Shown: one piece after another, positions 1-64,000 of the stretch
Layout of the letters: the number at the start of each line of letters is the position of its first letter
Numbering within the stretch: the stretch's first letter is position 1
Virus record (IMG/VR): IMGVR_UViG_3300044557_000151
Coordinates: 59,723 to 123,722 of that record
Length of the DNA: 64,000 nt
Strand: one strand, 5' to 3'
Source of the DNA: a virus
Lineage: Duplodnaviria > Heunggongvirae > Uroviricota > Caudoviricetes
The notes under the pieces: generated by a model
Told to the model about the DNA's origin: nothing
What the model saw: only the letters and a program-made list of their open reading frames with translations
The model's database searches: none
Position numbers and translations under genes: made by a program

Positions 1-220
1 TTTTCCCAGATGGATAGTGAAGATGATGCGCAATGGACACTTGATGACATTGAGCACACTATCAAGGCGATTGAACCGGCATGGAAATTTGAAAAACGTC
101 AAGTGTTCGCATGTTAGCCGATAAAGAATTTTAGTAGGAGAAAGAAATTATGAAATTATATGCCAATGAGGCTTGGGTAACGCTAAAGGTCGTAGATGAA
201 GGTGAGGAGTTTGAACCCTA

Positions 221-577
221 ATGGCTAAATATAATATGTCGCAGAGTGATGCTGCGAAGAAATTTGACGAGCAATTAAACGGCATTGATTTAATTCACAC
301 GGTTGAGAATATTATGGGTGTTAAGGCCAAGGAGGAAGAAGTTATGGGCAAGCTAGATTCTGTTTTTGTATTGACTGAAGTTGACGACGGAGTAATTTCG
401 CCAAACGTTTTCTTAAATAAAGAACAATGTCGTCATGAGTTTGATGAGGTAATTCATGAAATGTTAGAGCCTGAACAGATCGAGGCAAATGTCGAGTATA
501 CCGATGAAGAAAATCACGGTTGTTTCGATACAGGAAATGGTTGGCAGCTTGATTGGAAAGAAGTTTCAATCCAGTAA
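221..577 (+). CDS. hypothetical protein
   Basis: ORF track (118 aa), part of the co-directional plus-strand gene chain. No recognisable motif. Confidence 0.45.
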   Translation: MAKYNMSQSDAAKKFDEQLNGIDLIHTVENIMGVKAKEEEVMGKLDSVFVLTEVDDGVISPNVFLNKEQCRHEFDEVIHEMLEPEQIEANVEYTDEENHGCFDTGNGWQLDWKEVSIQ

Positions 578-659
578 TTGATTGCGTGGTGGCCACGGCT
601 TGATGGTGGCTAGTCTGGAGTTAATTACAATATATTATAGGAAGAAAGAGGTAATAATT

Positions 660-992
660 ATGGTTACGAAGAAATCACAGCGAGTATTTATTGTCTGGGA
701 CGGTGATCTTGGCGAATACTTGCCAGGTGCATGGTTAACACGCTCCATGGCTAGTAAAAATCATGCACGAGAAGATGGATTTGAGGTTGAATCAATTGAA
801 TTTGAAATGCTAGATCATCACGATCAGCAAGAAATTTTAGATCAACGAGAAAAACAGATGATTGATGACGGTGATTATCGTCGCATGAGCGAGAATGTTT
901 TCGGTAGCGATCCATTATGCCACCATATTGCAAGAGCTGATTTTGATGGGAATGGACGCTGCATCAAGTGTGGCGCATGGGAGAGTAACTAA
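660..992 (+). CDS. hypothetical protein with C-terminal CxxC zinc-ribbon-like pair
   Basis: ATG at 660 sits behind the SD AAGAAAGAGG (ORF track began at 582). C-terminus carries CHH...CIKCG cysteines. Confidence 0.45.
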   Translation: MVTKKSQRVFIVWDGDLGEYLPGAWLTRSMASKNHAREDGFEVESIEFEMLDHHDQQEILDQREKQMIDDGDYRRMSENVFGSDPLCHHIARADFDGNGRCIKCGAWESN

Positions 993-1090
993 AAGGCGCA
1001 TTTCATAATACGAGGAAATTTTCACGTATATATGTTGTATAAACGCCCGGTTTAGTTTATACTGTGTTTATACAAAACGGAGGTGCTTTC

Positions 1091-1378
1091 ATGGAAGAAA
1101 TTAAAACAAGCAGCCGTATCCCGTTAGGCTCTGTTACGGCGGGCAAGGTGGGAAATTCAATCAAGGTTACAATCCCGTCGGATGCTGATGTCGAGGTCGG
1201 TACTGAATTCAACGCCTTTATCGAAGAACGAGATGGGCGTGATCGAATTGTGTTTGAGGTCAAGCCCAAGAAGCACGTAAATATCTGGCACACGGATTTT
1301 GTTAAAGAGCATGACTTTCAAAAAGATAAAGAAATTATCGGTGAACTTCAGGGCAATCCGGTAGGTAGGGAGATTTAG
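1091..1378 (+). CDS. MazE/PemI-like antitoxin (AbrB/SpoVT swapped-hairpin fold)
   Basis: ATG 1091 follows the SD AAACGGAGGTG. The motif GKVGNSIKVTIPSD resembles the MazE/AbrB family VGNSxxVxIP signature. Lies directly upstream of a MazF-like ORF. Confidence 0.5.
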   Translation: MEEIKTSSRIPLGSVTAGKVGNSIKVTIPSDADVEVGTEFNAFIEERDGRDRIVFEVKPKKHVNIWHTDFVKEHDFQKDKEIIGELQGNPVGREI

Positions 1379-1382
1379 TCGT

Positions 1383-1751
1383 ATGGGGAATGTCTTTCCA
1401 CGTCAGGGTGATATTGTAAGAATTGATGCAGAGCCACATGCCGGGATCGAGTATGGCGGGCATGATCCGGAAGGCGGAAATATCCAACGTCCAATGATTG
1501 TATTATCAAACGATGATTATAACGAACACGCAAAGATGATTGTCGGTATGGTCATAACATCCACGAAGCGCTACCTAGATCCAGCGTTGCATAAAGAATT
1601 TTTAGACATGGATTCTGGAGTTCACGGTAAGATCGTTATGTGGCAAATTCCGAATTACGATTATGCTGCGCGTCACCTAAAAGTAGTGGGGCACGTTAAA
1701 GAAAAATTACTGAAAGAACTCGTCCAGCGTGCAATTGATATCTTTCAGTAA
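1383..1751 (+). CDS. MazF/PemK/Kid-like toxin (endoribonuclease fold)
   Basis: 122 aa. PRQGDIVRIDAEP...RPMIVLSND...MIVGMVITST matches the MazF/PemK pattern GDI..VDF.P..G.E..G.RP.VVLS. Sits 5 bp after the antitoxin-like ORF. Confidence 0.6.
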   Translation: MGNVFPRQGDIVRIDAEPHAGIEYGGHDPEGGNIQRPMIVLSNDDYNEHAKMIVGMVITSTKRYLDPALHKEFLDMDSGVHGKIVMWQIPNYDYAARHLKVVGHVKEKLLKELVQRAIDIFQ

Positions 1752-1765
1752 GGAAAAGGAGATTT

Positions 1766-2137
1766 ATGTCAAACTTGTTGGAAGGATTTGAAGCTTTTCA
1801 AAGGATTAGTCCAATCACAATGACTGTGGCTTCGGGTGCTGTGAGGTTCTCAAGAGGGGCCGTGAGAATATTAGATCGACCAAAATTCGTTCGTGTGTTG
1901 ATGGGACCCGACGGTGATCGGCTTGCCCTTCAACAAGCTGATGGAGTAACTTCTGACTCGATACATTTTTATGATAATGGTCAGGATTCTGTAAGATGGG
2001 CGTTCAGCTATTTTGCAAAAGAGTTGGCAGAAAATATGGGTTGGAATCTCACAAAGAATAGTTATCGGGTAAAGGGAGAATATTTACCAGATAAACAGGC
2101 CGTGCTGTTTGATCTAGAAATGGCAACTACTTGTTAG
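1766..2137 (+). CDS. hypothetical protein
   Basis: ORF track 123 aa. RBS AGGAAAAGGAGA upstream. Confidence 0.45.
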   Translation: MSNLLEGFEAFQRISPITMTVASGAVRFSRGAVRILDRPKFVRVLMGPDGDRLALQQADGVTSDSIHFYDNGQDSVRWAFSYFAKELAENMGWNLTKNSYRVKGEYLPDKQAVLFDLEMATTC

Positions 2138-2171
2138 GTCAAACTTTTCTTTTAGAAATGGAGGTTTTAGC

Positions 2172-2657
2172 ATGAATGAGTTGAGCTATGACGAATTGAA
2201 AGATTTGAGCTGGAAAGAATTTAATGCGCCATTTCCATGGGAATCACATTTCACCTCTCTTCCACGTCGTAAAGAAGTTATCCTTAAACTAGACTTATGG
2301 CGCGCATTTGCCAATCAGGCAATCAATACCCCGGAAGTCCCGCAAAGTTTAATTGATGCAGTGAACGGGGACGCGCCGTTGTCATCATTAGTTGAAGCCC
2401 CAGAAGAAGATACCCAGATCAAGGGGTTTCGATCAGACTTTGATGATTTGTTAGATTTCTATAATATGGATCACAATTTGGATAAATTCCAAAAACAGTC
2501 AGAAAATCTGTTAATCGAAATCGCCAATGAGTATAGCGAGGGTTTGTCTGTTAGTGGGCATTATGGCATCACAGATAAGTCAGCAAGAAAGTTATACGAC
2601 GAAGTTGTCGCTAAGCGTGATGGGGTTATTGCCCGACATGGACAGACACCGAACTAG
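2172..2657 (+). CDS. hypothetical protein
   Basis: ORF track 161 aa. RBS GGAGG upstream. Confidence 0.45.
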   Translation: MNELSYDELKDLSWKEFNAPFPWESHFTSLPRRKEVILKLDLWRAFANQAINTPEVPQSLIDAVNGDAPLSSLVEAPEEDTQIKGFRSDFDDLLDFYNMDHNLDKFQKQSENLLIEIANEYSEGLSVSGHYGITDKSARKLYDEVVAKRDGVIARHGQTPN

Positions 2658-2669
2658 GACGGTTATCTC

Positions 2670-2933
2670 ATGGAAGATATGAAACAATATGGCAGTGAAT
2701 ATGCGATTCAGTATGATGGCAGCGAAGAAATGAATTGGATGTGGCACATTACCACTGGTCAACGTAGTCTTAAGCCTTTTGTTGATGAGATAATTCAGCA
2801 GAATTATTTTCATGACGCTCCAATAGATCGGGGTGACTGGATTGTTCTGTCACCGAGAACGCAAAAGTTTCGAGTGTTGCCGGATATTGAGTTCCAATAC
2901 AAGTATGGTGAATTGCTAAAATCTAAGTTTTAG
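2670..2933 (+). CDS. hypothetical protein
   Basis: ORF track 87 aa. Confidence 0.4.
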   Translation: MEDMKQYGSEYAIQYDGSEEMNWMWHITTGQRSLKPFVDEIIQQNYFHDAPIDRGDWIVLSPRTQKFRVLPDIEFQYKYGELLKSKF

Positions 2934-2951
2934 AAAGAAGGAATTGAGGTA

Positions 2952-3272
2952 ATGGATCGACAATTATCCGAGATGTCCCGATACGCCCCAGAGGCAATCG
3001 ATTTCACTCTTGAGAAGGAGAGTATTACTGATTTAAGACTTGCGCGAGAAATCTATGAGGCAAGATTGAGTAAATTAAACGAAAGTAATCCCGTGTACCT
3101 ATCGGAGAGCATGTTATTTGGGCTTAATTTTGGTGAAGCAGATATTTCGCCGGCGTCTCACAGAATTAATGAGCTAGGCAAAAGCCAACGCAAACTCATA
3201 AACGAATTGGTTGGGAAAGTCCGCGATTCGATCGACAAGATTGATCGAGAACTTCGCTCGCGTCACAACTAG
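2952..3272 (+). CDS. hypothetical protein
   Basis: ORF track 106 aa. RBS GAAGGAATTGAGG upstream. Confidence 0.4.
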   Translation: MDRQLSEMSRYAPEAIDFTLEKESITDLRLAREIYEARLSKLNESNPVYLSESMLFGLNFGEADISPASHRINELGKSQRKLINELVGKVRDSIDKIDRELRSRHN

Positions 3273-3535
3273 CAGAAAACCATGTGGAACCAAGACGAAA
3301 AATTGAATGCTGTTCAAGATGTAGAATTAGCGTTAGGTGACATTGGACGCATTGCCCGTGATTGGTGATTTGAAGAAGATCCGGCAGTTTCCAAGATTGA
3401 TAAGCAGGGGACAAAGTTGCTTACCGATATGAAGCAAACGTCAGTCGAAGAAGTGGGATAGGATGTTGTGTCATCCATCTTGTCGTGGTATGATTGAGAT
3501 GCTAAAAAATCTCGCAACTCAACAACACCACCACA

Positions 3536-3573
3536 AATCCCCACTTCGGCCAATGAAGTGGGGATTATTTTTT
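3536..3573 (+). terminator. rho-independent terminator
   Basis: Hairpin AATCCCCACTTC-GGCCAAT-GAAGTGGGGATT followed by ATTTTTTGG. Confidence 0.6.
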
Positions 3574-3853
3574 GGCAAAACATAACACACTTAACGATAA
3601 AGCGGAACTTTATTATATCAACACTCAACAAAGCAATGCAGACGTTACGCTGCGACTATTGGATCACGCAAAGAATAAGAATTAGGTATACCATCCTAAA
3701 AGCGCCCGATGGGTACGGACGCTTTATAGGGTGAGCTACCACCCTGAACCTGAACCAACTGGTATAGATTGATGATCTGAAAATTAATTGTGAGGGAGGA
3801 TTAGTTCGATATAATATCTGGGTATAAGAATATATATATGTGGAGGGATCATA

Positions 3854-4651
3854 ATGGGATGGATTATTGTAATTGTTATAATATTCGGACTAGCGTATTG
3901 GTGGAATGATGCACCTGAACGTGCCCGTAAGCGTGCTGAACAAGATGGAAAAGAACTTTTTGAAACACGAAATGCTCAGGTGAGGGATTGGGAGAGCAAG
4001 GCCCGGCCAGATCAAGAGGGTGATTTTTATTGGCGATTGGTTACAGTTCGCTCAAGCGATGTCGCAAAATTAACTGGTGGTTCGTATGGGAAAGACGACA
4101 TGGAATTATATTTCGTTCGCCCAGAAGATTCTGGATACATGCACATTTCACAGAGTACAAGAACCCCTGATCTCAAACTGACCGGAATTCAATATAATGG
4201 GCAATATAGTCACACGACCACCGGGGAATTATCAAGCAACGCGAGCAACGCAATGCTTGGCGGAATGATAGCGGGTTCTGCTGGTGCGCAAATTGGTGCG
4301 GCAGGAAAGAGAACAATCACAACTACGACAATCGATCAGGAAATCAGTTCATGGAATATCCTTGAATTTGAAGTAGTTGAAACTGGTGAACAATTTGCGG
4401 TTGAGGCTGTTTTGGATAAGAACGTCTACCAATCCTTGTACAAGAATTATTTGTTCCGAGGAGAGGGTCCTGCTGATAAGTTGTCAGAGATTGGGGAATT
4501 TACGGACAAGGTAGCTGAATCGTCAGTAACAGAAACGTCTGAATCAATATCGGCTGATCGTACTGCTAAACTCGTGAGCTTATCTAAGGCGCATGAAGAT
4601 GGAATCTTAACTGATGAAGAGTTTAGTCGAAAGGTATCTGAATTAGGATAG
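3854..4651 (+). CDS. membrane-anchored protein with C-terminal SHOCT-like motif
   Basis: N-terminal TM helix (IIVIVIIFGLAYWW). C-terminus KAHEDGILTDEEFSRKVSELG matches the SHOCT short C-terminal domain pattern. Confidence 0.5.
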   Translation: MGWIIVIVIIFGLAYWWNDAPERARKRAEQDGKELFETRNAQVRDWESKARPDQEGDFYWRLVTVRSSDVAKLTGGSYGKDDMELYFVRPEDSGYMHISQSTRTPDLKLTGIQYNGQYSHTTTGELSSNASNAMLGGMIAGSAGAQIGAAGKRTITTTTIDQEISSWNILEFEVVETGEQFAVEAVLDKNVYQSLYKNYLFRGEGPADKLSEIGEFTDKVAESSVTETSESISADRTAKLVSLSKAHEDGILTDEEFSRKVSELG

Positions 4652-4654
4652 TGA

Positions 4655-4680
4655 AGACCGCCTCGGCGGTTCTTCTCATC
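4655..4680 (+). terminator. rho-independent terminator
   Basis: Stem ACCGCC-TCG-GGCGGT followed by a T-rich tract, directly after the stop codon at 4651. Confidence 0.5.
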
Positions 4681-4764
4681 CTTTCAATTAAATTAGAATA
4701 TATAGTTGACAAATAATATCCTCTTGGATTATGATATATACATCAGATAACAGGAGGGGAATAT

Positions 4765-5433
4765 ATGAATGACTACGGCGAGACTAGAGAACAAAAACTC
4801 CAAACAGTCAAGAATGAGATTGAGCGCCTAAATCTTGGCCCTATTCCATCTCAGGATAAGTATAAAAAGCTTCGGGGGAAGCCGTCTATTCCATGGATTC
4901 GCAAACATCTGCAACTGAGTTGGAGAGAACTCTTAATTGAGCTTGGCTATGAAACACGACCAGAAGTTAAGGCGAATACAAAAATATGGGACGCAATGTC
5001 AGATCAGGACCTATCATCTCATATCATGAATTTTATGGCCAACAACAATGTGATTAGCCGTACCGATTTTGTGAAGAAAACTAAAGCGTCAGAAGTCCCA
5101 AGTCAGGAATATATTGTGAAACGTTTCGGTAAAAACGGGGTTTCGATACTCCTGGAACGAACCTACGAACATTACGGAGTGCCGTCAAACGTAAAACGCC
5201 GTATGTGGATGTACCTTACGAAGAATGAATTGCTTGACCATGCACACTATGAAATTGAGGATCAGGGGTTAAATACAGTATTAGCATATATTCAACAATA
5301 TGATCGGAGAATTGCGCCGTCGCTTCAAGTATTACGTAATACGTTCGGCGGGCAAGCTCAATTGTATGATGCGTATCGAGAGCGTTTTGGAAAAGAAATG
5401 TTCATGACTAGCTATGCTAAACGAAATAATTAG
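4765..5433 (+). CDS. hypothetical protein
   Basis: ORF track 222 aa. RBS CAGGAGGGGA upstream. Confidence 0.5.
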   Translation: MNDYGETREQKLQTVKNEIERLNLGPIPSQDKYKKLRGKPSIPWIRKHLQLSWRELLIELGYETRPEVKANTKIWDAMSDQDLSSHIMNFMANNNVISRTDFVKKTKASEVPSQEYIVKRFGKNGVSILLERTYEHYGVPSNVKRRMWMYLTKNELLDHAHYEIEDQGLNTVLAYIQQYDRRIAPSLQVLRNTFGGQAQLYDAYRERFGKEMFMTSYAKRNN

Positions 5434-5447
5434 AGGGGGTAGTCATT

Positions 5448-6509
5448 ATGACTAAATCAATTTCAGAAATCTATCGGGTTTGGCTTGATGGACAATCATC
5501 AGAGGAAACGGCAAAGGTTTACCGCAACTATGTTAACAAGTTCTGCTCCTATGTTTTTGACAAGACTCCAGAACAGTTGTCTGAAGACGATATTTCTTCA
5601 GACAACTTCTATCCGGGTCTTGTCCAAGATAAGTTTATTAATCGTTTACGCGATGAAGATGTGCAAGATTCAAGCATTCGTAATTATATGAACGCCGTGT
5701 CATCTTTCATGGATGCACTGGAATCAAACCGGGTTTCTTCCGAAGCAGACTTCCTATATATCAAGAAAAACGTACTAAACAAAAAGAGCCTGAAAAAAGA
5801 TGGTGGTCATGTCTCAATGATCTCGCGGAATGATCTTGCAGCGTTTGAGGATTTCTTGAGGAATCGGAAGTATCGTAGTAAGGCAGAAAACGTTGGCCTT
5901 AAGTATGCAGGCGTCGTGGACTTCATGTTCACCTTTGCAACTCGTGTTTCAGCTACATTCAATATCAAATGGTCAGATATTAAGGATATCACTGATATCA
6001 AAGGGAACACTGACAAATGTGCATATGTTCATGATAAGGGCAAGGGATCTGGTAGTCGGGCTAATCAAAAGGTAATTGCGCCAGACTACTATGCCAAGAT
6101 GCGTGAATTATACTTCACTGGCGACGAATCAGACACCATATTCCATGAATTAACTCAGGACACATTTACGCGAATGATGAAGGAGTTCTCTGAAAAAACC
6201 GGTCGGGATATGACTCCTCACTCAATTAAAGTTGGGGCGGTTAGCTGGTTGTACGAATTAACCCACGACATTGTCCTTTGCCAGCAATTTGCGGATCATG
6301 AAGATATTGAAACTACCCAACGTTATATCCGTCTAAGTGGTGCCAATCGTAGTAAGGGTACTTATATCATGTCTGAGGGTGTTAACGTATCAGATATTAA
6401 TGATATCTCACTTGAAGAGATTGCAGCAATTGTTAAGAGTGACCCCGTATTGGCATTCAACGTATTGCGAGAATACCGCGAAGCATCACACAAAGACCAA
6501 ATTGCCTAG
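5448..6509 (+). CDS. tyrosine recombinase/integrase-like protein
   Basis: N-terminal SAM-like core-binding region. C-terminal TPHSIKVGAVSWLYELTHDIVLCQQFADHEDIETTQRYIRL fits the integrase box II pattern HxxR...LGH...TxxYxH including the catalytic Tyr. Confidence 0.6.
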   Translation: MTKSISEIYRVWLDGQSSEETAKVYRNYVNKFCSYVFDKTPEQLSEDDISSDNFYPGLVQDKFINRLRDEDVQDSSIRNYMNAVSSFMDALESNRVSSEADFLYIKKNVLNKKSLKKDGGHVSMISRNDLAAFEDFLRNRKYRSKAENVGLKYAGVVDFMFTFATRVSATFNIKWSDIKDITDIKGNTDKCAYVHDKGKGSGSRANQKVIAPDYYAKMRELYFTGDESDTIFHELTQDTFTRMMKEFSEKTGRDMTPHSIKVGAVSWLYELTHDIVLCQQFADHEDIETTQRYIRLSGANRSKGTYIMSEGVNVSDINDISLEEIAAIVKSDPVLAFNVLREYREASHKDQIA

Positions 6510-6545
6510 TAAACAAATACTAACCGTATGTTGAGCAGTTCTGTG

Positions 6546-6574
6546 TTGACAAACACTAATGCGTTTGATAGTAT
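6546..6574 (+). promoter_or_regulatory. sigma70-type promoter with operator palindrome in the spacer
   Basis: TTGACA-N17-TAGTAT. The spacer contains AACACTAATGCGTTT, the variant of the window-wide palindrome. Lies upstream of the 6622 gene. Confidence 0.5.
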
Positions 6575-6621
6575 GAGTAAGTCAAATCAGGAACAACGAA
6601 TAATAAAGGGAGGCGAAGAGC

Positions 6622-7884
6622 ATGGTTGATCTGAAACTATATAAATATAACCAGAAAACTGCTTTTCCCAATGCGGATAGTATTTTTACTGCAAGAAGGT
6701 TATTAAGTGGATTATTTGAAGAATATCGTATTGATAATTTAATAAACGAATTTGAATCTGAGTTCCCAAAACTATCTTTCGAGGAGAAGGCTAAGCTTTG
6801 TCAGAAGTTTTCTGACTTTAATCTTCCATCATTTAACAGGGGTGCTTCGATTAGTTTTGCCCGTGCAGACGAGTTCGTTACGCGGGCAAATGTAAGTACG
6901 TTTTACGCATATGATAATACACTTAAGAAAGCGTTATTGTCTTTCTGCTATATTGATAATGACCAAGGAATCGCTCAGGCATCTCGGGCAAACAATCTTC
7001 TTCGAATTGCAATTCCTTACGAGAAAAAAGTAAACAAAACAATTTTCCAATGGGACAAATCCGAGTTCGAGTCCTATATCAGAGGAGTTCGCGAAGAATA
7101 TACTGACGTTATTACGTTCCAACAGGTCATGGTCACTCTATCACAGTTAATTGATGGGGCTAGGAAAGTTAGCAACGTCATTGTCGCGCCTTATGTGCTA
7201 CACGATATTGCTAAGGAATCCCAGCCGATTGTGAGCGAAATTTATCCAACCTTGAGTGACTTACATGAAGTCGCATATAGAATGGATGACCCACAAGCGT
7301 CTGCAATGGTAATCTTATGCTATTTAGGCGTAAAAATTAGCAGGAATTCAGAGTCTGACGAAATGCTCAGCCTAAAGAAGTCTGATCTTGATGGGAATGT
7401 GTTAACAATTTCTGGTAATGCGCCACGCAAAATCAAACTTGATAATCGAAGTGCAAACATCGTTAGAGCAGCAATTAGAACTAAATTCGAAATATTTGAT
7501 TCCGCTTCCGGGTCTCAACGGAAAATGTACTATGTGAACAGTGATCGAATTTTCCGGCCACTTGATACCAACCGAACAACTGAGCTGACTTGGGCAGGTA
7601 TGTCAAATCGAGTTCGGAAGTTTGCTAATGCGTATAAGGATTCATTCAACACGACCCAACTAATGAATGTTCGACGTTTTGAAACGGCAGGGAAAATGAA
7701 TAGTGTCCACACAATCCTCTCTGAAGAAGGAGTTGGAGATGATGAAATGTTTGAGACCTGGGACAGTCTCAAAGTATTGGACGATGCGTTAATGAAAACA
7801 GCAAATCGTTTTGGGCAAGACGCAATTAAAGCAATTTCTCGTATGCGTGTAAGATATCGGGAATATCTTAAATTAAAAAAATAA
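6622..7884 (+). CDS. divergent tyrosine-recombinase-like protein
   Basis: 420 aa. The segment ILCYLGVKISRNSES...LKKSDLD...ISGNAPRKIKLDN resembles the Arg-I region and strand of the integrase catalytic domain. The remaining catalytic residues are unclear. Confidence 0.35.
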   Translation: MVDLKLYKYNQKTAFPNADSIFTARRLLSGLFEEYRIDNLINEFESEFPKLSFEEKAKLCQKFSDFNLPSFNRGASISFARADEFVTRANVSTFYAYDNTLKKALLSFCYIDNDQGIAQASRANNLLRIAIPYEKKVNKTIFQWDKSEFESYIRGVREEYTDVITFQQVMVTLSQLIDGARKVSNVIVAPYVLHDIAKESQPIVSEIYPTLSDLHEVAYRMDDPQASAMVILCYLGVKISRNSESDEMLSLKKSDLDGNVLTISGNAPRKIKLDNRSANIVRAAIRTKFEIFDSASGSQRKMYYVNSDRIFRPLDTNRTTELTWAGMSNRVRKFANAYKDSFNTTQLMNVRRFETAGKMNSVHTILSEEGVGDDEMFETWDSLKVLDDALMKTANRFGQDAIKAISRMRVRYREYLKLKK

Positions 7885-7963
7885 AATAGGTCACAGGTAA
7901 TCCGAAGTCTAAAGACACGGTGTATAGGGGTCGGATCTACTTGCACGCCGTGGAGGAATATCA

Positions 7964-8413
7964 TTGAAGGACAACGCTTTTACTGGGAAGGTATATAACA
8001 ACTTATTCGATAAGTACATGATTGAAATTAGTGAATATTTACAAAGCATTGGAATGGTTACGGCGAGTGAGTTTATGCGAGACTATGAAACAGCGCTATA
8101 TTTATTTAAGAAGTGCGCCAACATTGATCGGATCGCCACTCTGGCCGATGCTGCGTGCAACGAGGTTGAAAAGAGCGAAACGGACGTCTACCAAAAGGGT
8201 TTTGCAGATCAATACATCTCATCATATGGTGAAAGCTTCGAAGAGGCTTTCCTCATCCTCATTGAAGACCGTATAATTGAAGGTTTTGTGATCGCATGTC
8301 ACGCCATGGAGTCTGCCGGGAAAACTATCAATGATATGGCAAACTTCTTCTACATAACATGTCAAGAGGCCCCACTTGAACAGGTAATTCGATATAATGG
8401 GGAGGTGGACTGA
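7964..8413 (+). CDS. hypothetical protein
   Basis: ORF track 149 aa. Confidence 0.4.
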   Translation: MKDNAFTGKVYNNLFDKYMIEISEYLQSIGMVTASEFMRDYETALYLFKKCANIDRIATLADAACNEVEKSETDVYQKGFADQYISSYGESFEEAFLILIEDRIIEGFVIACHAMESAGKTINDMANFFYITCQEAPLEQVIRYNGEVD

Positions 8414-8625
8414 TGACCACCGATCAACTAGATGAAGAGTTCTCAGAACTTGAAAGTGTTGTCCGATTATTTAAGATTGAATCAGAAATCGCGTTCAATG
8501 CGGAGTCCTTTAGTAAGATGATGCAACATGTTACTGACTTCCTTAAGCATGTGATGAACTCTGATGAACCAGAGGATATCTCAACCACGCGTCTGAGAAT
8601 GGTTAGTGAAATTTTAAAAATTTAG
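8413..8625 (+). CDS. hypothetical protein
   Basis: ORF track 70 aa. The ATGA start/stop overlap with the preceding gene suggests translational coupling. Confidence 0.4.
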   Translation: MTTDQLDEEFSELESVVRLFKIESEIAFNAESFSKMMQHVTDFLKHVMNSDEPEDISTTRLRMVSEILKI

Positions 8626-8645
8626 CCTTCGGGCTATTTTTAAAA
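8615..8645 (+). terminator. rho-independent terminator
   Basis: Hairpin TAGCC-TTCG-GGCTA followed by TTTTTAAAATTT, overlapping the stop codon of the 8413 gene. Confidence 0.5.
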
Positions 8646-8655
8646 TTTATCAGTC

Positions 8656-8671
8656 AAACACTATTGTGTTT
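8656..8671 (+). promoter_or_regulatory. copy of the operator palindrome (AAACACTATTGTGTTT)
   Basis: One mismatch from the recurring AAACACTAATGTGTTT. Sits just upstream of the 3D-domain gene, with no clear -10 element. Confidence 0.35.
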
Positions 8672-9317
8672 ATTGAAAGGTGGTGATACAATTAGTTCAC
8701 AGGCAAGTAAGACTGATCGTAGACCTATTAAGGTGGGTTTTCTAGCATTTGTTTCTGCGTTCGCGTTTGCAATCCTCCCGGCGAAGCACGCTGGTGGCGA
8801 TCAAATCATTCAAACACAGAAAAACGATGACCATTATCGATATTCACGAATTGTAAAAGAAGCAGATCGGCGCGTTGAGCAGAGGCGCGTTCGATACTTT
8901 CGAAGTTTAATGAAGTCTTGGCGTTCAGCTAAGGTTCATTCAGATGAGGTTGCAAGAAAAGAAAAGGCCGCGGCTATGGCTGCGGCTAATAATTCTAGGC
9001 AAACAAACACTAATGTGTTAAAGCCCGTGACAGTTGCAAGATATTCTAACTTCAGGCTTTCATTTTATGATCCAGCAGTATTGGGAGCACTTACCATGCC
9101 GGGCGGTATGTATTCTGGCGTAGCGGCGGATTTGTCGCTATTTCCAAAAGGTACGCACCTACGAATTACCGCTAATAATGGCATGATAATTGATCGGGTC
9201 GTTAATGATACTGGAACGTTTATCTATAGTAATCGATACCAGTTAGATGTTGCTTGGCCGAACAATCAAATACCTAGCGCTGGCGTTCTATACGCTACGG
9301 TTGAGGTTGTTCAATAA
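8664..9317 (+). CDS. 3D-domain protein, putative peptidoglycan-binding/lytic transglycosylase-like
   Basis: The C-terminal ~100 aa (FRLSFYDPAVLGALTMPGG...GTHLRITANNGMIIDRVVNDTGTFI...QLDVAW) fit the 3D (MltA/RlpA-like double-psi beta-barrel) domain. N-terminus is hydrophobic. The start codon is uncertain (TTG in the ORF track). Confidence 0.5.
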   Translation: MCLLKGGDTISSQASKTDRRPIKVGFLAFVSAFAFAILPAKHAGGDQIIQTQKNDDHYRYSRIVKEADRRVEQRRVRYFRSLMKSWRSAKVHSDEVARKEKAAAMAAANNSRQTNTNVLKPVTVARYSNFRLSFYDPAVLGALTMPGGMYSGVAADLSLFPKGTHLRITANNGMIIDRVVNDTGTFIYSNRYQLDVAWPNNQIPSAGVLYATVEVVQ

Positions 9318-9333
9318 GAGAGGGGGTACATGT

Positions 9334-9966
9334 ATCAGAACTATCAAAGTTACGGCAGAGGTTGATCTTGATCCTTTCAAGTCTGATGACGCGAAGGCGG
9401 CAATTCAGATGGTAACAGGAATGGAACAAACAGACTTCGCTACATTATTTTCAAATGATGTTGGTACTCAAATCGCATCATTGTTGAATAAACGTGGTTT
9501 CAAAGATATTCATGTTGATTTTGACGATGCAGACGCTGGTACTGACTGGACTCCGAGTCCTGAAGATACAATTTTAGGTCCAGAGCCTGTCGAACCGGAT
9601 TTTTTAGAAGATGAGTCTGATTCAGTAGACATGTCTGAAGAAGATTCGAATGTGACATTGGCCGGCCAGTTTGATTTGAAGATCGGATTAGAAGATTCAA
9701 TCATTGATTCGGTTGCAGATATCCGTATGGAAATGGATACGCCGACGAATATTGATTTAAATTCCAAACAAATTGATCCGGTGATTTTGGGGGCGATTGA
9801 TGAGGAGTTCATTGAGAATCGCATTGGTAAAAACATCATTTTATCTACCGTAGAAATGCCAGATGAAATTACATATGCAATTACGTCTGAAGGTTTTGAC
9901 GGTAACTTCAACACGCATAAATACGCCTATAATGGCGAAACAACGGAGGAACTGAATGGCAAGTGA
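9334..9966 (+). CDS. acidic hypothetical protein
   Basis: ORF track frame 9247..9966. A strong SD GAGAGGGGGT is followed 6 nt later by an in-frame ATC (9334). The first in-frame ATG is at 9409, preceded by AAGGCGG. Start is ambiguous. Confidence 0.4.
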   Translation: MRTIKVTAEVDLDPFKSDDAKAAIQMVTGMEQTDFATLFSNDVGTQIASLLNKRGFKDIHVDFDDADAGTDWTPSPEDTILGPEPVEPDFLEDESDSVDMSEEDSNVTLAGQFDLKIGLEDSIIDSVADIRMEMDTPTNIDLNSKQIDPVILGAIDEEFIENRIGKNIILSTVEMPDEITYAITSEGFDGNFNTHKYAYNGETTEELNGK

Positions 9967-11080
9967 ACAACTGAAAGCAAAGTATAACAGCTTTCATATT
10001 ATTGGTAAGGTTAAGATTGAATCGGATACTTTTGCAGAAGCGAAGCAAGCCGCGAACAATCCCGAATGGGAATATATCCGCGATCAAATTCCAGTTGAAA
10101 TCAGCGAAGGTCGCATCGTGTATGTTGGCTTAACTGATGGTCACTACACAACCCGTCCACTCACCAAGTATGACTCTGAAGGTGAAAAGCACGAAATCGA
10201 TTGGGAAGACCGTTTCGACGAAGAACAGTTGAAGGATTTGCCTAATTATTCATTCTTCCGTGCAGGATTGGTCATTGGCGAAGATGGTAAACTTGTTCGC
10301 AAGCAATATTTATCCGGCATTGATCTGGCTGAATACCTTAAGGAAAACCTTACTGATGGCACACGAGTATCAATCAGTGGTCAAGTTGAATACAACGAAT
10401 ATAATGGCGATGTTCGTCGTAACTACAACATGAGTTCCATCTACGTTGCCAACGAAGAAGCTACTAACGAAGCTACCATGAGTCAAACTTACCTGATTGA
10501 CGAAAACGCTTTGGAACGCACATGGAAAGATGACGCCAAAGAAAAGCACGAAGTTACCGTTTCTGCTTACGTTCCTTCGTATGTAAGCAAGCGTAACGGT
10601 AAGAAGATTGGTAAGACGTTGCCATTGGCACAATCTTTCGTTGTTCGCCCTCAAGATGAAGAATCAATTGCTCAAATGCCTGAATTTGTAGAAGCATTAT
10701 TCTCCATCAAGCGTGGCAAGGTGCGTGAAATTACCCTGGACCTAGATATTATCGAAGGTTATTCCACCACTACTGTTGCGGCTACTGAAATCGACCCTAA
10801 GCTTGCAGCCATCTTCAAGATGATGTCTCAATCCGATGTTGAAGGTATCAAGTCTCGTGTAGCGGTCACTGGTGATCGTGTGCATGAAGTTGTCTTACGC
10901 GGTCCTCGTGCTACTAATGAAGGTGGCACGTTGAAGCTGATGTTGGATGATGACAAGTACGACACTTCTATTTTTGATGAAGAAGACTACGACGATGATG
11001 AAGACGAACCATCCGGTTCTTCTGAAGCAACCGTTACTAACATCAATAGCGTTTTGGCAGGCTTAAAGGCCGGTATTTAG
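9956..11080 (+). CDS. putative ssDNA-binding protein (acidic C-terminal region)
   Basis: 374 aa. A DE-rich tail (IFDEEDYDDDEDEP) and its position immediately upstream of a Sak4-like ATPase suggest an SSB-like role. No firm motif. Confidence 0.3.
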   Translation: MASEQLKAKYNSFHIIGKVKIESDTFAEAKQAANNPEWEYIRDQIPVEISEGRIVYVGLTDGHYTTRPLTKYDSEGEKHEIDWEDRFDEEQLKDLPNYSFFRAGLVIGEDGKLVRKQYLSGIDLAEYLKENLTDGTRVSISGQVEYNEYNGDVRRNYNMSSIYVANEEATNEATMSQTYLIDENALERTWKDDAKEKHEVTVSAYVPSYVSKRNGKKIGKTLPLAQSFVVRPQDEESIAQMPEFVEALFSIKRGKVREITLDLDIIEGYSTTTVAATEIDPKLAAIFKMMSQSDVEGIKSRVAVTGDRVHEVVLRGPRATNEGGTLKLMLDDDKYDTSIFDEEDYDDDEDEPSGSSEATVTNINSVLAGLKAGI

Positions 11081-11095
11081 GAAGGACGATAATAA

Positions 11096-12061
11096 ATGGG
11101 TTTATTTAGAAAACCAGCTGCATCTAAAAAAGGCTTAATGCTTTTGGCATATGGTGATTCTGGTGTGGGTAAGACCACATTAGCATTATCTGCGCCAAAA
11201 GTTGCCGCAATCGACTCTGAAAAGGGTATGTCGTGGTACGAAGGTCGAGAAGCCGGTAAGAATCTTGTCGGCGTATTCAATACCCAAGACTTCTTTAAAC
11301 TTGAAGATGCCATGAATGAAGTTAAGGAAGACCACGAAGATGTCGAATCCTTAGTAATCGACTCTGAAACTAAATTCAAGGAAAACATCGAAGAAGTGTA
11401 CATTGAAATCGAAAAGAAACGTGCACGTAAAAATCACAAAGACCCGGATGACGCTAACATTTCAATCCGTTCATGGGGTCAAATCGGTCAAGTGTCTAAC
11501 CATTTGCAAAATAAGAAATTGGACCTTGCAAGTCAAGGCATCAATGTTATTTCTATTGCGCAACAAGCGGATATTAAAGACGAAAAAGGCAAAGTTCTTG
11601 GTCATAAACCAGCTATGAAGAAGAACGCCGATTATGATTATGATGTTGTTCTCTACTTGTTTGTCAAAGAAGCAGAAGGCAAGACTCGTCATTACGCCAA
11701 AGTAATGAAGGATCGGACCGAAACCTTTGCCATTGGTCAAATCGTTGAAAATCCTACCTTTGATATGTGGCAAAAGGTTACTGATGCGGTTAAAGATTCC
11801 AAGGTAATTGAACATTCTTTTGCCGATGATAACGTTGCCGCAAAAGATCAATACGAAGAACAAACCGAAGAACAAGATATTCCAGTCTTGGAACGGTTCA
11901 CTACATTTGTAGAAAACAATCCAGACAAGATGGATGAAATCCAAAAGATGATCTCTTCTGTCAAGCTGTCGAAGGACGGGTTGGCAAACCCTACTGCGGC
12001 TGACATGAAGAAACTGGAAACTATTCTGGCACAATTTAAGACGACTGAAAAGGTCGCCTAG
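11096..12061 (+). CDS. AAA_24/Sak4-like RecA-fold ATPase
   Basis: N-terminal Walker A LLAYGDSGVGKTTLA and overall layout are typical of phage Sak4/AAA_24 recombination ATPases. Confidence 0.6.
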   Translation: MGLFRKPAASKKGLMLLAYGDSGVGKTTLALSAPKVAAIDSEKGMSWYEGREAGKNLVGVFNTQDFFKLEDAMNEVKEDHEDVESLVIDSETKFKENIEEVYIEIEKKRARKNHKDPDDANISIRSWGQIGQVSNHLQNKKLDLASQGINVISIAQQADIKDEKGKVLGHKPAMKKNADYDYDVVLYLFVKEAEGKTRHYAKVMKDRTETFAIGQIVENPTFDMWQKVTDAVKDSKVIEHSFADDNVAAKDQYEEQTEEQDIPVLERFTTFVENNPDKMDEIQKMISSVKLSKDGLANPTAADMKKLETILAQFKTTEKVA

Positions 12062-12098
12062 GGTCTAAGGGGTAGACTGAGGTATTCGGAGTGTAAGA

Positions 12099-13340
12099 AT
12101 GCCCAGTTATACAAACAGAAAAAACAGTAAAGTCGCAGTATCTCAAGAGCACTTGGATACTGCGATTGAAATCAAGAGAGAACTTGAGAAGCGAAGTCCT
12201 ACTCATAAGGTCTCTTGGGCGGAACACAAGCGTTTGATGGAGGCGGCTGGGTTTTCGGACTCCGAAAATTCTGGTAACTATAGACTGATGATTAGAGCCG
12301 AACTCAATCGACGGGGAAACCCAACAAGAGTTGATAGCTTAGATCAGTATGTGAATCCTGAAAAGACGTCATCGTTGCGTGAAGCTGTGGGGGACTTAAA
12401 GTTCCGACAGTTGGAAATGCAGGCTGAGGGCAGAGACCTGAATAAGCTGAAGAAGCAAACTTCAGAAGCTCTGTTGTGGCAAGATAGACTCTTAGAAGGA
12501 CTAGCCGAACATCAATTTAGCCCGATCAAAGAGAATCCAATTGTCCATAGCGAATCAGATGAACACGAGATGATCGCAGTCCTCTCAGATATTCATTTTG
12601 GCGCAGTTGTGGATTTAGAAGAGAATCAATATAATACCGAAATCGCGGCTCAGCGTTTGAATGACTATGCGGATAAGCTTATCGAAATGGGTAAGCAAAA
12701 CCATGTTGAGAATATCCATGTTGTGAATATCGGGGATATTATCGAGAACCCTTATATGCGGCACAGCGCAGCATATAATTCTCAACGCACATTAGTTGAC
12801 CAAACGATTGAAGTAACAGATTTGATTATTGGTTTCTTGGGCAGATTAGCTCAAGAATTCCATGTTGATTATGCAGCAATTGCTGGTAATCATGACCGAA
12901 TCGTCGGGAAGAACCATGGCGATGATAACCTGTTTGCCGATGATGTTATCACCATTAGTAATAAGATTATCGAATACGCAATCAAGACCATCTCAGATCG
13001 AATTAAGTACATCCAAGCTCCAAAGTACCATTACGAGCTTTTCTGTAAGTGGAATTGGTTCGAGTTCGTCCATGGTGATCGGGATAAGTTGAACAAGCCT
13101 ACGATCTTGGCAGAATTAAGCAACCTATACGGCAAGCAGTTCTCATTAGTCGTAGGTGGGCATATCCATCATAACGTTCAAAACGAAGTTGGTGACGACC
13201 AGTATGTTACTACTGTTGGGTCATTGAAGGGTACAGACGATTTCTCTCTCCGAATTGGAGCAAGAGCATCAGTATCCCAAGGTGTAATCCTTGTCGATTC
13301 CAACTCAGGTGAATTTGAAACAAAAATCGTAAAGTTGTGA
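12099..13340 (+). CDS. calcineurin-like metallophosphoesterase (SbcD/Mre11-like nuclease)
   Basis: Phosphoesterase motifs are present in order: DIHFG, GDIIEN, GNHD and GGHIHH. Confidence 0.65.
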   Translation: MPSYTNRKNSKVAVSQEHLDTAIEIKRELEKRSPTHKVSWAEHKRLMEAAGFSDSENSGNYRLMIRAELNRRGNPTRVDSLDQYVNPEKTSSLREAVGDLKFRQLEMQAEGRDLNKLKKQTSEALLWQDRLLEGLAEHQFSPIKENPIVHSESDEHEMIAVLSDIHFGAVVDLEENQYNTEIAAQRLNDYADKLIEMGKQNHVENIHVVNIGDIIENPYMRHSAAYNSQRTLVDQTIEVTDLIIGFLGRLAQEFHVDYAAIAGNHDRIVGKNHGDDNLFADDVITISNKIIEYAIKTISDRIKYIQAPKYHYELFCKWNWFEFVHGDRDKLNKPTILAELSNLYGKQFSLVVGGHIHHNVQNEVGDDQYVTTVGSLKGTDDFSLRIGARASVSQGVILVDSNSGEFETKIVKL

Positions 13341-13350
13341 GGGAATTGAA

Positions 13351-13956
13351 TTGATTTGTTATTACTGTGGGAAAGAACTGAGTGAAGAGGACATGGTCAT
13401 CAAAAAGTACCCGATGGTATGTAAGAATGGCAAGGTCAGAAATTACTCGCGTAAGTTACATTACGACTGTGTTCCCAAGTATAACGCTGGTCGAAATGAT
13501 TTTGCGGGACGATCCGAGGAAGCAAGCTCGTGGGATAGAGCATACAAAACATTTAGGACCGATATTCTCGGTTTAGATGACGACAAGGCTTTATCGGAAC
13601 ACGCAGTGAAGCGACTATTAGGGTTGCGCGTAGGTAGATATTATCCGAATGGAAACAATACTCGCATTTTGAAGCGCGGGTATGACTTTGATACCATCTA
13701 CTACACGATTGTTGTGTGCACCCAACAAATCCAACGCGCGTTTGACACACAAAAGTTTAAAGACCAAGATCATAAAATCAATTTCGCGATGAAGATTATC
13801 ACCAACAACATCGATTTTGTACAAAAAAGTGTTGACCAGTCCGAGAAGCAAGCAGAACGTGTTGACAAGATCGACGTTGAAATTGTTGAGCAGCCACAGG
13901 TAGCTGAATACAAACGACGTGGAACAGGGAAAGCGCGTTTTGCAGATATTGAATAG
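13351..13956 (+). CDS. hypothetical protein with N-terminal CxxC...C...C zinc-finger-like segment
   Basis: TTG start in the ORF track. N-terminus reads ICYYCGK...VCKNGK...HYDC. Confidence 0.4.
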   Translation: MICYYCGKELSEEDMVIKKYPMVCKNGKVRNYSRKLHYDCVPKYNAGRNDFAGRSEEASSWDRAYKTFRTDILGLDDDKALSEHAVKRLLGLRVGRYYPNGNNTRILKRGYDFDTIYYTIVVCTQQIQRAFDTQKFKDQDHKINFAMKIITNNIDFVQKSVDQSEKQAERVDKIDVEIVEQPQVAEYKRRGTGKARFADIE

Positions 13957-13964
13957 GAGTTTTT

Positions 13965-14279
13965 ATGTCTCAAAAATTTGGATATGAATTGGCGCTTGAA
14001 TTGATTGTAAGCAATCCTAATTATGAATTGCTCGTTAGTCAATGGGGTGCAACTAGCCTAAAGAAGTCGCATTTGATGATGAAAGAATACTCCGATATGA
14101 TTGAAAAAATCTGTATTGAAGGTTCTACGTTGGATGAAGCAATCTATGAATTCTTTGATGCGTTGACGACGGTTTATATCGATGATCACCCTTTGAAGAA
14201 TGTGTATTCCGAAGCGGAACTTGAAGCGTTTGCTTTGGAAGAACGAGGCTATTACAAAGCGCAACTTGTCTTTGCGTAA
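13965..14279 (+). CDS. hypothetical protein
   Basis: ORF track 104 aa. Confidence 0.4.
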   Translation: MSQKFGYELALELIVSNPNYELLVSQWGATSLKKSHLMMKEYSDMIEKICIEGSTLDEAIYEFFDALTTVYIDDHPLKNVYSEAELEAFALEERGYYKAQLVFA

Positions 14280-14282
14280 CGA

Positions 14283-15746
14283 ATGGAGTTTTTGAGTGTG
14301 GGGGAGACCTTCAGAGAGTCATTAATTAAGGATAAGGCGTTAGCAGAAGGGCAATTCGTCCTTTCGATGGCAAGCGATCCCGATTTGTATTACGACTACC
14401 CGTTGAAGACGGCAGACTTCCACACCCCTGGTTGGGCACTATACTTTGGTATTCTTGCAACACTTATCAGAGACAAGGGCGTGACCAAGGTTGATAGTAT
14501 TGCCTTTGAAACACAGGTAAAGAGCTTGCCTAAAACAGGGCAGGATGTAGTGGATGATTTTGGTGGGTGGACAACCATCCAAAAAGGTATGCGTGTTGTT
14601 GAAGCGGAAAATGCAGAGACATACTACTCAGAAATTAATCGCTATAAAGTACTTATCAAACTTCTCGACGATGGGTTCCCTATCGAAAAGAAGTGGGGCG
14701 TACTTAAAAACCTCAGTCTTGAAGAGATTAGCGATTATCTCGAAGGAAAACTGAGTGCAGCATTCATTGATACAGAGTCAACAGGTGAAGTTGTCCACGA
14801 TATTAACGATGGATTGGACGAGAACCTGAAGGCGGCTGATGAGGGTATTCACGCTGGATTACCTTTCTCAAGTGTACTGATTAATTCGGTGCAGAATGGT
14901 ATGAGCACAGGGAACATTACGATGTTCGCCGCTCAGTCCGGGTTGGGGAAGTCGTTTATGGCTTTAACCCAGATGTTACCAGTCGCAGTGAGATTCCAAG
15001 AACCAATGATGCTGTTAATCAACGAAGAAGATCGAAAAAAGTGGCAATACGAAATCATTACATGGGCTATCAACAACCTGTTCGATGGTGATTTTAATAA
15101 GTCACGATTCTATCAAGGCCATTTCTCGCCAGAGGAATGGGAGTTGATTAATAAAGGGAGCGATTGGATGAAGACGAATATTGAATCAGGATTGATTCGA
15201 TTTGTTGAATTCCAGTCATTCTCTATGGGTAAGGCAATCAAGTATATCAAGAAGTACAGTAAGCTGTATGAGGTGAAATACTTCCTGATTGATACGCTGA
15301 AACTAGATAACGACACCTCTGATCCGTCTGTAAGCGACAAGTCGTGGTTACAGCTTCAACAGAACATGGTAAAGCTGTATAACGCGATCAAAAAGTCTGC
15401 TGCGGATTGTCACGTTGTCGTCACCTATCAGATGAACAAATCACAGCGCGAACGCTACCTGACTCAAAATGATTTAGGTATGTCCAAGAACGTTGCTGAT
15501 GTGGTCACGTCCCTTATTTTGTTCCGCCTAGCTGGTGCAAACGAAAAGGGTGACGGAAAGACCGCACTTACCGTAAAGACTCAAGATGGGAAGCGTAAGA
15601 AGCTAAATCCCGATAAAGACTACTTTATCCTATTCTGGGACAAGAACCGGCAAGGACAAACCTCTCGACAGGTTGTTGTAGAGGTCGATCGTGGGCGTAA
15701 TATTGTTAAAGATATCGGGCTAACACAAATTTCTCCAGAATATTGA
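14283..15746 (+). CDS. DnaB-like replicative DNA helicase
   Basis: C-terminal RecA-like domain with Walker A FAAQSGLGKSF and Walker B-like LIDTLKLD. The N-terminal domain is helical. Confidence 0.6.
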   Translation: MEFLSVGETFRESLIKDKALAEGQFVLSMASDPDLYYDYPLKTADFHTPGWALYFGILATLIRDKGVTKVDSIAFETQVKSLPKTGQDVVDDFGGWTTIQKGMRVVEAENAETYYSEINRYKVLIKLLDDGFPIEKKWGVLKNLSLEEISDYLEGKLSAAFIDTESTGEVVHDINDGLDENLKAADEGIHAGLPFSSVLINSVQNGMSTGNITMFAAQSGLGKSFMALTQMLPVAVRFQEPMMLLINEEDRKKWQYEIITWAINNLFDGDFNKSRFYQGHFSPEEWELINKGSDWMKTNIESGLIRFVEFQSFSMGKAIKYIKKYSKLYEVKYFLIDTLKLDNDTSDPSVSDKSWLQLQQNMVKLYNAIKKSAADCHVVVTYQMNKSQRERYLTQNDLGMSKNVADVVTSLILFRLAGANEKGDGKTALTVKTQDGKRKKLNPDKDYFILFWDKNRQGQTSRQVVVEVDRGRNIVKDIGLTQISPEY

Positions 15747-15755
15747 AATAAGTAG

Positions 15756-15818
15756 TAGACAAACACTAATGTGTTTGGTAATATAATAGACGTAGGTTAA
15801 ACAAACACTAACGTGTTT
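15756..15818 (+). promoter_or_regulatory. promoter-operator unit driving the tRNA array
   Basis: TAGACA-N17-TAATAT at 15756..15784. The palindrome AAACACTAATGTGTTT lies in the spacer and a second copy, AAACACTAACGTGTTT, at 15803..15818. Confidence 0.6.
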
Positions 15819-15836
15819 ATGAACCGCTTCTATTGT

Positions 15837-15910
15837 GTCTCCGTAGCTCAGATGGATAGAGCATAGATCTTCTAAATCTACGGTCATCGGTTCAAATCCG
15901 ATCGGAGACA
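15837..15910 (+). tRNA. tRNA-Arg(TCT)
   Basis: Manual cloverleaf: acceptor GTCTCCG/CGGAGAC, anticodon loop CTTCTAA, T-arm ATCGG-TTCAAAT-CCGAT. 74 nt. Confidence 0.8.
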
Positions 15911-15994
15911 TTGAGCTGAATTAATTATTCACCTGGTTTGACAACCCTCCAATTTAACTCAAACGTGTGCAGGACTGATCAACCTGTTACATAT

Positions 15995-16065
15995 GCGGAT
16001 ATAGTTCAATGGTAGAATTCTAGTTTTCCAAACTAGCGACGCGAGGCCGGTACTCGTTATCCGCT
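15995..16065 (+). tRNA. tRNA-Trp(CCA)-like with atypical T-loop
   Basis: Acceptor GCGGATA/TATCCGC. Anticodon stem CTAGT/ACTAG with loop TTCCAAA. The T-loop GCCGGTA lacks the conserved TTC. May be a pseudo-tRNA. Confidence 0.4.
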
Positions 16066-16096
16066 TTATATATTTATAAGAAGAGGAGGTTAAAGT

Positions 16097-16780
16097 ATGG
16101 AGATTTGGAAGCCGATGGTTGGATATGAGGGCCTTTACGAAGTGTCTAATGACGGACATGCGCGTTCTGTATCAAGAGAAATTGTGGATAGCGTTGGACG
16201 CAGACGCACCCTAAAAGGCAAGGCAGTCTCGTTCACTATAAATCCCAGAGGATATCTTACCTTTCACGCCACGAAAAACGGTAATAGAAGAACAGCATTC
16301 ATTCATGTTGAAGTGGCGAAGGCGTTTATAGAAAAACCTATTTCTGACGAGCGTTTAGATGTGAATCACAAGGACCATAATAAATTGAATTGCTCAATTG
16401 AGAATCTTGAGTGGTTGACACACGGAGATAATGTGAGAGATCTCAGCATATACCGGGCAAGGACATCAAACACATTAACGAGATTTACAAGGGTCAATGA
16501 TAAGATTGTCAAGCTACCAGATAAGACTTGCGTAGATTGTGGAAAAACCGTTGAGTTCACATCCACTCGTTGTCCTTCATGTGCGGCAAGCGCGTCAATG
16601 ACTTTCACAAACAACGTCGGAGTTATCCCGAAAAATATGCTAGTTTCCGTCCTTCGTGAGAATAATGGGAACTTTGTTAAGGCTGCTGCTGAGTTCGGAA
16701 TTACAGATAACTCCTTGAGAAAGTGGTGTAAGAAATATAATTTGCCATTTCACTCATCGGACTATAAGAAAGCATCATAA
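16097..16780 (+). CDS. HNH homing endonuclease (NUMOD4 + HNH + C-terminal HTH)
   Basis: GYEGLYEVSNDG (NUMOD4 motif), VNHKDHNKLNCSIENLEW (HNH motif) and a C-terminal helix-turn-helix. RBS AAGAGGAGG. Confidence 0.75.
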   Translation: MEIWKPMVGYEGLYEVSNDGHARSVSREIVDSVGRRRTLKGKAVSFTINPRGYLTFHATKNGNRRTAFIHVEVAKAFIEKPISDERLDVNHKDHNKLNCSIENLEWLTHGDNVRDLSIYRARTSNTLTRFTRVNDKIVKLPDKTCVDCGKTVEFTSTRCPSCAASASMTFTNNVGVIPKNMLVSVLRENNGNFVKAAAEFGITDNSLRKWCKKYNLPFHSSDYKKAS

Positions 16781-16798
16781 TGAATTGCATTCGCTTTT

Positions 16799-16882
16799 GC
16801 CGAAGTGGTGGAACTGGAAGACGCGCAGGATTTAGGCTCCTGTGTTGGGAACAACGTGTGGGTTCGAATCCCACCTTCGGCA
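16799..16882 (+). tRNA. tRNA-Leu(TAG)
   Basis: Class II tRNA with long variable arm. Acceptor GCCGAAG/CTTCGGC, anticodon stem CAGGA/TCCTG with loop TTTAGGC, T-arm GTGGG-TTCGAAT-CCCAC. Confidence 0.75.
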
Positions 16883-17120
16883 TCGCCCCTCACTTCACGG
16901 TGGTGAGAGGCGTGAATCAATACTAGTCATGCGGTGTTGGTTCCTCCTTATATATGATATTCGTGCGACCGTCCTGAACGAAGGATTTAAGTCTTATTGC
17001 TTGAATCGGGTTTGAATCCCGACAGCCGCATTCCAGCAAACGTGTATGGCCGCGTGGCGGCGACGAGCGCTGGAATTTAGGTGTGGCACCCTTAACCACA
17101 CCACTCGTTATACTGAAGTG

Positions 17121-17344
17121 GGCAAGAAGACATGTTCTTTAAAGGACGTGATGAATTGCACGTATCTGCGTCAGCAGGTACAACAGCCTTGGTAGCGAAA
17201 ACCAAACTACCAACCTGAACTCAACGTTAAGGCGCGGAACGCGCCGTGGTCAATAACCGTAACCTCTGCATTGTTAGTTTAATGCTAATGGTGTAAGTCA
17301 GCGGTGTTCCCAGAAGCTCGGTCATTTATGACCGAGTAGTTCAC
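17121..17344 (+). mobile_element. ORF-less miniature IS200/IS605 derivative (left end + right end/omega-RNA scaffold)
   Basis: 17121..17160 is nearly identical to the left end of the full IS at 54477. 17245..17344 is nearly identical to the right end at 56190..56287 and ends in the same GAGTAGTTCAC. No ORF between the ends. Confidence 0.6.
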
Positions 17345-17348
17345 GAGT

Positions 17349-17421
17349 GCAACTGTAGCTCAGCGGTGGAGCGGCTGCTCAGAAGAGTAGAGTGTCGCTG
17401 GTTCGATTCCAGCCAGTTGTA
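17349..17421 (+). other. degenerate tRNA-like element (pseudo-tRNA, Phe-like loop CAGAAGA)
   Basis: Good acceptor stem, D-arm and T-arm (GCTGG-TTCGATT-CCAGC) are present. The anticodon stem cannot pair. Begins 4 nt after the mini-IS right end. Confidence 0.35.
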
Positions 17422-17574
17422 GATCCGTGGACTATGTCTAAAATACCTATGTTCTCCTGGTGTCGGTTTGAGGAGACTAACTTTTGGCGGGATGTTCGCA
17501 CATAAGATTGCGAACTTTGTTTCGGATAGTAAAACCGTTAGTCGTGATTGCGAAGTACAAGCTTTCGCGCATAT

Positions 17575-17648
17575 GCTTTCTTAGCTCAGTTGGTTAGAGC
17601 ACCTGACTGTTAATCAGGGTGTCACAGGTTCGAGTCCTGTAGAAAGCG
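17575..17648 (+). tRNA. tRNA-Asn(GTT)
   Basis: Acceptor GCTTTCT/AGAAAGC. Anticodon stem CCTGA/TCAGG with loop CTGTTAA. T-arm ACAGG-TTCGAGT-CCTGT. Confidence 0.85.
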
Positions 17649-17933
17649 TATCTGGATAAATTAAGTTTACGACCAAAAAGCATCCAGAGAAACGCTAACG
17701 TATTGCAGCTGGACTTTAGAGCGATACGAGAGGGCAATCAGCTGTCGGACGGCAGGAAGTTGTCGTAGGTGGATTTGCAACACTTATAGAAAAAGGCTGG
17801 CATGTTCTTGCGCACGAACAAAGCTGGTTAAGATTAAAGTGTGGCGCAGTAGTCGGATAGGTGATTAGTAGTCTGGTGGTCGCAGATGAAAGATCTTACC
17901 GGACTAGGTAGTTCGACTCTACCATCCACCATT

Positions 17934-18006
17934 GGTTGTGTGGTGTTAATGGCTAACACGCCTGATTGTCTATCAGGAGCTTAGGGTTCAATTCCCTACA
18001 CGACCG
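17934..18006 (+). tRNA. tRNA-Asp(GTC)
   Basis: Acceptor GGTTGTG/CACGACC. Anticodon stem CCTGA/TCAGG with loop TTGTCTA. T-arm TAGGG-TTCAATT-CCCTA. Confidence 0.8.
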
Positions 18007-18476
18007 TCAAGCCGAAAGGTTTGAGTTCTTTGCTGTTAATATAACTACCTATCGGATTGGCTAATGACCGCCGATATTTCGGGGATGTAACGGTCTCGAC
18101 AGGATATGCTTAACTGACAAAGCATGTAGAGTGATGACTTAATCATCAACTTGCTAAATGCAAAACAAAACGATTTAGTTGCGGCCTAAGTTTAACTTAG
18201 TATAGCAACACTTACCCCAACGTATGATACCAGATACAAGACGTTGGCTAAACAGGCTGGTGTAGGATGACACTTACTTATTTTCATAAGCTTATCCGAA
18301 ATCTATTGAAAATATGCTCGTCTACTCCGATTGCCCATTTGCGGAAGACGCTAAGACTAATAAGTGAGCTAAGCATGTAGAATTGTCAGATAGAAGCATG
18401 TGTTGGAAACGGGTTCAACTCCCGTCATCTCCATATAGTATGTCGTTACACAATAACATACTAGATATAGTGCAAC

Positions 18477-18564
18477 GGAAAGTTACTCAAGTGGCTGAAG
18501 AGGCGCCCCTGCTAAGGGTGTAGGTCGAGAAATCGGCGCATGGGTTCAAACCCCATACTTTCCA
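18477..18564 (+). tRNA. tRNA-Ser(GCT)
   Basis: Class II tRNA. Acceptor GGAAAGT/ACTTTCC, anticodon loop CTGCTAA, long variable arm, T-arm ATGGG-TTCAAAC-CCCAT. Confidence 0.8.
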
Positions 18565-18628
18565 TACGTCACTATCCTTAAGTGGGTACGATGACGTTTA
18601 ATTTAACAACAATATAAGGGGTGGAATT

Positions 18629-19732
18629 TTGGAAGCACAGGAGCTTAAGGATTATCTGTTGGAAGATACAGAGAGAATCCTAAAACTACTTGAGGATTCA
18701 GGATTTCACTCCTTTTCTGTATCATCAGGTGAGATTAGATGCGCCTTGCCTGACGGTGACAATGGACAATCCGTTTCAGTTCGTCTTGAGGAGATGATTC
18801 CCGCAAGTATATTCAGCCGAGATTCTTACCACAGTGATCTATTCGGAATGCTTCAGCAGGTCCGTGATGAGTCATTTGCCGATGTCATGGCGTATATTCA
18901 TGCAAAATTCGGTATATCTAGAAAATACCATAAACAGAAGTTTGATCTACTTTCTCCACTAATGTCCCTGTACTCTGGAGAGAGCGCTAAAACCATAAAG
19001 ACGAATAAGCTTTATGAAAGTTCAATTTTATCGCGCTATATTCATTTACCGCATATTAATTTAATTCAAGAGGGAATTGATCCATCGGTTATTGACAAGT
19101 TCAGAATCTGCTTTGACCCGCAGCAGTCTCGTATTATCTTTCCTCATTATGACTGGAAAGAGCCGGATAAGATTGCTGGTGTAGTGGGACGCACAACTAT
19201 GGATGCTGAATTGGCGCGTAAGCTTGATGTTCCGAAGTATTGGAATTACATAAGCGGATATCTTAAGCGACTGAATCTGTATGGGTATTTAATAGGTAGA
19301 GACACGATTGCCAAGCAGAGAATGATGGTTATTTTCGAAGGTGAGAAGTCGGTACTGAAACAATACACATATACGCATGGTGAGGGCTATAGCGTGAGCG
19401 TTGGTGGTCACGAAATTTCGGAAGAACAAATTGAATTCATTTCGAAAGAGGTTCCTACCGATGTTGAAATAGTCGTTGCGTTCGACCAGGATGTTATCAC
19501 CAACCCGGTCGTATTCGCCCCGATTGTTCGTCAGCTCATGGATTTGACGCTCACGAAAAAGGTCAGCGTCATTACGGATAAGCTAGGATTATTGAAGTCG
19601 AAACAAGCACCGGTCGATAATTATTTTGAAGTCTGGGATTACCTCCTAGATCAGAGGATTACTGTCAATGAGACATATGCACGTAAATTGGAACGAGAAG
19701 CTGAAAAGCTAAAGGAGAAAAAGCATGACTAA
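18629..19732 (+). CDS. TOPRIM-domain primase-like protein
   Basis: MMVIFEGEKSVLKQ (TOPRIM glutamate motif) and VVAFDQDVIT (DxD motif). TTG start after the SD AAGGGGTGG. Confidence 0.5.
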   Translation: MEAQELKDYLLEDTERILKLLEDSGFHSFSVSSGEIRCALPDGDNGQSVSVRLEEMIPASIFSRDSYHSDLFGMLQQVRDESFADVMAYIHAKFGISRKYHKQKFDLLSPLMSLYSGESAKTIKTNKLYESSILSRYIHLPHINLIQEGIDPSVIDKFRICFDPQQSRIIFPHYDWKEPDKIAGVVGRTTMDAELARKLDVPKYWNYISGYLKRLNLYGYLIGRDTIAKQRMMVIFEGEKSVLKQYTYTHGEGYSVSVGGHEISEEQIEFISKEVPTDVEIVVAFDQDVITNPVVFAPIVRQLMDLTLTKKVSVITDKLGLLKSKQAPVDNYFEVWDYLLDQRITVNETYARKLEREAEKLKEKKHD

Positions 19733-20036
19733 ACATTTCGAATTATATGTACGTCCTAATTGGCCTGATTGCCAAAAGACAATTGATTGGTTGGAAAAAC
19801 ATCATCAGCGATATACGGTTTCTGTCATTAATGTTAATGATGTGGATATGAAGCACCGCGAATGGAGTCTTAAGAAGATCAAAGAATTCAAGCAAAAAGG
19901 CTTGTGGAAATTGCCTGTAGTTAAGGCGAATAATGACAACTATATGGGAGAACGTGGTGTTCAAACATGGTGTGGTCTTGATTACAACAAGTTAAAAGCC
20001 AACGCGAAAACGGAAGGAGAACATCAGGTAGCGTGA
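19725..20036 (+). CDS. small thioredoxin-fold (glutaredoxin/NrdH-like) protein
   Basis: 103 aa. LYVRPNWPDCQKTIDWL resembles the N-terminal redox-motif region of NrdH/glutaredoxins. Weak call. Confidence 0.3.
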   Translation: MTKHFELYVRPNWPDCQKTIDWLEKHHQRYTVSVINVNDVDMKHREWSLKKIKEFKQKGLWKLPVVKANNDNYMGERGVQTWCGLDYNKLKANAKTEGEHQVA

Positions 20037-21247
20037 GATACAGTAGAGCGGTCCAAAAGGAACTCGCAAAGGCTTTTGGCGTTGATCGAATTTGGTCATA
20101 CAGCCGAATCAGCACTTTTGTGAATTGCCCTTGGGAATACAAAGTTAAATATATTGACCATGTAAGAGATGCTGGAAATGTCTATTCATTCTATGGGACT
20201 CAATGCCACAATATCATTCAAGGATTCTATGATGGGGTATATACCTACGATCAAATGTCCACTGAATATACCGATTTCGTTCGTCAATGGATGGATGACC
20301 AAGATCATTTCAATTTTCCGAAATCGAAAGATGGATCTGATAAGACCGAAAAGAGTTATATTAAGAATCTGACTCATTATTTCAAGAACACTCAAGTTGT
20401 TGATACTTCGAATGGAATTGAAATTCACAACGAAGAGCCAGTACTTGTTCAGATTCCTAAAGATGACAACCCGGCGGCGTTCGTTCTAGTGGGTTATATT
20501 GACTCGCTATATAAGGATGGCGACGATATCTACCTGTTAGACTACAAAACATCCTCGAAGAGTGGATTCACTGGAAAGAAGCTTATTGAACACTCGCAAC
20601 AATTGCGTCTATATTCAATCGGCATTCATCAACAGAAGGGCATTCCATACGACAAAATTAATCCTCGTTTTGACATGATGAAGTATGTGAAAATCCGGTT
20701 TAAGCAAGAAAATGGTAAGTGGAAGGAGACAATCCAGGAACGGGCATCTTGGGTATCGGGAATTGCCACCAAGCTAAAGACGAAGCTCAAGAAGGCAGGA
20801 CTTGGACCGCTTGAAATTCAACAAGCGATTGATCTTGCAGATGCCCATGGAAATCTGGATAACTTACCGGAATCCGTTCAGAAACAATTCGAAGTTGGCA
20901 ATTGCTATATTGACGTTGAAATCAACGAAGAGATCGCGGCAGAGACTCTCAAGAATCATGCCGACACCATTACTGAAATTATGCGTCGTGAAGCGTGTGA
21001 TCCAGCGACTTATCCAGAAGTGTTTGAACGCGATTTGGCACCATTCCAAAACTCGTTAATGTTTGGGCACATGGCTGAAGCACTCTCTAAGGAAACCATC
21101 GATTACACAGATGATGCTGGAAAGAAACAAGTGTCTAACGTTGTTGATTTAGTATCGTTATTCAAGCCACAGGGGGCAGACAATGGTAAAGAAAAACCAG
21201 AAGAGCCGGGGAACAGTCTTGAACGCCTCGGTTTACATGTATCATAA
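20033..21247 (+). CDS. PD-(D/E)XK family nuclease (RecB/Cas4-like fold)
   Basis: Core motif GYIDSLYKDGDDIYLLDYKTS carries the D...D/ExK catalytic triad of PD-(D/E)XK nucleases. Confidence 0.55.
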   Translation: MRYSRAVQKELAKAFGVDRIWSYSRISTFVNCPWEYKVKYIDHVRDAGNVYSFYGTQCHNIIQGFYDGVYTYDQMSTEYTDFVRQWMDDQDHFNFPKSKDGSDKTEKSYIKNLTHYFKNTQVVDTSNGIEIHNEEPVLVQIPKDDNPAAFVLVGYIDSLYKDGDDIYLLDYKTSSKSGFTGKKLIEHSQQLRLYSIGIHQQKGIPYDKINPRFDMMKYVKIRFKQENGKWKETIQERASWVSGIATKLKTKLKKAGLGPLEIQQAIDLADAHGNLDNLPESVQKQFEVGNCYIDVEINEEIAAETLKNHADTITEIMRREACDPATYPEVFERDLAPFQNSLMFGHMAEALSKETIDYTDDAGKKQVSNVVDLVSLFKPQGADNGKEKPEEPGNSLERLGLHVS

Positions 21248-21431
21248 AAATGAGAAAGAACCACAATTTATTGCTGCGTTGAATAAGAGCGAATTACACA
21301 GTCCAGACTTCAATCAATATGTCGCGGCAGTTACTGAAAAGTTTGGGAAGCAAATTTATGTTAAGATCGATAAAATTGAGTATGCGGTAACACCTCAAGC
21401 GAACGGTTGGTTGCTATATGACAAACACTAA
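21239..21431 (+). CDS. hypothetical small protein
   Basis: Frame of ORF 21183..21431. ATG at 21239. Overlaps the dnaE start. Confidence 0.3.
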
Positions 21432-24400
21432 TGTGTTTATTAACCTACACCAGCATACCGATTATTCTAACGGGTCTATGTTCGAAGTAGTTTCAACAAC
21501 GCAAGATTACATTGATTATGCTAAAGAGCATCAACTTCCGGCTGTGTGCATTACCAATCATGGGAATGTAGTTGGGTGGCTGAAGTCAAAACGTGCAATT
21601 GAAAAGGCCGGGCTGAAATACATTCATGGCATTGAAGCCTACGTTACGATGACCTTAGACGAAAAGATTAAAGATAGCTATCACACAATCTTAATTGCTA
21701 AGAATTATGAAGGTGTCAAAGAGATTAATCGCCTTTCATCTGGAGCATTCAATCGAGACGACAATCATTACTATTTCAAGCCACGCATCCTATTCGATGA
21801 TTTGGTAAAGACTAGCGATAATGTGATTGTAACTACAGCCTGCTTAGGCGGTGCAATTTGGCAGAGTATTAGCCATAACCAACCAGACGTCCTTACAAAA
21901 TGGCTTGAATTTGCTCAAGCAAACCCGGATCGTGTTTATCTTGAGGTCCAACCTCATATGGATGACGACCAAAAGGCGCTTAACAAAGCTCTGTTAGAAA
22001 TCGCAAAGACGTCTAGTTTAAAGCTGATTGCAAGTAACGATGTCCACGCCGCAACTCAAGAACACAATACCATTCGTCAAATCATTAAGAAGGGCAAAGG
22101 CATTGAGTATGAAGGTGATGACGCATTTGAATTATGGTCTAAAGACTACGATGAGATGTACGCCGGATTCAAAGCTCAAGGTGTTCTAAGCGACGAACAA
22201 ATCAATGACGCGTTAACTCAAACTGCCAAGATTGTACAACAGGTCGAAGAGTTTGAAGTTGACCGTACAGCCAAGTATCCTCACGTTTCTGATAATCCAG
22301 ATCAAGAGTTGCTAGACTCGATTCAGAAGGGCTATCACGAGCATGGTTTAGATCAGTTACCAATTGATGACCAGCAGGTTTACCTGCAACGCATTCAGCA
22401 CGAGGTTGAAACGTTCCGTCATAACGGAGCGGTCGAATACATGGTTTTGGACAACATGGTTGCCCAAGAGGCTCATCGTCAAGGTCGTCAGTTTGGATAC
22501 GGTCGTGGTTCCGCCGCCGGTTCGTTAGTTATGTTCCTAACTGGAGAAACTGCGGTTGATCCAATCAAATGGGGATTAAGCTTTGAGCGCTTCATGAACC
22601 CCGAACGAGTATCCCTAGCCGATGTGGACAGAGACTTCGAGAGTGTCGATCAACAGGCGATGCAGAGGTGGTTGGTTCACAACCCAAGCTTCCATTCAGC
22701 CGCAATCATGACTATTAATACTTTCGGACTCAAAAGCGCTATTCCAGCCTTGGCAAATGGTATGCCTGAATACGCCGGAAAGAAGTCTATGATCGAGTCC
22801 ATTAAGAGTTCGATTGCCGATGATGGTAGTTATGCACCCAAGCTTCGCGCCCAGAACGAAAAACTATTCCAATATGCTGAGGCGATTATGGGCGTGACCT
22901 CATCATTTGGTCGTCACGCAGCGGGCATTCTCGTTAGCTCAGATCAAATTGATGAGACTGTTGGCACAATGACGCTGAAGACTAGCACTAGTCCAGACGT
23001 GTATCTAACAACTCAACTCGATATGGGCGACATCGAATACATGAAGTATGTAAAGATGGACATCCTTGGTCTGGATAATGTCGGATTGATTAAGAAGGCG
23101 TGTGATTACGCAGGCTTACCATATTTGACACCAGAAAGTACGGACATCATCGATCCAGAAGATGAAGCCGTTTGGAATTCATTAACCGAAAGCACAATCG
23201 GGATCTTCCAATTTGAAGGCGAACGTGCTGAAAACTTCCTTCAGAAACTTTTCTCCAAGGAGACGATGGCAAAAATTAAGGCTGGAGACCCAGATATCAA
23301 GATGATGGATATGTTGTCTTTGGCAAACGCCGCAATGCGTCCAGCTGGGGCAAGTTATATCGAATCGTTAACTCGTGGTGAATTCTATGACAACGGTCAT
23401 CCAGCACTGAACAAGTTCCTTGGGAAAACAATGGGACGTTTAGTTTATCAAGAGAGTTTGATTGAGTTTTTGGAAAAGTTCTGCGGTTACACAGCAGGGA
23501 AGGCGGACATTATCAGAAGAGGTATAGGCCACAAGATTCCCGCTGTTATGAATGAAGAGGTCCCAAAAATCAAACCCGCGTTTGTAAAGACTATGGTTAA
23601 TAAATATGGTGATACGAAAGAGCACGCCGAATCGATTGCTGATGCTTTTATTCAAGTGTTCATGGACGCTGCCAACTATGGGTTCTCCGTCAACCATTCA
23701 ACACCATATTCGTGGATTGGTTACATCTCCGCTTGGTTGCGTTACTACTATCCAATTGAATTCATCACTGCTGGTCTTGAAATCTGGAAAGATAAGCCAG
23801 AAAAGACTAACAAGCTGATCCAGTACGCACAATCAAAGGGTATTACGATTCAGACTCCTAAGTTTCGTAAGTCTAAGGGGGCATACTTCTTTGACAAAGA
23901 AACTAACGTGATTTATCAAGGAACCGCCCCAATCAAGGAAAACAACGCACAAACCGGTGATACGCTGTACGAACTGAAAGACGACAAATTTAACACGTTC
24001 ACCGACTTTTTGTTAAAGATTACCGATAACGGGGTCGTCACCGATCACGGAGTTGGCTATGAATCATTTGAGTCAACGTTTAATCGCTATCAAGATAATG
24101 AAGACGCAATCAAAGACCTAGACAAGATGATTAGGGCTCAGGATATGTTTGTTGAATCAAATCCAATGTCGATTAATAAGAGTCAGATGGAAGGATTGAT
24201 TTCCATTGATTATTTCGCTGAGTTCGGTAAACGGGACAAGCTGATGAAGATTTATACGTATTTCCGAGACAATTATAAGAAGACTGCCAAGACGATGAAG
24301 ACAAAGTTTAAGAAGTATTGGATGATTCGTGACTTCGAATCGTCCTGTGCAGATGAGGACTTTTCATATAATCGGACTGTTCAGGCTGAGTTGTATTACT

Positions 24401-24711
24401 TCGGTGCCCCCGTATCAGTCGATAAGACTGTCCCTACGAACTATGCGTTTATTGTGGGCGTTGAAGCTAAGTCATATCGTGTAAAAGCAGCGTTGTATAT
24501 CCCATCAACTGGAGACACGGTTAACGTGCTAATGCGTGCCCGACTATATCGTGACGTTCCATTTGGTGTAGGCGATTTAATCAACATCAAGAGTCTAGCA
24601 TCTAAACCACGCAACGTAAATGTGGATGGAGAATGGGTGGCAAGTAAAACCGAAAGCGATGTTTGGCTTGAACACCTTGAAATCATCAAGAAAAAAGAAG
24701 GTAAAAAATGA
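21418..24711 (+). CDS. dnaE: DNA polymerase III alpha subunit (DnaE-type, PHP domain N-terminus)
   Basis: 1097 aa. N-terminal PHP motif INLHQHTDYS. GYGRGSAAGSLV polymerase core motif. HhH and OB regions follow. Confidence 0.9.
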   Translation: MTNTNVFINLHQHTDYSNGSMFEVVSTTQDYIDYAKEHQLPAVCITNHGNVVGWLKSKRAIEKAGLKYIHGIEAYVTMTLDEKIKDSYHTILIAKNYEGVKEINRLSSGAFNRDDNHYYFKPRILFDDLVKTSDNVIVTTACLGGAIWQSISHNQPDVLTKWLEFAQANPDRVYLEVQPHMDDDQKALNKALLEIAKTSSLKLIASNDVHAATQEHNTIRQIIKKGKGIEYEGDDAFELWSKDYDEMYAGFKAQGVLSDEQINDALTQTAKIVQQVEEFEVDRTAKYPHVSDNPDQELLDSIQKGYHEHGLDQLPIDDQQVYLQRIQHEVETFRHNGAVEYMVLDNMVAQEAHRQGRQFGYGRGSAAGSLVMFLTGETAVDPIKWGLSFERFMNPERVSLADVDRDFESVDQQAMQRWLVHNPSFHSAAIMTINTFGLKSAIPALANGMPEYAGKKSMIESIKSSIADDGSYAPKLRAQNEKLFQYAEAIMGVTSSFGRHAAGILVSSDQIDETVGTMTLKTSTSPDVYLTTQLDMGDIEYMKYVKMDILGLDNVGLIKKACDYAGLPYLTPESTDIIDPEDEAVWNSLTESTIGIFQFEGERAENFLQKLFSKETMAKIKAGDPDIKMMDMLSLANAAMRPAGASYIESLTRGEFYDNGHPALNKFLGKTMGRLVYQESLIEFLEKFCGYTAGKADIIRRGIGHKIPAVMNEEVPKIKPAFVKTMVNKYGDTKEHAESIADAFIQVFMDAANYGFSVNHSTPYSWIGYISAWLRYYYPIEFITAGLEIWKDKPEKTNKLIQYAQSKGITIQTPKFRKSKGAYFFDKETNVIYQGTAPIKENNAQTGDTLYELKDDKFNTFTDFLLKITDNGVVTDHGVGYESFESTFNRYQDNEDAIKDLDKMIRAQDMFVESNPMSINKSQMEGLISIDYFAEFGKRDKLMKIYTYFRDNYKKTAKTMKTKFKKYWMIRDFESSCADEDFSYNRTVQAELYYFGAPVSVDKTVPTNYAFIVGVEAKSYRVKAALYIPSTGDTVNVLMRARLYRDVPFGVGDLINIKSLASKPRNVNVDGEWVASKTESDVWLEHLEIIKKKEGKK

Positions 24712-25040
24712 ACTATACCGCAAAGGTAACACGCGTGTTATATCGCCAAGACGATGAGCTAACACGAAAGCTAATTAACGCATATGCAAATGTGCGTTGG
24801 TTGGAATCAGAAAAGCGCGATCAAAAACACGAAGTCCGTATGACGTTTGATGCGATGGTAAGACGTGTGTTGGATACCAACCAAGTCGTTATTGTCCAAG
24901 TATTGAAGGATGAAGATGATAATCAACTGTTGCGCTTCATCGAATTTGACATCGTCAACGAAGGTCACGTTTATGAGATTGCGTCTTTAGACGTTCAGGA
25001 TGGATTACCAAATGTTGGTGTGTTAGAGGTGGAGGATTAA
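24708..25040 (+). CDS. hypothetical protein
   Basis: ORF track 110 aa. ATGA overlap with dnaE. Confidence 0.45.
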   Translation: MNYTAKVTRVLYRQDDELTRKLINAYANVRWLESEKRDQKHEVRMTFDAMVRRVLDTNQVVIVQVLKDEDDNQLLRFIEFDIVNEGHVYEIASLDVQDGLPNVGVLEVED

Positions 25041-25819
25041 TGGCAATGAAAATGATGACAACGAAGACATTTCAAAAGAAAATCGATGATAAATACAATC
25101 ACAAGTTTTTACTCATTGATGATGAATCTGAGACAATTCCTGTAAAAGCAGTCAGAAAACTGTACTGTAGATCGTGCGGGTTAGTCCAGGAATTTCAAGT
25201 TAGGAGATTACTTGTAAAAGAGTATGAGTGCCCGAAGTGTAGACGTAATGAGGCTTTGAGCGGGTGGAACAATCAGAATGATTATTGGCGCACCGTAAAA
25301 GATTATGAAGGGGTGTATGAAGTTTCTCGAAGGGGTGAGGTGCGAACACTTCCTCGGTTACTTAGAAGTAGAAATGGAACACTTTCGTTTGAATCGTCAA
25401 AAATGCTCGTACCAAATCCTGGGAGACGAGGATATCTAAGATATGTTTTATCGATGAGCGGAAAAACCACGCTTCGTTCGGCACACAGAATGGTCGCGGA
25501 TGCGTTTATTCCAAACCCACATAACCTTCCGCAAGTTAACCATATCGACGAGAATAAGACCAACAATTGTGTTGAGAATCTGGAATGGTGTTCAGCCAAA
25601 TATAATTGCAACTTCGGCACAAGAATTGCAAGAATTTCTAAAAACCGTAGAATGTATCGTAATATCATTGCGGTAGATACAGATGGGAATAAAACGAGTT
25701 TTGAAAACGTAAAGGATTTTTGCAAAAAGACAGGAGCAAACAGTTCTTGGGCTCGCGAATGTTTATTGAAGAAGACCGGTACGTGCCGGGGTTATAAACT
25801 TATGATTGGAGTTAATTAA
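25040..25819 (+). CDS. HNH homing endonuclease with N-terminal zinc finger
   Basis: YEGVYEVSRRGEV (NUMOD4 motif) and VNHIDENKTNNCVENLEW (HNH motif). N-terminal CRSCG...CPKC. Confidence 0.7.
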   Translation: MAMKMMTTKTFQKKIDDKYNHKFLLIDDESETIPVKAVRKLYCRSCGLVQEFQVRRLLVKEYECPKCRRNEALSGWNNQNDYWRTVKDYEGVYEVSRRGEVRTLPRLLRSRNGTLSFESSKMLVPNPGRRGYLRYVLSMSGKTTLRSAHRMVADAFIPNPHNLPQVNHIDENKTNNCVENLEWCSAKYNCNFGTRIARISKNRRMYRNIIAVDTDGNKTSFENVKDFCKKTGANSSWARECLLKKTGTCRGYKLMIGVN

Positions 25820-26400
25820 TGGCGAAATTTATATATCGTTATGCCGCGATGTCGGCTGGCAAGTCCTTAGATCTATTGAAAGTTGCGCATAATTACAAGG
25901 ATCAAGGACGAGAAGTCCTGCTAATGACTCCGGCAATTGACACGCGCAATGGTGAAGGGGTTATCAGCAGCCGCGTTGGATTACAATCAAAAGCAATCGC
26001 GTTATCTGTAGAGGATTCACCAGTAAAGATGTTGAATGCTCTAAATAATCCATTACCGGATTGCATCCTTGTTGATGAGGCACAATTCCTGACGAGCGCA
26101 CAAGTAGATGACTTCGCCTGGATTGTTGATTTTTTGAACATTCCGGTGATTTGCTACGGACTTAGAACTGATTTTCAAGGCAATCTTTTTGAGGGCAGTC
26201 AAGCGCTAATGTGTTTAGCTGACAGCATTGAAGAAATCAAAACAATCTGCGCTAAATGCAATCATAAGGCAATTATGAACCTTCGAACCGTAAATGGGAA
26301 ACCAGTTACTGAAGGAGATCAAATTGTCATTGGCGATACCGAATATATCAGCCTTTGTCGCAAACATTGGAAAGAAGCTACAAATTCTTTGCCATTTTAG
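25819..26400 (+). CDS. tdk: thymidine kinase
   Basis: P-loop AAMSAGKS. C-terminal zinc ribbon CAKCNHKAIMNLR...LCRKHW. Typical 193-aa Tdk. Confidence 0.9.
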   Translation: MAKFIYRYAAMSAGKSLDLLKVAHNYKDQGREVLLMTPAIDTRNGEGVISSRVGLQSKAIALSVEDSPVKMLNALNNPLPDCILVDEAQFLTSAQVDDFAWIVDFLNIPVICYGLRTDFQGNLFEGSQALMCLADSIEEIKTICAKCNHKAIMNLRTVNGKPVTEGDQIVIGDTEYISLCRKHWKEATNSLPF

Positions 26401-26401
26401 G

Positions 26402-26464
26402 TAGACAAACACTAATGCGTTTAGTATACTAATACTCGTAAGTTAAACAAACACTAATGTGTTT
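26402..26464 (+). promoter_or_regulatory. promoter-operator unit
   Basis: TAGACA-N17-TATACT at 26402..26430. Second palindrome copy AAACACTAATGTGTTT at 26449..26464. Confidence 0.6.
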
Positions 26465-26579
26465 ATTGGAGGGTGCTAGTCGAGAAAACTCGTTACTTTA
26501 GTGACGAGATGAATCAACGTATTGGGCAATCACCGGTGTAGTGTTCTAATAGCGTACCATAGGGTACACGGGAAAGGAG

Positions 26580-27731
26580 ATGATAAATATTGTTTTAAAA
26601 GGCATTAAACTAAGAATATACCCTAGCAAAGAGCAACAGCTAAGTATAAAGCTTAACTTTGGATATAACCGATTTGTTTGGAATCAGATGCTGGGTATGT
26701 TACAAGAAAGATATGCTAATAACCCTAAGCTATCTTTTCCTAGCGCCTTTACTTTAAATAACTTGTTACCAACAATGAAGATAGAATATTCTTGGCTTAA
26801 CGATGCTGAAAGTCGTAGCTTACAAATAACCTGTAAAAACTTAGTTGATGCTTACAAGAAGTTCTTTAAGACCCATAAGGGGTTTCCTAAGTTTAAATCA
26901 AAGAAGTATCCTAAGCAAAGCTACCAAACAAATTCTACAATAAAGCTAAAGGCCAACGAAGTTAAGTTTCCGAAATTAGGCTATATGAAGTTTAAAGGTA
27001 GTAGCAAAAAACTAAATGAGATTACTAAGATTAAGCTAGGAACTATTAAACTTACACCTACTGGTAAATACTATCTTGTACTGATTGCAGAGTGTGAAAA
27101 CCAAGCACTCCCTAAATCAGGAAATCAAGTAGGTATTGATATGGGGTTAGCTGATTTGATGATTACTAGTGACGGTGTAAAGTATCCTACTTTAAGATTT
27201 GACAAGATACTAGCTAAGAAAAAACGTTACTGGGAAAAGCGTTTAGCTCGTAGACGACTTCAAGCTCAAAAAGAGATTGCTTGGGATAAGCATAATAAGG
27301 TATTAAATCCTAGGGAACTTTCCAACTTTAAAAACTATCAGAAAGCAAAGCTAATGGTTGCTAAGTATTCAGAAAAAATAGCTAACCAGCGTAAAAACTA
27401 CCTTCATATGCTTTCAAAACAGCTTGTATCACAATATGATGTGATTAAGATAGAAGATTTGAAAACCAAGAATCTTCTTAAGAATCATAAGTTATCTAGA
27501 GCAATAGCTAATGCAAGTTGGAAAGAACTTAGAAGACAACTAGAGTACAAGTGCTTATGGTATGGGAAACAGTTAGTCACTGTGAACCCTAGAAAAACCT
27601 CACAAATATGTTCTAGTTGTGGCTATGATGACGGTAAGCATACCTTAGATATTAGAGAGTGGACATGTCCCAAGTGTGGTGTTCACCACGACAGGGACAT
27701 TAACGCGGCTATCAATATCTTAAATGCTTAA
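26580..27731 (+). CDS. tnpB: TnpB RNA-guided endonuclease
   Basis: N-terminal KLRIYPSKEQ...FGYNRFVWNQ. RuvC-I GIDMG and RuvC-II IEDLKTK. C-terminal CSSCG...CPKCG zinc finger followed by RuvC-III DRDINAAINIL. Confidence 0.9.
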   Translation: MINIVLKGIKLRIYPSKEQQLSIKLNFGYNRFVWNQMLGMLQERYANNPKLSFPSAFTLNNLLPTMKIEYSWLNDAESRSLQITCKNLVDAYKKFFKTHKGFPKFKSKKYPKQSYQTNSTIKLKANEVKFPKLGYMKFKGSSKKLNEITKIKLGTIKLTPTGKYYLVLIAECENQALPKSGNQVGIDMGLADLMITSDGVKYPTLRFDKILAKKKRYWEKRLARRRLQAQKEIAWDKHNKVLNPRELSNFKNYQKAKLMVAKYSEKIANQRKNYLHMLSKQLVSQYDVIKIEDLKTKNLLKNHKLSRAIANASWKELRRQLEYKCLWYGKQLVTVNPRKTSQICSSCGYDDGKHTLDIREWTCPKCGVHHDRDINAAINILNA

Positions 27732-27854
27732 ATGACTAGTGTGGGCTGGAACAGCCCTTAGTAAATAGTCGTAACCGCTACACCTCATTCAACGAATGAA
27801 GTGCAAGTCAGCGATGTTCCTAGAAGCTCGGTCATTCATGGCCGAGTAGTTCAC
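27732..27854 (+). ncRNA. putative omega-RNA scaffold / IS right end
   Basis: Structured segment 3' of tnpB with hairpins. Conserved with the other two right-end copies (GTTCC-AGAAGCTCGGTCATTCATGGCCGAGTAGTTCAC). Confidence 0.45.
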
Positions 27855-28015
27855 TCAGCAGTCCATCATTCATTCAAAATCTTACCTTTGACCTTATGAA
27901 TGATGGCTACTATGTTCACTACTTTGGAATTCAAGGTGAAGTTGGGATTCCATTCTCTGTCGGCGGTAAGCGGGGCGTTAAATTTAGCGTCTCAAGTATG
28001 GTTTAGGAGGCTATC

Positions 28016-28204
28016 ATGAGGATTCGAGATTTCTTGGATTATGTGATTGGTAAGAACGTGAGTGAAGATGCTGAATTAAATGTCATCAATAAATCTGGTG
28101 AGATGGAAAAGGCTAAATTCATTATTGACGGGGAGAATGGCGAAAAGATTGCATTCTATCCTTGCTCCTTTGCTACATATGAACAACAAAAAGGGGAACT
28201 ATGA
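28016..28204 (+). CDS. hypothetical protein
   Basis: ORF track 62 aa. RBS GGAGG upstream. Confidence 0.35.
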   Translation: MRIRDFLDYVIGKNVSEDAELNVINKSGEMEKAKFIIDGENGEKIAFYPCSFATYEQQKGEL

Positions 28205-28359
28205 AACCTAAACGTAAGCACTACGGTCATGGTACGAAACGATACGACAAACAAAAATTAGCCAAGCTTGTTGATCGTGTGTCAAAAGAAGATAAGAAAG
28301 AGATTGCCCCAATCAAACGCTGGCGTTTGTGGTGGCGCATGGTTGAGGGGAAATATTAA
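28201..28359 (+). CDS. hypothetical small basic protein
   Basis: 52-aa ORF not in the track (below 60 aa). ATGA overlap upstream and TAATG overlap downstream, so it fits the gene chain. Confidence 0.3.
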   Translation: MKPKRKHYGHGTKRYDKQKLAKLVDRVSKEDKKEIAPIKRWRLWWRMVEGKY

Positions 28360-28634
28360 TGATTAGCAAACAGAAACTTCAAGAGCAGGCCGATCGTATT
28401 CGAAATAACCGAATCAAAAGTATGCAACAACGAATTGAAACCCGAATGGTGAATGCTTTGGCGGAAGATCGAAAATCAATCGTTATCTACCGAAAAGAAG
28501 ACTCCGATTTATATACCGCGCTCAGCTTAGGGCTCATCTCATCAGACCCATATCGTATGGAACCATGCCTCAAGAATGGTAACGATGGACTCGTAATTTA
28601 TTTCGACTTGGATGGTGAAGACGATGGAAACTAG
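28359..28634 (+). CDS. hypothetical protein
   Basis: ORF track 91 aa. Confidence 0.4.
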   Translation: MISKQKLQEQADRIRNNRIKSMQQRIETRMVNALAEDRKSIVIYRKEDSDLYTALSLGLISSDPYRMEPCLKNGNDGLVIYFDLDGEDDGN

Positions 28635-28941
28635 CGCGACTCTATTAGAAAAAACGATTAGCGGAATTGAATCTGATTATCGCGAAGGGATTAAAGAGTT
28701 GATGATCATCTTAAGCGATGCTGCACGAGTGCACGCGACTCGGGAGACGATTATCTTTGCAGAGGAATCGGTATCTGACTTTCCACATGCGATTGACTTC
28801 CTGAAAAGTCGGTGTGCAGAACAATATCTAGGATATTACGGATACAGGTTCTATCAAGAAAACGATTGGGTAAAGAAGCACTTCTGGAACATTGCACAGC
28901 CAATCCATGTTGGGTGCACCATTAGTTGGCCGGTTGAGTAG
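28621..28941 (+). CDS. hypothetical protein
   Basis: Frame of ORF 28612. ATG at 28621. Confidence 0.4.
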   Translation, partial: TMETSATLLEKTISGIESDYREGIKELMIILSDAARVHATRETIIFAEESVSDFPHAIDFLKSRCAEQYLGYYGYRFYQENDWVKKHFWNIAQPIHVGCTISWPVE

Positions 28942-28973
28942 TTTATAATATTGAGATTTTAGGAGGCGCCACG

Positions 28974-29282
28974 GTGAGTACATCAAGTATGCCAAGCACA
29001 CAAACTGGGATTATGGAATTAGCTGATGCGTATTTGCGCGAACGCTATCGTTTAAAGAGTCTGCACAAAAAGCCAAGTGATTTGAACATGTTCCAGTGGA
29101 CGCGCAAATGCCTATGCGTTACTCAAAAACAAATGGCGGACATATTGAATGTCTCTGTGGCCTCTCTCAAGGCTTATGAGTATGGGAGCCGAAATCCAGG
29201 GGAAGACGCATGGAAACGTCTCTCGGACGTCACCCACATGTCAGTTGCGGATTTATTAGAACTGGAAAACAAGAATCGGTAA
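28974..29282 (+). CDS. XRE-family helix-turn-helix protein
   Basis: VTQKQMADILNVSVASLKAYEYGSRNP is a canonical HTH_XRE segment. Lies 30 bp upstream of the second tnpB. Confidence 0.6.
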   Translation: MSTSSMPSTQTGIMELADAYLRERYRLKSLHKKPSDLNMFQWTRKCLCVTQKQMADILNVSVASLKAYEYGSRNPGEDAWKRLSDVTHMSVADLLELENKNR

Positions 29283-29311
29283 AAGTTTGATTTTGTAAAG
29301 GAGGTGAGGCC

Positions 29312-30448
29312 GTGGATACCTATCAAGCATACAAAGTCCGTATCTATCCCACTCAATTACAAGCTGATATGATTATGCAATTTATCGGAAATAGTCGATT
29401 CGTGTATAACCAAATGCTTGCCATGCAGGCTGATCGTTACAAGAACGGCGGAAGGTACGTTGGATACATGGCAATGTCCAACCTAGTCAAACCACTCAAA
29501 CAAGAGTACGCATTCCTCAAGCTGTCACCATCTCAATCGCTACAACAGGCGTGTGCGGATTTGAACGCCGCTTTCCAGAACTTCTTTGCTAAGCGCGCAG
29601 ACTATCCACGGTTCCACTCCCGAAAAGGTGCGAAGCAATCTATGCGGGTCATGCAGGCTTGTTCCATCATCGCTTCGGGAGTCAAGCTGCCAAAGCTCGG
29701 TATCATGCGTTTCCGTTATGGATATAGTCTCGACCCGTCACTTAAAATTCGGCAAGTGACCGTCTCGTACACCTCATCTCACAAGTTTTACGCCAGCATC
29801 TTAGTTAAATGCGAAAAACAAGCATTGTCTAAAACTGGTGAACAAGTGGGATTGGATATGGGCGTGGCTGACTTAGCTATCCAGAGCAATGGCAAGAAAA
29901 TTCCAACTCAGAAGCATGACGAGCTGGAACACTCTCTTCACATTTGGCAACGTAAGTTGGCTCGCCGTAGGGAGTTAGCCAAGGCGGAAATCGCTAAATC
30001 CAAGCACTATGACCACACTGAATTGACGCTTGATGACTTCTCCAATTACAACAAGGCGAAAATAATGGTTGCTAAGTTGCATGAGAAGATTGCTAACAGG
30101 CGGAAGGATTACCTACACAAGACGACAACCAAATTGGTGCGGGAATATGACCTTATCGCTATGGAAGATTTGAGGACCAAGAATATGGTCAAGAATCACC
30201 ATTTGGCGAAGTCAATTACCAATCAAGGCTGGAACATGTTTAAAACCATGCTTCAGTACAAGTGCGAGTGGTATGGGAAGACAATAGTGGTGGTAAACCC
30301 GCGGAATACCAGTCGCGTATGTTCTGATTGTGGTGTGGATAGCGGCAAGAAACCACTAGATGTGCGGGAATGGACGTGTCCAGGATGTGGTACATGGCAT
30401 GATCGTGATGTGAATGCAGCACAAAACATTTTGAAATTAGCAGTGTAA
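29312..30448 (+). CDS. tnpB: TnpB RNA-guided endonuclease
   Basis: KVRIYPTQLQ...GNSRFVYNQ. RuvC-I GLDMG, RuvC-II MEDLRTK. Zinc finger CSDCG...CPGCG. RuvC-III DRDVNAAQNIL. Confidence 0.9.
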   Translation: MDTYQAYKVRIYPTQLQADMIMQFIGNSRFVYNQMLAMQADRYKNGGRYVGYMAMSNLVKPLKQEYAFLKLSPSQSLQQACADLNAAFQNFFAKRADYPRFHSRKGAKQSMRVMQACSIIASGVKLPKLGIMRFRYGYSLDPSLKIRQVTVSYTSSHKFYASILVKCEKQALSKTGEQVGLDMGVADLAIQSNGKKIPTQKHDELEHSLHIWQRKLARRRELAKAEIAKSKHYDHTELTLDDFSNYNKAKIMVAKLHEKIANRRKDYLHKTTTKLVREYDLIAMEDLRTKNMVKNHHLAKSITNQGWNMFKTMLQYKCEWYGKTIVVVNPRNTSRVCSDCGVDSGKKPLDVREWTCPGCGTWHDRDVNAAQNILKLAV

Positions 30449-30568
30449 CTGATAAACAAGGGCAGGGACTGTCCGTGGTAATAGAGTCGAACCTCTTGAG
30501 GTGCTCATGTGTAACACACAAAGTTCGATGCTCCCAGAAGCCTGTCATTTTAATGACGGGTGGTTCAC
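30449..30568 (+). ncRNA. putative omega-RNA scaffold / IS right end of the second tnpB element
   Basis: Hairpin-rich segment ending in GGTGGTTCAC. Architecture parallels the other right ends (CCCAGAAGC + hairpin + GTTCAC). Confidence 0.45.
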
Positions 30569-30616
30569 TTCCGCTACGTTGGGTATGACGTCAAAGATCA
30601 TTATAACGCTTTGGGC

Positions 30617-30808
30617 GAAGTAGACGGTTACGTCATCTCATGGAATAACGAAAAGGGACGGTAGATAATGAAATTTGAACCATATCAACATGTACAACGT
30701 ATGGGCGTTGACGAAGTAGACGGTTACGTCATCTCATGGAATAACGAAAAGGGACGGTAGATAATGAAATTTGAACCATATCAACATGTACAACGTATGG
30801 GCGTTGAC
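30617..30808 (+). repeat. perfect 96-bp tandem duplication spanning RBS and start of the RNA ligase gene
   Basis: 30617..30712 equals 30713..30808 exactly. A 12-bp junction GAAGTAGACGGT recurs at 30809. Copy 1 creates a decoy 30-codon ORF (30668..30760). Confidence 0.9.
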
Positions 30809-31696
30809 GAAGTAGACGGTATCCTGGATGGTAATGTTGTCATTCAACCGAAGATTGATGGAACAAACGCATCAATCTGGTTAGACCAAAATGGAACCTT
30901 GGGATTTGGAAGTCGTCGGCGAAAGCTGACTTTAGAAAAGGACAACGCGGGGTTCATGACCTTCTTCACCTCTGAAATGGCTCAAGGCGACGCCGCCAAA
31001 TTACAAGAGTATCTCGAAGATAACCCAGATTACACCATTTACGGCGAATGGTTAGTCCAACATGTCGTTCATTACAAAGATAACGTTTACCATCAACTGT
31101 TCATTTTCGACGTCTACGACAATGCGAATGAACGATATCTCAACATCGAAGAATATCAAGATGACCTTCAAGAGTTGGGCATGTCGTATGTGGTTGTGAT
31201 CCCGGCGATTTACAAAGGTAAAGCAACAAACGAGATGATTGTAAAGCTCGCTAAGGATAACCACTATCTTCTGGAAAAAGACCAGGTCGGTGAAGGCGTT
31301 GTAGTTAAACGATATGACTTCGTGAATCGATATGGGCGTACCACTTGGGGTAAATACGTGCTTGCAGATTTCAAGAAGCGCAAACATGATGGACGTAATT
31401 ACTCTCAGGATGTTGATGGTATTGGGAACAGTTATGCAGAACCTATTGCTAAATTCATTACACCAGCGTTTGTCGAAAAAGAGTTCATTAAGTTTAAAGA
31501 GCGATTGGATCACCCGTTTAGTGGAAAAGATATTCCGGCATTGCTAGGGACCGTGTATCACGAATTTGTTTCAGAAGAGACGTGGCATTTCTTGAAAGAA
31601 CTTGGGAAGAGTCCGGTTGTCAACTTTGGAACTGTACAGCGCGAATCGTACAAACAAATTAAGCGGTGTTTGCCTGTCTTATTCGGCCAAGCATAG
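30764..31696 (+). CDS. ATP-dependent RNA ligase-like nucleotidyltransferase
   Basis: Motif I KIDGTNA (ligase/capping-enzyme lysine adenylyltransferase). 310 aa. RtcB lies nearby. Confidence 0.5.
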   Translation: MKFEPYQHVQRMGVDEVDGILDGNVVIQPKIDGTNASIWLDQNGTLGFGSRRRKLTLEKDNAGFMTFFTSEMAQGDAAKLQEYLEDNPDYTIYGEWLVQHVVHYKDNVYHQLFIFDVYDNANERYLNIEEYQDDLQELGMSYVVVIPAIYKGKATNEMIVKLAKDNHYLLEKDQVGEGVVVKRYDFVNRYGRTTWGKYVLADFKKRKHDGRNYSQDVDGIGNSYAEPIAKFITPAFVEKEFIKFKERLDHPFSGKDIPALLGTVYHEFVSEETWHFLKELGKSPVVNFGTVQRESYKQIKRCLPVLFGQA

Positions 31697-31703
31697 GAGA
31701 TTT

Positions 31704-32066
31704 ATGAAAATTAAATTAATTGATGTAACAACCGAAGAGGAATACATGGAACTTGGCACATGCGAACTCTGCTTCAGCTATGGCGAAGAAGAGATCCCAA
31801 CCTTTCATTTCGAGAAAGACGACGGAACCAAGTTTGATGTTGAGGCTTTCTATATTGAATGGGGTTGCCCGTATTCTCTCTATGTTGACAACGCAATTAC
31901 CTTTGCTGGGTATCTTGCAAGTTTAGACTTCGACCCTGACTTCGACAAACAAATCAATGCTAAAGGTTATAACGAGTGGGACGATTACGCGTGGCTTAGT
32001 AATTTGCTCCGCGATTATGCCGAGTCCACATTCTGCAAAGATCCAGAATACGATCCATCGTGGTAA
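31704..32066 (+). CDS. hypothetical protein
   Basis: ATG 31704 follows AGGAGA (ORF track frame began at 31602). Confidence 0.45.
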   Translation: MKIKLIDVTTEEEYMELGTCELCFSYGEEEIPTFHFEKDDGTKFDVEAFYIEWGCPYSLYVDNAITFAGYLASLDFDPDFDKQINAKGYNEWDDYAWLSNLLRDYAESTFCKDPEYDPSW

Positions 32067-32089
32067 AAGTACGATTTTAGGAGGTTAAC

Positions 32090-32395
32090 ATGATTACACC
32101 AAGAGGGTTAATGGACAAGGTTAAGGTTCGAAAATTAGAACTTGATAACCAATTTGAGCAAACGTATCTGGATCAAAAAGATGCAATGGAATTATTGCTA
32201 GAAGAACTGTTAGTTGATGCCATTGCTCGTAATGGTAGAGGTGTATGGATTGATGAATACGGTAATAGTTCATTGTATAACTTCCTTGTAAAATACTCCG
32301 ATCGCATTGATGGATATTCGTTTGAAATCGACGACGTAACATGTGATATGTATGTAACGCCAATCTTGGACGACGATTCGTGGAATGAATATTAA
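32090..32395 (+). CDS. hypothetical protein
   Basis: ORF track 101 aa. RBS AGGAGG upstream. Confidence 0.45.
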   Translation: MITPRGLMDKVKVRKLELDNQFEQTYLDQKDAMELLLEELLVDAIARNGRGVWIDEYGNSSLYNFLVKYSDRIDGYSFEIDDVTCDMYVTPILDDDSWNEY

Positions 32396-32412
32396 CTGAA
32401 AGCTGGTACGTC

Positions 32413-33603
32413 TTGGAAATCAAAGGTAAATACGGCGTTGCAAAAGTAATGACCGAGAATATTGAGCAAACCGCTCAAGAACAGTTGAAAACGTTACTGG
32501 ATCAGCCATACATGAAGGGCAACGATGTTCGAATCATGCCGGATGTTCACGCTGGTAAAGGCGCAACAATTGGCACTAGCATCAAGTTAAACAACGACTT
32601 CATTTGCCCAAATACGGTTTCGGTCGACCTGGGCTGTGGAATGCACGTATTCAAGCTTGACATCGATCATGTAGACTTTGAAAAGTTGGATCAGTTAATC
32701 AATAACGAAGTACCATCTGGTTTCAACGTTTACGAAAATCCGATTCGTAAATTCAGACAAATCAATTATACTCGCATTACTCATCTGAAAAACTACGATC
32801 ACATCTTGAACAGTATTGGAACTCTTGGTGGTGGGAACCATTTCATTGAAATCGATCAGGATACCGATGGTGTTTACTACCTGGTAATTCATTCAGGCTC
32901 ACGCAACTTGGGCGTTCAAGTTGCCAACTATTATCAACGCTTAGCAATTTCGAATCAGTCAAAGAATGTTGAGTTACGCGACGCTGTGATTGCAGCATGT
33001 AAAGAGGTTGGACAAGAGCGTCAGATTGAGGGTTTGTTGAATACGTTGAAACAAACGAATCCAATCATTCCAGACGAGTTGGCTCCTGTCAGCGGCCAAG
33101 ATGCTGAAGACTACTTATACGACGTATCGATTGCACAAGAGTTTGCAGCGTTGAATCGTTTGACGATGGCCGAAACAATTATCTACGGCATGAATTGGCA
33201 AGTTGATTCAGACTTTGATTCAATTCACAACTACATTGATATCGATAATCGAATTATTCGCAAAGGTGCTACCGATGCCTCGTTGGGGAAACAATTGGTT
33301 ATCCCATTGAATATGCGTGATGGCTCGATTATTGCAACTGGCATGGGTAACTCTGACTGGAACTACTCAGCTCCACATGGTGCAGGTCGCGTAATGTCTC
33401 GCAAGAAGGCGTTTGAAACAGTTGCCATGAACGACTTTACCAAATCGATGGAAGGTATCTACTCGACTTCTGTTGTCAAAGAAACGATTGATGAATCACC
33501 GTTCGCATACAAGCCTGCACAAGAGATTATTGATGCAATCAGTGAGAAGACTGTCCACATCGATAAGGTGATTAAACCGGTTTACAACTACAAGGCACAT
33601 TAA
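32413..33603 (+). CDS. rtcB: RtcB-family RNA 3'-phosphate ligase
   Basis: MPDVHAGKGATIG, GGGNHFIEID and APHGAGR motifs. Start uncertain: TTG at 32413 or ATG at 32449. Confidence 0.85.
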   Translation: MEIKGKYGVAKVMTENIEQTAQEQLKTLLDQPYMKGNDVRIMPDVHAGKGATIGTSIKLNNDFICPNTVSVDLGCGMHVFKLDIDHVDFEKLDQLINNEVPSGFNVYENPIRKFRQINYTRITHLKNYDHILNSIGTLGGGNHFIEIDQDTDGVYYLVIHSGSRNLGVQVANYYQRLAISNQSKNVELRDAVIAACKEVGQERQIEGLLNTLKQTNPIIPDELAPVSGQDAEDYLYDVSIAQEFAALNRLTMAETIIYGMNWQVDSDFDSIHNYIDIDNRIIRKGATDASLGKQLVIPLNMRDGSIIATGMGNSDWNYSAPHGAGRVMSRKKAFETVAMNDFTKSMEGIYSTSVVKETIDESPFAYKPAQEIIDAISEKTVHIDKVIKPVYNYKAH

Positions 33604-33604
33604 G

Positions 33605-33931
33605 ATGATGAATATTATTTGTGTAGGAGTTGTAGTTGTCATGCTGGGTTTATCCTGTGCCAAGATTGTTGATATGAAGTGTCACCACCAATGTCCATAT
33701 CACCATAGACAATCAAACGGAAAGTGTGAACCATTCCCAAGCGATTATGACTACGGTGAAGGCTACATGTCGCTGTATCAGATCATCGAAACTGGAAGTG
33801 GTTATGTACTAGACGTTCATAGCCAATCGTATCTAGGAGACGATCATATCGATATTGACGAAAACCAAGTTCCGATTACTCACTGTCCACTATGTGGCGG
33901 ATATCTATGGAGGTCACGAAGTAAGTGTTAG
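33605..33931 (+). CDS. Cys-rich small protein
   Basis: CHHQCPYHH...CPLCGG. N-terminal hydrophobic segment. Confidence 0.4.
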   Translation: MMNIICVGVVVVMLGLSCAKIVDMKCHHQCPYHHRQSNGKCEPFPSDYDYGEGYMSLYQIIETGSGYVLDVHSQSYLGDDHIDIDENQVPITHCPLCGGYLWRSRSKC

Positions 33932-34248
33932 AAACAAAACGAGAGATTTTCGACTTCTTAGTCGATCATACTATCCAGATTGCTCAACAAGTCGAAGTAG
34001 GCGAAACCAGCAAGCGTTCTGAAGAGTTTCGGCGCGATATGAACGCACTGTGGGACAGCGCTGACGATCAACGAAAAGGGTGCCCACATTGCTTAAAAGG
34101 TATGCCGTTAATCGACGATGCTTGGAATTATATCGGCATTGAACGTGAGACTAAGCGGATGTTCTTCAACAGCAATAAGGCTGTTGGACATGACGAAGTG
34201 GGTATTGTTCATATCAAGTATTGTCCTGAATGCGGGGCGAAGCTGTGA
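33925..34248 (+). CDS. small zinc-ribbon protein (paralog family)
   Basis: CPHCLKG ... YCPECGAKL. Confidence 0.45.
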   Translation: MLETKREIFDFLVDHTIQIAQQVEVGETSKRSEEFRRDMNALWDSADDQRKGCPHCLKGMPLIDDAWNYIGIERETKRMFFNSNKAVGHDEVGIVHIKYCPECGAKL

Positions 34249-34436
34249 GCGAAACAAAAGAAGACGTGTTCGAAGCCGCAATCGATTTAGTCAAAACTTG
34301 GTGGCCGTATCCCGGTAATGCCATTGACCAGGCCGACGATCTGATTCGCCGATGGAAGAATGCCCCCTACCATAAGCCATTGATTTCATATTGTTACGAC
34401 CAAGACGGGGAGCCGACTCAGGTGGAGATTTCATGA
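34230..34436 (+). CDS. small protein of the ETK-DVF paralog family
   Basis: N-terminus SETKEDVFEAAIDLV matches the N-termini of the 34433, 38070 and 39490 proteins. Confidence 0.4.
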   Translation: MRGEAVSETKEDVFEAAIDLVKTWWPYPGNAIDQADDLIRRWKNAPYHKPLISYCYDQDGEPTQVEIS

Positions 34437-34789
34437 AAGAGACCAAAGAAGATGTATTCCAAAAGCTACTAGATGAATACTGTAAAGACGAGGCGCGAAT
34501 CGACACCTTAGTGTATGAACCAGATCAGCACATTCCAGATCTCGATCGCGAGTATTTTATGAAGCGATATGAGGAGGCAAAACAGGGCGATTCCAAATGC
34601 CCATACTGCCATAGTGACGGGCACACTCGTTGGGATAATAGATCGGTGTGGGGGTCAAAAGAGATTCTTGACTGTTATGGAGAATCCAACAATCTGTTTA
34701 TCAACCTCAGTAGCAAAACTCTGTTGGAAGGTTACGCGATGAGTGAATTTGAGATTTACTACTGTCCGATGTGCGGACGCAAATTATAA
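34433..34789 (+). CDS. small zinc-ribbon protein (paralog family)
   Basis: MKETKEDVFQKLL... CPYCHSDGH ... YYCPMCGRKL. ATGA overlap with the upstream gene. Confidence 0.45.
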   Translation: MKETKEDVFQKLLDEYCKDEARIDTLVYEPDQHIPDLDREYFMKRYEEAKQGDSKCPYCHSDGHTRWDNRSVWGSKEILDCYGESNNLFINLSSKTLLEGYAMSEFEIYYCPMCGRKL

Positions 34790-35032
34790 AACTGAACTTT
34801 TAGAAGGTAGAAAAACTTGAGAAAGCTGTTTTGGATTCCGGCATTACCATTCATTGTCATCGGAGTTCCACTATATACAATTGGGACGCTCGTTATCGCT
34901 TGTGCCTACTGGATTAGTTCGTGGGCAGTCAAGGGTTGGGAACACGAATGGGTGTTTAAGGACTTGTTCGGGCTATGGAACTGGTAGCAACAAAAACAAA
35001 TAAAACTAAAATTTTAGAAAGTAGGAAAGGCA

Positions 35033-35287
35033 ATGGCAGACAAAATTACAATTTATGATCGAGACAATTTTTTTGATCTGATTGAAAACGCGATTCAAGA
35101 TGACATCACTGAGGCTAGTGATTATGAAAACTATCACACTGCGATTGTTGAATATGAAGGACAGACATACGAAGTCGGCTACTCCACAAATATCACGTGG
35201 GGCGTCAACGACGAAAGTGGCTGGGTGCTGACCCCTGTATATCCTTACGAAGTGACGACTACGCGATATTCTTACACACCGCGATAA
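35033..35287 (+). CDS. hypothetical protein
   Basis: ORF track 84 aa. RBS AGGAAAGG upstream. Confidence 0.4.
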   Translation: MADKITIYDRDNFFDLIENAIQDDITEASDYENYHTAIVEYEGQTYEVGYSTNITWGVNDESGWVLTPVYPYEVTTTRYSYTPR

Positions 35288-35315
35288 AAGATGAGTTTTG
35301 CAAAGGAGATCCCGA

Positions 35316-35681
35316 ATGAGTTTTAAGGATATTTTCGAACGAGCAGCGGTCAAGGCTCTGTTTAACATCGATGACTACGACCACATCAGCTTCAATCGGA
35401 CTAATGAAACTGAAGAAAAGTACGGATTGACGCGATTCAACTATAATTTTGACGTTTATATCAAAAAGTCAATCATGTATGTAATCCCCATGGAGGGGAC
35501 CCAAGATGAATACGGAAACTACCGTTATGCCTATCTTGATGATGATGATGTTTGGGCGGTATCCGGTTCCCATCTTTCCGGCATGGAAAGTCCTGCACTT
35601 CGATGGCAGGTTTCATCGACCGAATTTGAAAATGCTCCGAGTTGGATTAGAGACCAGACACCAATTGAGGTGCCAAAATGA
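35316..35681 (+). CDS. hypothetical protein
   Basis: ATG 35316 after AAAGGAGA (track frame began at 35298). Confidence 0.45.
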   Translation: MSFKDIFERAAVKALFNIDDYDHISFNRTNETEEKYGLTRFNYNFDVYIKKSIMYVIPMEGTQDEYGNYRYAYLDDDDVWAVSGSHLSGMESPALRWQVSSTEFENAPSWIRDQTPIEVPK

Positions 35682-35902
35682 GCAATACGGTTATCTTAGC
35701 AATCATCTGGGCGATTATTGTGTTAGTCACAACTGGTGAGACTGTTTATCAGAACATTTGGCAATCAAAGATTATCAATCAGCAACGCGAACTGATCGAA
35801 AAGCAGCTTGATGTTCAAAATAAGGCATTCAAGTCATCTGAAACGCTAATCCGTATCATGTCGGATGTTGATAAGGTGATCGGAGCGAAGAATGATGACT
35901 AA
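35678..35902 (+). CDS. small membrane protein
   Basis: N-terminal TM helix (VILAIIWAIIVLVTT). Confidence 0.4.
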   Translation: MSNTVILAIIWAIIVLVTTGETVYQNIWQSKIINQQRELIEKQLDVQNKAFKSSETLIRIMSDVDKVIGAKNDD

Positions 35903-36203
35903 GACCAAGATTACTCGCGAAATCGAGCGAACTCTTTGGCAGAAGTTTGTAGCTGACAGTATGAATGTCTTTGGTGCATTTGAGGTAACGGTTGGCTATA
36001 CGGGGTATAAAGTCGCCTGTGTTCGGATTCCATATGGACTTAGTTTGACGGATTCCTCACGCAAAGTTTATTACGAGGATTCAATCACTGTGCGATTTGA
36101 TATTCCGAAAGTCGAACCGATAGCAAATAATCCAAAAACCAATATCTCGGATGAGGTTATTGCGTCGATGAAGCGTATGGGTAGCCCGTGGCATCATTGG
36201 TAG
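35892..36203 (+). CDS. hypothetical protein
   Basis: ORF track 103 aa. Confidence 0.4.
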   Translation: MMTKTKITREIERTLWQKFVADSMNVFGAFEVTVGYTGYKVACVRIPYGLSLTDSSRKVYYEDSITVRFDIPKVEPIANNPKTNISDEVIASMKRMGSPWHHW

Positions 36204-36283
36204 AAAAAAGAATCCCTTATATTAAAGGGCTTACGACGCACAAATATATGGTAAAAGTCATATTTTAGAAAGCGGGATATTAC

Positions 36284-36670
36284 ATGATGAGTAGTTTAGA
36301 TATGTCTGGAGACAATATGGTCTCTGTTAAAATGAAACATCCAGTCGAGGCATTTCAACTCACAAACGCGTGGTCAGATGATTATATTGCCGAGTATAAG
36401 AAGGCTGATTCGATCAAAGGCCATGCGGGTACGGAGGCGATCTGGAATTTGTTCTCTAAACATCATGGCGTGATGTACTCAGAATTCTTATACAGAGACG
36501 AGGGATACTTCTCAGTGAAAAACCATTACGGGAACGAAACTACGGTTCATATTGGCGACTGGATCGTCCCTATTGGTCAAGACAAGTATGGACATGATCT
36601 CTGTTTTGCAATGACTAATGAACAATTCGAACAATATTTCACTGAAGATGGGGTGGCTGTGCTTGACTAA
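36284..36670 (+). CDS. hypothetical protein
   Basis: ORF track 128 aa. Confidence 0.45.
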   Translation: MMSSLDMSGDNMVSVKMKHPVEAFQLTNAWSDDYIAEYKKADSIKGHAGTEAIWNLFSKHHGVMYSEFLYRDEGYFSVKNHYGNETTVHIGDWIVPIGQDKYGHDLCFAMTNEQFEQYFTEDGVAVLD

Positions 36671-37097
36671 ATACAATTATGATGATTACCAAGAATACGA
36701 TCCGGATTACCCTGGCGGGCCATATCAAAAAGACTACGACAAATTGCGAGAACGCTTGCTTTATCATCGTATCGTGAAGTGGGATAAACACTCACTGACC
36801 TTGGACGATGGTACTAAAATCGAGATTGTATGTAGCGAACAGGATTGTTGTGCATGGGCAGGTGGCGTTTGGAATGATGTCGAGCTCGATGCAGTAATCA
36901 CTGATGTTTCGAACCCGAAGAGTTGGGACGTACCAGATGACGACACTCATGTTGTAGCGGGAGTTGTTACTATCTTTCATAACCAAAATCCAATCGCGGT
37001 CGCTGATTGTGAAGGCAACGCTGGTAATGGTGGGTATTATGGAAGTGTCTGCTCGTTGCGAATTGGTGATATTGATTATCCAGTATTGGAGGCCTAA
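36618..37097 (+). CDS. hypothetical protein
   Basis: ORF track 159 aa. Start uncertain (candidate ATG at 36648). Confidence 0.35.
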   Translation: MNNSNNISLKMGWLCLTKYNYDDYQEYDPDYPGGPYQKDYDKLRERLLYHRIVKWDKHSLTLDDGTKIEIVCSEQDCCAWAGGVWNDVELDAVITDVSNPKSWDVPDDDTHVVAGVVTIFHNQNPIAVADCEGNAGNGGYYGSVCSLRIGDIDYPVLEA

Positions 37098-37322
37098 ATG
37101 CGAAAAGACATGGAACAGACAGATATGCTCTATGCACTTGTCTACGAATATCCAGATGGACATCAGGAGTTTAAGTCACGTTATCCAAATCGTGGTGTTT
37201 CGGTATATCGATCGAAGAAAATGGCATTATCCAAAGCTAAACAAGCTCCAGTAATTTACACGCAAGATGGGGAAGTAGTTCCACGAGTCGTCTCTTTCAA
37301 ACGATCAGAGGTAGTTGAATGA
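37098..37322 (+). CDS. hypothetical protein
   Basis: ORF track 74 aa. Confidence 0.4.
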   Translation: MRKDMEQTDMLYALVYEYPDGHQEFKSRYPNRGVSVYRSKKMALSKAKQAPVIYTQDGEVVPRVVSFKRSEVVE

Positions 37323-37507
37323 GTAAATGGGAAGCTTTTCTAAAAGGAATGGAATTTCTTTTCTTCTTCTTTATTGCTACTGCGGCGGTTGCGGACGGCG
37401 TTGTTAAGTTTGGCGCATTTGACTTGCTTACTGGTCTAGGTAGATGGGTAACTCTTGTGATCAGTATCGCGATCATGGGGCTAATCATCTGGGAAATGAC
37501 GAGGTGA
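37319..37507 (+). CDS. small membrane protein
   Basis: Two hydrophobic segments (FLFFFFIATAAVA and VTLVISIAIMGLII). Confidence 0.35.
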   Translation: MSKWEAFLKGMEFLFFFFIATAAVADGVVKFGAFDLLTGLGRWVTLVISIAIMGLIIWEMTR

Positions 37508-37511
37508 TTTA

Positions 37512-37694
37512 GTGCGAAACAGCTATTACATTCGTCCAGGCAGTGTTTTAATTAAAATGGCATATGGATACTGGGAAAGCCTACATACAGATCAACCTTT
37601 CGAAGATTGGTTCAAACAGCTTAGATGGGTTGATCCAGAAAAGGAATATATGTTTGATAAAACGTTTACGATTGTGGAGGAACGTGAGCATTGA
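37512..37694 (+). CDS. hypothetical protein
   Basis: ORF track 60 aa. Confidence 0.35.
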   Translation: MRNSYYIRPGSVLIKMAYGYWESLHTDQPFEDWFKQLRWVDPEKEYMFDKTFTIVEEREH

Positions 37695-37891
37695 AACCAG
37701 ATAGAATTACACAAGAAGTTGTTGAGCATTACGGCGAACGCATTTACGAGGCGATGTGCAATAAGCTGGACGATGGAAAACTCATTAATACAATTCGAGC
37801 ATGTTTGTTAGATGCGATCAAAGATGACTGGCATTATCATCATCCACCATTGATTACAGACTATATGGATGCGGGCTGTGGCTGGCAGTGA
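37691..37891 (+). CDS. hypothetical protein
   Basis: ORF track 66 aa. Confidence 0.35.
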   Translation: MKPDRITQEVVEHYGERIYEAMCNKLDDGKLINTIRACLLDAIKDDWHYHHPPLITDYMDAGCGWQ

Positions 37892-38069
37892 TCATTCATT
37901 CGGTTTTCGGGGGAGGTACGAGATGAGCTTATATGATTATCTTGGATTCAAGTTCTGGTTCGAGGTCGTTGCTACAATCATTGGCTTCACCGCGGTTGCT
38001 ATCTTGCTAATTTACAATTGGTGGCACGATCGTTGATTACAACAATGACTATCGTGGAGGTGACTGACG

Positions 38070-38465
38070 ATGAGCAATGAGACGAAGCGGGACGTGTTCG
38101 AAGACGCGTTGGCATATGCGCCAGTCGGCAGGGAATATGACCCAGTGAACGACGATGAGGCTGGCGACCTACGTAGCCGCCTGTCTGCTCGCTATGCTGC
38201 CGCCCTACCAGATGATCTGCCAGTTATTCCGAAAGCGGTGGGCGAATATATTCAAGAGCACAAAGCCGCACATGAAAGCCTTGCATTCGCACTAACTGCA
38301 CGTTGGGTACCAAAGGAAGTTATTGATTGGATGTGTATGGTTGCTGGTGATTCTGATACTGAATTGAGTCAGATTGAGTATGTGAAACAGCAAGACATAT
38401 TCGCCCGTGCATGGGGGCTAGGTGTCTGGCGCGTCGAAGAAACAGGAGAGGTGGTCAAACTATGA
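38070..38465 (+). CDS. hypothetical protein (ETK-DVF N-terminal family)
   Basis: N-terminus MSNETKRDVFEDAL. Confidence 0.45.
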   Translation: MSNETKRDVFEDALAYAPVGREYDPVNDDEAGDLRSRLSARYAAALPDDLPVIPKAVGEYIQEHKAAHESLAFALTARWVPKEVIDWMCMVAGDSDTELSQIEYVKQQDIFARAWGLGVWRVEETGEVVKL

Positions 38466-38743
38466 AAGCAAAGAAATATCGGAAAACGGCAACCATTGAG
38501 GCGGAGCAATTTAACGAAGCTGAGTGGCAAGAAAAATATCGTGCATGTCACAACCCTGATCAGTGGGAAACATTGGCTCGTCCGTACGGAATTGACCGTT
38601 ATCATGGTCACTTTATTATTATGACTCTTGAAGGCGACCTTATCCTGCATGATGGGGACTGGATCGCAACTGGTATCAACGGCGAGCACTGGCCAATTGC
38701 TGATGACATTTTTCGGAAGACATATGTGGAGGCGAAGGACTGA
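38462..38743 (+). CDS. hypothetical protein
   Basis: ATG 38462 overlaps the upstream stop (ATGA). Track frame 38411. Confidence 0.45.
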   Translation: MKAKKYRKTATIEAEQFNEAEWQEKYRACHNPDQWETLARPYGIDRYHGHFIIMTLEGDLILHDGDWIATGINGEHWPIADDIFRKTYVEAKD

Positions 38744-38898
38744 TGGCAGTGAATGATAATCGAGTATGGGCCGAATGCAACGACGGCCACACTAAGCTTG
38801 CAGGGCTGAACGCTGACAAGTTCACGATTGACGAGCTACGCAAATGGTCTGGCGTTATCCTGACGGCGTTCATAAAGGATGCGGAGGCGTCGAAATGA
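38743..38898 (+). CDS. hypothetical small protein
   Basis: 51-aa ORF not in the track. ATG 38743 overlaps the upstream stop. Ends ...EASK like the next gene. Confidence 0.3.
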   Translation: MAVNDNRVWAECNDGHTKLAGLNADKFTIDELRKWSGVILTAFIKDAEASK

Positions 38899-39092
38899 CT
38901 GAAAATTGGAAGACACGGTATTCACGTGCTATTACGTCACTTGACGAGTTGAGTGCTTTTCCGGCCGTAATGCCAAAAAATGAATATCGCGACGATTGTC
39001 TGAACTATTTGGAAAAGGCTAAAGATGCGCTAGAAATGGCTGGACTTGCGTACGGAGCGACGTTTGAATCCGAAAGAGAGGCGTCGAAATGA
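38895..39092 (+). CDS. hypothetical protein
   Basis: ATG 38895 preceded by GGAGGCG. Track frame 38844. Confidence 0.4.
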   Translation: MTENWKTRYSRAITSLDELSAFPAVMPKNEYRDDCLNYLEKAKDALEMAGLAYGATFESEREASK

Positions 39093-39493
39093 AACGAGAG
39101 ATTAAGTTCAGAGTTTGGAACAACCGGGATAAGAAGATGCTTAACGTTGCTGGAGCTGAATTTATCAGTGGCCGAGAAATTATGTCAGCAGGCACTCTCC
39201 TACCCGATGAAGTGGTTTATGGGAAGAATAATGGCGAATATTTTTCGCCTATGATGCAATACACCGGGCTATTCGATAAGAACGGACGGGAAATCTACGA
39301 GGGCGACATTTTAGATATTGGACTCCGAGATCAGGACGGCAAGCCGGTAGTGGCCCCGGTAAGCTACGAAGCATATCTCGCTGGGTATGTGCTTGACAAT
39401 AGAGGATACGGCATCTGGCAACGGCTAGGTGGTGATTGCGAGGTCGTCGGCAATATCTTTGAAAATCCGGAGTTGCTGGAGGATGAGGAATGA
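39089..39493 (+). CDS. YopX-family phage protein
   Basis: N-terminus MKREIKFRVWNNRDKKM and the central MQYTGLFDKNGREIYEGDILD match the YopX signature. Confidence 0.65.
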   Translation: MKREIKFRVWNNRDKKMLNVAGAEFISGREIMSAGTLLPDEVVYGKNNGEYFSPMMQYTGLFDKNGREIYEGDILDIGLRDQDGKPVVAPVSYEAYLAGYVLDNRGYGIWQRLGGDCEVVGNIFENPELLEDEE

Positions 39494-39804
39494 GCGAAAC
39501 CAAATATGATGTATTTGTTCGTCTAATGAGTAATTACCTTGTAGAGAAGATTCAGCTTGATAGTATAACGCGAGACCCCCACCACATCGATATTCAACGT
39601 GAAGCAGATTCGTGGTTGGAAGAATACAACCATGCGGTTGATAACGCGGAACGTCAGGTTGGATGCAAGGAATGTCGCCGAGGTGGAAGCTTAGACGTGG
39701 CAATCAAAATGGTTGAAAAGCTTACTTCGCAACTAATGTCTGCAATCAAATTCTGTCCATATTGCGGACGAAGAATCAACATAAAACTTTCTGACTTATA
39801 CTAG
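39490..39804 (+). CDS. small zinc-ribbon protein (paralog family)
   Basis: MSETKYDVF... CKECRRGG ... FCPYCGRRIN. Stop codon overlaps the -35 element of the next promoter. Confidence 0.45.
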   Translation: MSETKYDVFVRLMSNYLVEKIQLDSITRDPHHIDIQREADSWLEEYNHAVDNAERQVGCKECRRGGSLDVAIKMVEKLTSQLMSAIKFCPYCGRRINIKLSDLY

Positions 39805-39887
39805 ACAAACACTAATGTGTTTGGTAATATAATAAGAGTAGTCAAACACTAATGTGTTTTTAAGGCCGACTGCATCGGCCTTTTCTT
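39802..39887 (+). promoter_or_regulatory. promoter-operator unit with leader hairpin and intrinsic terminator
   Basis: TAGACA-N17-TAATAT at 39802..39830. RNA-level palindrome AAACACTAATGTGTTT at 39844..39859. Terminator hairpin AAGGCCGA-CTGCA-TCGGCCTT + TTTTCTT at 39862..39887. Confidence 0.55.
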
Positions 39888-39934
39888 GTGGATTACATAC
39901 AATTCAAAATAGCATCAGGGGGACAGGCACTAGC

Positions 39935-40462
39935 ATGAAGTCTTACATCGTTTTGGATACAGAGTTTAACAATAAAACAAACCGAATCACGCAGTTAGCA
40001 GCAATCAAAATTTCAAACGGCGTATTCATCAAGAGTCAATTTAATAGATACATTCCATCTATGGATAAGGAAGATCAATTCAAAATCTGGGCGGGTGGGA
40101 ACATGCGTTATTCAGATTATGGCAAGTTGCCACGACCAACACAAACAGTTCGAGATTTCATCGAATGGGTCGGGACAACTCCCGGGACACCGCTTGTAGG
40201 CTGGGGAGTTCATGGCGATTCAGAACGAGTAAAAGGGCTATTCAAAATGTGCTCGCATACAATCCTGAAAGGTTGGCACTTCTTGGATGCGGCAAAACCT
40301 ATTTGTACCGCTTGCGAATTAGATTACACGATTCCGCTACAATCAGCCGCTAATTTTGCTGGTGTTCCGAAGAACCATGCGCATAACGCATTGGATGATT
40401 GCCTACGTACATTTGGGTTAATTAAGACATTAGAACAACGCATGGGAAAACCCGTAATCTAG
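39935..40462 (+). CDS. DnaQ-like 3'-5' exonuclease (DEDDh)
   Basis: Exo I motif YIVLDTEFN and Exo III motif HNALDDCLRT. ATG 39935 after AGGGGGACAGG (track began 39854). Confidence 0.7.
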   Translation: MKSYIVLDTEFNNKTNRITQLAAIKISNGVFIKSQFNRYIPSMDKEDQFKIWAGGNMRYSDYGKLPRPTQTVRDFIEWVGTTPGTPLVGWGVHGDSERVKGLFKMCSHTILKGWHFLDAAKPICTACELDYTIPLQSAANFAGVPKNHAHNALDDCLRTFGLIKTLEQRMGKPVI

Positions 40463-40561
40463 GAGGGGATTGAGTCATGAGTTCACATGCTGTACAAAAT
40501 AAGAACGGAGAATACCTGTACTTTGATAGTCGCAGTTTGGGAATCAAACGAGGAGAAAATC

Positions 40562-41026
40562 ATGAATAAAAAAATTACATTAACGGCAACGGTATTAGCA
40601 GGCCTTATGTTCGGAGCAGGTGCGACCACGGTGGCCGACAATGTGTGGCAAGGACATCAGAACATCGTAGAAACCAAGAACAACATCGACAAGCTGGCGG
40701 CAAAAATCAATGCCTCGCAATCCAGCTTGTCCGACCTGAAACATCAATTAGCCGATGCGCAGGCACAATATTCGGTACTCAAACAGCAATACGATGGCGA
40801 CATGGCAAGCAAAGATGCACAGATTCAACAGAAGATAGCCGAGGGGCAACGGGCGGTGGCTCAGAAGCAAGCGGAAGTGGACCATAAACAACAAACCATC
40901 AATAACCTCAATGCGCAACTGGAGGCGGCTAAGCAAGACAACAATAACCTATCTCAAGCGATTCTCGATGCGCAAAGTGTCCGGGAATATTCCGATCAGG
41001 CCGTTAAAAATACAGGCGCGCAATAA
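40562..41026 (+). CDS. secreted/anchored coiled-coil protein
   Basis: ATG 40562 after AGGAGA. Signal-peptide-like N-terminus KKITLTATVLAGLMFGAGA followed by a Q/A-rich coiled coil. Confidence 0.5.
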   Translation: MNKKITLTATVLAGLMFGAGATTVADNVWQGHQNIVETKNNIDKLAAKINASQSSLSDLKHQLADAQAQYSVLKQQYDGDMASKDAQIQQKIAEGQRAVAQKQAEVDHKQQTINNLNAQLEAAKQDNNNLSQAILDAQSVREYSDQAVKNTGAQ

Positions 41027-41041
41027 GAGGAGGTAAGAGCA

Positions 41042-41620
41042 ATGAGCTTTTATATTATTGAAGACGAAGACGGCAACACCATGGATTATAACGGATATTT
41101 TAATTTCCCAATTAGCCAAACGGAGTTGTTCGATGAACCAAATGAGCCAGCTAAATTTGCAGAGGAATTAGGCGGCCACGTAGTCGAGCTAGTCGAGGAG
41201 CAAAAAGTCAAGTTACCGCAAGATGTATGCGAAGAGCTCGACGACTGGATGGCTGATAACCAAGATAGGTTGGTTGGCCGCATTGGTGAATTGATCTTCG
41301 ACATGATGACCCACGAACCTAAATTAACTAATGTATTTTGTTTTGTTGGTGATAGTGAAGAAAACTATTTCAAGATTATTGATGCTTACCGGTATGGTTG
41401 GGAAGCAGAACCGGAAGCTAAGTGGTATGTAAAAACGCCGGAAGCTTGGGAAAGCGAAGACGGTGATTTTGGCTGGCTATATAAGTCGATCTACGGAGGG
41501 ATAGACACCACTAGCCACTTCGATGGTGAAGAAAACGAGCAGTTCACCCGTGCTGAGATCAAGCAGTATCACCTAGATAGCGACATCTTTACACTGGTGC
41601 CAGTGGAGGAAGAAAAATGA
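41042..41620 (+). CDS. acidic hypothetical protein
   Basis: ORF track 192 aa. RBS AGAGGAGG upstream. Confidence 0.45.
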   Translation: MSFYIIEDEDGNTMDYNGYFNFPISQTELFDEPNEPAKFAEELGGHVVELVEEQKVKLPQDVCEELDDWMADNQDRLVGRIGELIFDMMTHEPKLTNVFCFVGDSEENYFKIIDAYRYGWEAEPEAKWYVKTPEAWESEDGDFGWLYKSIYGGIDTTSHFDGEENEQFTRAEIKQYHLDSDIFTLVPVEEEK

Positions 41621-41768
41621 ATGATGCCAAACGATTTCAAGTTTGCGACGAAGAAGAAGTAATGGCTGACTTCGCCACCAAGGAAGGAGCCTTTGTATAT
41701 ATCGAGTCTTATGACCGTTTTAATACCATGTACGTTTACGACACCGAAAAGGATGAGGTGATTTTTAA

Positions 41769-42329
41769 ATGAGCTTATGGGCAGTTAAAGATGCAGACGG
41801 CTGGTTCTGGGACTTCACCGATGAGGGTTTTTACGAAGAAAATGATACTCGAACGGCTGGCATTCCGAACCGAGATTATGCTAACCAAATCGCAAAGGAA
41901 CACAATGGGACACTTACTGAGTATGTGCAGAAGTCCGCACCGATCGTGGTGAGCCAAGAGGAAGCGGAGATGCTGGAGCGGGCGAAGAGTGGACATTTAT
42001 GGGCCACCAATGTGATACAAAATTACATCGATATGCACATGGATGGCATGTCAAATGATGAAAAACAACAATTTGAAGACCGCCTCATGCGCGCCTACGT
42101 CATCGGCTACACCGTGGCAAAGGAGACGCTGTACAACGTCAAGGTGCCACATTCAACTGATGGCTATTACTGGCGTGGAATTAGTGGACAGGTACACACA
42201 TACACTGAGCCTGACCAGCATGCTCATGTTTTGAAAACCGAAGCGTATGTTTGGGCACAAGAACAAATTAATGATGCTGGCTTGCAGGGCTGCGAGAAAG
42301 TGGAGGTGACTGACGATGAAAATGATTAA
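41769..42329 (+). CDS. hypothetical protein (paralog A of a two-member family)
   Basis: Shares VSQEEAEMLERAKSG and EDRLMRAYVIGYTVAKE with the 42694 protein. Confidence 0.5.
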   Translation: MSLWAVKDADGWFWDFTDEGFYEENDTRTAGIPNRDYANQIAKEHNGTLTEYVQKSAPIVVSQEEAEMLERAKSGHLWATNVIQNYIDMHMDGMSNDEKQQFEDRLMRAYVIGYTVAKETLYNVKVPHSTDGYYWRGISGQVHTYTEPDQHAHVLKTEAYVWAQEQINDAGLQGCEKVEVTDDEND

Positions 42330-42534
42330 GCTAGAAAACGGTAATTTGATAAATCTATCGGCAGTGTCATATATCTCAAAAACTGAAATGGTGGCTTATT
42401 TCAAAAAGCCGGTTATCAAAAGTGAAGGTGACTTTCAAACATATAAATGCTATGGCGTTGGTGTAACAGAAGCCGACATTGAACGAATCGCAGCGAGTAC
42501 GGTGAACAAAGAGGTAAAACGAGATGAAAATTGA
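42316..42534 (+). CDS. hypothetical protein
   Basis: ORF track 72 aa. Confidence 0.35.
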   Translation: MKMIKLENGNLINLSAVSYISKTEMVAYFKKPVIKSEGDFQTYKCYGVGVTEADIERIAASTVNKEVKRDEN

Positions 42535-42693
42535 TCTCATTGAACAATGGATTCATAGCCAGGCAAAATCTGTATATGACATCAAAAGTCGTCAAGCGTG
42601 GGTCAAGGCTATGCGGATCGCCGGACTTGATGAACAGACTATCATGCGTGTGTATGAAATTCGGTTCGAGAAGCAGTTTGTGGAGGTAAAACA

Positions 42694-43230
42694 ATGAGCT
42701 TATACATTATTGAAGATAGATATGGAGCATTACTAGATTCATCTGTAAATTACAATTATGCCAAGTCATTACAACATAGAAATTACCCCGACGGACACGT
42801 GGTTGAGATGGTGCCAGCAAAGCCTAAGGTTAAAGTCAGTCAGGAAGAAGCGGAGATGCTGGAAAAAGCTAAGCACAATCCTACGTTACGGCCGTCATTT
42901 TTGATTACGGAATATTCAAATAGCCACAAAGGCTACATATTAGGCAACGACCTTGAAGATCGACTCATGTGTGCCTACGTAATTGGCTGGACCGTGGGGG
43001 AGAAGCCTAAGCGCTACGTCCTACCGATGCCTGGCACTGAATATCGCAGCAAGCTGATGCACGGAAACGCTCAATATTACGCAATCAAAGGAACTGGAAA
43101 CTGGCGGCCTGACGCAATTGCTTTAGGCACTGACGATGCCGTCAAACACGGATACACCGTCACCAAGTCAGAAATCGACACCGCGCCTGATTGGGTTAAG
43201 GGTATTACGCCAATCGAGGTGACGGAATGA
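42694..43230 (+). CDS. hypothetical protein (paralog B)
   Basis: VSQEEAEMLEKAKHN and EDRLMCAYVIGWTVGEKP. Confidence 0.5.
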   Translation: MSLYIIEDRYGALLDSSVNYNYAKSLQHRNYPDGHVVEMVPAKPKVKVSQEEAEMLEKAKHNPTLRPSFLITEYSNSHKGYILGNDLEDRLMCAYVIGWTVGEKPKRYVLPMPGTEYRSKLMHGNAQYYAIKGTGNWRPDAIALGTDDAVKHGYTVTKSEIDTAPDWVKGITPIEVTE

Positions 43231-43399
43231 ATTTGGTTGTGATTGGTTTATCCGCATCAATTTGCTTGGTTGCATTTCGTTCATGGCAGAAGGGTTTGAG
43301 GTAGCAACGTGGCAAGAGAAACAAAGCGAAGCGTATTCAATGAAGCGATGGAGTTAATTCTTTAGTATTGGTAAAACTAACATTTTAGAAAAGAGTGAA

Positions 43400-43906
43400 A
43401 TGATGGAATTAAAAGAAGCTTTGAAAGTGATGTATGAAAACGACTATTTGTATGACGATCAATTAGATGGATGGAAAGCCCCGGGATATACAAACCTTTC
43501 AAACGAATTAATGGGTGAATTAGTTTCTAATGGATTGGCCGATTATGCTGTGGGAACAGACGAATACGGTTGTTTAACTCTCGCAGCCTACTTAAACGAC
43601 AAAGGCATTGAACTATTCGAAGACATGCAGCTCAAAGCCGCACCTAAGAATAAGCTCGAACAATCCGACATCGATGCAATTATGGATGCGTCTGAATGGG
43701 AATATGATACCCTTTACGGAAAAGTGACTGTAGTATCGGCTAAGTTGCCCAATGGATTCGTGTTGACGGAAACCTCTGGCGCAATTGATTCTAAGAATTA
43801 CAACTTCGAAACGGGCAAGAAGATTGCTCGTGAGCAGATCGAACATCGTATCTGGGAGTTAGAAGGTTATGCTTTGGCGAAACAATTACACGAGGTAGAT
43901 GCCTAA
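43400..43906 (+). CDS. hypothetical protein
   Basis: ORF track 168 aa. Confidence 0.45.
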   Translation: MMELKEALKVMYENDYLYDDQLDGWKAPGYTNLSNELMGELVSNGLADYAVGTDEYGCLTLAAYLNDKGIELFEDMQLKAAPKNKLEQSDIDAIMDASEWEYDTLYGKVTVVSAKLPNGFVLTETSGAIDSKNYNFETGKKIAREQIEHRIWELEGYALAKQLHEVDA

Positions 43907-44262
43907 TGTATGTAATCGAACTACCAAACGGTATGCTGGTTGATTTGAATGAGATTGTCGCGATGGTCCCCGTTCCTAGCGAACCTAATTTGCAATCCGA
44001 GAACTCCGTAATTGCGTTTAAGAGTGGTGATCGATGGGCGAAGAAGGACGTCCCTGACGACGTTCATAAGGTAATCTACGACGAATATCGCAAATTCGCT
44101 CGCAACACCAATAAGAAGTTGCCAGAGCCATATGCTTGGGAGACAAAAGAGGGAGATATCTTGTTCAGCTATGACGATAAAGTTTCCTATGAACACTTGT
44201 ATAACTCTAGCGCAAACCCATTATGGGACGAAGATACTCTCTCAAATGCGGGTATTATCTAA
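43906..44262 (+). CDS. hypothetical protein
   Basis: ORF track 118 aa. ATGA overlap upstream. Confidence 0.45.
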   Translation: MYVIELPNGMLVDLNEIVAMVPVPSEPNLQSENSVIAFKSGDRWAKKDVPDDVHKVIYDEYRKFARNTNKKLPEPYAWETKEGDILFSYDDKVSYEHLYNSSANPLWDEDTLSNAGII

Positions 44263-44450
44263 TGTCTGCTCGATCAGAATTAGACGCCGTTCTTGATGGA
44301 CTGTACAAGAACATGGATTCGTTAACGATGAAGTATTATGCAGATGAATTGCACGTTGATGAATATCCTGATATTGAACCACAGATTCTTGCATTGTGGG
44401 ACTTGCTCGAAGACTTACGAAATATAACCTTGGATGGTGAAGATGATTAA
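44262..44450 (+). CDS. hypothetical protein
   Basis: ATG 44262 overlapping the upstream stop (track frame 44223). Confidence 0.4.
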   Translation: MSARSELDAVLDGLYKNMDSLTMKYYADELHVDEYPDIEPQILALWDLLEDLRNITLDGEDD

Positions 44451-44661
44451 CTCAAGCAACACACGATATTACCTGCATCGGTTGGTCCATGGGTATGACG
44501 AATACCTCTATCGTGATGAAGCAACTGGAGAGTACAACGAACTTCCAGTTCATCAAACAACTACTTTTACTGCTGAAGAAGCAGATTTAATCGATCCAGA
44601 AAATCAATACACAAGAACGGAGGCGCGATTCGTTGTCAGAAACAACCGAAGAGACATTTGA
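44434..44661 (+). CDS. hypothetical protein
   Basis: ORF track 75 aa. Confidence 0.4.
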   Translation: MVKMINSSNTRYYLHRLVHGYDEYLYRDEATGEYNELPVHQTTTFTAEEADLIDPENQYTRTEARFVVRNNRRDI

Positions 44662-44917
44662 AGAGGCATGTCGTAGACAAACACTATACGTCATGCAGAT
44701 CGCGCGAACATATAAGTTTAACGATCCATCTAAAATAAAACAATCAGGATACAGCCCATACAACGAAGCGCTTAAGGCATTTGCAGCATACGAAAAGATC
44801 ATCGATGATTTGATGGCAGAAGTTGAACGGCTGAATGAGGTTATTGATGGAATGGTCGAGCAAATGGAGCGCGAGAACGAGTTACAAATTGAAGAAATGG
44901 AAGGAGAGGATTACTAA
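44633..44917 (+). CDS. hypothetical protein
   Basis: ORF track 94 aa. Confidence 0.4.
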   Translation: MSETTEETFEEACRRQTLYVMQIARTYKFNDPSKIKQSGYSPYNEALKAFAAYEKIIDDLMAEVERLNEVIDGMVEQMERENELQIEEMEGEDY

Positions 44918-44920
44918 CAA

Positions 44921-46054
44921 ATGGTAAAAATTACCTCGTCTGACGTCGTCTCAAGGCTTAATACTTCCCACCCCGGACAGTATGAGCTGCTGGAATATAG
45001 GAACGGGCGAGCCACTGTACTTTGTAAAAAGTGTTCACATCAATGGTCCAACGTATTGCTCGGGAATATTCTAAAAGTCACTAGAAATTGTCCAAACTGC
45101 AATAAGATCGATCGAGCAATTTCTAGAATGGAAAAGTGGAATCATCAACTCAAACAATCGGGGGAGTCATCGCTGGTTGTCGTATCGTTTAACCCAACAG
45201 AAAAAGGTGCTATGCGGGTATTATGCGAGAATTGTAATTCATACTTCAACTCTAGAACGGACTGCTTACCAACCCACTGCATCAATTGCTCTAAATACCA
45301 GAGACCTAATGTCTTTCAATTCTATCAGATGACTCGGTCCGTTGGGAACCATTACCACATTCATAACCCGGAACTGTTTACCTCAGCTAATCAGAAGGTG
45401 ACAGTGACATGCCAAGACTGTGGGTATGAGTTTACTGCAATTGGTAGATCATTGACGATAGGTAGATGTCTACGATGTTCCGGGTCGGCAAAAACAACTG
45501 AAATAGTGTCAAGAGAACTGTATGAAAAGACCGGTGGAAACATTGAGCTTCGTTCAAAGTATATCAATGCACAAACAAAGGTTCAGTTCTACTGCAATGT
45601 ATGTCATCACAGTTTTAAAAATAAGCCCTTTAATATTCTAGTTGGTGGTTCTGGATGTCCGGTATGTCATGAATCGAAAGGTGAGCGCGCAATTCGAAAT
45701 TACCTTGAGGAAAATAATATTGAATTTGAATCCCAAAAAGTATTTCCCTCATGTCGGTTAAAGCTCCCCCTTCCATTTGACTTCTTCATCAATAAATCAT
45801 TGCTTGTAGAATTTGACGGGCCTCAACACTATTCGCCGAATATGTTGATGAATAAACGCGAAGGGTTTCAGGTTCAGAAGGCACGCGACGATGCGAAAAC
45901 GTGGTGGGCACTTAAACATGACTATACGTTGGTGAGAATTAGATATGATCAGATGGAGTTAATACCACGTATTTTGAAGAATGAAATAAATAGGAGTGAA
46001 GTAAAACTTGGTAGCAAACAAAAAGTTCAAGTATCCAGATCGAGTTGCGCATGA
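44921..46054 (+). CDS. multi-zinc-ribbon protein with C-terminal Vsr/DUF559-like PD-(D/E)XK endonuclease domain
   Basis: Five or more CxxC pairs. C-terminus GERAIRNYLEENNIEFESQK...LPFDFFINKSLLVEFDGPQH...LVRIRY fits the Vsr/DUF559 pattern (FDF...iE.DG..H...vlR). Confidence 0.5.
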   Translation: MVKITSSDVVSRLNTSHPGQYELLEYRNGRATVLCKKCSHQWSNVLLGNILKVTRNCPNCNKIDRAISRMEKWNHQLKQSGESSLVVVSFNPTEKGAMRVLCENCNSYFNSRTDCLPTHCINCSKYQRPNVFQFYQMTRSVGNHYHIHNPELFTSANQKVTVTCQDCGYEFTAIGRSLTIGRCLRCSGSAKTTEIVSRELYEKTGGNIELRSKYINAQTKVQFYCNVCHHSFKNKPFNILVGGSGCPVCHESKGERAIRNYLEENNIEFESQKVFPSCRLKLPLPFDFFINKSLLVEFDGPQHYSPNMLMNKREGFQVQKARDDAKTWWALKHDYTLVRIRYDQMELIPRILKNEINRSEVKLGSKQKVQVSRSSCA

Positions 46055-46508
46055 CTTTGTAGTCAAGCGACTTGATGAAAAGGGAGTGTCTTTAGAGGCC
46101 ATCGCCGAAGAGGCTCGCCTTCAACAACTTAGCCACAATGATAAGTTAACATTTGAAGACTGCTTTGATGCTGTTCAAAAAGTCTTGTGGAAGCGAGAAA
46201 TCCTTAACAATATTATGGTCGCCTTAGAGCTAGACCGAATGGCAACGGAAGGACTGTTGGCAGAGCCGCTTCAATCAATCATTGCCAACGACAGTTCCGT
46301 GATGTCAGTAGACGAAGGGTTGGCCCTGTCTATTTCAATGCTATATGGCGAGATTGCACAAACCAACTTTTCGTACCTAGACGTTGTGAAACATGGTCTT
46401 TCGAAGAAGCTTGATAACAGTCACGAAGAAGTAAACACATTCGTCGATGACATCGTAAGCGCGCTGATTGCTTGTACTGAAGCTAAAGTCGCACACAAGT
46501 ATGAATAA
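46008..46508 (+). CDS. hypothetical protein
   Basis: ORF track 166 aa. Start uncertain. Confidence 0.4.
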   Translation: MVANKKFKYPDRVAHDFVVKRLDEKGVSLEAIAEEARLQQLSHNDKLTFEDCFDAVQKVLWKREILNNIMVALELDRMATEGLLAEPLQSIIANDSSVMSVDEGLALSISMLYGEIAQTNFSYLDVVKHGLSKKLDNSHEEVNTFVDDIVSALIACTEAKVAHKYE

Positions 46509-46520
46509 AGGTAAGCTCGT

Positions 46521-46787
46521 ATGTATATGTATTTAGTTATTGGGCGAATGGAAAAGCCTAAAAAGACATTGTATTATCTTTATCGCACTTTTAAATCAGC
46601 ATTAGAGCTCGCTAAGATGCAACTATTGATGCAAGCCGATTACGATGATTGGTTTGAATTCGATCATGAAAACAGTAGGATTGGGACCGATTCTGCATAT
46701 CTTACAACCAAAGATCCAGTGAACGAATGGACTTATGAAGTTAAAAAGCTTGAGGTTCAATATGACTGGATTTACGACAAAGAATAA
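46521..46787 (+). CDS. hypothetical protein
   Basis: ORF track 88 aa. Confidence 0.4.
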   Translation: MYMYLVIGRMEKPKKTLYYLYRTFKSALELAKMQLLMQADYDDWFEFDHENSRIGTDSAYLTTKDPVNEWTYEVKKLEVQYDWIYDKE

Positions 46788-47208
46788 GGTGGAAACTGTA
46801 TTGAAAAACAAACTCACTAAGATTTTAGTAGCGTTATCGTTGTCTGTTGTATTGGGTGGAAGCCTTGCAGCATGTGAGAATGAAACATCTGCTCCCACAA
46901 AGACTGCTCAAGGCAAAAAATTTAAACTGAAGCCTGGCACATACAAATTAGCCTATTTCGATCAGAACACAAACTACAATTCAGACAGCAATCAAAAAGC
47001 GGCGTTTGGACTTGTAATTGACGGAAAAACAAAAGAGTTAACGGTTAACCTCCGCCGCGTCAAAGAACATGTCGGATTAAAGTATGCGGACTCTCCATAT
47101 GTGGTCGTTAAAGAGAGCGATCTTGGCGAAATGCGTCTCAACATTTATCGCGGCCCGTATCAGCAGTATATTCAGACAGACGTTTCTGGCACTGTGACGG
47201 ATAAGTAG
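46762..47208 (+). CDS. lipoprotein
   Basis: Signal peptide with lipobox: LVALSLSVVLGGSLAAC. Start is ATG 46762 or 46735. Confidence 0.55.
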   Translation: MTGFTTKNKVETVLKNKLTKILVALSLSVVLGGSLAACENETSAPTKTAQGKKFKLKPGTYKLAYFDQNTNYNSDSNQKAAFGLVIDGKTKELTVNLRRVKEHVGLKYADSPYVVVKESDLGEMRLNIYRGPYQQYIQTDVSGTVTDK

Positions 47209-47218
47209 AGGCCGGCCT

Positions 47219-48037
47219 ATGCGTAAATTCAAAGGTTTATTATATGGACTGATCGCATTACTGGTCGTATCTGGCGTTGGTGTCGGGGTCGAAACGACTA
47301 TTTCGCCGGCAACGCCCGTTGTAGCATATGGAGGGCATTCGTCTGGAGGACACAGTTCTGGCGGGCACGCGTCCACGTCACATGCCTCAACTGCACACAC
47401 GAGTACGTCTCACGCATCAATTTCTCACTCGTCTGGGACAATGGCACGATCGACAAGCCCAGCAAGTCGATTTGGCGGTTCGACAAGCAGTCATGGTGGA
47501 TTCAGTAGTTCTCCAGCTACGCGGTTTGGCGGCTCGAGTTCAACGACCAAGAGTGCAATTAGCAAGTCGCCAGCAACACGATTTAACAGTACTCCATCTC
47601 GGACATACTCAAGCTCATTCACCAAGAATCCAGCAACACGGGCCAAGGTGTACAACAGTTCGGCAAATAAGAGTTTGGGAACTACGCGAAGCGCTTTAGG
47701 ATTGAATAGCTCGACTCGAACTTACACTAGTTATTTCCATAATCCATATAGTCATTCGTATTATCGACACGGGAGTTTCTATAATACCTACTACCCATAT
47801 TGGATTTGGAATTCAAACCTGACGCGTTCGCAACACGACATTTTGGTAACTCAGGGCATCGATCACGATCAACTTATGAAGTCCAAAACAAAGATTAAAC
47901 ACATCATGATTCGCGACTCGAAAGGGAATAAGAAGAGTGTGATCGTAACACCGCAACAGTATAAGGCAATCAAGGCTGGAGACAAGATTAAGATTCAGGC
48001 TGGATTGCTATATGTGAATGGCGAGGTAGTCAAATGA
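47219..48037 (+). CDS. secreted Ser/Thr/His-rich repeat protein
   Basis: Signal peptide. GGHSSGGHSSGGHASTSHASTAHTSTSHAS tract. Four SPATRF(G/N) repeats. Structured C-terminal domain. Confidence 0.5.
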   Translation: MRKFKGLLYGLIALLVVSGVGVGVETTISPATPVVAYGGHSSGGHSSGGHASTSHASTAHTSTSHASISHSSGTMARSTSPASRFGGSTSSHGGFSSSPATRFGGSSSTTKSAISKSPATRFNSTPSRTYSSSFTKNPATRAKVYNSSANKSLGTTRSALGLNSSTRTYTSYFHNPYSHSYYRHGSFYNTYYPYWIWNSNLTRSQHDILVTQGIDHDQLMKSKTKIKHIMIRDSKGNKKSVIVTPQQYKAIKAGDKIKIQAGLLYVNGEVVK

Positions 48038-48603
48038 TCTTTTACTTCATTGGAGTCGGAATCTTCTTCGTCGGAATGATGACGCTTATCTGGTATCCAA
48101 CTTGGAAACTCAAGCATTCTGAAGTTGACGTGTATGAGGTTGAGCTATCTGAACTTCGGAAGAGACTCAAGCAATACGATACGTTGTTCTTAGACCCACT
48201 AAATCAACCCGTCGGGAAGTTTGGAATGAGCCATTCAATCGACCCTAGCTTGTATCGAGAAGGACTCGCGACAAAGGCATCTCCAACCGATATCATCGCG
48301 TATTCTCAGCAACATTTGTATAGCAAATGGTCATATGGACTCAGAATGCAATGGGATCAATTCCTATTTGCCCAACTTGAAGTGTTATTGCCGGTTGTTA
48401 AAGGTGAGGTTCAAGATTATGTGTTGGGTAATGGGTCTATGACCAATACGGAGATTACCAAAGCGAATGAGACTTTGAGCAATCCGTTACTTGAGTTCAC
48501 AGAACACAACCTCTACAGTCTGGCGGATTTGACTAATACCTATACATTGGTCTCCGCAACAGCCAATATGGAAGCTTATAAACAAAAGGTGGGTAATTAT
48601 TAG
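48034..48603 (+). CDS. membrane protein
   Basis: N-terminal TM helix IFYFIGVGIFFVGMMTLIW. ATGA overlap with the upstream gene. Confidence 0.45.
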   Translation: MIFYFIGVGIFFVGMMTLIWYPTWKLKHSEVDVYEVELSELRKRLKQYDTLFLDPLNQPVGKFGMSHSIDPSLYREGLATKASPTDIIAYSQQHLYSKWSYGLRMQWDQFLFAQLEVLLPVVKGEVQDYVLGNGSMTNTEITKANETLSNPLLEFTEHNLYSLADLTNTYTLVSATANMEAYKQKVGNY

Positions 48604-48818
48604 TGGGTAAGAAGAATAGAGAAACGATTGGTCTGCTTTATCAGTTATCTAACAAGGTGAATAGTGATCGCCGTAACTTCTCTATCGCGGCAAATAGTTG
48701 TAGCGATAGAGGGGACGCAAAATATGACGCTTTTGCAGACCTTACGGTATATGCGCATGATGTCGTTGGGGAGATTGAGAAGATGATTACCCTGGCTGAG
48801 CAAAATGAGTATCTATAA
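48603..48818 (+). CDS. hypothetical protein
   Basis: ORF track 71 aa. Confidence 0.4.
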   Translation: MGKKNRETIGLLYQLSNKVNSDRRNFSIAANSCSDRGDAKYDAFADLTVYAHDVVGEIEKMITLAEQNEYL

Positions 48819-48947
48819 AAGGGAGATTTTATGAAGGATCAGATTTTTGACGCAACAAGCATTAAGGTCAATCCACTAGACGGATACGTAGTAACTGTTA
48901 AGGGAGAGCCACTACACATTTTAGGAGACGTGAAAATTATGAAACAA

Positions 48948-49415
48948 AACACGGTATATATGGCGGAATCTTGGTTTAATGATGAACAAAACGCATTACG
49001 TGAGGCCGGTATGGAGGCGATGAAGCAAAACCAAACAATTGACTGGGAAAACAGCTTCCGCCCAATTGAACATCAATACAAGGGTTGGAAGATTACAGAT
49101 CATCCCGACATGCTCAATAATTCCGAATGGCAGTTAGCGACATTTCGTTCAGACTGTCATTCTGTTGAGGCAATGGACATCACGATTGCGTTGTACGATC
49201 CGAAGATTGAGAACTCAGATCCTGGCGTTTTGTGGGAACTCGGCTATGCTTATGGCTTAAACAAACCAACATTTTTGGTGTTGCCAGATGATTGTGATAC
49301 TCCATTAAACCTAATGCCCGCGTTAGGTGCAACTCGCGTATTACATCTTGCAGACTTGGAGACTTTTGATTTTAACAACAAAGCATTTACAGTATTTACC
49401 GGGGAGGTCTACTAA
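48948..49415 (+). CDS. nucleoside 2-deoxyribosyltransferase
   Basis: YMAESWF...ENSFRPIEHQYKGWKITDHP...WELGYAYGLNKPTFLVLPDD...NLMPALG...FDFNNKAFTVFTGEVY aligns end to end with Lactobacillus NDT. ATG 48948 after GGAGACG. The alternative start at 48831 adds 39 aa. Confidence 0.8.
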   Translation, partial: NTVYMAESWFNDEQNALREAGMEAMKQNQTIDWENSFRPIEHQYKGWKITDHPDMLNNSEWQLATFRSDCHSVEAMDITIALYDPKIENSDPGVLWELGYAYGLNKPTFLVLPDDCDTPLNLMPALGATRVLHLADLETFDFNNKAFTVFTGEVY

Positions 49416-49417
49416 TT

Positions 49418-49900
49418 ATGCAACAACGAAATGTAATGTTATCAGCATCATGGTTCTCACCAGAGGAAGCCGAATTCCTCGAAAAGGTGAAAGCCTCACT
49501 TCATGCCAACGAAACGATTTCAGATTTCAGTTGGTGTTTGGATAAAGATGGACAGTGGGGAGAGACGGATGTTACTCTGCATCCTGAAGTCGCGAGTGAT
49601 TTGTTGTGGCGCTCTCGTACCTTCCTCAATGATGTAACATCTGTAAAAAACGCAGAAGTAATTGTGCTTATGATGGTTCCTGGTCACGAAGATACCGGAG
49701 CAGTTTCCGAGGCAAGTATGGCTTACGCTTGGGGTAAACCCGTAGTCATGGTCCTGCCAGACGCTGATTATGATAACAAGACCACCCCAATTAACTTAAT
49801 GCCATCCATGTTGGCTGACGTCGTAATCCCATATCGTGAACTCGCCACATATAACTTCGGTCACTTACGCAATCGTCCTTACGACGGTCCTTGCTTCTAG
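49418..49900 (+). CDS. nucleoside 2-deoxyribosyltransferase paralog
   Basis: SASWFSPEE...VSEASMAYAWGKPVVMVLPDADYDNKTTPINLMPSM preserves the NDT catalytic Glu region and the PINLM motif. Confidence 0.7.
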   Translation: MQQRNVMLSASWFSPEEAEFLEKVKASLHANETISDFSWCLDKDGQWGETDVTLHPEVASDLLWRSRTFLNDVTSVKNAEVIVLMMVPGHEDTGAVSEASMAYAWGKPVVMVLPDADYDNKTTPINLMPSMLADVVIPYRELATYNFGHLRNRPYDGPCF

Positions 49901-49911
49901 GAGGTACTAAC

Positions 49912-50283
49912 ATGGATAACAACGATTCTAACAAGCAACTAGACGAAGACATCGATCAAGCTAAGATCGAATTGCAAGAGAAGGCCAATGAGGTTCTCCC
50001 AAAGTTTGCTATTATGATTGTATCCTTGATCATCTCGCTCGTCATCAATCCAATCATCTGGCGTTGGGGTTTCAACAGCTTCCTTGCTGACGTTTTTAAC
50101 CTTTCTCATATTACGTTCTGGCAAGCATTTGGACTTTCATTGTTCGTAGATTATGCTATTTGGACGCCACTCAAGGAGAACCTAGACCTTGATACTCCAA
50201 CTCAATATAAAATGCTGATTTCATCCATTGGAACAATCATCATTACGGTATTCGGATTTCTACTCGCAGGCTTATTCGTCTAG
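49912..50283 (+). CDS. membrane protein
   Basis: ATG 49912 after AGGAGG. Three hydrophobic helices. Confidence 0.45.
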   Translation: MDNNDSNKQLDEDIDQAKIELQEKANEVLPKFAIMIVSLIISLVINPIIWRWGFNSFLADVFNLSHITFWQAFGLSLFVDYAIWTPLKENLDLDTPTQYKMLISSIGTIIITVFGFLLAGLFV

Positions 50284-50292
50284 GAGGTTGAC

Positions 50293-50460
50293 ATGTACAA
50301 ACTAGTTTTATATAACGATATTGGTATTGAGGATATCTATTTTCAAGATTACCAAACGTTCTTTGCGGCTCAGATTCAGGTATTCAAAATCTATTTTGCT
50401 CAACACGTCTGGTATCGGGTGGTCAAGGTGAACCCAAATGCAATTGCCTTTAACTTTTAG
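50293..50460 (+). CDS. hypothetical small protein
   Basis: 55-aa ORF below the track cutoff. ATG after TAGGAGGTTGAC. Confidence 0.3.
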   Translation: MYKLVLYNDIGIEDIYFQDYQTFFAAQIQVFKIYFAQHVWYRVVKVNPNAIAFNF

Positions 50461-50461
50461 G

Positions 50462-50558
50462 TAGACAAACACTAATGTGTTTAGTATACTAATCAGTGTG
50501 ATATAGACAAACACTAATGTGTTTTGGCTGACGTGAAATCACGCCAGTCTTTTTGTTT
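50462..50558 (+). promoter_or_regulatory. promoter-operator unit with leader hairpin and intrinsic terminator
   Basis: TAGACA-N17-TATACT at 50462..50490. Second TAGACAAACACTAATGTGTTTT at 50503..50524. Terminator GGCTGACGTG-AAAT-CACGCCAGTC + TTTTTGTTT at 50526..50558. Confidence 0.55.
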
Positions 50559-50597
50559 AAATCAATACATAATGCAGAGGTGAACAACATAGAACAG

Positions 50598-50987
50598 ATG
50601 AAAGACAAGGTGTTACGTATGCTTGACGAAGCACCTGAACGAACTGTAGAAAGATTGAAAAAGGCGGCTTTTGATTGGAGTGAATACGACCTGACAATCA
50701 TTTCCAATGAGATAGGAAATGAGTTATCTACTGTACGAGGGGCCATTCGACAATACTTGGACGATCCGTTGGTCAAATCAATGAATCCAAAGCGATCTGA
50801 ATCATCGTTGGATAATAAAACAATCAACAATTTAGTCGAAGCAACTCAATCTCAGAAAATTGATATTGAGGCATTATCCGATGTGATGTTTGGTCTGGCA
50901 GCGGAATTCGCCGCAGGGCAAAAAACTGCAAGTATGACACAACTTCAAATGCGAAAGTTCTTACTTAACCTATTCAAACAGGGGTAA
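50598..50987 (+). CDS. hypothetical protein
   Basis: Frame of ORF 50553 (TTG). First ATG at 50598. Start uncertain. Confidence 0.4.
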   Translation: MKDKVLRMLDEAPERTVERLKKAAFDWSEYDLTIISNEIGNELSTVRGAIRQYLDDPLVKSMNPKRSESSLDNKTINNLVEATQSQKIDIEALSDVMFGLAAEFAAGQKTASMTQLQMRKFLLNLFKQG

Positions 50988-50994
50988 ACATTTA

Positions 50995-51192
50995 ATGGAA
51001 AACTTACGACTTAAAGCTATTTCATGGTTAGTTGTATTTGCATCAGGGCTACTCATCATCGGGCTCTGCCTGATGTGGTTTGGTCCGTGGGTCACTCTAG
51101 CATTTCTGACATTTACATTCGTGATTGATTCATTATTATTACTTAATTCTGTAGCTTGGGAAGAGGGGGACATGCAACATGTCGAAGATTAA
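50995..51192 (+). CDS. small membrane protein
   Basis: Two TM helices. Confidence 0.35.
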   Translation: MENLRLKAISWLVVFASGLLIIGLCLMWFGPWVTLAFLTFTFVIDSLLLLNSVAWEEGDMQHVED

Positions 51193-51412
51193 AGATGCAA
51201 TTGCTGACCTGATGTGCCGTTTGCTCGATGGATGGGGTTACACAGCTCTTATCCATACTGACATTGATGGTAAAATCAAATTTCGATCACGCAACGCTTA
51301 TATGTATCACGTAAAAATGTCTGAAGATCCAATTCAAGAAAACGGAGTTCCGTTCCGAGTCCCCACTGGCAAGTTTAAGGTAACTACTGATGACAGCGAG
51401 GTTCAAGAATGA
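51179..51412 (+). CDS. hypothetical protein
   Basis: ORF track 77 aa. Confidence 0.4.
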   Translation: MSKIKDAIADLMCRLLDGWGYTALIHTDIDGKIKFRSRNAYMYHVKMSEDPIQENGVPFRVPTGKFKVTTDDSEVQE

Positions 51413-51708
51413 GTAGACCAGACGCAAAGCGAAAAATCGAGAACGCTAATCTCCTGCTGGCAATTCGCGAGCAGCTAGAAAATGATGGGTTCACTCCAAC
51501 AACTTGGAACATGTACAAGCGGTTAGACAACAATATCTTCGTTATTCAACCGGGCGATGGTATTAATCAGTTCATGGTTGTAGCGGATTTTAACGAAGAT
51601 GGTTCAGTTGCTTTCTGGTCTCCAGCATACATGGATATCTCAAGTTCGTTCCGGACTGTTCACACGATCGCTAAGGCAATAGAAGGGCAAGGTATCCCAA
51701 TTGAATAA
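51409..51708 (+). CDS. hypothetical protein
   Basis: ORF track 99 aa. Confidence 0.4.
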   Translation: MSRPDAKRKIENANLLLAIREQLENDGFTPTTWNMYKRLDNNIFVIQPGDGINQFMVVADFNEDGSVAFWSPAYMDISSSFRTVHTIAKAIEGQGIPIE

Positions 51709-51892
51709 ACGTCAAATTAAAAAACAAGATGATATGTGGTTACATGGTGATCGTCGTATTCTACTCCCAGGCGAAATGAACATGAACGATTTTCTTCATG
51801 AAGCTCATTTAGCGAATGGACGTTGGCGATTGCGTCATCGAGTTTTCATCAAACAATTACGGAAGATGTTCAAGGCGACTATTAATGAATAA
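51701..51892 (+). CDS. hypothetical protein (MNKRQ-KK family)
   Basis: TTG start. N-terminus MNKRQIKK parallels the next ORF. Confidence 0.35.
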   Translation: MNKRQIKKQDDMWLHGDRRILLPGEMNMNDFLHEAHLANGRWRLRHRVFIKQLRKMFKATINE

Positions 51893-52055
51893 ACGTCAAC
51901 ATAAGAAGTGGTACAAACTTTGGTTAGTCTCATTTAATCCAAAGTGCTATAAAGCATCTATCCGTATTCAAAAGAAGCGTTGGTGTTCTGGCACAAATCG
52001 CTGGCGTTTATGGTGGCGCGTGAGCACATCAAGCAAACAAACACTATATAAATAG
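51891..52055 (+). CDS. hypothetical protein (MNKRQ-KK family)
   Basis: ATG 51891. N-terminus MNKRQHKKWYKLW. Within track frame 51816. Confidence 0.3.
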   Translation, partial: KRQHKKWYKLWLVSFNPKCYKASIRIQKKRWCSGTNRWRLWWRVSTSSKQTLYK

Positions 52056-52066
52056 GAGATTACATT

Positions 52067-52903
52067 TTGGAAATTTCAACATTAATTAAAACAGGCGTTA
52101 CCGGTGTCGTTGTCTTGGTCGTAGGGACTGTAGCAGGTTTCAAGTTCTTTGAAAAGGTTGATAACGGCAATGTCGGGATCGAATACAGCATGAACGGTGG
52201 CGTCAAGAAGGAAGCCCTGGGTCAAGGTGTTCATTTCGTTGGCCTGGATCACGTTACTGCCTACCCGATCAAGACTCAAACAATCTCACAAACGATCCCG
52301 TTAGCAACTCGCGATGGTAAGAAGACGGACGTTAAGGTTAGTTTGTCATATCACATCGATGCAACCAAGGCTACGTCCGTTTACCAGAAGTTTGGGAACG
52401 TCGAAGTTGAATCTATCGAAAAAGGTTGGTTAAATCAACAATTGACCGCTGCGGGTCGTAATGCCTTATCTAAGTTTACATTGCTCGATGTCGTGGGTGA
52501 AGATTCAACCAAGGCACAAGCTGAAATGTTAAAGGAAGTACAAGATCGCACAGCTTCTCAAGGTTTCGTTATTGAAGACTTGTCAATGGGAACTCCATCC
52601 TTAGACCCTCAGACTCAACAATCCATCGATAACATCATCAAGGCCAACCAAGATCAAAAGCGAATCGCTCTAGAAGCTAAGAGTCAACAGACTAAAGCTG
52701 AAGGTGATGCGAAAGCCAAAACGATTGCTGCCGAAGCAGATGCCAAGGCAACAATTGCAAAAGCTGATGCTACAGCCAAAGCGAATGAAAAAATTAACAA
52801 CTCCATCACGGATAAGACTATTCAATATATGACTGCCCAGGCGCGTCAATCCCATGGTTGGGTGGAAGTACAAGGTGCTGGTTCAACCATCGTAGATAAG
52901 TAG
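52067..52903 (+). CDS. SPFH/band-7 (stomatin-prohibitin-HflK/C) family protein
   Basis: N-terminal TM helix. SPFH core (GVHFVGLDHV...KTDVKVSLSYHID). Ala/Lys-rich coiled-coil tail. TTG start after AGGAGA. Confidence 0.6.
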   Translation: MEISTLIKTGVTGVVVLVVGTVAGFKFFEKVDNGNVGIEYSMNGGVKKEALGQGVHFVGLDHVTAYPIKTQTISQTIPLATRDGKKTDVKVSLSYHIDATKATSVYQKFGNVEVESIEKGWLNQQLTAAGRNALSKFTLLDVVGEDSTKAQAEMLKEVQDRTASQGFVIEDLSMGTPSLDPQTQQSIDNIIKANQDQKRIALEAKSQQTKAEGDAKAKTIAAEADAKATIAKADATAKANEKINNSITDKTIQYMTAQARQSHGWVEVQGAGSTIVDK

Positions 52904-52911
52904 GTGTCTAC

Positions 52912-53091
52912 ATGGCATTCTTCTTATCCAAATTAGTGATTGGTGTAATCGTTATTATCATCGTTGTTGGATTGTTTTCCATGTGGAGTAAACCACTAAC
53001 TCCAAAATCAAAGGCAGTCCACACAACACCAGAACGACCAATTGCACCGAAGCCGGAACCTAATCATAAAGATGAATGGAGTGACTTCTAA
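52912..53091 (+). CDS. small membrane protein (possible NfeD-like partner)
   Basis: 59-aa ORF below the track cutoff. One TM helix (LVIGVIVIIIVVGLF). Immediately after the SPFH gene. Confidence 0.3.
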   Translation: MAFFLSKLVIGVIVIIIVVGLFSMWSKPLTPKSKAVHTTPERPIAPKPEPNHKDEWSDF

Positions 53092-53270
53092 TCGATACAT
53101 TAACTTATCTTAGCGAGATGTTCGTAATCTTATTTACTGGATATGGAATGGTTTATTCGAACGCCGGTATCGAGCTTATTGGGCTACTCATGCTGATCGT
53201 GATGCACACACTTGATTGGGTGCTTTCTTCCAAAGTGAAGAAGGGTAAGCACGCAAAATAGGAGATATAC

Positions 53271-53522
53271 ATGAAAGAATATAAGGTTTATGGAACTGAT
53301 TCAAACGGTAAACGGTTTATTTACTCATTAGAAAACGGACATCTGTGGAAAAATAATGGAGAGTTCGTGAAATGGCATCCAGAGGTTCTGGCGAAATCTC
53401 ACTTCACCTGGGCTCAAATCATTGAATTAAATAACAGTTTTGAAGGCTGTGAGGTTGTTGAAGTTGGAACATATGCCTTCAAACAGTCAGAAATCATGTT
53501 TGAGGACCGGGCTAATGCCTAG
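53271..53522 (+). CDS. hypothetical protein
   Basis: ORF track 83 aa. RBS AGGAGA upstream. Confidence 0.4.
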   Translation: MKEYKVYGTDSNGKRFIYSLENGHLWKNNGEFVKWHPEVLAKSHFTWAQIIELNNSFEGCEVVEVGTYAFKQSEIMFEDRANA

Positions 53523-53535
53523 AAAGGGTGATCGA

Positions 53536-53841
53536 ATGACAACAGGTAAAATGACAGTTTCATCAAGAGAAGGAACCAATTGGGTAATCTCAGAACAGGA
53601 TGCAATTAATTATTACGTTAAGACCGTGATTGACGATCACAACCAGCAAATTAAGGATTTAAACAAAAGGCACGATGCGATGGTTAATCAGCTCAGTGAA
53701 GCGAATGCTAAACTTTCGTCAACAAATGCTCAACTTGAAGATGATGTATCTGAACTGACTTGGAAAATAAAAGCTCTTCAGTGGTGGCTTGTTGGATTAC
53801 TAATCGTGATGGCTGTCGCAACTATCGGATTACTACTATAA
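53536..53841 (+). CDS. tail-anchored coiled-coil membrane protein
   Basis: ATG 53536 after AGAAAGGGTG. C-terminal TM helix LVGLLIVMAVATIGLLL. Confidence 0.4.
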   Translation: MTTGKMTVSSREGTNWVISEQDAINYYVKTVIDDHNQQIKDLNKRHDAMVNQLSEANAKLSSTNAQLEDDVSELTWKIKALQWWLVGLLIVMAVATIGLLL

Positions 53842-54068
53842 TGGAGGAAACCAGTTTGAACGAATTAGAAGATTACATCAACTATCGGAACGAACAACTA
53901 ACCGAAAGCGTAAAGGTTGGAATTGATCTCTATCAGCGAGGTAAGTTAAATCTAAACGGTTTCATCAGCACGGTTGCTGTACTAAAACCAAAGCTTGATA
54001 TATTGCATGGATATGAACGCGCACTTGCTACATTAAAAGGCGAGGGTGGTACTCCATGGCAAGAATAA
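53841..54068 (+). CDS. hypothetical protein
   Basis: ATG 53841 within track frame 53760. TAATG overlap. Confidence 0.4.
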   Translation: MEETSLNELEDYINYRNEQLTESVKVGIDLYQRGKLNLNGFISTVAVLKPKLDILHGYERALATLKGEGGTPWQE

Positions 54069-54228
54069 ACGCAGGTAAGCTTCATATGGAAGGCGTTTTC
54101 CAAGTAGAAGAATCAAAGCTTTTTACCTTCTTACAACAACACAACGAAATTAATCCACGTCAGTTGGTTCAATATCGACCACTTAGAGATGGTATTTACG
54201 AGGTTACATTGTGGAAGAAGGCTGCGTA

Positions 54229-54462
54229 ATGTATCGAGTTAATTCAATTCCGACACCTGGTTGGTTTGATTCCTACTTCGAAGTTGGACAGATCGTATCC
54301 CTGAATGATATCAAGGAAGAGGCGACCAGGTACGCAAACGCTTTCTGGGAACATGCCACTAAACCATCTGCCGATGTTGATTTTAATGTTCCAGAAAATT
54401 ATGCGGATTTCGCCTGTAATTACTGGATCAACTCGGAAGGCGACTTCGAGAAGATTGAATAA
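54229..54462 (+). CDS. hypothetical protein
   Basis: ATG 54229 within track frame 54211. Confidence 0.4.
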   Translation: MYRVNSIPTPGWFDSYFEVGQIVSLNDIKEEATRYANAFWEHATKPSADVDFNVPENYADFACNYWINSEGDFEKIE

Positions 54463-54575
54463 TTTTATCATGTGCAGGAAAGAAGACACGTTCTTTAAAG
54501 GACGTGATGAATTGCCTTCTTTTTAGCGCCAAAGGCGCTACACATGGTACGAAATCGTGTGGTATAATAAGCTAT

Positions 54576-55019
54576 ATGAAAGACACTAATAGACTTACGT
54601 ATGGTAGAACTTCTGTCTACAATCTAAATTACCACATCATCTGGGGAACTAAATACCGTAACCGGGTTCTGAAAGGAAATGTTGAGGTTACGCTCAAGCA
54701 AATTATGTATGAAATCGCAGAGCAATATGGTTTTAGCATCGACCACATGGAAATTGGTCAGGATGACCATATTCACTTGCTGGTGAGTGCACCGCCAAAA
54801 CTATCAGTTACCAATATTGTGCGATGGCTAAAAGGCATTTCAGCGCGCCAGCTATTCGTCGCGTGTCCGGAGCTACAGCGAAGTTACTGGAAACATGCAG
54901 GACGCCACTTATGGTCGCCCAGTTATTACGTAGAAAGTATTGGCACAACTAATCAGAATGCAGTCGCTAAGTACATTGATGACCAAAGGTTGAAGGAGGT
55001 GAAGATTAATGACAATTAA
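54576..55019 (+). CDS. tnpA: IS200-like Y1 (HUH) transposase TnpA
   Basis: YHIIWGTKYR and HIHLLVSAPP (HuH) motifs plus a downstream Tyr. ATG 54576 (track frame from 54504). Confidence 0.85.
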   Translation: MKDTNRLTYGRTSVYNLNYHIIWGTKYRNRVLKGNVEVTLKQIMYEIAEQYGFSIDHMEIGQDDHIHLLVSAPPKLSVTNIVRWLKGISARQLFVACPELQRSYWKHAGRHLWSPSYYVESIGTTNQNAVAKYIDDQRLKEVKINDN

Positions 55020-56148
55020 AGCTTATAAACTTAGGATCTACCCAAATGAGGCTCAAAAGCTTCAAATGGAAAAGAACTTTGGTATGTGTCGATTTGTATG
55101 GAACCAGCTTCTCGCTATGCAGAATGCGCGCTACAAGAACGGTGGTGACTACGTCAACGAGTTTGGCATGAATTACCTATTTAAGCCCCTGAAAAAAGAA
55201 TACCAATGGCTTAAAGAAGCAGACTCAACCAGCTTAATAGCTGTGAGCCACAATCTGCACTTAGCATTTAAAAACTTTTTCAAAAAGCATGAAGGGTATC
55301 CGAAGTTTAAGACTAAGCGGTTCACCCGCCCTGCATATCGTTCTAACGCAGTTAACCACAATATCGTTCTTATGGACGAGCAACATATTCGGCTGCCAAA
55401 ACTTGGATCAATAGCATTTCGATCTGGACAGTTACCAAGGGGTAAAGTTAAAACTGCAACAGTTACTAGAAGTCCCGCTGGTAAATACTATGTACTTGTG
55501 ACTACGGAAGTCGAAATAGAGAAATGGAACCCAACAGGCGCTAGTGTCGGCTTGGATATGGGAGTCGCTGACCTTGTAATCACTAGTGATGGTATGAAGT
55601 TTGCGACCAAACGGTTTGATAAAGCTCTTGCCAAAAAGAAACACTACTGGGAGAAACGATTGGCCCGTAGGCGCGCCTTAGCTCAAAAAGAAATTGCCTG
55701 GGATAAACACCTCAAGGTAGAATCGCCACGTCAGTTATCTGACTTCAAGAATTACATGAAGGCTAAAGAAATGGTGGCGAAATACAGTGAAAAAGTGTCT
55801 AATCAACGTCACGATTACCTTCAAAAGATCAGTACTGAGCTCGTTTCAGAATATGATGTGATTAAATTAGAAGACCTGAAAACCAAGGGCCTGATGAAGA
55901 ATCACAAACTGTCACGAGCAATTGCAAATCAGTCGTGGCGTGAATTACGTCTGATGTTGGAATACAAAGCAGCTTGGTATGGTAAGAGTATCATTGCCGT
56001 GTCTCCGTATAAGACCTCACAACGTTGTTCAGTATGTGGCTACGATGATGGCAAACATGAGCTAGATATCCGCGAATGGACTTGCCCACAATGCCATACT
56101 CATCACGATCGTGACATAAATGCCGCAAAGAACATTCTAGTCGCATAA
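55009..56148 (+). CDS. tnpB: TnpB RNA-guided endonuclease
   Basis: KLRIYPNEAQ...FGMCRFVWNQ. RuvC-I GLDMG, RuvC-II LEDLKTK. Zinc finger CSVCG...CPQCH. RuvC-III DRDINAAKNIL. Confidence 0.9.
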   Translation: MTIKAYKLRIYPNEAQKLQMEKNFGMCRFVWNQLLAMQNARYKNGGDYVNEFGMNYLFKPLKKEYQWLKEADSTSLIAVSHNLHLAFKNFFKKHEGYPKFKTKRFTRPAYRSNAVNHNIVLMDEQHIRLPKLGSIAFRSGQLPRGKVKTATVTRSPAGKYYVLVTTEVEIEKWNPTGASVGLDMGVADLVITSDGMKFATKRFDKALAKKKHYWEKRLARRRALAQKEIAWDKHLKVESPRQLSDFKNYMKAKEMVAKYSEKVSNQRHDYLQKISTELVSEYDVIKLEDLKTKGLMKNHKLSRAIANQSWRELRLMLEYKAAWYGKSIIAVSPYKTSQRCSVCGYDDGKHELDIREWTCPQCHTHHDRDINAAKNILVA

Positions 56149-56287
56149 AAAGCAAAGACCCAAATGGTCTATCGGCACGGGACGTGCCTTGGCTAATAAC
56201 CGTAACCTCTGCATTGTTAGTTTAATGCTAATGGTGTAAGTCGGCGGCGTTCCCAGAAGCTCGGTCATTCATGGCCGAGTAGTTCAC
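56149..56287 (+). ncRNA. putative omega-RNA scaffold / IS right end
   Basis: Nearly identical to 17245..17344. Hairpins GGCACGGGACGTGCC and CTCGGTCATTCATGGCCGAG. Confidence 0.45.
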
Positions 56288-56298
56288 GAATTCAATAG

Positions 56299-56356
56299 TA
56301 GACAAACACTAATGTGTTTGGTATACTATTAGACGTAGACAAATACTAATGTGTTT
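56299..56356 (+). promoter_or_regulatory. promoter-operator unit
   Basis: TAGACA-N17-TATACT at 56299..56327. Second palindrome copy AAATACTAATGTGTTT at 56341..56356. Confidence 0.6.
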
Positions 56357-56388
56357 TTGTTTAACAAGATGTTAAAGGGGAGATTAGT

Positions 56389-56880
56389 ATCACAGAAACG
56401 ATTCGACCTGATTATTACAAACAGGGCGCAAGTGAGACTTGGGACGACATCAAAGCATGGGGACGTACACCATACTTAGGTTTTATCCTTGGGAACACAC
56501 GAAAGTACATTGATCGATATTGGGGAAAGAATGGAGTTAAGGATTTACGTGAACTTCAAACATATCTAGCTCACGTCATTCAGGACCCTGATACTGTTAA
56601 ACCAGCAAAAGTTGCCGACATCCGCGCTAACGTGCAAAAAATTGTTAGCGATGCGGTTGAAGCGTTTGTAGATTCGGCTTGTGAAGATTCATCACAACTG
56701 ACCACCATTCAATTAGTGGTTACTGGATTGATCTCATACGAAGAAGACCTGATTAAGAAGGCTGACGAGACCAACGATGCTGGCGTTACTTTAAAGGAAG
56801 CAGCAGAAGCTGCTACCATGTTGGATGACACCGTCAAGGAGGCTACAACTGTTGAGCAAACGATTAACACTGAAGCGTGA
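56389..56880 (+). CDS. DUF3310-like phage protein, probable non-ATG (ATC) start
   Basis: The open frame from 56365 encodes ...RPDYYKQG..ETWDDIKAWG..GNTRKYIDRYWGK... upstream of the first canonical start (GTG 56632). SD AAAGGGGAG sits 6 nt before ATC 56389. Confidence 0.45.
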   Translation: MTETIRPDYYKQGASETWDDIKAWGRTPYLGFILGNTRKYIDRYWGKNGVKDLRELQTYLAHVIQDPDTVKPAKVADIRANVQKIVSDAVEAFVDSACEDSSQLTTIQLVVTGLISYEEDLIKKADETNDAGVTLKEAAEAATMLDDTVKEATTVEQTINTEA

Positions 56881-57130
56881 TTTCAACTTAACTCGGCTGT
56901 TCCTTAAGATGCGCCCTGATGCTGAACTATACGCTGCTAACGAAGATTCTACAACATTTACTCTTCGTAAGACCGGTTCGGGAATCTTGGGCGGAACTCT
57001 TGATCGTGAAGATGCCGAAAAGATGATGAAGACGAAAAAGGTCGTTGTGATTTATGAAGACCTTAACGAAATTGAGTATTACAACTTCACCAACGATTCT
57101 GAAATCTTTGGCTGGGTAATGAACAACTAG
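56852..57130 (+). CDS. hypothetical protein
   Basis: TTG 56852 after AAGGAGG. Track frame 56825. Confidence 0.35.
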   Translation: MSKRLTLKRDFNLTRLFLKMRPDAELYAANEDSTTFTLRKTGSGILGGTLDREDAEKMMKTKKVVVIYEDLNEIEYYNFTNDSEIFGWVMNN

Positions 57131-57139
57131 GAGGGAACA

Positions 57140-59419
57140 TTGGGACATTCAAACTCAATCAGCGTAACTGCAAAGCTTAAAACGTTACGCTATTCGTCTC
57201 CTGATCCGGAAAATCATTTCTTCATTGGAATATTTGAGGTCATTGACGCAAAAGGGTATGACCTTTCGTATTCCGAGCCATTCGATAAGCTGATTACCGT
57301 TAAGGGAAATGGAGAACCGATCACAGGGGTTACATATAAAGTCTCTGGGACCCTTGAACACAATAATCGATTCGGAGATCAATATCAGGTCTATCAACTG
57401 CCGATTGCGTTTGATTTAACTACTGCAACAAAAGAGCAGGTTCGGACATTCCTGGGATCATTTATCTCGAAAAGTCTTACAAACGCGATTGTAGATGGTC
57501 TACCTAATCCGGGCGAAGTACTTGTATCTGGAACAGTTGAAGAACTGTCACAGATAAAAGGTATCGGGGCGACAAAGGGCGAGAGTATCCTAAACAAAGT
57601 TCGATCACAACTCGATTACAGTGCCGCAATCGTAGCTTTGAAAGACTTTGGCTTTAACTTCTCTCCAAAAGTTGTTCAGAAAGTGGTTCAGGCGTTCAAA
57701 TCACCTGAAGGTGTAGCGTCCGCGCTTAACACCAATCCATATCTCATGACTCGTGTACCTGGTATTGGATTCCTAACTGTCGATAAAGTTGCTATCAAAC
57801 ATGGTATTCAACCAAATGATTCCAACCGGGTTCGCAGTTACATTCAATATTATCTACAAGAAGAACGTGAGAATGGCAATTCTTATGTTGAGGCAAAGGA
57901 CTTTGTCGTGAACCTTAACGATAAGATTTACGGAGTTGATATTCCGGGGGCGATTGAATACATTAATAAGTCGCCATTGTATTCGGTATACCAGGTTGAA
58001 GACGAAATGCGTATTTCATTGTCGTCTGTGAACCAGCGAGAACAGGCCGTAGCCAAAGAATTGAAACGGCTCGTATCATTCAACGGGAAGATGGGTTTCA
58101 AATCGGATCTCGTTGAAAGGGCTGTTGCTCATACTGAAGACAAGCAGGGATTTAAGTATTCAAAAATCCAACGAGCCGCAATTGACGAAATGGTAGACAA
58201 TAACGTCTATCTGTTACAAGGATTATCCGGGAGTGGCAAATCGTCATCGATTGCAGGGTTTGTCAATGCCTTGCGAGAACACCACTTTTCATTCACTCAG
58301 GTAGCTTTATCGGGGAAGGCTGCGAACAACCTCGAACAGATTACCGGTGAAGAAGGATCGACAATTCATCGTCGATTGAAGATTATGCCCGATCAAAAAG
58401 GGAAATACTTCTATGGTCCAGATCAACGCTTAGAAGAAGACGTCATCATTTTAGATGAGTTATCCATGGTCGATCTCGATATTTTCTACGCGTTAATCTC
58501 CGCCATTAAAGACGGTGGCAAGCTGATTATGATCGGTGATATTGCTCAGTTAGAGAGTATTGGGATTAGCGTTATGCGCGACTTTCTCACGTCCAATGTC
58601 GTTCCAACTCGCACACTTGATGAGATTCATCGTCAGGCGCAAAAGTCGGCAATTATCACACATTCAATTCAGATTCGTGGTGGCATCGTACCGGATGGCT
58701 TGGCAAAGTCGCCAGGTACAGTTCGTACCTACGGTGAACTGCAAGATTTAACCTACTCATTCGTTCGTAAGGATGGGGAGCAGGACAGCATCTTACATGA
58801 GTCAATTCGTATCTATAAGGAGTTGCTCAAAGAGCATAAGGTTGACGACATTCAAATCCTTATTCCAACGAAGAAGGGGCTTTGCTCAACCTTCACTCTG
58901 AATAAGGCGGGACAAGCGTTAGTAACACCACACCCAGACGACAAATCGAAACTTACTATCAATCAAGGTAAGGAAAACGAATTTGAGCTTCATGTAGGTG
59001 ATCGTGTTATCAACGTCAAGAATAATACAAAAACTCCAATTGATGACAACGGCAATCCAGCTCCTATCTTCAATGGGAACACAGGTGTCGTACTCAACTT
59101 ATCGAAAGGTGCGATCAAGATTTACTTCGATGGGATTGGAATTGTAAATGTCCTGCCAGATCACTTCAAGTATATCGAATTAGGATATGCAATTACGATT
59201 CATAAATCACAAGGTTCAACTATTCCCTATGTGATTGTTGCCTATCCATTCAACTACATGCTTAACAGTCGGGAATCACTTTATACAGCGATCACCCGCG
59301 CATCAAAACATTGCTGGGTCGTATCTTCTCCTTCGACGTTCGTTGAATCCGTTAAGAAGACAGCATCCACACAACACAACACTAGCTTAGACTATTATAT
59401 CAAAAGGGAGTTTCGTTAA
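57140..59419 (+). CDS. RecD-like SF1 DNA helicase
   Basis: N-terminal HhH (LSQIKGIGATKGESIL). Walker A QGLSGSGKSS. Motif V/VI region: ITIHKSQGST...LYTAITRASK. TTG start after AGGAGGG. Confidence 0.75.
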   Translation: MGHSNSISVTAKLKTLRYSSPDPENHFFIGIFEVIDAKGYDLSYSEPFDKLITVKGNGEPITGVTYKVSGTLEHNNRFGDQYQVYQLPIAFDLTTATKEQVRTFLGSFISKSLTNAIVDGLPNPGEVLVSGTVEELSQIKGIGATKGESILNKVRSQLDYSAAIVALKDFGFNFSPKVVQKVVQAFKSPEGVASALNTNPYLMTRVPGIGFLTVDKVAIKHGIQPNDSNRVRSYIQYYLQEERENGNSYVEAKDFVVNLNDKIYGVDIPGAIEYINKSPLYSVYQVEDEMRISLSSVNQREQAVAKELKRLVSFNGKMGFKSDLVERAVAHTEDKQGFKYSKIQRAAIDEMVDNNVYLLQGLSGSGKSSSIAGFVNALREHHFSFTQVALSGKAANNLEQITGEEGSTIHRRLKIMPDQKGKYFYGPDQRLEEDVIILDELSMVDLDIFYALISAIKDGGKLIMIGDIAQLESIGISVMRDFLTSNVVPTRTLDEIHRQAQKSAIITHSIQIRGGIVPDGLAKSPGTVRTYGELQDLTYSFVRKDGEQDSILHESIRIYKELLKEHKVDDIQILIPTKKGLCSTFTLNKAGQALVTPHPDDKSKLTINQGKENEFELHVGDRVINVKNNTKTPIDDNGNPAPIFNGNTGVVLNLSKGAIKIYFDGIGIVNVLPDHFKYIELGYAITIHKSQGSTIPYVIVAYPFNYMLNSRESLYTAITRASKHCWVVSSPSTFVESVKKTASTQHNTSLDYYIKREFR

Positions 59420-60126
59420 TGTCATACCAAACTATTACTAACTTCGAAGTCTTATACAAAGGTCAACGCGCATTCGTGCGTCGCACTTTTTTTGTCGGCG
59501 AAAAGGAATTCGCTGAAATCATCGTCTTCCCACATCGTGCAGAAAACGACTCTATCAATGTACCACGCGAAGAATTGCGCAGTATGCCTACTGAAAGTAG
59601 CTTAGAATTGGCTCAATTTGGTGCAATTGACGGCCTAGCTGACGGTGGCGCTGGTAAGGATGCTCGTGATATTTCAGACCAACCATTAGATTACCAAGAA
59701 TCCTACATGGAAAACTATCACTTTGCGATCAACAAGTACAACGCCGAACACGCTGAAGATGAAAAGAAGGAACAACAAACTGCCAAAGATACTACTGACG
59801 GTACAACCGCTGGTAAAGCAGATGGTGAAAAGGGTTCTGATCCAGCAGATTTAACTGGTAAGAGTGCTGCATACGTAACTGCTTATAACAAGGCTTACAC
59901 GACTGGCAAGGGTGTATATGACAAGGCTCAAGCTGACACCAAAGCCGGTACTGAAGCTGGTACTACAGATGGATCAAATGGTTCTGCTAAAGCTGATTTA
60001 ACTGGTAAATCAGATGCTTACACCACCGCTTACAACACGGCCTACACTACCGGTAAGGCAGCTTATGGTGCAGCTCATCCAGCAGAAGGTAGCGGTTCTG
60101 AAACTGGTACAACTCCAGAACCTTAA
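59419..60126 (+). CDS. hypothetical protein with C-terminal imperfect repeats
   Basis: Repeats of DLTGKSxAYxTAYNxAYTTGK. G/T/A-rich C-terminal tail. Confidence 0.45.
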   Translation: MSYQTITNFEVLYKGQRAFVRRTFFVGEKEFAEIIVFPHRAENDSINVPREELRSMPTESSLELAQFGAIDGLADGGAGKDARDISDQPLDYQESYMENYHFAINKYNAEHAEDEKKEQQTAKDTTDGTTAGKADGEKGSDPADLTGKSAAYVTAYNKAYTTGKGVYDKAQADTKAGTEAGTTDGSNGSAKADLTGKSDAYTTAYNTAYTTGKAAYGAAHPAEGSGSETGTTPEP

Positions 60127-60218
60127 TTTTAATAAAAGTATGGTAATGTAATCGCTTTCATGTTATAATATAGTTAATCCAAAAGGTGTTCTGGAAGATA
60201 TCTTAAAGGATTAATTAT

Positions 60219-60368
60219 ATGGAACACATTCAAACAAGTGATTACATTGCTCAGCTAAACTACCTCAACGACATCGGTCCCGGCGAATGGTGCACCTATC
60301 TATGGGACGAAGCGTTTAGTGAATTAGCTGACTTCTCGCCATTAATGGCATCATTATATATGGACTGA
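60219..60368 (+). CDS. hypothetical small protein
   Basis: 49-aa ORF below the track cutoff. Extended -10 element TGTTATAAT at 60160..60169 upstream. Confidence 0.25.
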   Translation: MEHIQTSDYIAQLNYLNDIGPGEWCTYLWDEAFSELADFSPLMASLYMD

Positions 60369-60375
60369 AAGAACT

Positions 60376-60402
60376 GGCGGTGATCGCACCGCTATTTCTT
60401 TT
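60376..60402 (+). terminator. rho-independent terminator
   Basis: Stem GGCGGTG-ATCG-CACCGCT followed by ATTTCTTTT. Confidence 0.5.
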
Positions 60403-60566
60403 GCCAAAAATAGCTTAAATAGTCTGAATTAGGTAAGGGAGACGCCAAATGAAGAGTCACGGACCACCAGGATAAAACCCGTATTTTATAACTACGATCC
60501 GCTCACAGAAGCGGGGATAAGGGACCCTACAACGTAGGGACGAAACCTACTAAACGAAAAGAGGAA
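60403..60566 (+). promoter_or_regulatory. structured 5' leader of the pnuC-like gene (candidate riboswitch/attenuator)
   Basis: 164-nt leader. SD-led mini-ORF MKSHGPPG (60447..60473). Hairpins CCGCTCACAGAAGCGG and GACCCTACAACGTAGGGAC lie ahead of the pnuC RBS. Confidence 0.3.
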
Positions 60567-61331
60567 ATGAACAACTTGGAAAACACTAACACAACTAAAT
60601 TTACTGGTACTTATTTTCAATGGATCAAGCATCAATTAACCGGATGGGACACTTTCCCATGGGCATTGTGGGGATTCGGTATCGGATTTGAATTAGCCCT
60701 GCTGCTCACCAATAAGATTACACCATTAGCTATCATTTCATTCATCGGCGTATTCTTCGGTATGTGGTGTACAGTCGCAATGTCGTCAGGCGGTACTGAC
60801 GCTAACGGTAATCGAGTAATCTCTCACTCGATTAATGGATTGTTGGGCGCAATCAGTGTAATCGCCTATGTCTATGTTAACTGGACCGCAGGGCACTGGT
60901 TCAGTGTCCTGGATCAATTTGCCTACTTCTTCTTAATCGATTTTGGTTTGATGATTAACTGGCGCACATGGGGACATGGCGAAAACGGCGGCAAGATGAA
61001 TGAACTCTCCAAAAAAGGCTGGGCAATCGTTACTGCTATTATCCTGATTGGTTGGTTTGCCTTCTACCATCTTGGCGTAGTATTAAACGACAGTAATCCA
61101 ATTTGGGATTCCCTCACGTTCGCTATTGGCGCTACGGCAAGCTGGTTGTGCTTCAAGCGTTACACATCGACATACACATTATGGATTTGTTCAAATATTG
61201 TAAATTTGGTTCTTTGGTTTACTGCCCTGCAAGCAGGGTATAGTCAATCAGCACTCGTTATGCTTGTTATGAACGTATTCTATATGGCTACTGCGATCTA
61301 CGGTAAGTTTGTGTGGAAGGTGGAAAAGTAG
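60567..61331 (+). CDS. pnuC: PnuC-family nucleoside/NMN transporter
   Basis: 254 aa, about 7 TM helices, Trp-rich. NWTAGHWFSVLDQF and the loop layout are typical of PnuC. Confidence 0.6.
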   Translation: MNNLENTNTTKFTGTYFQWIKHQLTGWDTFPWALWGFGIGFELALLLTNKITPLAIISFIGVFFGMWCTVAMSSGGTDANGNRVISHSINGLLGAISVIAYVYVNWTAGHWFSVLDQFAYFFLIDFGLMINWRTWGHGENGGKMNELSKKGWAIVTAIILIGWFAFYHLGVVLNDSNPIWDSLTFAIGATASWLCFKRYTSTYTLWICSNIVNLVLWFTALQAGYSQSALVMLVMNVFYMATAIYGKFVWKVEK

Positions 61332-61334
61332 TCC

Positions 61335-62780
61335 TTGCCAGTATCATTAACATTATCTCAAGTGCAACAACGTATCGACGAAAAGTTTAAGGAAAACATT
61401 GAGGTACATGATGACTTCGTAGGGTGGACACACCCTTGTACAATGAGTTGTCGAAAGTGCGGAACAAGCTGGTTTATGAATCCTAGAAATCTGTGTGACA
61501 TGCGACACGGATGTGGGTGCGACTCGTGTAACAAGAAGACCTTTCAACCTCACAATCTGAAAGCTGCCGAACAGGTACGGGACGAGATTCTTGATGCAAC
61601 CGACGGAACAACGCAATTGCAGGTAAACGCCTACACCCGTTCTCAAGAGAAGTGCGACTTTGTTTGCTTAATCTGTGGCAATACCTGGTGCGCCGTTCCG
61701 TCGGTGCTTTTATGGGAGTCTAAAAACAGAAGAACAACTGGTTGCTCAAAGTGTTCACGTAGGTTGCAGGCGCAAAGACAGCAGCGAACAATCGAAGATG
61801 TAAGAGTGTATGTCGCGGATTGTGCACCGGAAATCACCGTTCTTGCGTATGACCCAATTAAGCACCGTGTCGATATGAAGTGCGATAAGTGCGCGTATGA
61901 GTTTACTACAGGATTCGACTCTGATAAAGAAAAGGGGAAGACGCGCTTCCGCTGTCCTAGATGTACTCCTTGCGAATCATCTGGAGAACGGTTCGTTCGA
62001 CGTGTTCTTGACTACAATCAAATCGAGTATCAACAAGAATACTCGTACTTCAACACGATTGAGAAGACCTGGCAGCGATTTGATTTCTTGCTTCCAGTTC
62101 AAAAGCTAGTAATTGAAATCAATGGTGATCAACACACCAACGAATCGAATTCCTTCTACAAGACTCGCATGGTATACCTCGATAAAGTCAAACGTCAATG
62201 GGCGCTAGATCAAGGGTTGCATGTACTGGATATAGATTATCCAACGGAGTCCATGATTTCACAATTAGTTGGTGAGCTCGGTTTACTCGCTGTGCCTCCG
62301 TTCGATTACAAAGACTCGCGAGAGTCTGAATATCAGGACGTTATTGCGTATCTAACGTCGGGGCATAATCTTATCGAAACACAGGCCAAATTCAACATGG
62401 GTCCCAAGGTAGTGAATAGATACATTAAGATGCGCGGATACGCAAATTATTGGGATTTATACCACACTGAACGGATGAAAAGATTGGGACTAACAAATGA
62501 TCTCATCATCGATTGGCTTAAGCATAACCACTTCTCGCATATTGAAGAAGAGATCGGGATTACTAAGAAGTATGTAATTAACCATATACTTAATAATCCA
62601 GACTACCCATACACCAACCTAACCGACATCAAAGATGAAGCAATTCGGTCAGATGAATTTACAAAGTATCGCAAGACTCACTCCAAGCGAGCAACTAGTA
62701 AATACTTTATGACTGATGCAGCCCACATTATTAAATTAATTGGGGCTGAAAAATGGGATAGAAAAGTTGAGGTGTCGTAA
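61335..62780 (+). CDS. multi-zinc-ribbon protein with Vsr/DUF559-like PD-(D/E)XK endonuclease domain (paralog of 44921)
   Basis: Many CxxC pairs. GERFVRRVLDYNQIEY...FDFLLPVQKLVIEINGDQH...LHVLDIDY matches the nuclease domain of the 44921 protein. C-terminal HTH-like tail. Confidence 0.5.
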   Translation: MPVSLTLSQVQQRIDEKFKENIEVHDDFVGWTHPCTMSCRKCGTSWFMNPRNLCDMRHGCGCDSCNKKTFQPHNLKAAEQVRDEILDATDGTTQLQVNAYTRSQEKCDFVCLICGNTWCAVPSVLLWESKNRRTTGCSKCSRRLQAQRQQRTIEDVRVYVADCAPEITVLAYDPIKHRVDMKCDKCAYEFTTGFDSDKEKGKTRFRCPRCTPCESSGERFVRRVLDYNQIEYQQEYSYFNTIEKTWQRFDFLLPVQKLVIEINGDQHTNESNSFYKTRMVYLDKVKRQWALDQGLHVLDIDYPTESMISQLVGELGLLAVPPFDYKDSRESEYQDVIAYLTSGHNLIETQAKFNMGPKVVNRYIKMRGYANYWDLYHTERMKRLGLTNDLIIDWLKHNHFSHIEEEIGITKKYVINHILNNPDYPYTNLTDIKDEAIRSDEFTKYRKTHSKRATSKYFMTDAAHIIKLIGAEKWDRKVEVS

Positions 62781-62857
62781 GACCCTTATCGACAATGAGA
62801 CCTCGCGTCCGAGTGGGTGGAATGCCCATACATAATCAATGAAAGTGACGGTACAAT

Positions 62858-63589
62858 ATCATTCTGTACATTTTAGGATCAATTGGCGCTGGCAAGACAA
62901 GCCTAACCGATTTATTAGCAAAAGACCTACAAACTACCGCATACTATGAAGACATTAGTGGAAATGGCATGATTGGGAGTATGCTTGAAAAATTCTACGA
63001 ATCAGGGATTGACTCAAGAAAGCGCACGGGTGCGATGCTCCAGATCGCCTTCTTAACATTCCGTTACCAGCAATTAAAACGAGCAATTGTTGAACGTAAC
63101 GCTATTCTGGATTCTAGCCTCGAATCCGATTTTGTAATGGCAAAACAGTTGCATGACAACGGCGAAATTGATGATGTGGACTATAACATCTATACTACCT
63201 TATCACAAGAAATGCAGGCTAACGTGAATGGTATGCCATGGAGCGGATATCCAGATCTCGCCATCTACTTAAAGATTGATCCGGAGAAGGAAATCGAGGA
63301 GATTCAAGGACGTGGCCGCGAAATGGAAGATATCCGCAAAGACCCTGAATTGGTTGATTACTATCATCGCGTCAACAAAGCTTATCGCGAATGGTCTAAA
63401 GGTTATACTCGTGGAATTATGCTGACGATTGATCGTGATAAATACGATTTCGTTAATAATCTCGACGATCGCAACACTGTCCTAAATCAAATCGAACATA
63501 AACTTGTTGATCTCGGCAAGTTGTCCCCCGAAGAGTTTGACGCGATTCGTGCTCGCCGTGAACCATTAACTCGCGGTTTGCCGTTCTAA
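62858..63589 (+). CDS. deoxynucleoside kinase (dAK/dGK family), probable ATC/ATT start
   Basis: P-loop ILGSIGAGKTSL at 62870..62905 lies in frame upstream of the first ATG (62969), with no ATG/GTG/TTG after the in-frame stop at 62846. The C-terminus IQGRGREMEDIRKDPELVDYY...DRDKYDFVNNLDDRN aligns with Lactobacillus dAK/dGK. Confidence 0.75.
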   Translation: MILYILGSIGAGKTSLTDLLAKDLQTTAYYEDISGNGMIGSMLEKFYESGIDSRKRTGAMLQIAFLTFRYQQLKRAIVERNAILDSSLESDFVMAKQLHDNGEIDDVDYNIYTTLSQEMQANVNGMPWSGYPDLAIYLKIDPEKEIEEIQGRGREMEDIRKDPELVDYYHRVNKAYREWSKGYTRGIMLTIDRDKYDFVNNLDDRNTVLNQIEHKLVDLGKLSPEEFDAIRARREPLTRGLPF

Positions 63590-63756
63590 CAATCACAATC
63601 GTTCCATGGGCGGCGCTGATAGCCAAGTTCTACACATGAGTAGATCTAAAGTCCAAATAGTCACGTCATCTTAGAGGGTGACACAGCACTACATTATTAC
63701 AATTTCGATACAATATCGAGCGTCAATTGGAGACGATAACAGGTCAGCAGTTACAC

Positions 63757-63785
63757 AAAAAGCGCCCCTGAATAGGGACGCTTTT
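63757..63785. terminator. bidirectional rho-independent terminator
   Basis: AAAAGCGCCCC-TGAATA-GGGACGCTTTT, with an A-tract on one side and a T-tract on the other. Lies between the plus-strand dNK gene and the minus-strand rplS. Confidence 0.6.
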
Positions 63786-63809
63786 AATAAACATATAAAT
63801 ACCCGTGGA

Positions 63810-64000
63810 TTAACGGCGCTTTTCTTTGATACGCGCAGCCTTACCACGTAATGCCCGCAAGTAGTACAACTTGGCACGGCGTACTTGACCATGACGGGTA
63901 ACTTCGATCTTTTCAACACGTGGGGTGTGTAATGGGAAAGTCCGTTCAACACCAACGCCGCTGGAGATCTTACGAACGGTGTAAGTCGCAGAAACACCAG
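63810..64000 (-). CDS. rplS: 50S ribosomal protein L19, C-terminal part (gene runs off the window)
   Basis: Minus-strand translation ...[56 protein letters not shown] matches the L19 C-terminus. Stop codon complement at 63810..63812. Confidence 0.85.

What the first reader, a model, noticed from the sequence alone, without database searches (positions are those of the whole stretch)
56365..56632. Second case of a conserved N-terminal region without a canonical start: DUF3310-like gene with SD + 6 nt + ATC
The frame open from 56365 encodes RPDYYKQGASETWDDIKAWG..GNTRKYIDRYWGK, which is DUF3310-like, for about 80 codons before the first canonical start (GTG 56632). A strong SD AAAGGGGAG (56374..56382) sits exactly 6 nt before ATC 56389. 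The same SD + 6 nt + ATC geometry recurs at 9334 (GAGAGGGGGT..ATC) and approximately at the dNK gene. Three instances suggest this genome tolerates AUC initiation, or they share a systematic sequencing/editing artefact.
Basis: seen in the sequence. Interest (0 to 1): 0.5.

Follow-up and report, generated by a model that had tools for sequence, protein, structure and literature searches.

The report
Phage genes starting at ATC/ATT codons
A phage gene whose conserved front half has no normal start codon almost certainly begins at an ATC codon placed behind a ribosome-binding site, and at least three other genes in the same phage do likewise (ATC or ATT), so automatic annotation cuts these proteins short.

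Summary
The frame opens at 56365. Pfam DUF3310 matches residues 14-68, and the first ATG/GTG/TTG is GTG 56632, 89 codons in and without a ribosome-binding site. AAAGGGGAG lies 6 nt before ATC 56389.

It is not a sequencing artefact. Two diverged metagenome contigs (about 98% identical, from different samples) carry the same ATC, the same Shine-Dalgarno (SD) sequence and the same G-run.

Homology places the N-terminus on the ATC codon. In a MAFFT alignment, Met1 of 9 of 10 homologues falls in the ATC column (MTESISPSYY against ITETIRPDYY).

The pattern recurs in the window:
- ATT 8691 and ATC 9334 follow the two strongest orphan SD sites in my screen.
- The dNK gene starts at ATC 62858 or ATT 62861; its P-loop lies upstream of the first ATG.
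- Weaker candidates are ATC 53091, ATA 50589 and ATT 26589.

In an SD-anchored screen, ATC (5 sites) is as common as GTG (4), and no other non-start codon exceeds 2.

Best reading: genuine near-cognate AUC/AUU initiation, which probably weakens expression. This kind of start is known (infC, pcnB, E. faecalis ebpA); its density here is unusual. No experiment has tested it in this phage.

The parts
56299..56327 (+). Promoter of the operon whose first gene is the DUF3310 gene: TAGACA, 17 nt, TATACT, with TG before the -10 hexamer
   Evidence: Promoter scan, 10 of 12 matches. The same layout occurs at four other sites in the window.
56303..56356 (+). Two copies of the 17-nt repeated operator-like element (56303-56319 CAAACACTAATGTGTTT in the promoter spacer; 56340-56356 CAAATACTAATGTGTTT in the 5' leader)
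   Evidence: 15 copies in the window, all on the + strand, against 0.1 expected by chance. Layout.
56374..56382 (+). Shine-Dalgarno sequence AAAGGGGAG
   Evidence: Sequence. Duplex energy with the 16S 3' end is -8.6 kcal/mol, against a median of -8.8 for canonical genes in the window. Computed aligned spacing to ATC is 5; 6 nt separate the motif from ATC.
56389..56391 (+). ATC, the proposed initiation codon of the DUF3310 gene
   Evidence: Met1 of 9 of 10 homologues aligns to this codon. It is the modal position among 66 homologues with an N-terminal domain. It is invariant in two diverged strains.
56389..56880 (+). DUF3310 protein gene, 163 codons plus stop. DUF3310 domain at 56404-56568, followed by a variable acidic C-terminal tail
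   Evidence: Pfam PF11753 at 25.4 bits, gathering score 24. PHROG 236 'nucleotide kinase', E = 6e-13. 392 homologues at E <= 1e-3, nearly all matching residues 10-75. An in-frame 15-nt deletion in the tail of relatives.
56632..56634 (+). GTG, the first canonical start in frame. Gene callers use it and produce a truncated 82-aa product
   Evidence: Called as an 82-aa gene in the Logan contig, and as 77 aa in a JGI relative. SD energy -0.3 kcal/mol.
8691..9317 (+). Gene with proposed ATT start. SD GAAAGGTGGTGAT (8675-8687) lies at aligned spacing 6 and an operator copy at 8655-8671
   Evidence: SD energy -15.5 to -18.5 kcal/mol depending on the anti-SD string used, the strongest orphan SD by the longer string. 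In-frame TTG 8664 and TTG 8673 have no SD. ATT is invariant in 11 related contigs.
9334..9966 (+). Gene with proposed ATC start. SD GAGAGGGGGT (9318-9327) lies at aligned spacing 7
   Evidence: SD energy -16.9 kcal/mol. All 5 variants at 4 sites between 9345 and 9387 are synonymous third-position changes in this frame. TTG 9307 has spacing 1, and ATG 9330 is out of frame at spacing 3.
62858..63589 (+). Deoxynucleoside kinase gene with proposed ATC 62858 or ATT 62861 start. The P-loop is encoded at 62876-62899, upstream of the first canonical ATG 62969
   Evidence: Pfam dNK, E = 1e-28, from residue 8 of the open frame. Met1 of the dNKs of Lactobacillus phages 3-521 and Semele aligns with ATT 62861, and that of 8014-B2 with ATC 62858. 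16 synonymous against 5 non-synonymous differences to a relative.
53091..53261 (+). Possible small membrane-protein gene with ATC start. TAATC overlaps the stop of the preceding gene where TAATG would be usual
   Evidence: SD -9.0 kcal/mol at spacing 8; ATG 53118 has no SD. Gene callers left it uncalled. Weak candidate.
50589..50987 (+). Possible ATA start behind SD AGAGGTGA at spacing 7. ATG 50598 and ATG 50619 are alternatives
   Evidence: Ambiguous.
26589..27731 (+). Second TnpB-like gene with a possible ATT start at spacing 7-8. ATG 26580 abuts the SD (spacing 0)
   Evidence: However, Pfam HTH_OrfB_IS605 aligns from the Met at 26580. Ambiguous.

Best explanation
The DUF3310 gene is a complete, functional gene of 163 codons. 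Its translation starts at the near-cognate codon AUC (56389), which the ordinary initiator tRNA reads as fMet. The 30S subunit is positioned there by the SD AAAGGGGAG at the same distance that canonical genes in this phage use.

The gene is the first cistron of a transcript from a sigma-A-type promoter (56299-56327) that carries a repeated operator. This is one of several AUC/AUU-initiated genes in the phage: ATT 8691, ATC 9334 and dNK ATC 62858 or ATT 62861, with three weaker candidates.

Shown by sequence and comparison:
- The region upstream of GTG 56632 codes for protein.
- The N-terminus lies at or next to the ATC codon.
- The SD geometry is the canonical one.
- The sequence is real.
- The pattern is enriched.

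Inferred:
- AUC itself is the codon decoded at initiation.
- The effect is reduced translation that is sensitive to initiation factor IF3, as for known AUU starts.
For: (1) Coding upstream of the first canonical start. The Pfam DUF3310 match is at residues 14-68. phmmer found 392 homologues, almost all matching residues 10-75. All 14 columns that are invariant in alignment A3 are kept in the window sequence.

(2) Position of the N-terminus. Met1 of 9 of 10 aligned homologues falls in the ATC column. Among 66 homologues whose match starts within their first 12 residues, the modal aligned position of their residue 1 is codon 56389 (14 cases; neighbouring codons 8-11 each).

(3) SD geometry. Aligned spacing for canonical genes has its mode at 7, and 37 of 53 lie at 5-8. 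ATC 56389 is at 5-7 with -8.6 kcal/mol, against a median of -8.8. ATT 56383 is at spacing 1, ATT 56401 at 17, and GTG 56632 has no SD.

(4) Not an artefact. Three independent data sets, two of them about 2% diverged, are identical from 56263 to 56665. The flanks vary, and the tail carries an in-frame 15-nt deletion.

(5) Recurrence. ATT 8691 and ATC 9334 follow the two strongest orphan SDs. At 9345-9387, 5 of 5 variants are synonymous. The dNK P-loop lies upstream of the first ATG, and the gene is under purifying selection at 16 synonymous to 5 non-synonymous. ATC is enriched at P = 0.003.

(6) Precedent. AUC supports initiation with an N-terminal Met in E. coli at about 1-2% of AUG (bioRxiv 10.1101/063800). 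An ATT start in the Firmicute E. faecalis (ebpA) gives only about 3.5-fold less reporter expression than ATG (PMC4447247).
Against: There is no direct evidence of initiation (no proteomics, ribosome profiling or toeprinting).

All relatives that carry the ATC are close (at least 97.8% identical), so the codon's conservation is shallow. No more distant orthologue with ATG at that position could be examined at the DNA level.

The DUF3310 SD is only of average strength. In E. coli AUC is a very weak start.

The homologue N-termini scatter over codons 56377-56389, so ATT 56383 cannot be excluded on homology alone.
Confidence: 0.75

Rival explanations
1. Initiation at the out-of-frame ATG 56369, followed by a programmed -1 ribosomal frameshift on A_AAG_GGG (56374-56380), giving MLKGEISITE... 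Analogous recoding would follow ATG 9330 and ATG 62839.
For: The heptamer fits X_XXY_YYZ in the ATG 56369 frame. After a -1 slip both tRNAs re-pair (AAG to AAA, GGG to GGG) and the next codon, GAG 56380, is in the DUF3310 frame (sequence). The resulting N-terminus would fall within the range seen in homologues. An out-of-frame ATG within 20 nt upstream exists in all three cases.
Against: ATG 56369 has no SD (-1.6 kcal/mol); the only SD is the heptamer region itself.

The leader fold is no more stable than shuffled sequence and no stimulatory structure is evident (z = -0.53).

The other two cases would need +1 shifts, with no recognisable shift site. At dNK the in-frame IILYILGSIGAGKT matches the homologue MIYIIGSISAGKT, so that frame is read from at least codon 62861-62864.

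ATG 9330 is only 3 nt from its SD, and its 11-codon frame loses its stop in 9 relatives.

One mechanism (a near-cognate start) explains all the loci; frameshifting would need three different ones.
Confidence: 0.05
2. The genes have lost their start codons and are decaying. The DUF3310 domain is no longer translated, and at most the 82-aa tail is made from GTG 56632.
For: Gene callers produce only the truncated products. The phage carries IS200/IS605 elements and the DUF3310 operon sits directly beside one. AUC is a poor start in E. coli (bioRxiv 10.1101/063800).
Against: The 81 codons from ATC to GTG contain no stop and keep every family-invariant residue.

No substitution occurs in 56263-56665 in two strains whose flanks differ by 1-6%.

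dNK shows 16 synonymous against 5 non-synonymous differences, and it would be inactive without its P-loop.

9345-9387 shows 5 of 5 synonymous variants.

A well-placed SD is retained at every locus, and GTG 56632 has none.
Confidence: 0.1
3. Initiation occurs at a different non-canonical codon of the same frame (ATT 56383 or ATT 56401 for DUF3310; TTG 9307 for the 9334 gene; TTG 8673 for the 8691 gene).
For: These codons are in frame. Prodigal-type callers chose TTG 9307 and TTG 8673 in related contigs. Homologue N-termini scatter by a few residues.
Against: The aligned spacings are 1 (ATT 56383), 17 (ATT 56401) and 1 (TTG 9307). TTG 8673 lies upstream of the SD and has no SD of its own (-1.6 kcal/mol). 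Canonical genes cluster at spacing 5-8.
Confidence: 0.07
4. A sequencing, assembly or base-modification artefact turned ATG into ATC/ATT or introduced indels near the starts.
For: Three loci of the same kind appear in one sequence. An added G in the G4 run would put ATG 56369 in frame.
Against: The same bases appear in three independent assemblies from different samples, two of them diverged strains, and in 11 contigs for 8691 and 9334.
Confidence: 0.02

Closest known systems
AUU-initiated genes infC and pcnB of E. coli (start-codon discrimination by initiation factor IF3)
   Same: A near-cognate AUN codon behind a normal SD serves as the only start of a functional gene. The expected result is reduced, IF3-sensitive translation. 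The near-cognate status of AUU/AUC and the two confirmed cases come from bioRxiv 10.1101/063800.
   Different: The codon here is mostly AUC, for which I know of no experimentally confirmed natural case (my own knowledge). There are several genes in one phage rather than one autoregulated gene. There is no link to IF3 itself. Nothing has been tested.
ebpA of Enterococcus faecalis: rare ATT start that attenuates pilus-tip expression (PMC4447247)
   Same: A Firmicute-type strong SD is followed by ATT. The annotated downstream ATG is wrong. The start was first recognised from an SD and a conserved N-terminal region upstream of the first ATG. Expression is attenuated about 3.5-fold.
   Different: It is a chromosomal gene that has been validated experimentally. 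It uses ATT, not ATC. It is a single gene.
sigR of Streptomyces: GTC start repressed by IF3 (PMC5472188, title and abstract only)
   Same: A non-canonical start codon is used as a regulatory layer.
   Different: A different codon and organism, with a demonstrated regulatory role.
DUF3310 (PF11753) phage proteins, filed in PHROGs as 'nucleotide kinase' (the link to T7 gp1.7 is from my own knowledge)
   Same: The 60-residue domain with its conserved P..Y..G..E...GN..KY..R...KNG..DL...YL signature sits at the extreme N-terminus, as in many single-domain homologues.
   Different: It has an extra 95-residue acidic, variable C-terminal tail. Its start codon is ATC rather than ATG.
dnaX-type -1 programmed frameshifting
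   Same: A formal A_AAG_GGG heptamer lies 5 nt after an ATG.
   Different: The ATG has no ribosome-binding site, there is no downstream stimulator, and no equivalent exists at the other loci.

Membership tests
DUF3310 (Pfam PF11753) | Whole-protein score above the Pfam gathering threshold | tested here: met
   25.4 bits against 24; residues 14-68 cover profile positions 3-59 of 60.
DUF3310 (Pfam PF11753) | Conserved signature residues of the domain | tested here: met
   P15, Y18, G21, E24, G43, N44, K47, Y48, R51, K55, D60, L61, Y67 and L68 are invariant across the query and 10 homologues.
Genes with a near-cognate (AUU/AUC) initiation codon | Conserved coding sequence upstream of every usable canonical start | tested here: met
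   DUF3310 domain and dNK P-loop lie upstream of the first ATG/GTG/TTG. For 9334, synonymous-only variation upstream of ATG 9409. For 8691 and 9334, in-frame TTG/ATG codons exist but have no usable SD.
Genes with a near-cognate (AUU/AUC) initiation codon | SD at the spacing used by canonical genes of the same genome | tested here: met
   Spacing 5-8 and energies -8.6 to -16.9 kcal/mol, against a mode of 7 and a median of -8.8 for canonical genes.
Genes with a near-cognate (AUU/AUC) initiation codon | Homologues start with Met at the aligned position | tested here: met
   DUF3310: 9 of 10 homologues. dNK: Met1 of three phage dNKs aligns with ATC 62858 or ATT 62861. Not testable for 8691 and 9334, which have no homologues outside near-identical contigs.
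Genes with a near-cognate (AUU/AUC) initiation codon | N-terminal (f)Met at that codon shown by protein sequencing, toeprinting or initiation-site profiling | not testable with these tools
   Needs an experiment.
Genes with a near-cognate (AUU/AUC) initiation codon | Expression depends on IF3 discrimination and rises when the codon is changed to ATG | not testable with these tools
   Needs an experiment.
-1 programmed ribosomal frameshift (dnaX type) | Slippery heptamer X_XXY_YYZ in the zero frame | tested here: met
   A_AAG_GGG at 56374-56380 in the frame of ATG 56369.
-1 programmed ribosomal frameshift (dnaX type) | A functional initiation site for the zero frame | tested here: not met
   ATG 56369: SD energy -1.6 kcal/mol, spacing 16.
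-1 programmed ribosomal frameshift (dnaX type) | Downstream stimulatory structure | tested here: not met
   The fold of 56334-56440 is no better than shuffled sequence, z = -0.53.
Deoxynucleoside kinase (Pfam PF01712) | Full-length match including the N-terminal P-loop | tested here: met
   E = 1.4e-28, profile positions 3-202 of 203, from residue 8 of the frame opening at 62849. GSIGAGKT is present.
SPbeta-type repressor/operator system (MrpR with the SPBRE repeated element) | A conserved element of about 15 bp repeated in promoter regions across the phage genome | tested here: met
   15 copies of a 17-mer, all on the + strand, five as pairs inside and just after TAGACA-17-TATACT-type promoters. 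The SPBRE concept is from PMC10516654.
SPbeta-type repressor/operator system (MrpR with the SPBRE repeated element) | An MrpR-like (tyrosine-recombinase-fold) repressor gene | tested here: inconclusive
   The precomputed table lists PF22823 MrpR_C_cat for the 420-aa product of 6622-7884. My own hmmscan against Pfam found nothing, even at E <= 5.

The most novel reading that the evidence does not exclude
This SPbeta-like phage lineage uses AUC/AUU as a regular class of start codons: about 4-7 genes in a window holding on the order of 100 ORFs, with AUC as frequent as GUG. They are concentrated on the first cistrons behind its repressor-controlled promoters (2 to 4 of 6 operator-proximal first genes, against 3 of a rough estimate of 90 others; Fisher P = 0.03 to 0.0002). 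Near-cognate initiation would then act as a second, translational gate on early genes. It would keep leaky transcripts silent in the lysogen, or tie early expression to the host's IF3 and initiation state. Alternatively, the host has unusually relaxed start-codon selection.
Probability: 0.2. Interest if true: 0.65.

Novelty: new member of a known kind. Interest (0 to 1): 0.4.

Why it matters
Practical consequence: gene callers truncate or miss these genes. The DUF3310 protein is called as an 82-aa (or 77-aa) fragment without its domain, the kinase as a 206-aa protein without its P-loop, and the 53091 ORF is not called at all. Functional annotation of this phage group is therefore wrong at these loci.

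Biological consequence: experimentally confirmed natural non-AUG/GUG/UUG starts in bacteria are very few and are AUU. A phage with several well-supported AUC starts would offer natural test cases for how strong SD pairing in Firmicute-type translation offsets a third-position mismatch. It would also allow a test of whether phages use start-codon weakness as a regulatory device. If the link with operator-controlled first cistrons holds in the whole genome and in relatives, it points to a combined transcriptional and translational control of early genes.

Tried and rejected
Searches for relatives that found nothing useful:
- megablast of the locus and of 24 kb against INPHARED phages: no relative, only a 190-nt patch shared with Lacticaseibacillus phages.
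- IMG/VR by protein and by degenerate DNA pattern: nothing.
- GTDB genomes: nothing.
- Word-indexed protein search with the DUF3310 protein: nothing.
- Word-indexed protein search with the 9334 protein: only its own cluster.
- tblastn of the 9334 protein against phages: nothing.
- Solved structures: no relative.

Exact-protein look-ups for the 82-aa, 92-aa, 206-aa and 59-aa products and for thymidine kinase returned only contigs of the same sample. The product of ATG 26580 is not on record.

Stop-codon reassignment was rejected. The upstream in-frame stops are followed further upstream by more stops or by promoter sequence (sequence).

A phage tRNA that could read AUC at initiation was not found. 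None of the 8 tRNA-like genes in the window has a GAU anticodon or looks like an initiator.

Transcriptional slippage on the G4 run was rejected because the run is too short (established knowledge) and because it would not explain the other loci.

A leader RNA structure around the start was not supported.

TnpB2 ATT 26589, ATA 50589 and ATC 53091 are kept only as possible cases, since canonical alternatives exist. ATC 45144 from the screen lies inside another gene and is taken as a false positive.

Full report
**What is there.** The window is one strand-uniform stretch of a large phage genome; every long ORF is on the + strand. It carries a tyrosine integrase, Fic/MazE-type genes, an SPbeta YorH-like protein, DNA polymerase III alpha, thymidine kinase, a RecD2-like helicase, a pnuC transporter, a deoxynucleoside kinase, seven tRNA genes, a tRNA-like element, a tmRNA and two TnpB elements. 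No close relative exists among deposited phages. At the protein level the nearest are Lactobacillus Herelleviridae for dNK (56% identity) and assorted Firmicute phages for the helicase (about 30%).

**The finding's locus.** The frame opens at 56365, after TAA 56362, and closes at 56880. Its first ATG/GTG/TTG is GTG 56632, 89 codons in, which is the longest start-free 5' stretch of any + strand frame in the window. Pfam DUF3310 matches residues 14-68 above the gathering score. The piece from GTG 56632 matches no Pfam family above its cut-off and no PHROG family. A full HMMER scan of 1.84 billion representatives gave 392 homologues at E <= 1e-3, and almost all align to residues 10-75, which lie upstream of the GTG. 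The N-terminal 80 codons are therefore coding sequence of a real family.

**Where translation starts.** The in-frame codons before the domain are Q D V K G E I S I T E T I R P. The only near-cognate candidates are ATT 56383, ATC 56389, ACG 56398 and ATT 56401.
- The SD AAAGGGGAG (56374-56382) pairs with the 16S 3' end at -8.6 kcal/mol, against a window median of -8.8 for canonical genes.
- It leaves 6 nt before ATC, which is an aligned spacing of 5-7 depending on the pairing register. Canonical genes have their mode at 7, and 37 of 53 fall at 5-8.
- ATT 56383 is at spacing 1 and ATT 56401 at 17. GTG 56632 has no SD.
- Homology gives the same answer independently. In MAFFT alignment A3, Met1 of 9 of 10 homologues sits in the ATC column (for example MTESISPSYY, MTDNINPNHY and MSEPTSPDHY against ITETIRPDYY). 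Among 66 homologues with an N-terminal domain, the modal position opposite their residue 1 is codon 56389.

**Transcription context.** A TAGACA-17-TATACT promoter with an extended TG lies at 56299-56327. The DUF3310 gene is thus the first cistron of its transcript and is not translationally coupled to anything upstream.

**Not an artefact.**
- The window is 100% identical over 56262-63834 to a Logan assembly of SRR16378546.
- Two JGI metagenome contigs are different strains: Ga0172378_10016181 (97.8% identical) and Ga0591959_0090127 (97.9%).
- Both have exactly the same sequence from 56263 to 56665, including the G4 run, the SD and the ATC.
- TnpB upstream differs at 10 sites in one of them (Ga0591959; the other shows none over the part it covers). 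The C-terminal tail differs at up to 14 sites and carries an in-frame 15-nt deletion.
- The in-frame deletion confirms the reading frame. The absence of any change in the domain fits with constraint.

**The other instances.**
- *dNK.* Pfam dNK matches from residue 8 of the frame opening at 62849, and the P-loop GSIGAGKT lies upstream of the first ATG, at 62969. Met1 of the dNKs of phages 3-521 and Semele aligns with ATT 62861, and that of 8014-B2 with ATC 62858. The SD-like GAAAGTGACGG gives -9.4 kcal/mol at spacing 6 or 9. Against the Ga0172378 strain the gene shows 16 synonymous and 5 non-synonymous differences, and the ATCATT is unchanged.
- *9334.* GAGAGGGGGT (-16.9 kcal/mol) lies at spacing 7 from ATC. 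Across ten non-identical related contigs, the five variants at four sites between 9345 and 9387 are all third-position synonymous changes in this frame. Translation therefore starts upstream of 9345, not at ATG 9409. TTG 9307 abuts a GAGG (spacing 1) and ATG 9247 has no SD; both overlap the preceding gene.
- *8691 (new).* The strongest orphan SD by the longer anti-SD string, GAAAGGTGGTGAT (-15.5 to -18.5 kcal/mol depending on the string used), lies at spacing 6 from ATT 8691. In-frame TTG 8664 and TTG 8673 have no SD.
- *Weaker candidates.* ATC 53091 (TAATC at a stop/start overlap), ATA 50589 and ATT 26589 in the second TnpB, where Pfam aligns from the upstream Met.

**Screen.** I looked for SD sites of at most -8.5 kcal/mol at spacing 5-8, at the 5' end of ORFs of at least 50 codons, that no canonical start nearby explains. 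The counts were ATG 43, TTG 6, ATC 5, GTG 4 and ATT 2, with no other codon above 2. ATC makes up 2.6% of non-start coding codons, so 5 of 37 has binomial P = 0.003. With one likely false positive removed, 4 of 36 has P = 0.014.

**Mechanism.**
- The most economical reading is ordinary 30S binding through the SD, with the initiator tRNA accepted on AUC or AUU despite the third-position mismatch. This gives an fMet N-terminus and lower output than AUG.
- That AUC can do this, with Met at the N-terminus, was measured in E. coli at about 1-2% of AUG (bioRxiv 10.1101/063800).
- In E. faecalis the natural ATT start of ebpA costs only about 3.5-fold (PMC4447247). Strong-SD Firmicute-type translation may therefore tolerate such codons better.
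- That these phage genes are deliberately attenuated or sensitive to IF3 is my inference.

**Rivals.**
- *-1 frameshift.* A shift from ATG 56369 on A_AAG_GGG is formally possible. It lacks an initiation site and a stimulator, and it cannot be extended to the other loci.
- *Decay after start-codon loss.* This is contradicted by intact frames, retained family-invariant residues, retained SDs and purifying selection.
- *Artefact.* Excluded as described above.

**Comparison with known systems and novelty.** This works like the known near-cognate starts (infC, pcnB, ebpA). The defining features I could test are met; direct proof of the initiating codon and of IF3 dependence is not available here. 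It is a new set of members of a known kind. The unusual points are the use of AUC and the number of cases in 64 kb.

A suggestive but small-sample observation concerns the repeated operator. Of the six first protein-coding genes behind it, two (8691, 56389) and possibly four (also 26589, 50589) have ATH starts. This compares with three among a rough estimate of 90 other genes (Fisher P = 0.03 to 0.0002).

Noticed in passing
window 6550, 8655, 9004, 15760, 15802, 21422, 26200, 26406, 26448, 39806, 39843, 50466, 50508, 56303, 56340 (each 17 nt, + strand): A 17-nt imperfect palindrome, CAAACACTAATGTGTTT, occurs 15 times, only on the + strand (0.1 expected). Five times it forms a pair: one copy in the spacer of a TAGACA-17-TATACT/TAATAT promoter and a second copy about 40 nt downstream. 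This resembles the SPBRE operator of phage SPbeta, which the MrpR repressor binds (PMC10516654). A candidate repressor gene is 6622-7884. A precomputed table gives it PF22823 MrpR_C_cat, but my own Pfam scan did not reproduce that.
   Followed up: partly
window 54504-56294; 26580-27854; 17231-17346: An IS200/IS605 element (Y1 transposase TnpA 54507-55019, TnpB 55009-56148) with a right-end, omega-RNA-like segment up to about 56290 sits directly upstream of the DUF3310 promoter. A second TnpB (26580-27731) is followed by a 54-nt segment (27801-27854) about 91% similar to that right end. A third, solo copy of the right end lies at 17231-17346 (91% identical to 56174-56289).
   Followed up: partly
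window 17349-17421: A tRNA-like gene starts 2 nt after the solo IS right-end copy. It has normal acceptor, D and T arms, but its 'anticodon arm' is a 6-bp stem with a 4-nt loop (AGAA), so it has no 7-nt anticodon loop. ARAGORN reports 'tRNA-???', Rfam tRNA scores 46.5 bits, and the minimum-free-energy fold is a cloverleaf. Its function is unknown.
   Followed up: partly
window 15836-18564: A phage-encoded RNA gene cluster behind an operator-controlled promoter. It holds tRNA-Arg(TCT), a tRNA-Gly(UCC)-like gene at 15995-16065 with an atypical T-loop (found by Rfam only), tRNA-Leu(TAG), Asn(GTT), Asp(GTC), Ser(GCT), and a full tmRNA (18081-18436, tag AKQNDLVAA).
   Followed up: no
window 56852-57130 and L005 (Ga0172378): The small gene after DUF3310 (TTG 56852 with SD AAGGAGG) carries a 1-nt deletion at 56957 in the Ga0172378 strain. 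Yet the 14 substitutions downstream of it are synonymous in the window's frame. In that strain the downstream frame has no canonical start before ATG ATG at 57023 but does contain an ATT. This could be a recent frameshift, an assembly error, or another non-canonical start.
   Followed up: partly
window 60130-60566: A 440-nt leader lies upstream of the pnuC-type NMN transporter gene (ATG 60567). It contains a promoter-like TATAAT region and a 49-codon ORF. No Rfam family matched at gathering threshold. In the Ga0172378 strain the region between 60413 and 62796 is largely replaced.
   Followed up: no
window 8649-8651 (L007, L011): Two related contigs carry C8651G. This creates an in-frame ATG 14 codons upstream of ATT 8691, in what is otherwise the intergenic region after a terminator. 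Gene callers then extend the gene to 222 aa. There is no SD in front of it.
   Followed up: no
The 9330 mini-ORF loses its stop in 9 relatives. Whether these are chance or small regulatory overlapping ORFs was not resolved.
   Followed up: partly

What the first reader, a model, noticed from the sequence alone, without database searches (positions are those of the whole stretch)
60403..61331. PnuC-type transporter in a virus-like genome, behind a 164-nt structured leader with an SD-led MKSHGPPG mini-ORF
Membrane importers are rare in phages, and PnuC family members carry NMN, nicotinamide riboside and related nucleosides. Bacterial pnuC genes are often riboswitch-controlled (NAD+-II/pnuC motif). 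This leader has a terminator (60376), then a mini-ORF with its own SD ending in the ribosome-stalling tripeptide PPG, then two hairpins before the pnuC RBS. That fits a translational attenuator or a riboswitch-like element.
Basis: partly seen in the sequence, partly recalled or inferred. Interest (0 to 1): 0.55.

Follow-up and report, generated by a model that had tools for sequence, protein, structure and literature searches.

The report
Conserved leader RNA before phage PnuC
The two hairpins just upstream of this phage's PnuC transporter gene belong to a conserved, co-varying RNA motif found before PnuC genes in many Lactobacillaceae phages and absent from Rfam, so it is a good candidate for a new riboswitch-like regulator, whereas the little MKSHGPPG reading frame is probably incidental.

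Summary
Window 60567-61331 encodes a PnuC-family transporter, preceded by a terminator, an SD-led 8-codon ORF and two hairpins.

The two hairpins (60499-60560) are one copy of a conserved RNA motif. Its layout is: variable hairpin P1, then GGAYA, then a 3-bp helix AGN:N'CU enclosing variable hairpin P2, then an unpaired A, then a CUAAUA/A-rich tail, then the SD 5-15 nt later.

I found about 35 distinct copies, each on the sense strand directly upstream of a PnuC gene. They precede three PnuC subfamilies only about 20% identical to each other. Carriers include Lactobacillus phages Lb338-1, Lbab1, Iacchus, LfeInf and ENFP1, Leuconostoc phage phiLM33_01, and one bacterial chromosome.

N:N' co-varies (G:C 17, C:G 15, A:U 1, broken 1), and both hairpins show compensatory changes. 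A covariance model built without the window finds the window copy, and it found 7 further copies in loci fetched later.

No Rfam 15 family matches, and the layout differs from the NAD+-II (pnuC) riboswitch. The mini-ORF is not conserved.

The genes nearby are deoxynucleoside kinase, thymidine kinase and two nucleoside deoxyribosyltransferases, which points to deoxynucleoside salvage. The ligand and the switching mechanism are untested.

The parts
60375..60404 (+). Intrinsic terminator ending the upstream unit (the 49-aa ORF 60219-60368): 8-bp stem, 4-nt loop, then TTTCTTTT
   Evidence: terminator scan; sequence. Some related loci (L014, L015) also have a terminator followed by a promoter before the motif.
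60435..60475 (+). SD AAGGGAG (60435-41) and mini-ORF ATG 60449 to TAA 60475, MKSHGPPG*. Real in the sequence, but not a conserved part of the element.
   Evidence: no counterpart in about 30 other leaders; only marginal similarity to L133
60487..60492 (+). Possible -10 element TATAAC, 6 nt before P1 (inferred; not called by the sigma-70 scan)
   Evidence: TGNTATAAT or TATAAT sits 25-36 nt before GGAYAAG in L008, L014, L015 and L083, and TATAAC in L075. Lb338-1 has TGTGCTATAAT further upstream. One search found no consensus promoter in the window.
60499..60514 (+). P1: hairpin CCGCU / CACAGA / AGCGG, abutting the conserved GGAUA. Its sequence varies between loci but its structure is kept.
   Evidence: MFE folds; 21 of 27 loci have a compact hairpin of at least 4 bp here against 35% at random positions, P 7.6e-6; all four P1 pairs show changes on both sides
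60515..60522 (+). Conserved GGAUAAGG (consensus RGAYAAGN). GGAUA is the joining strand. A60520-G60521-G60522 form the 5' strand of the closing helix.
   Evidence: A3, A5, A6 and G7 invariant in 34 distinct copies
60523..60545 (+). P2 domain: internal loop GA, hairpin CCCUAC / AAC / GUAGGG (60525-60539), 3' internal loop ACGAA, and the conserved unpaired A60545
   Evidence: P2 stems beat shuffles: 0 of 500 shuffles reached the window's 6-bp stem; all four modelled P2 pairs co-vary; this A in 33 of 34 copies
60546..60560 (+). CCU (60546-48), the 3' strand of the closing helix pairing with AGG 60520-22, followed by the conserved A-rich tail ACUAAACGAAAA (consensus CUA-H-U-A, then A-rich)
   Evidence: N:N' GC 13, CG 10, AU 1, broken 1; 0 of 500 shuffles; RNAalifold predicts the same helix; C, U and A invariant
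60561..61331 (+). SD GAGG (60561-64), ATG 60567, and the pnuC-family transporter gene (254 aa)
62969..63589 (+). Deoxynucleoside kinase gene (context: nucleoside salvage module)
   Evidence: PF01712, E 4.7e-21
48831..49900 (+). Two adjacent nucleoside 2-deoxyribosyltransferase genes (48831-49415 and 49418-49900). Context for the likely substrate.
   Evidence: PF05014, E 8e-18 and 1.7e-12; one search also reports a thymidine kinase in the window

Best explanation
Window 60499-60560 is one copy of a conserved structured RNA motif that is not in Rfam. The motif forms the 5' leader of PnuC-family transporter genes in Lactobacillaceae phages and in at least one bacterial chromosome.

Anatomy (shown):
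- a hairpin P1 of variable sequence;
- a conserved joining strand (R)GAYA;
- a 3-bp helix AGN:N'CU that closes a second variable hairpin P2;
- one conserved unpaired A on the 3' side of P2;
- a conserved CUA-H-U-A / A-rich tail that runs into the Shine-Dalgarno sequence 5-15 nt later.

Function (inferred): a cis-acting, riboswitch-like sensor that sets translation of the transporter according to a small molecule related to what PnuC imports. The mechanism is most likely repression when the pool is full. In that model, ligand binding locks the junction strands and the A-rich tail onto the helices and denies the ribosome its landing site next to the SD.

The most likely cargo, and so the most likely ligand family, is a deoxynucleoside or a related nucleotide. 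Phage PnuC genes sit among deoxynucleoside kinase, thymidine kinase, nucleoside deoxyribosyltransferase and ribonucleotide reductase genes. Nicotinamide riboside or NMN is the alternative.

The upstream MKSHGPPG mini-ORF is probably not part of the device.
For: Conservation and pairing:
- About 35 distinct copies share invariant A3, A5, A6, G7 (of RGAYAAGN) and C, U, A (of N'CUA), while the P1 and P2 sequences differ freely.
- On a plain MAFFT alignment, N:N' is GC 13, CG 10, AU 1, broken 1. No shuffle of 500 reached this and the slid controls collapse. RNAalifold predicts the same helix on its own.
- On model-fitted alignments, 95-98% of cells are paired and 9 of 11 pairs change on both sides. 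The covariation score is about 0.70 against 0.18 for shuffles and at most 0.15 for slid partners.
- G-U pairs occur on the sense strand.

Predictive power:
- Model R2 was built from 8 copies that exclude the window. It finds the window copy (60498-60557, 21.6 bits, E 0.02 over 472 kb on both strands) with no false hit better than E 1.
- R2 later found 7 copies in newly fetched loci, all directly upstream of pnuC.
- R3 gives the window 36.9 bits and finds no second copy in the 64 kb.

Gene association:
- Every copy is on the sense strand in front of a PnuC gene. One precedes a 77-aa gene followed by pnuC (L144), and one is separated from pnuC by an inserted TnpB (L156).
- The copies precede three PnuC subfamilies only about 20-25% identical to each other.
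- L070 and L150 share one leader but carry different PnuC types.
- The motif is missing where pnuC lies inside an operon or has an N-terminal extension (L001, L128, L137, L224).
- It also occurs in a true chromosomal setting between fba and efp (L039).

Not a known family.

Salvage context.
Against: - No ligand, binding or regulation has been tested.
- The SD is not visibly sequestered by any conserved pairing, and its distance from the motif varies from 5 to 15 nt. The expression platform is therefore conjecture.
- The window's own folding energy is unremarkable (z -1.3 to -1.75), and the MFE of the window does not form the 3-bp closing helix.
- P1 support is weaker than P2 support. The P value of 7.6e-6 treats copies as independent, and some are related.
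- The model-fitted alignments lean towards the structure.
- All loci were collected through PnuC homology or through the motif's own sequence, so occurrence next to other genes has not been excluded.
- One copy (L081) breaks the N:N' pair, and one (L036) has almost no P2.
Confidence: 0.55

Rival explanations
1. The motif is a real, conserved cis-regulatory RNA, but it is read by a protein (a host or phage RNA-binding protein, or a ribonuclease) or acts as a constitutive 5'-UTR element for mRNA stabilisation or ribosome standby. It is not a small-molecule sensor.
For: No conserved pairing hides the SD, and the spacing to the SD varies. In several loci the motif begins within a few nucleotides of the likely transcript start, and 5'-terminal hairpins are known to stabilise Firmicute mRNAs (established knowledge). 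Most copies are in phages, which often use protein translational repressors.
Against: There is only one copy per genome: R3 finds none elsewhere in the window's 64 kb or in the roughly 470 kb of loci. A dedicated protein for a single site is unusual. The motif also sits in a bacterial chromosome without phage genes around it (L039), and in phages of at least five host genera. It stays with PnuC genes even when the PnuC subfamily is swapped, which is the pattern expected of a metabolite sensor tied to the cargo. About 13 conserved unpaired nucleotides around variable helices is typical of an aptamer.
Confidence: 0.25
2. It is a distant relative or functional analogue of the NAD+-II (pnuC-motif) riboswitch. 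It would sense nicotinamide riboside, NMN or NAD+, and the phage PnuC would import NR to rebuild NAD+ (a NARP3-like counter-defence).
For: It occupies the same position, directly upstream of pnuC, in the same bacterial order. It is small, with a helix, an internal loop, a variable hairpin, an A-rich strand and then the RBS. In NAD+-II an A5 strand forms a minor-groove triplex (PMC10085692). NCBIfam places the protein in the NR-transporter equivalog TIGR01528. Phage PnuC plus NadR was shown to import NR and restore NAD+ (PMC13464706).
Against: No match to the Rfam pnuC model at E<=10 in three leader searches, and nothing at gathering score in 16 loci or in the window. The defining 5' pseudoknot strand (C-N-U-C-C pairing with GGAG of the RBS) and the 2N4 core have no counterpart, and here P1 is a separate hairpin. 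The NAD+-II pnuC motif was identified exclusively in Streptococcus (PMC7749635). No NadR, NMNAT or NAMPT family appears among the 25 Pfam families listed (of 29 found) for the window's large ORFs. The neighbours are dNK, TK, NDT, NrdD and NrdH instead, and a homologue 62% identical lies in a deoB-deoD-pdp operon.
Confidence: 0.12
3. One reading: translation of the SD-led MKSHGPPG mini-ORF, stalling at Pro-Pro-Gly, remodels the downstream hairpins and controls pnuC translation.
For: The mini-ORF has a good SD at the ideal spacing and ends in PPG-stop. PPG is a known EF-P-dependent stalling motif (established knowledge). One related phage locus (L133) also has an SD-led mini-ORF at a similar place, with local DNA similarity around the SD and ATG (score 14 against 8.4 +/- 1.4; 7 of 2000 shuffles).
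Against: About 30 other leaders that carry the motif have no such ORF. The L133 peptide is different (MKIRGKPFVVVD, no PPG), and the similarity is marginal after testing 31 loci. The ORF ends 23 nt before P1 and overlaps nothing that could pair alternatively with the hairpins. If the TATAAC at 60487-92 is the -10, the ORF is not on the pnuC mRNA at all.
Confidence: 0.05
4. The shared sequences are chance or simple shared ancestry of recently diverged phage DNA, with no function.
For: Some copies are near-identical (L002/L006, L069/L070/L072, L014/L015). The single-sequence fold is not significant.
Against: The flanking DNA and the PnuC proteins are highly diverged (20-66% identity), while about 13 motif positions stay nearly invariant and the helices keep pairing through compensatory changes. 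Two covariance models found instances that were absent from their seed alignments.
Confidence: 0.03

Closest known systems
NAD+-II riboswitch (pnuC motif, Rfam RF03013; Panchapakesan et al. 2021, PMC7749635; structures in PMC10085692 and PMC9841397)
   Same: A cis-acting RNA of about 50-60 nt directly upstream of PnuC-family transporter genes in Lactobacillales. It has a helix with an internal loop and a variable hairpin, then an A-rich strand, then the RBS. It presumably works as a translational OFF switch that reports on the transporter's cargo.
   Different: The consensus is different. NAD+-II has P1 enclosing a conserved internal loop whose C-N-U-C-C strand forms a pseudoknot with the RBS GGAG. 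Here a separate 5' hairpin, GGAYA, AGN:N'CU and a CUAAUA tail are conserved, and no conserved pairing to the SD is visible. The Rfam model gives no hit. The NAD+-II pnuC motif was identified exclusively in Streptococcus, whereas this motif is in Lactobacillaceae phages and at least one Lacticaseibacillus chromosome, next to PnuC clades in deoxynucleoside-salvage contexts.
preQ1-II riboswitch (RF01054) and other small A-rich-tail pseudoknot aptamers of Lactobacillales (preQ1-I, SAM-II)
   Same: A dispensable-looking 5' hairpin, a short conserved core, and an A-rich 3' strand running into the SD. Translational control of a transporter gene.
   Different: The only signal is one chance-level hit (L003, 12.7 bits against a gathering score of 47, E = 8). 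The window and L130 give none. No SD-containing helix is conserved, and the gene association is entirely different.
2'-deoxyguanosine riboswitches (purine-riboswitch variants)
   Same: Would be the functional analogue if the ligand is a deoxynucleoside: an RNA sensor for deoxynucleoside salvage or RNR-related genes.
   Different: Those are three-way-junction purine aptamers. There is no sequence or structural resemblance here and no Rfam hit.
NrdR-regulated PnuC-like 'PnuN' deoxynucleoside transporters (Rodionov & Gelfand 2005, as cited in PMC7749635; RAST label in phage records VPE25 and Nyseid)
   Same: PnuC-family genes tied to deoxynucleotide supply. The same kind of gene neighbourhood (dNK, NDT, nrd).
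   Different: That regulation is by a DNA-binding repressor at NrdR boxes. No NrdR-box-like site lies in this leader. The only window match to the remembered consensus is at 18458, at chance level. The covarying N:N' pair and the variable spacing argue for RNA, not a DNA operator.
NARP3 phage counter-defence (PnuC-like NR importer plus NadR-like enzyme; PMC13464706)
   Same: A phage-encoded PnuC-family importer used as an auxiliary metabolic gene.
   Different: NARP3 is a two-gene PnuC-NadR module of Enterobacteria phages. No NadR-like gene is adjacent here or among the 25 Pfam families listed for the window. No leader RNA was described for NARP3 (no 'riboswitch' in that text).

Membership tests
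PnuC / NMN_transporter protein family (PF04973, TIGR01528) | Profile match above the curated cut-off over the whole domain | tested here: met
   PF04973: 86.9 bits against 27.3. TIGR01528: 106.9 bits against 42.45. Aligns to N. mucosa PnuC 4QTN over residues 19-250.
PnuC / NMN_transporter protein family (PF04973, TIGR01528) | Substrate is nicotinamide riboside (the equivalog name) | not testable with these tools
   Gene context (dNK, TK, NDT, NrdD/NrdH; a deoB-deoD-pdp operon in L137) suggests (deoxy)nucleosides instead. An uptake assay is needed.
NAD+-II riboswitch (pnuC motif, RF03013) | Scores at or above the Rfam gathering threshold, or at least gives a sub-threshold match | tested here: not met
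   No RF03013 hit at E<=10 on window 60100-60700, L130 or L003. Nothing at gathering score in 16 loci or the whole window.
NAD+-II riboswitch (pnuC motif, RF03013) | P1 enclosing a conserved internal loop whose pyrimidine strand (C-N-U-C-C) forms a pseudoknot with the RBS | tested here: not met
   Feature list taken from PMC10085692 and PMC7749635. In 34 copies the internal loop is 0-3 nt (RR) on the 5' side and A-rich on the 3' side. No CNUCC strand and no conserved complement to the SD.
NAD+-II riboswitch (pnuC motif, RF03013) | Located in the 5' UTR of pnuC, sense strand, next to the RBS | tested here: met
   All copies.
NAD+-II riboswitch (pnuC motif, RF03013) | Binds NMN, NR or NAD+ | not testable with these tools
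   Needs in-line probing or ITC.
Riboswitch (generic) | Conserved aptamer-like structure supported by covariation, with conserved unpaired nucleotides | tested here: met
Riboswitch (generic) | Consistent cis position and orientation relative to functionally related genes | tested here: met
   Always upstream of PnuC genes of three subfamilies. Caveat: the loci were gathered through PnuC or through the motif itself.
Riboswitch (generic) | Recognisable expression platform (SD sequestration or terminator alternative) | tested here: inconclusive
   No terminator lies between the motif and the start codon. The SD is 5-15 nt after the motif and is not in a conserved helix.
Riboswitch (generic) | Direct, selective ligand binding and ligand-dependent gene control | not testable with these tools
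   Experimental.
Leader-peptide (uORF) translational attenuator | The upstream ORF is conserved in presence and position across homologous leaders and overlaps alternative pairings | tested here: not met
   Absent from about 30 other leaders. Only L133 has a different mini-ORF. No overlap with the hairpins.
NARP3 (PnuC + NadR phage NAD+ reconstitution) | PnuC gene paired with an adjacent NadR-like RNK/NMNAT gene | tested here: not met
   The neighbours are a 49-aa ORF, a 481-aa DUF723-like ORF and dNK. No NadR-type family among the 25 Pfam families listed (of 29 found) for the window's 52 large ORFs. Genes beyond position 64000 were not seen.

The most novel reading that the evidence does not exclude
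A new riboswitch class, carried mainly by Lactobacillaceae phages, that senses a deoxynucleoside or deoxynucleotide (or another nucleoside-type metabolite). It would throttle a phage-encoded PnuC-family importer so that the virus matches deoxynucleoside scavenging to its DNA-synthesis needs. The same aptamer would serve three divergent PnuC subfamilies.
Probability: 0.4. Interest if true: 0.85.

Novelty: new variant of a known kind. Interest (0 to 1): 0.7.

Why it matters
If this RNA binds a metabolite, it would be a new riboswitch class with about 35 or more representatives and a clear gene association. It would also be unusual in being found mainly in virus genomes.

Its ligand would reveal what this large group of phage PnuC transporters actually imports: deoxynucleosides for DNA synthesis, or nicotinamide riboside for NAD+ rebuilding. 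That question is open, and the database name 'nicotinamide riboside transporter' may answer it wrongly.

The motif also gives a practical marker for correcting gene starts. In LfeInf and in one metagenome gene call, the annotated start lies inside the RNA element.

Finally, it offers a compact natural regulatory part for lactic acid bacteria.

Tried and rejected
- **Rfam.** E-value mode on the window leader and on two other leaders, and gathering mode on 16 loci and the whole window. No riboswitch family matched. The only nominal hit was preQ1-II on L003 at chance level.
- **DNA similarity of the leader to deposited phages.** Nothing.
- **Single-protein scan of viral contigs.** Found nothing; an alignment was needed.
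- **MAFFT alignment of four seed sequences.** It misaligned them, so I dropped it. MAFFT cannot align the variable hairpins. I therefore built model R1 from three near-identical copies and iterated to R2. R3 models only the anchors and the closing helix.
- **First null model for P1.** It was flawed because locus ids had been overwritten by alignment rows. One search is the redone version; the significance fell from 1.5e-8 to 7.6e-6.
- **DNA-pattern scans of viral contigs.** Most hits were false. About 40 belong to one conserved coding sequence of marine phages. The scans still yielded the copies upstream of two further PnuC subfamilies.
- **Conserved pairings that would hide the SD.** I looked for pairing of the SD with P1 strands, P1 or P2 loops, or N'CU acting as an anti-SD. 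None is consistent across copies. The anti-SD idea fails for the AAGC:GCU half of the family.
- **Extended pairing of GGAYA with the CUAAUA tail.** Not supported: the Y = C variants have no compensating change.
- **K-turn reading of the internal loop.** Rejected, because there is no 3-nt bulge plus tandem G-A.
- **CsrA-type GGA sites.** This would not explain the conserved 3' half or the covariation.
- **NrdR boxes.** None in the leader (the consensus was taken from memory).
- **Mini-ORF conservation.** Only marginal similarity to L133. L226 turned out to be the same phage (100% identical), so it carries no information.
Full report
**1. The observation**

Window 60567-61331 (+) is a 254-aa ORF that matches the PnuC/NMN-transporter family: Pfam PF04973 at E 2e-24 and NCBIfam TIGR01528 at 106.9 bits. 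It aligns with N. mucosa PnuC 4QTN.

Upstream lie the following features:
- an intrinsic terminator at 60375-60394 plus a T-run;
- an SD (AAGGGAG, 60435-41) followed by a mini-ORF at 60449-60475 encoding MKSHGPPG*;
- two hairpins, 60499-60514 and 60525-60539, which the MFE fold recovers;
- the RBS GAGG at 60561-64.

The surrounding genome is clearly a large phage. It has a RecD2-type helicase, pol III alpha, tRNAs and phage Pfam families, and all genes are on one strand.

So the description is accurate. Two qualifications apply. The single-sequence folding energy is not unusual (z -1.3 and -1.75). PnuC genes are well known in Firmicute phages: 125 deposited records, mostly from Lactobacillus, Enterococcus and Bacillus phages.

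**2. What the leader is**

I collected PnuC homologues and read their upstream regions. A shared element appeared immediately. Its order is:
- a compact hairpin of variable sequence (P1);
- the string (R)GAYAAGN;
- a second variable hairpin (P2);
- an A;
- N'CUA followed by H-U-A and an A-rich run;
- the SD, 5-15 nt later.

Across 34 distinct copies, seven positions are invariant: A3, A5, A6 and G7 of the first string, and C, U and A of the second. N and N' are complementary: G:C 17, C:G 15, A:U 1, with one exception.

On a structure-blind MAFFT alignment of 25 copies, the 3-bp helix AGN:N'CU is 98.7% paired. No shuffle of 500 reached its covariation, and partners slid by one to three columns collapse to 4-51% paired. 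RNAalifold predicts the same helix unaided.

P2 stems beat shuffles of their own sequence in most copies. A compact hairpin of at least 4 bp abuts GGAYA in 21 of 27 copies, against 35% at random positions in the same loci (P 7.6e-6). This figure replaces a flawed control.

Close relatives show textbook compensation. In P1, GAGC/GCUC (L069) becomes GAGU/ACUC (L070). In P2, GCGU/GCGC (L014) becomes GCGA/UCGC (L015).

Two flavours exist. Type A, which includes the window, has an internal loop (RR on the 5' side, (U)GAAA on the 3' side) between the closing helix and P2. Type B has only the single unpaired A.

**3. Model-based tests**

R2 is a covariance model built from eight type-A copies and does not include the window. 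I searched 472,702 bases on both strands with it. It returned 13 hits at E<0.03, all of them motif copies in front of pnuC. The window copy was among them (60498-60557, 21.6 bits). The remaining hits at E>1 were one further motif copy (L036, E 1.5) and three low-scoring matches away from pnuC leaders.

On the 12 best hits, 95.2% of cells are paired and 9 of 11 pairs change on both sides. The covariation score is 0.70, against 0.19 for shuffles (0 of 500 reached it) and at most 0.15 for slid partners.

On loci fetched later, R2 found seven further copies that were not in its seed. Each lies directly upstream of pnuC. They are 98.4% paired, again with 9 of 11 compensated pairs. These alignments are fitted to the model and lean towards it. 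The MAFFT result and the held-out detections do not share that bias.

R3 models the anchors plus the closing helix and was built from 25 copies. It scores the window at 36.9 bits and finds no second copy anywhere in the 64 kb.

**4. Where it occurs**

Every copy lies on the sense strand in front of a PnuC gene.

Published genomes that carry it:
- Lactobacillus phage Lb338-1, after a TGTGCTATAAT promoter;
- Lbab1;
- Iacchus;
- LfeInf;
- Levilactobacillus phage ENFP1;
- Leuconostoc phage phiLM33_01.

It is absent from:
- ATCCB, which has an N-terminal extension on PnuC;
- 3-521, WCP30 and Maenad, which have their own leaders without the motif;
- VPE25, where pnuC follows the preceding gene closely;
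- a homologue 62% identical that is the last gene of a deoB-deoD-pdp operon (L137).

One copy lies in a genuine chromosomal setting, between fructose-bisphosphate aldolase and EF-P in Lacticaseibacillus zhaodongensis (L039).

DNA-pattern scans of viral contigs were mostly noise, but they showed something important. The same leader also precedes two other PnuC subfamilies that are only about 20-25% identical to the window protein. L070 and L150 share one leader yet carry different PnuC types. In L156 a TnpB element has been inserted between the motif and pnuC. The RNA therefore follows the transporter function rather than one gene lineage.

**5. Comparison with known families**

No Rfam 15 family reaches its threshold in the window or in 16 related loci. 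E-value-mode searches of three leaders give nothing except a chance-level preQ1-II hit on L003 (12.7 bits against 47).

The obvious candidate is the NAD+-II/pnuC motif, which was identified exclusively in Streptococcus. It is defined by a P1/P1a fold whose internal-loop strand C-N-U-C-C pairs with the RBS, with an A5 strand docked in the minor groove of P1 (PMC7749635, PMC10085692). Here there is no such pyrimidine strand and no conserved pairing to the SD, and P1 is a separate hairpin. Membership is therefore rejected. The general design is similar, though: a small aptamer-like fold, an A-rich 3' strand, the RBS next door, and the same gene family.

Full-text searches for pnuC together with riboswitch or motif terms found only the Streptococcus motif. 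Within the limits of that library and Rfam 15, the element is undescribed.

**6. Likely function**

*Shown:* a conserved, co-varying, strand-specific RNA structure at the 5' end of pnuC messages, present once per genome.

*Inferred:* it is a cis-acting sensor that controls translation. The pattern behind this inference is about 13 near-invariant unpaired nucleotides around freely varying helices, retention across phages of at least five host genera and one chromosome, and loyalty to PnuC genes of three subfamilies. That is the signature of a metabolite aptamer rather than of a protein site.

The expression platform is not evident. There is no terminator, and no conserved helix sequesters the SD. 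The A-rich tail abuts the SD at a variable distance. My working model is that ligand binding captures the junction strand and the A-rich tail, and so occludes the ribosome's landing site. This rests on analogy with NAD+-II, preQ1 and SAM-II pseudoknot aptamers and is not tested.

For the ligand, gene context points to deoxynucleoside salvage:
- The window encodes a deoxynucleoside kinase (62969-63589), a thymidine kinase and two nucleoside 2-deoxyribosyltransferases (48831-49900).
- Lb338-1 has dGK-NDT-x-PnuC.
- Lbab1 has a kinase (annotated as thymidylate kinase)-NDT-x-PnuC.
- VPE25 has NDT-dGK-PnuC.
- Relatives place NrdD or NrdH next to pnuC.
- L137 places it in a deo operon.

The alternative is NR/NMN, as in the experimentally shown NARP3 PnuC-NadR module of enterobacterial phages (PMC13464706). 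It is less likely because no NadR-type gene was seen, but it is not excluded.

**7. The mini-ORF**

It is real, but it is not conserved. About 30 other leaders lack anything like it. The related phage locus L133 has a different 12-codon ORF, and the local DNA similarity there is marginal once the number of comparisons is counted. L226 is the same phage, 100% identical over 7,259 nt, and adds nothing.

In several loci a -10 element lies just upstream of P1. The window has TATAAC (60487-92) at the equivalent place, which would put the transcript start at about 60499 and leave the mini-ORF off the pnuC mRNA. That promoter is weak by consensus and was not called by the scan, so this remains an inference.

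**8. Verdict**

The riboswitch-like reading is supported in kind, but the named families are wrong. The PPG attenuator is not supported.

The element is best filed as a new class of PnuC-associated leader RNA, a strong riboswitch candidate with unknown ligand. I put about 0.9 on it being a functional structured cis-regulatory RNA and about 0.5-0.55 on it being a true metabolite-binding riboswitch.

Noticed in passing
window 18081-18436 (+), within the tRNA cluster 15837-18564: A bona fide tmRNA gene in this phage genome (Rfam RF00023 at 112.9 bits, E 2.6e-43; ARAGORN tag peptide AKQNDLVAA*). It sits among seven tRNA genes (Rfam lists seven; ARAGORN lists six, one of them with an odd anticodon loop). 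Phage-encoded tmRNAs are uncommon.
   Followed up: partly
window, ORFs between 1 and 56148 (not individually mapped): Pfam overview of 52 large ORFs: three TnpB/IS605-OrfB (Cas12f1-like TNB) proteins, one IS200 Y1 transposase, RtcB plus an RNA ligase, a MazF/PemK toxin, PgpA, an integrase-family protein, three DUF1642 paralogues (41042-43230) and HNH/NUMOD4 endonucleases.
   Followed up: no
window 61335-62780 (+): A 481-aa ORF with only a weak DUF723 match and several CxxC pairs. It is conserved immediately downstream of pnuC in related phages (473 aa in L133, 485 aa in L169, 339 aa in L144). Function unknown.
   Followed up: no
window 59419-60126 (+): A 235-aa protein with no family match and an internally repeated, Ala/Thr/Gly/Lys-rich C-terminal half (repeats of the type LTGKSxAYxTAYNxAYTTGK).
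   Followed up: no
L223 (LfeInf KP054477) 1453; L225 2501: The annotated or called PnuC start codons lie inside hairpin P2 of the RNA motif. The likely true starts are TTG at L223 1487 and TTG at L225 2544, each with a proper SD. The motif can be used to correct these gene starts.
   Followed up: partly
L156, minus strand, between the motif (11204-11241) and pnuC (starting at about 9733): A 397-aa TnpB/IS605 OrfB gene is inserted between the leader motif and the pnuC gene it would control.
   Followed up: partly
L070/L072 versus L146/L150/L154: Large phage genomes of about 117-138 kb share the same leader sequence up to the start codon but carry PnuC genes of different subfamilies behind it. 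This implies gene replacement under a retained regulatory leader.
   Followed up: partly
L144 2188-2252: Here the motif precedes a 77-aa gene (Pfam 'Sequestin', PF21825) whose stop overlaps the pnuC start. This is the only copy where a second gene shares the leader.
   Followed up: no
L168, L170-L175 and about 35 more viral loci: The pattern GGATAAGG...GAAACCTAATA also matches a conserved protein-coding stretch of a family of marine phage contigs. This is unrelated to the motif and is a caution for pattern-only searches.
   Followed up: yes

What the first reader, a model, noticed from the sequence alone, without database searches (positions are those of the whole stretch)
62846..62969. Deoxynucleoside kinase whose essential P-loop lies upstream of the first ATG: implied ATC/ATT initiation or a hidden error
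The kinase P-loop ILGSIGAGKTSL (62870..62905) is in frame with the rest of the enzyme and aligns with the MIVLSGPIGAGKSS N-terminus of lactobacillus dAK. Between the in-frame stop at 62846 and the first ATG at 62969 there is no ATG, GTG or TTG, only ATC at 62858, ATT at 62861 and CTG at 62864. A functional kinase therefore needs a non-canonical start, most simply ATC at 62858, which gives M-ILYILGSIGAGK. Otherwise the gene is truncated or a sequencing error converted ATG to ATC.
Basis: seen in the sequence. Interest (0 to 1): 0.55.

Follow-up and report, generated by a model that had tools for sequence, protein, structure and literature searches.

The report
Phage kinase gene starting at ATT/ATC
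A phage deoxynucleoside kinase gene has no ATG, GTG or TTG before its essential ATP-binding loop and almost certainly starts at an isoleucine-type codon (ATT 62861, possibly ATC 62858). Related phages do the same repeatedly, so gene finders call these kinases as truncated proteins.

Summary
After in-frame TGA stops at 62840 and 62846, the kinase frame reads CGG TAC AAT ATC ATT CTG TAC ATT TTA GGA... with the P-loop GSIGAGKT. There is no ATG, GTG or TTG before 62969.

It is not a sequencing error. Two independent metagenome contigs (96-97% identical) carry the same ATC ATT CTG. It is not a pseudogene either: dN/dS against them is about 0.1.

The closest relatives begin ATG/GTG/TTG-Leu-Tyr-Ile-Leu-Gly, which puts the start at ATT 62861. 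A Shine-Dalgarno-like GAAAGTGACGGT (-9.4 kcal/mol) lies 8 nt before ATT and 5 nt before ATC. The out-of-frame ATG/GTG and the internal ATG have no such site.

At least 8 of about 29 phage-type lineages of this kinase have ATT, ATC or ATA at the initiator position and no canonical start. All keep a ribosome-binding site 6-8 nt upstream. None of about 24 chromosomal lineages does this.

A second gene in the window (DUF3310, ATC 56389) shows the same arrangement.

AUU/AUA initiation is already documented in Staphylococcus and Listeria. This is therefore a new, recurrent example of a known mechanism, inferred here and not shown experimentally.

The parts
62861..63589 (+). Deoxynucleoside kinase CDS as proposed here: 242 aa plus TAA, starting at ATT 62861
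   Evidence: Pfam PF01712. PDB dNK matches. 101 homologues, most starting M-I/L-YILGSIGAGK. The ATT is homologous to the ATG/GTG/TTG of L049, L046, L002 and L047.
62861..62863 (+). ATT, the favoured initiation codon (near-cognate, presumably read by initiator tRNA as Met)
   Evidence: It is the position of the initiator Met in the closest relatives. Aligned spacing from the SD-like site is 8 nt, inside the 6-8 nt range of all other ATH-start lineages.
62858..62860 (+).
   Evidence: It is served by the same SD-like site at 5 nt spacing. It aligns with Met1 of the Mycoplasma dGK 2jaq.
62841..62852 (+). Shine-Dalgarno-like sequence GAAAGTGACGGT, i.e. GAAAGGAGGT interrupted by two single-base bulges
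   Evidence: RNAduplex with the 16S 3' end gives -9.4 kcal/mol, in the top 6.7% of all 25-nt windows of the 64-kb window. It is the only SD-like site near the gene start.
62840..62848 (+). Two in-frame TGA stops (62840-62842 and 62846-62848) that close the kinase frame upstream
   Evidence: Read directly from the sequence. They rule out an upstream in-frame start and make readthrough unlikely.
62876..62899 (+). P-loop GSIGAGKT (Walker A)
   Evidence: G11 and K12 are invariant in the alignment of 28 relatives.
62969..62971 (+). First canonical in-frame ATG. It is an internal Met of the conserved motif GN.MIGSML, not the start.
   Evidence: No SD before it (-3.3 kcal/mol). A product from here lacks beta1, the P-loop and alpha1.
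62839..62847 (+). Out-of-frame ATG 62839 and GTG 62845; the kinase frame is +1 relative to them
   Evidence: No SD (-3.3 and -1.3 kcal/mol). No shift site is conserved among lineages.
61335..62780 (+). HNH/homing-endonuclease-like gene immediately upstream. It is part of a PnuC + endonuclease block that is absent from the sister contig L038.
   Evidence: PHROG 559/7140/9084. blastn of L038 against the window shows homology resuming at 62788.
60567..61331 (+). PnuC-type nicotinamide riboside/NMN transporter, a recurrent neighbour of this kinase in phages
   Evidence: Pfam PF04973. The same neighbour appears in L002, L003, L046 and L049 and in phage 3-521.
56389..56880 (+). Second gene of the window with the same anatomy: a DUF3310 protein with ATC 56389 preceded by AAAGGGGAG plus 6 nt. 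The first canonical start comes only 81 codons later, at GTG 56632.
   Evidence: Pfam PF11753 over residues 6-60; 44 phage records match the N-terminal part. SD -9.3 kcal/mol.

Best explanation
The gene at 62861-63589 is an intact, selected, phage-borne deoxynucleoside kinase. Its translation starts at a near-cognate isoleucine-type codon: most likely ATT 62861, possibly the adjacent ATC 62858, or both. The 30S subunit is positioned by the SD-like GAAAGTGACGGT at 62841-62852. Initiator tRNA then reads AUU/AUC with a wobble-position mismatch, so the protein begins Met-Leu-Tyr-Ile-Leu-Gly-Ser-Ile-Gly-Ala-Gly-Lys-Thr. Reporter data from other Firmicutes suggest such a start gives roughly a tenth of the output of AUG, so the likely effect is deliberately low, and possibly IF3-sensitive, expression of the kinase. 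What is shown: the sequence, its reproducibility, purifying selection, the conserved ribosome-binding geometry and the recurrence in relatives. What is inferred: that initiation actually occurs there, which of the two codons is used, and the reduced expression level.
For: (1) L001 and L038, from two other metagenomes and 96-97% identical, carry the same 'TGA CGG TAC AAT ATC ATT CTG'.
(2) dN/dS of the window against L038 and L001 is 0.08-0.12 (16 synonymous against 5 non-synonymous changes). Both sequences have ATT, so selection acted while ATT was already present.
(3) The P-loop segment is as conserved as the rest of the protein. N-terminal dN against L039 is 0.13, compared with 0.15 for the rest, at saturated dS. 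G11 and K12 are invariant.
(4) The closest canonical relatives read ATG CTC TAT (L049), GTG TTA TAT/TAC (L046, L002) and TTG CTA TAC (L047). The window reads ATT CTG TAC.
(5) The SD-like duplex is -9.4 kcal/mol with aligned spacing of 8 nt to ATT. Out-of-frame ATG 62839, GTG 62845 and the internal ATG 62969 have no SD.
(6) Eight lineages have ATT/ATC/ATA at the initiator position and no ATG/GTG/TTG between the in-frame stop and the P-loop. They are the window group, the L003 group (5 samples), L039, L050/51, L052, L053, L054 and L060. All have SD duplexes of -9.2 to -12.1 kcal/mol at 6-8 nt. They are scattered over the tree.
(7) Close pairs that include ATH lineages show dN/dS of 0.04-0.07.
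(8) None of the chromosomal Lacticaseibacillus, Schleiferilactobacillus or Tetragenococcus homologues does this; all have ATG or GTG.
(9) The L003 and L039 leaders, including ATA ATA, are 85% identical, whereas four-fold sites in the gene are at 27% identity.
(10) The DUF3310 gene in the same window has the same arrangement.
(11) Precedent exists in Firmicutes. In S. aureus, Ribo-Ret mapped AUU/AUA starts (infC, cvfC1, ccpN, citZ) giving about 10-30% of AUG output, all with strong SDs (PMC13009471). In Listeria, rsbW ATG->ATA/ATT mutants remain translated, with ATG > ATA > ATT (PMC13068326).
Against: There is no direct evidence of initiation: no ribosome profiling, N-terminal peptide or reporter data. 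The window's SD is interrupted by two bulges and is weaker than the 'extended' SDs reported for staphylococcal non-canonical starts. The N-terminal 36 codons differ from L038/L001 by only 1 synonymous and 1 non-synonymous change, so selection on that segment within the ATT lineage itself cannot be measured; it rests on deeper comparisons. ATT and ATC cannot be told apart computationally. The window group, L001 and L038 are one lineage, so they prove sequence accuracy but are not independent evolutionary events.
Confidence: 0.8

Rival explanations
1. Decaying or truncated gene. The start codon was lost by an ATG->ATT mutation. Either nothing is made, or only a P-loop-less 206-aa fragment from ATG 62969, which would be inactive as a kinase.
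For: Gene finders call exactly this (P0001, 206 aa). ATG->ATT is a single G->T change. Within the ATT lineage the N-terminal segment has too few differences to test selection.
Against: dN/dS is 0.08-0.12 across the gene since the ATT-bearing ancestor. The ORF and all invariant catalytic residues are intact. The SD is retained before ATT and none precedes ATG 62969. The same state occurs in at least 8 lineages, some only 54-65% identical to each other and all intact. This is not expected of transient pseudogenes.
Confidence: 0.08
2. Programmed +1 ribosomal frameshift, or another form of recoding. Translation starts at the out-of-frame ATG 62839 or GTG 62845 (MKVTVQYHSVHFR...) and shifts +1 into the kinase frame before the P-loop, for example at TTT AGG, which resembles Ty1 CUU-AGG-C.
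For: A start codon in the frame one base behind the kinase frame exists in several ATH lineages: GTGA overlapping the stop in the window, L003, L039 and L054; ATGA in L053; ATG in L050. TTT AGG occurs in that frame in the window, L003 and L039.
Against: Neither ATG 62839 nor GTG 62845 has an SD (-3.3 and -1.3 kcal/mol). No shift site is shared across lineages, and L052 and L060 have no such upstream start. TTT AGG is simply the other-frame reading of ATT TTA GG (Ile-Leu-Gly), which also occurs in ATG-start genes (L009, L011, L049). The kinase-frame residues I-(I/L)-Y-I-L upstream of that site match the family consensus. The TAC/TAT difference between L003 and L039 is synonymous only in the kinase frame. 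GTGA also matches the 3' part of the extended SD (GGAGGTGA).
Confidence: 0.04
3. Initiation without a defined start codon of the usual kind: termination-reinitiation coupled to an upstream ORF, a leaderless transcript, or CTG 62864.
For: TACAAT (62852-62857) and, in L003/L039, TATAAT overlap the start region and resemble -10 boxes. CTG is also a near-cognate codon.
Against: The promoter scan finds nothing upstream of the gene. A transcript starting downstream of that -10-like box would begin after the ATT and lack an AUG. The upstream gene ends 78 nt away in another frame. CTG has no SD at usable distance (-3.7 kcal/mol, 14 nt). There is no conserved RNA structure (z +0.6 to +0.8) and no Rfam match.
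Confidence: 0.05
4. A sequencing or assembly error turned ATG into ATC or ATT.
For: None beyond the prior that such errors exist.
Against: The start region is identical in two independent assemblies from other samples (L001 from JGI 3300060804, L038 from JGI 3300014203). Analogous ATA/ATT/ATC starts occur in contigs from many other samples.
Confidence: 0.01

Closest known systems
Non-canonical AUU/AUA start codons that attenuate translation in bacteria: infC and pcnB in E. coli; infC (AUA), cvfC1 (AUU), ccpN (AUA) and citZ (AUA) in Staphylococcus aureus; rsbW ATA/ATT variants in Listeria
   Same: A near-cognate AUH codon sits exactly where relatives have AUG/GUG/UUG. A Shine-Dalgarno site lies at normal spacing. 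The unusual codon is conserved among relatives. The expected consequence is reduced, possibly IF3-dependent, expression (PMC13009471, PMC13068326).
   Different: Here the gene is phage-borne (a nucleotide-salvage kinase), not a host regulator. The trait recurs in many separate lineages of one gene family, interleaved with ATG, GTG and TTG lineages, rather than being fixed in one orthologue. The window's SD is bulged rather than 'extended'. There is no experimental mapping.
Deoxynucleoside kinases of Lactobacillaceae and their phages (Pfam PF01712; e.g. annotated dNK of Lactobacillus phages 3-521, Lpa804 and 521B; chromosomal dNK of Lacticaseibacillus; solved structures 2jaq and 8puu)
   Same: The domain, P-loop, conserved Glu, DSS motif and RGR lid motif are the same. 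So is the genomic company (PnuC transporter; nucleoside 2-deoxyribosyltransferase in relatives). Identity is 70-77% to Lacticaseibacillus chromosomal enzymes and 56% to phage 3-521.
   Different: All cultured-phage and chromosomal members examined start with ATG, GTG or TTG. The window's gene does not.
Programmed +1 frameshifting (prfB, Ty1 CUU-AGG-C)
   Same: An out-of-frame upstream ATG/GTG exists, with a TTT AGG heptamer-like string in that frame.
   Different: The upstream start has no ribosome-binding site and no conserved shift site, and the kinase-frame codons upstream of the putative shift site are conserved as protein. Judged not to apply.

Membership tests
Deoxynucleoside kinase family (Pfam PF01712, dNK) | Significant match to the family profile over the whole domain | tested here: met
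   E 1.4e-28, 100.5 bits against a cut-off of 27, residues 8-220 matching profile 3-202/203. PDB dNK/dGK hits at E 1e-13 to 1e-14.
Deoxynucleoside kinase family (Pfam PF01712, dNK) | N-terminal beta-strand followed by the Walker A P-loop GxxxxGK[ST] | tested here: met
   ILYILGSIGAGKTS is encoded at 62861-62902. G11 and K12 are invariant in 28 relatives. This holds only if translation starts at or before about 62864.
Deoxynucleoside kinase family (Pfam PF01712, dNK) | Conserved catalytic/substrate residues: Glu after the P-loop helix, the D/E-R/S-S motif and the arginine-rich lid | tested here: met
   E30, D84-S85-S86 and R151-G152-R153 with E156 are invariant columns in A1 and A2. Their functional roles are taken from general knowledge of the family and were not tested.
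Deoxynucleoside kinase family (Pfam PF01712, dNK) | Kinase activity and substrate specificity | not testable with these tools
   Needs an enzyme assay or complementation.
Genes with a functional non-canonical AUH start codon (infC/pcnB/ccpN type) | No canonical start codon that could yield the conserved N-terminal domain | tested here: met
   There is no ATG, GTG or TTG between TGA 62846 and ATG 62969.
Genes with a functional non-canonical AUH start codon (infC/pcnB/ccpN type) | Near-cognate codon at the position homologous to the start codon of relatives | tested here: met
   ATT 62861 aligns with the ATG/GTG/TTG of L049, L046, L002 and L047 and with the M of MIYILG in 40+ others.
Genes with a functional non-canonical AUH start codon (infC/pcnB/ccpN type) | Shine-Dalgarno sequence at functional spacing | tested here: met
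   -9.4 kcal/mol, 8 nt to ATT (5 nt to ATC). ATH lineages range from 6 to 8 nt and from -9.2 to -12.1 kcal/mol. Caveat: the window's SD has two bulges.
Genes with a functional non-canonical AUH start codon (infC/pcnB/ccpN type) | Persistence of the non-canonical codon under purifying selection | tested here: met
   ATT is shared by the window, L001 and L038 at dS about 0.11 and dN/dS about 0.1. ATA ATA is shared by L003 and L039, whose four-fold sites are saturated.
Genes with a functional non-canonical AUH start codon (infC/pcnB/ccpN type) | Direct demonstration of initiation at that codon (toeprint, Ribo-Ret, N-terminal sequencing, reporter) | not testable with these tools
   No expression data are available.
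Programmed +1 frameshift genes | Upstream ORF with its own ribosome-binding site, and a conserved shift-prone site followed by a slow codon | tested here: not met
   There is no SD before ATG 62839 or GTG 62845. No motif is shared by the ATH lineages, and some lack any upstream out-of-frame start.
Pseudogene | Relaxed selection and/or a disrupted reading frame | tested here: not met
   dN/dS is 0.04-0.12 in close pairs. The 242-codon frame is intact in every ATH lineage.

The most novel reading that the evidence does not exclude
ATT/ATC/ATA initiation is not a one-off here. It may be a selected expression-tuning device in a group of large Lactobacillaceae phages. It is used repeatedly in the deoxynucleoside kinase (8-11 of about 29 lineages) and in other genes (DUF3310 in this window). 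It may be coupled to a change in start-codon proofreading during infection, such as an altered IF3-to-ribosome ratio or a phage factor, so that these genes switch on at a particular stage.
Probability: 0.12. Interest if true: 0.8.

Novelty: new member of a known kind. Interest (0 to 1): 0.5.

Why it matters
Standard gene finders and PGAP accept only ATG, GTG and TTG. As a result, this kinase and its relatives are stored in public protein collections as 199-236-aa fragments without the P-loop (P0001, P0053, P0075-P0081, P0096), which would be read as inactive. The DUF3310 gene in the window has no match at all in the searched collection, perhaps because it was never called (my inference). If ATH starts are real here, a measurable fraction of phage genes is mis-annotated or missed. 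In addition, phages would offer a natural series of the same gene with ATG, GTG, TTG, ATT, ATC and ATA starts behind comparable ribosome-binding sites. That is a ready-made system for measuring how start-codon choice tunes expression in Gram-positive hosts.

Tried and rejected
- RNA structure or riboswitch in the leader: the fold z-score is +0.8 for 62775-62900 and -0.9 to +1.4 for 18 start regions. No Rfam hit.
- Promoter or leaderless start: no promoter-like site upstream.
- A phage-encoded initiator-like or Ile-type tRNA that could explain ATH starts: the window has tRNAs Arg, Leu, Asn, Asp, Ser, an aberrant tRNA, a likely Gly (my reading of the anticodon) and a tmRNA, but none of that kind.
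- +1 frameshift: rejected as described under the rivals.
- Population variants of the window's start region in IMG/VR (pattern with the six start bases free): no match.
- Homologue search for the DUF3310 protein in the 5.8-billion-protein collection: nothing found. tblastn against phages did find relatives.
- The genome-contig scan did not find the window's own genome; the best hit was 77% (Lacticaseibacillus pantheris).
- The RNAduplex 'spacing' first printed was inconsistent because long imperfect duplexes were chosen. It was replaced by spacing aligned to the CCUCC core.

Full report
**Observation.** In the kinase frame, two stops (TGA 62840 and TGA 62846) are followed by CGG TAC AAT ATC ATT CTG TAC ATT TTA GGA TCA ATT GGC GCT GGC AAG ACA AGC. 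This encodes RYNIILYILGSIGAGKTS, and the frame runs on to TAA 63587-63589. The first in-frame ATG, GTG or TTG is ATG 62969, so a mechanical ORF call gives 206 aa without the P-loop. The protein read from the stop matches Pfam dNK over its full length (E 1.4e-28). It also matches solved deoxynucleoside and deoxyguanosine kinases, whose own N-termini align with the residues just before the P-loop.

**Not an error and not a dead gene.** Two contigs from other metagenomes, L001 and L038, are 96-97% identical to the window here and carry exactly the same TGA CGG TAC AAT ATC ATT CTG.
- The window differs from them by 15-16 synonymous and 5-7 non-synonymous changes, giving dN/dS of 0.08-0.12.
- All three have ATT, so this selection acted after the canonical start was gone.
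- Against more distant relatives, the first 36 codons are as constrained as the rest of the protein: dN 0.13 against 0.15 for L039, with synonymous sites saturated.
- The invariant P-loop Gly and Lys, the conserved Glu, the DSS motif and the RGR lid motif are all present.

**Which codon.** Most of the 101 homologues begin M-I-Y-I-L-G-S-I-G-A-G-K.
- The closest clade (82-84% identical) begins M-L-Y-I-L-G. At DNA level these read ATG CTC TAT (L049), GTG TTA TAT (L046), GTG TTA TAC (L002) and TTG CTA TAC (L047).
- The window reads ATT CTG TAC at the same place. ATT 62861 is therefore the homologue of the start codon, one G->T change away from ATG.
- The only Shine-Dalgarno-like sequence nearby is GAAAGTGACGGT (62841-62852). 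This is GAAAGGAGGT with two bulged bases, -9.4 kcal/mol with the 16S 3' end, in the top 6.7% of all windows of this sequence.
- Aligned to the CCUCC core, it lies 8 nt from ATT and 5 nt from ATC.
- The out-of-frame ATG 62839, the out-of-frame GTG 62845 and the internal ATG 62969 have no such site: -3.3, -1.3 and -3.3 kcal/mol.
Both could be used.

**The same thing happens in relatives.** Several database proteins of this family are called from an internal Met and lack the P-loop (P0001, P0053, P0075-79, P0081, P0096). Their contigs show why. In each case the frame is open back through an intact P-loop to a stop, with no ATG, GTG or TTG, and an isoleucine codon sits at the initiator position.

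| Lineage | Sequence at the start |
|---|---|
| L003 group (five samples, one an IMG/VR viral contig) | ATA ATA TAC |
| L039 | ATA ATA TAT |
| L050/51 | ATC ATT TAT |
| L052 | ATT ATA TAT |
| L053 | ATT ATT TAT |
| L054 | ATT ATT TAT |
| L060 | ATA ATT TAT; its 98%-identical sister L061 has an ATG two codons upstream, abutting the SD |

- With the window group this makes eight lineages out of about 29 phage-type lineages, scattered over the tree.
- Three more (L057/58, L061, L062) have ATH at that position plus a canonical codon placed too close to the SD to use it.
- All eight keep an SD-like duplex of -9.2 to -12.1 kcal/mol at an aligned spacing of 6-8 nt from the ATH codon.
- Close pairs that include ATH lineages show dN/dS of 0.04-0.07.
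- The ATH lineages L050, L052 and L053 are only 54-65% identical to each other, yet all are intact.
- The leaders of L003 and L039, including ATA ATA, are 85% identical, while four-fold sites in the gene are at 27% identity.
- None of the roughly 24 distinct chromosomal homologues (Lacticaseibacillus, Schleiferilactobacillus, Tetragenococcus) lacks ATG or GTG. My hand-computed Fisher test of 8/29 against 0/24 gives about p = 0.005.
- Four annotated cultured phages all start with ATG. The IMG/VR contigs whose lengths match known cultured phages (L065-L069) start with ATG or TTG.

**Context.** The window is a phage-like replication and nucleotide-metabolism region, with every gene on the plus strand.
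- It holds a DNA polymerase, a DnaB-like helicase, exonucleases, RtcB, an ExoV/Dda-like helicase and two TnpB-type transposase genes, together with a tRNA cluster and a tmRNA.
- The kinase is the last gene before the 3' part of rplS on the other strand. Contig L038 ends at window position 63764, which suggests a phage-host junction there.
- Directly upstream lie a PnuC transporter and an HNH/homing-endonuclease-like gene. L038 lacks this block, and homology resumes at 62788, 73 nt before the start. The endonuclease insertion therefore did not create the unusual start.

**A second case in the same window.** The stop-to-stop ORF 56365-56880 has its first canonical start 89 codons in.
- AAAGGGGAG is followed after 6 nt by ATC 56389.
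- The product from there matches Pfam DUF3310 over residues 6-60, and its N-terminal part matches 44 phage records. All of this lies upstream of the first GTG.
- No other convincing case was found among ORFs of at least 90 codons.

**Rivals.**
- A +1 frameshift from the out-of-frame ATG/GTG is unlikely. Those codons have no SD, no shift site is shared among lineages, some lineages lack any such upstream start, and the kinase-frame codons upstream of the candidate site (TTT AGG) are conserved as protein.
- There is no leader RNA structure, Rfam family or promoter.
- No special tRNA is encoded in the window.

**Comparison with what is known.** Initiation at AUU/AUA is established. Ribo-Ret in S. 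aureus mapped AUA (infC, ccpN, citZ) and AUU (cvfC1) starts behind strong SDs, giving about 10%, and up to 30%, of the AUG level (PMC13009471). In Listeria, rsbW start-codon mutants ATG->ATA/ATT remain translated, with ATG > ATA > ATT (PMC13068326). The present gene fits that mechanism in every feature that can be tested computationally, so it is a new member of a known kind. What is new is the setting and the recurrence: a phage salvage kinase in which roughly a third of lineages use ATH, plus another gene in the same phage. These genes are systematically mis-called in databases. That the weak start serves to keep kinase expression low is my inference and is untested.

Noticed in passing
window 56365-56880 (SD 56374-56382, ATC 56389): A DUF3310 gene has no canonical start before its conserved domain: AAAGGGGAG, then 6 nt, then ATC. 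The first GTG comes 81 codons later. It appears to be a second ATH-start gene in the same phage, and it has no match in the large protein collection.
   Followed up: partly
window 18081-18436 and 15836-18564: A phage-borne tmRNA (Rfam 112.9 bits, tag AKQNDLVAA) sits inside a tRNA cluster (Arg-TCT, Leu-TAG, Asn, Asp, Ser-GCT). Rfam also finds a tRNA at 15995-16065 that ARAGORN misses; I read its anticodon as UCC, with an odd T-arm.
   Followed up: no
window 17348-17422: A tRNA-like gene has an abnormal anticodon arm: ARAGORN reports a two-base anticodon 'ga', and the Rfam alignment shows an 8-nt insert. It lies immediately after a copy of the TnpB-end hairpin motif.
   Followed up: no
window 17316-17344, 27826-27854, 56259-56287; also L047 2632-2673 and L049 about 1472-1530: The hairpin motif GCTCGGTCATTCATGGCCGAGTAGTTCAC occurs three times (0 expected by chance). 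Two copies lie just downstream of the TnpB/IS605-type genes 26580-27731 and 55009-56148. The same motif abuts the dNK start in the related contig L047. These are probably transposon right ends or guide-RNA regions spreading among these phages.
   Followed up: partly
window 60568-62788 compared with L038 2111-2928: The PnuC plus HNH/homing-endonuclease-like block of the window is replaced by about 800 unrelated bases in the 96-97% identical contig L038. This looks like a mobile-endonuclease-associated cassette swap next to the kinase.
   Followed up: partly
window 63764-64000: Contig L038 ends at 63764. From 63810 the minus strand encodes the C-terminal part of ribosomal protein L19 (rplS). This is a likely prophage-chromosome junction, or an assembly join. 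No integrase or att site was examined.
   Followed up: no
window 63440-63589 compared with P0082: The last 45 or so residues of the kinase (DFVNNLDDRNTVLNQIE.KLVDLGKLS..EFD.IRARREPLTRGLPF) are nearly identical to those of P0082, which is only about 52% identical overall. This points to mosaic recombination inside the gene.
   Followed up: no
L039 against L046, and L003: The L039 kinase is 98% identical in protein to L046 (GTG start, strong AGGAGG). Its leader and ATA ATA start, however, are those of the distant L003. A recombination junction lies right at the gene start and swaps a canonical start for an ATA start.
   Followed up: partly
L057/L058 and L062 (IMG/VR contigs of 126-129 kb): Two kinases of different sub-clades share an 83% identical leader: ...GAGAAAGAAG TTG GTT AGT ATT ATY. 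The TTG abuts the SD, and ATT lies at the usual 7 nt. Gene callers use the TTG or an upstream ATG; the real start may be the ATT.
   Followed up: partly
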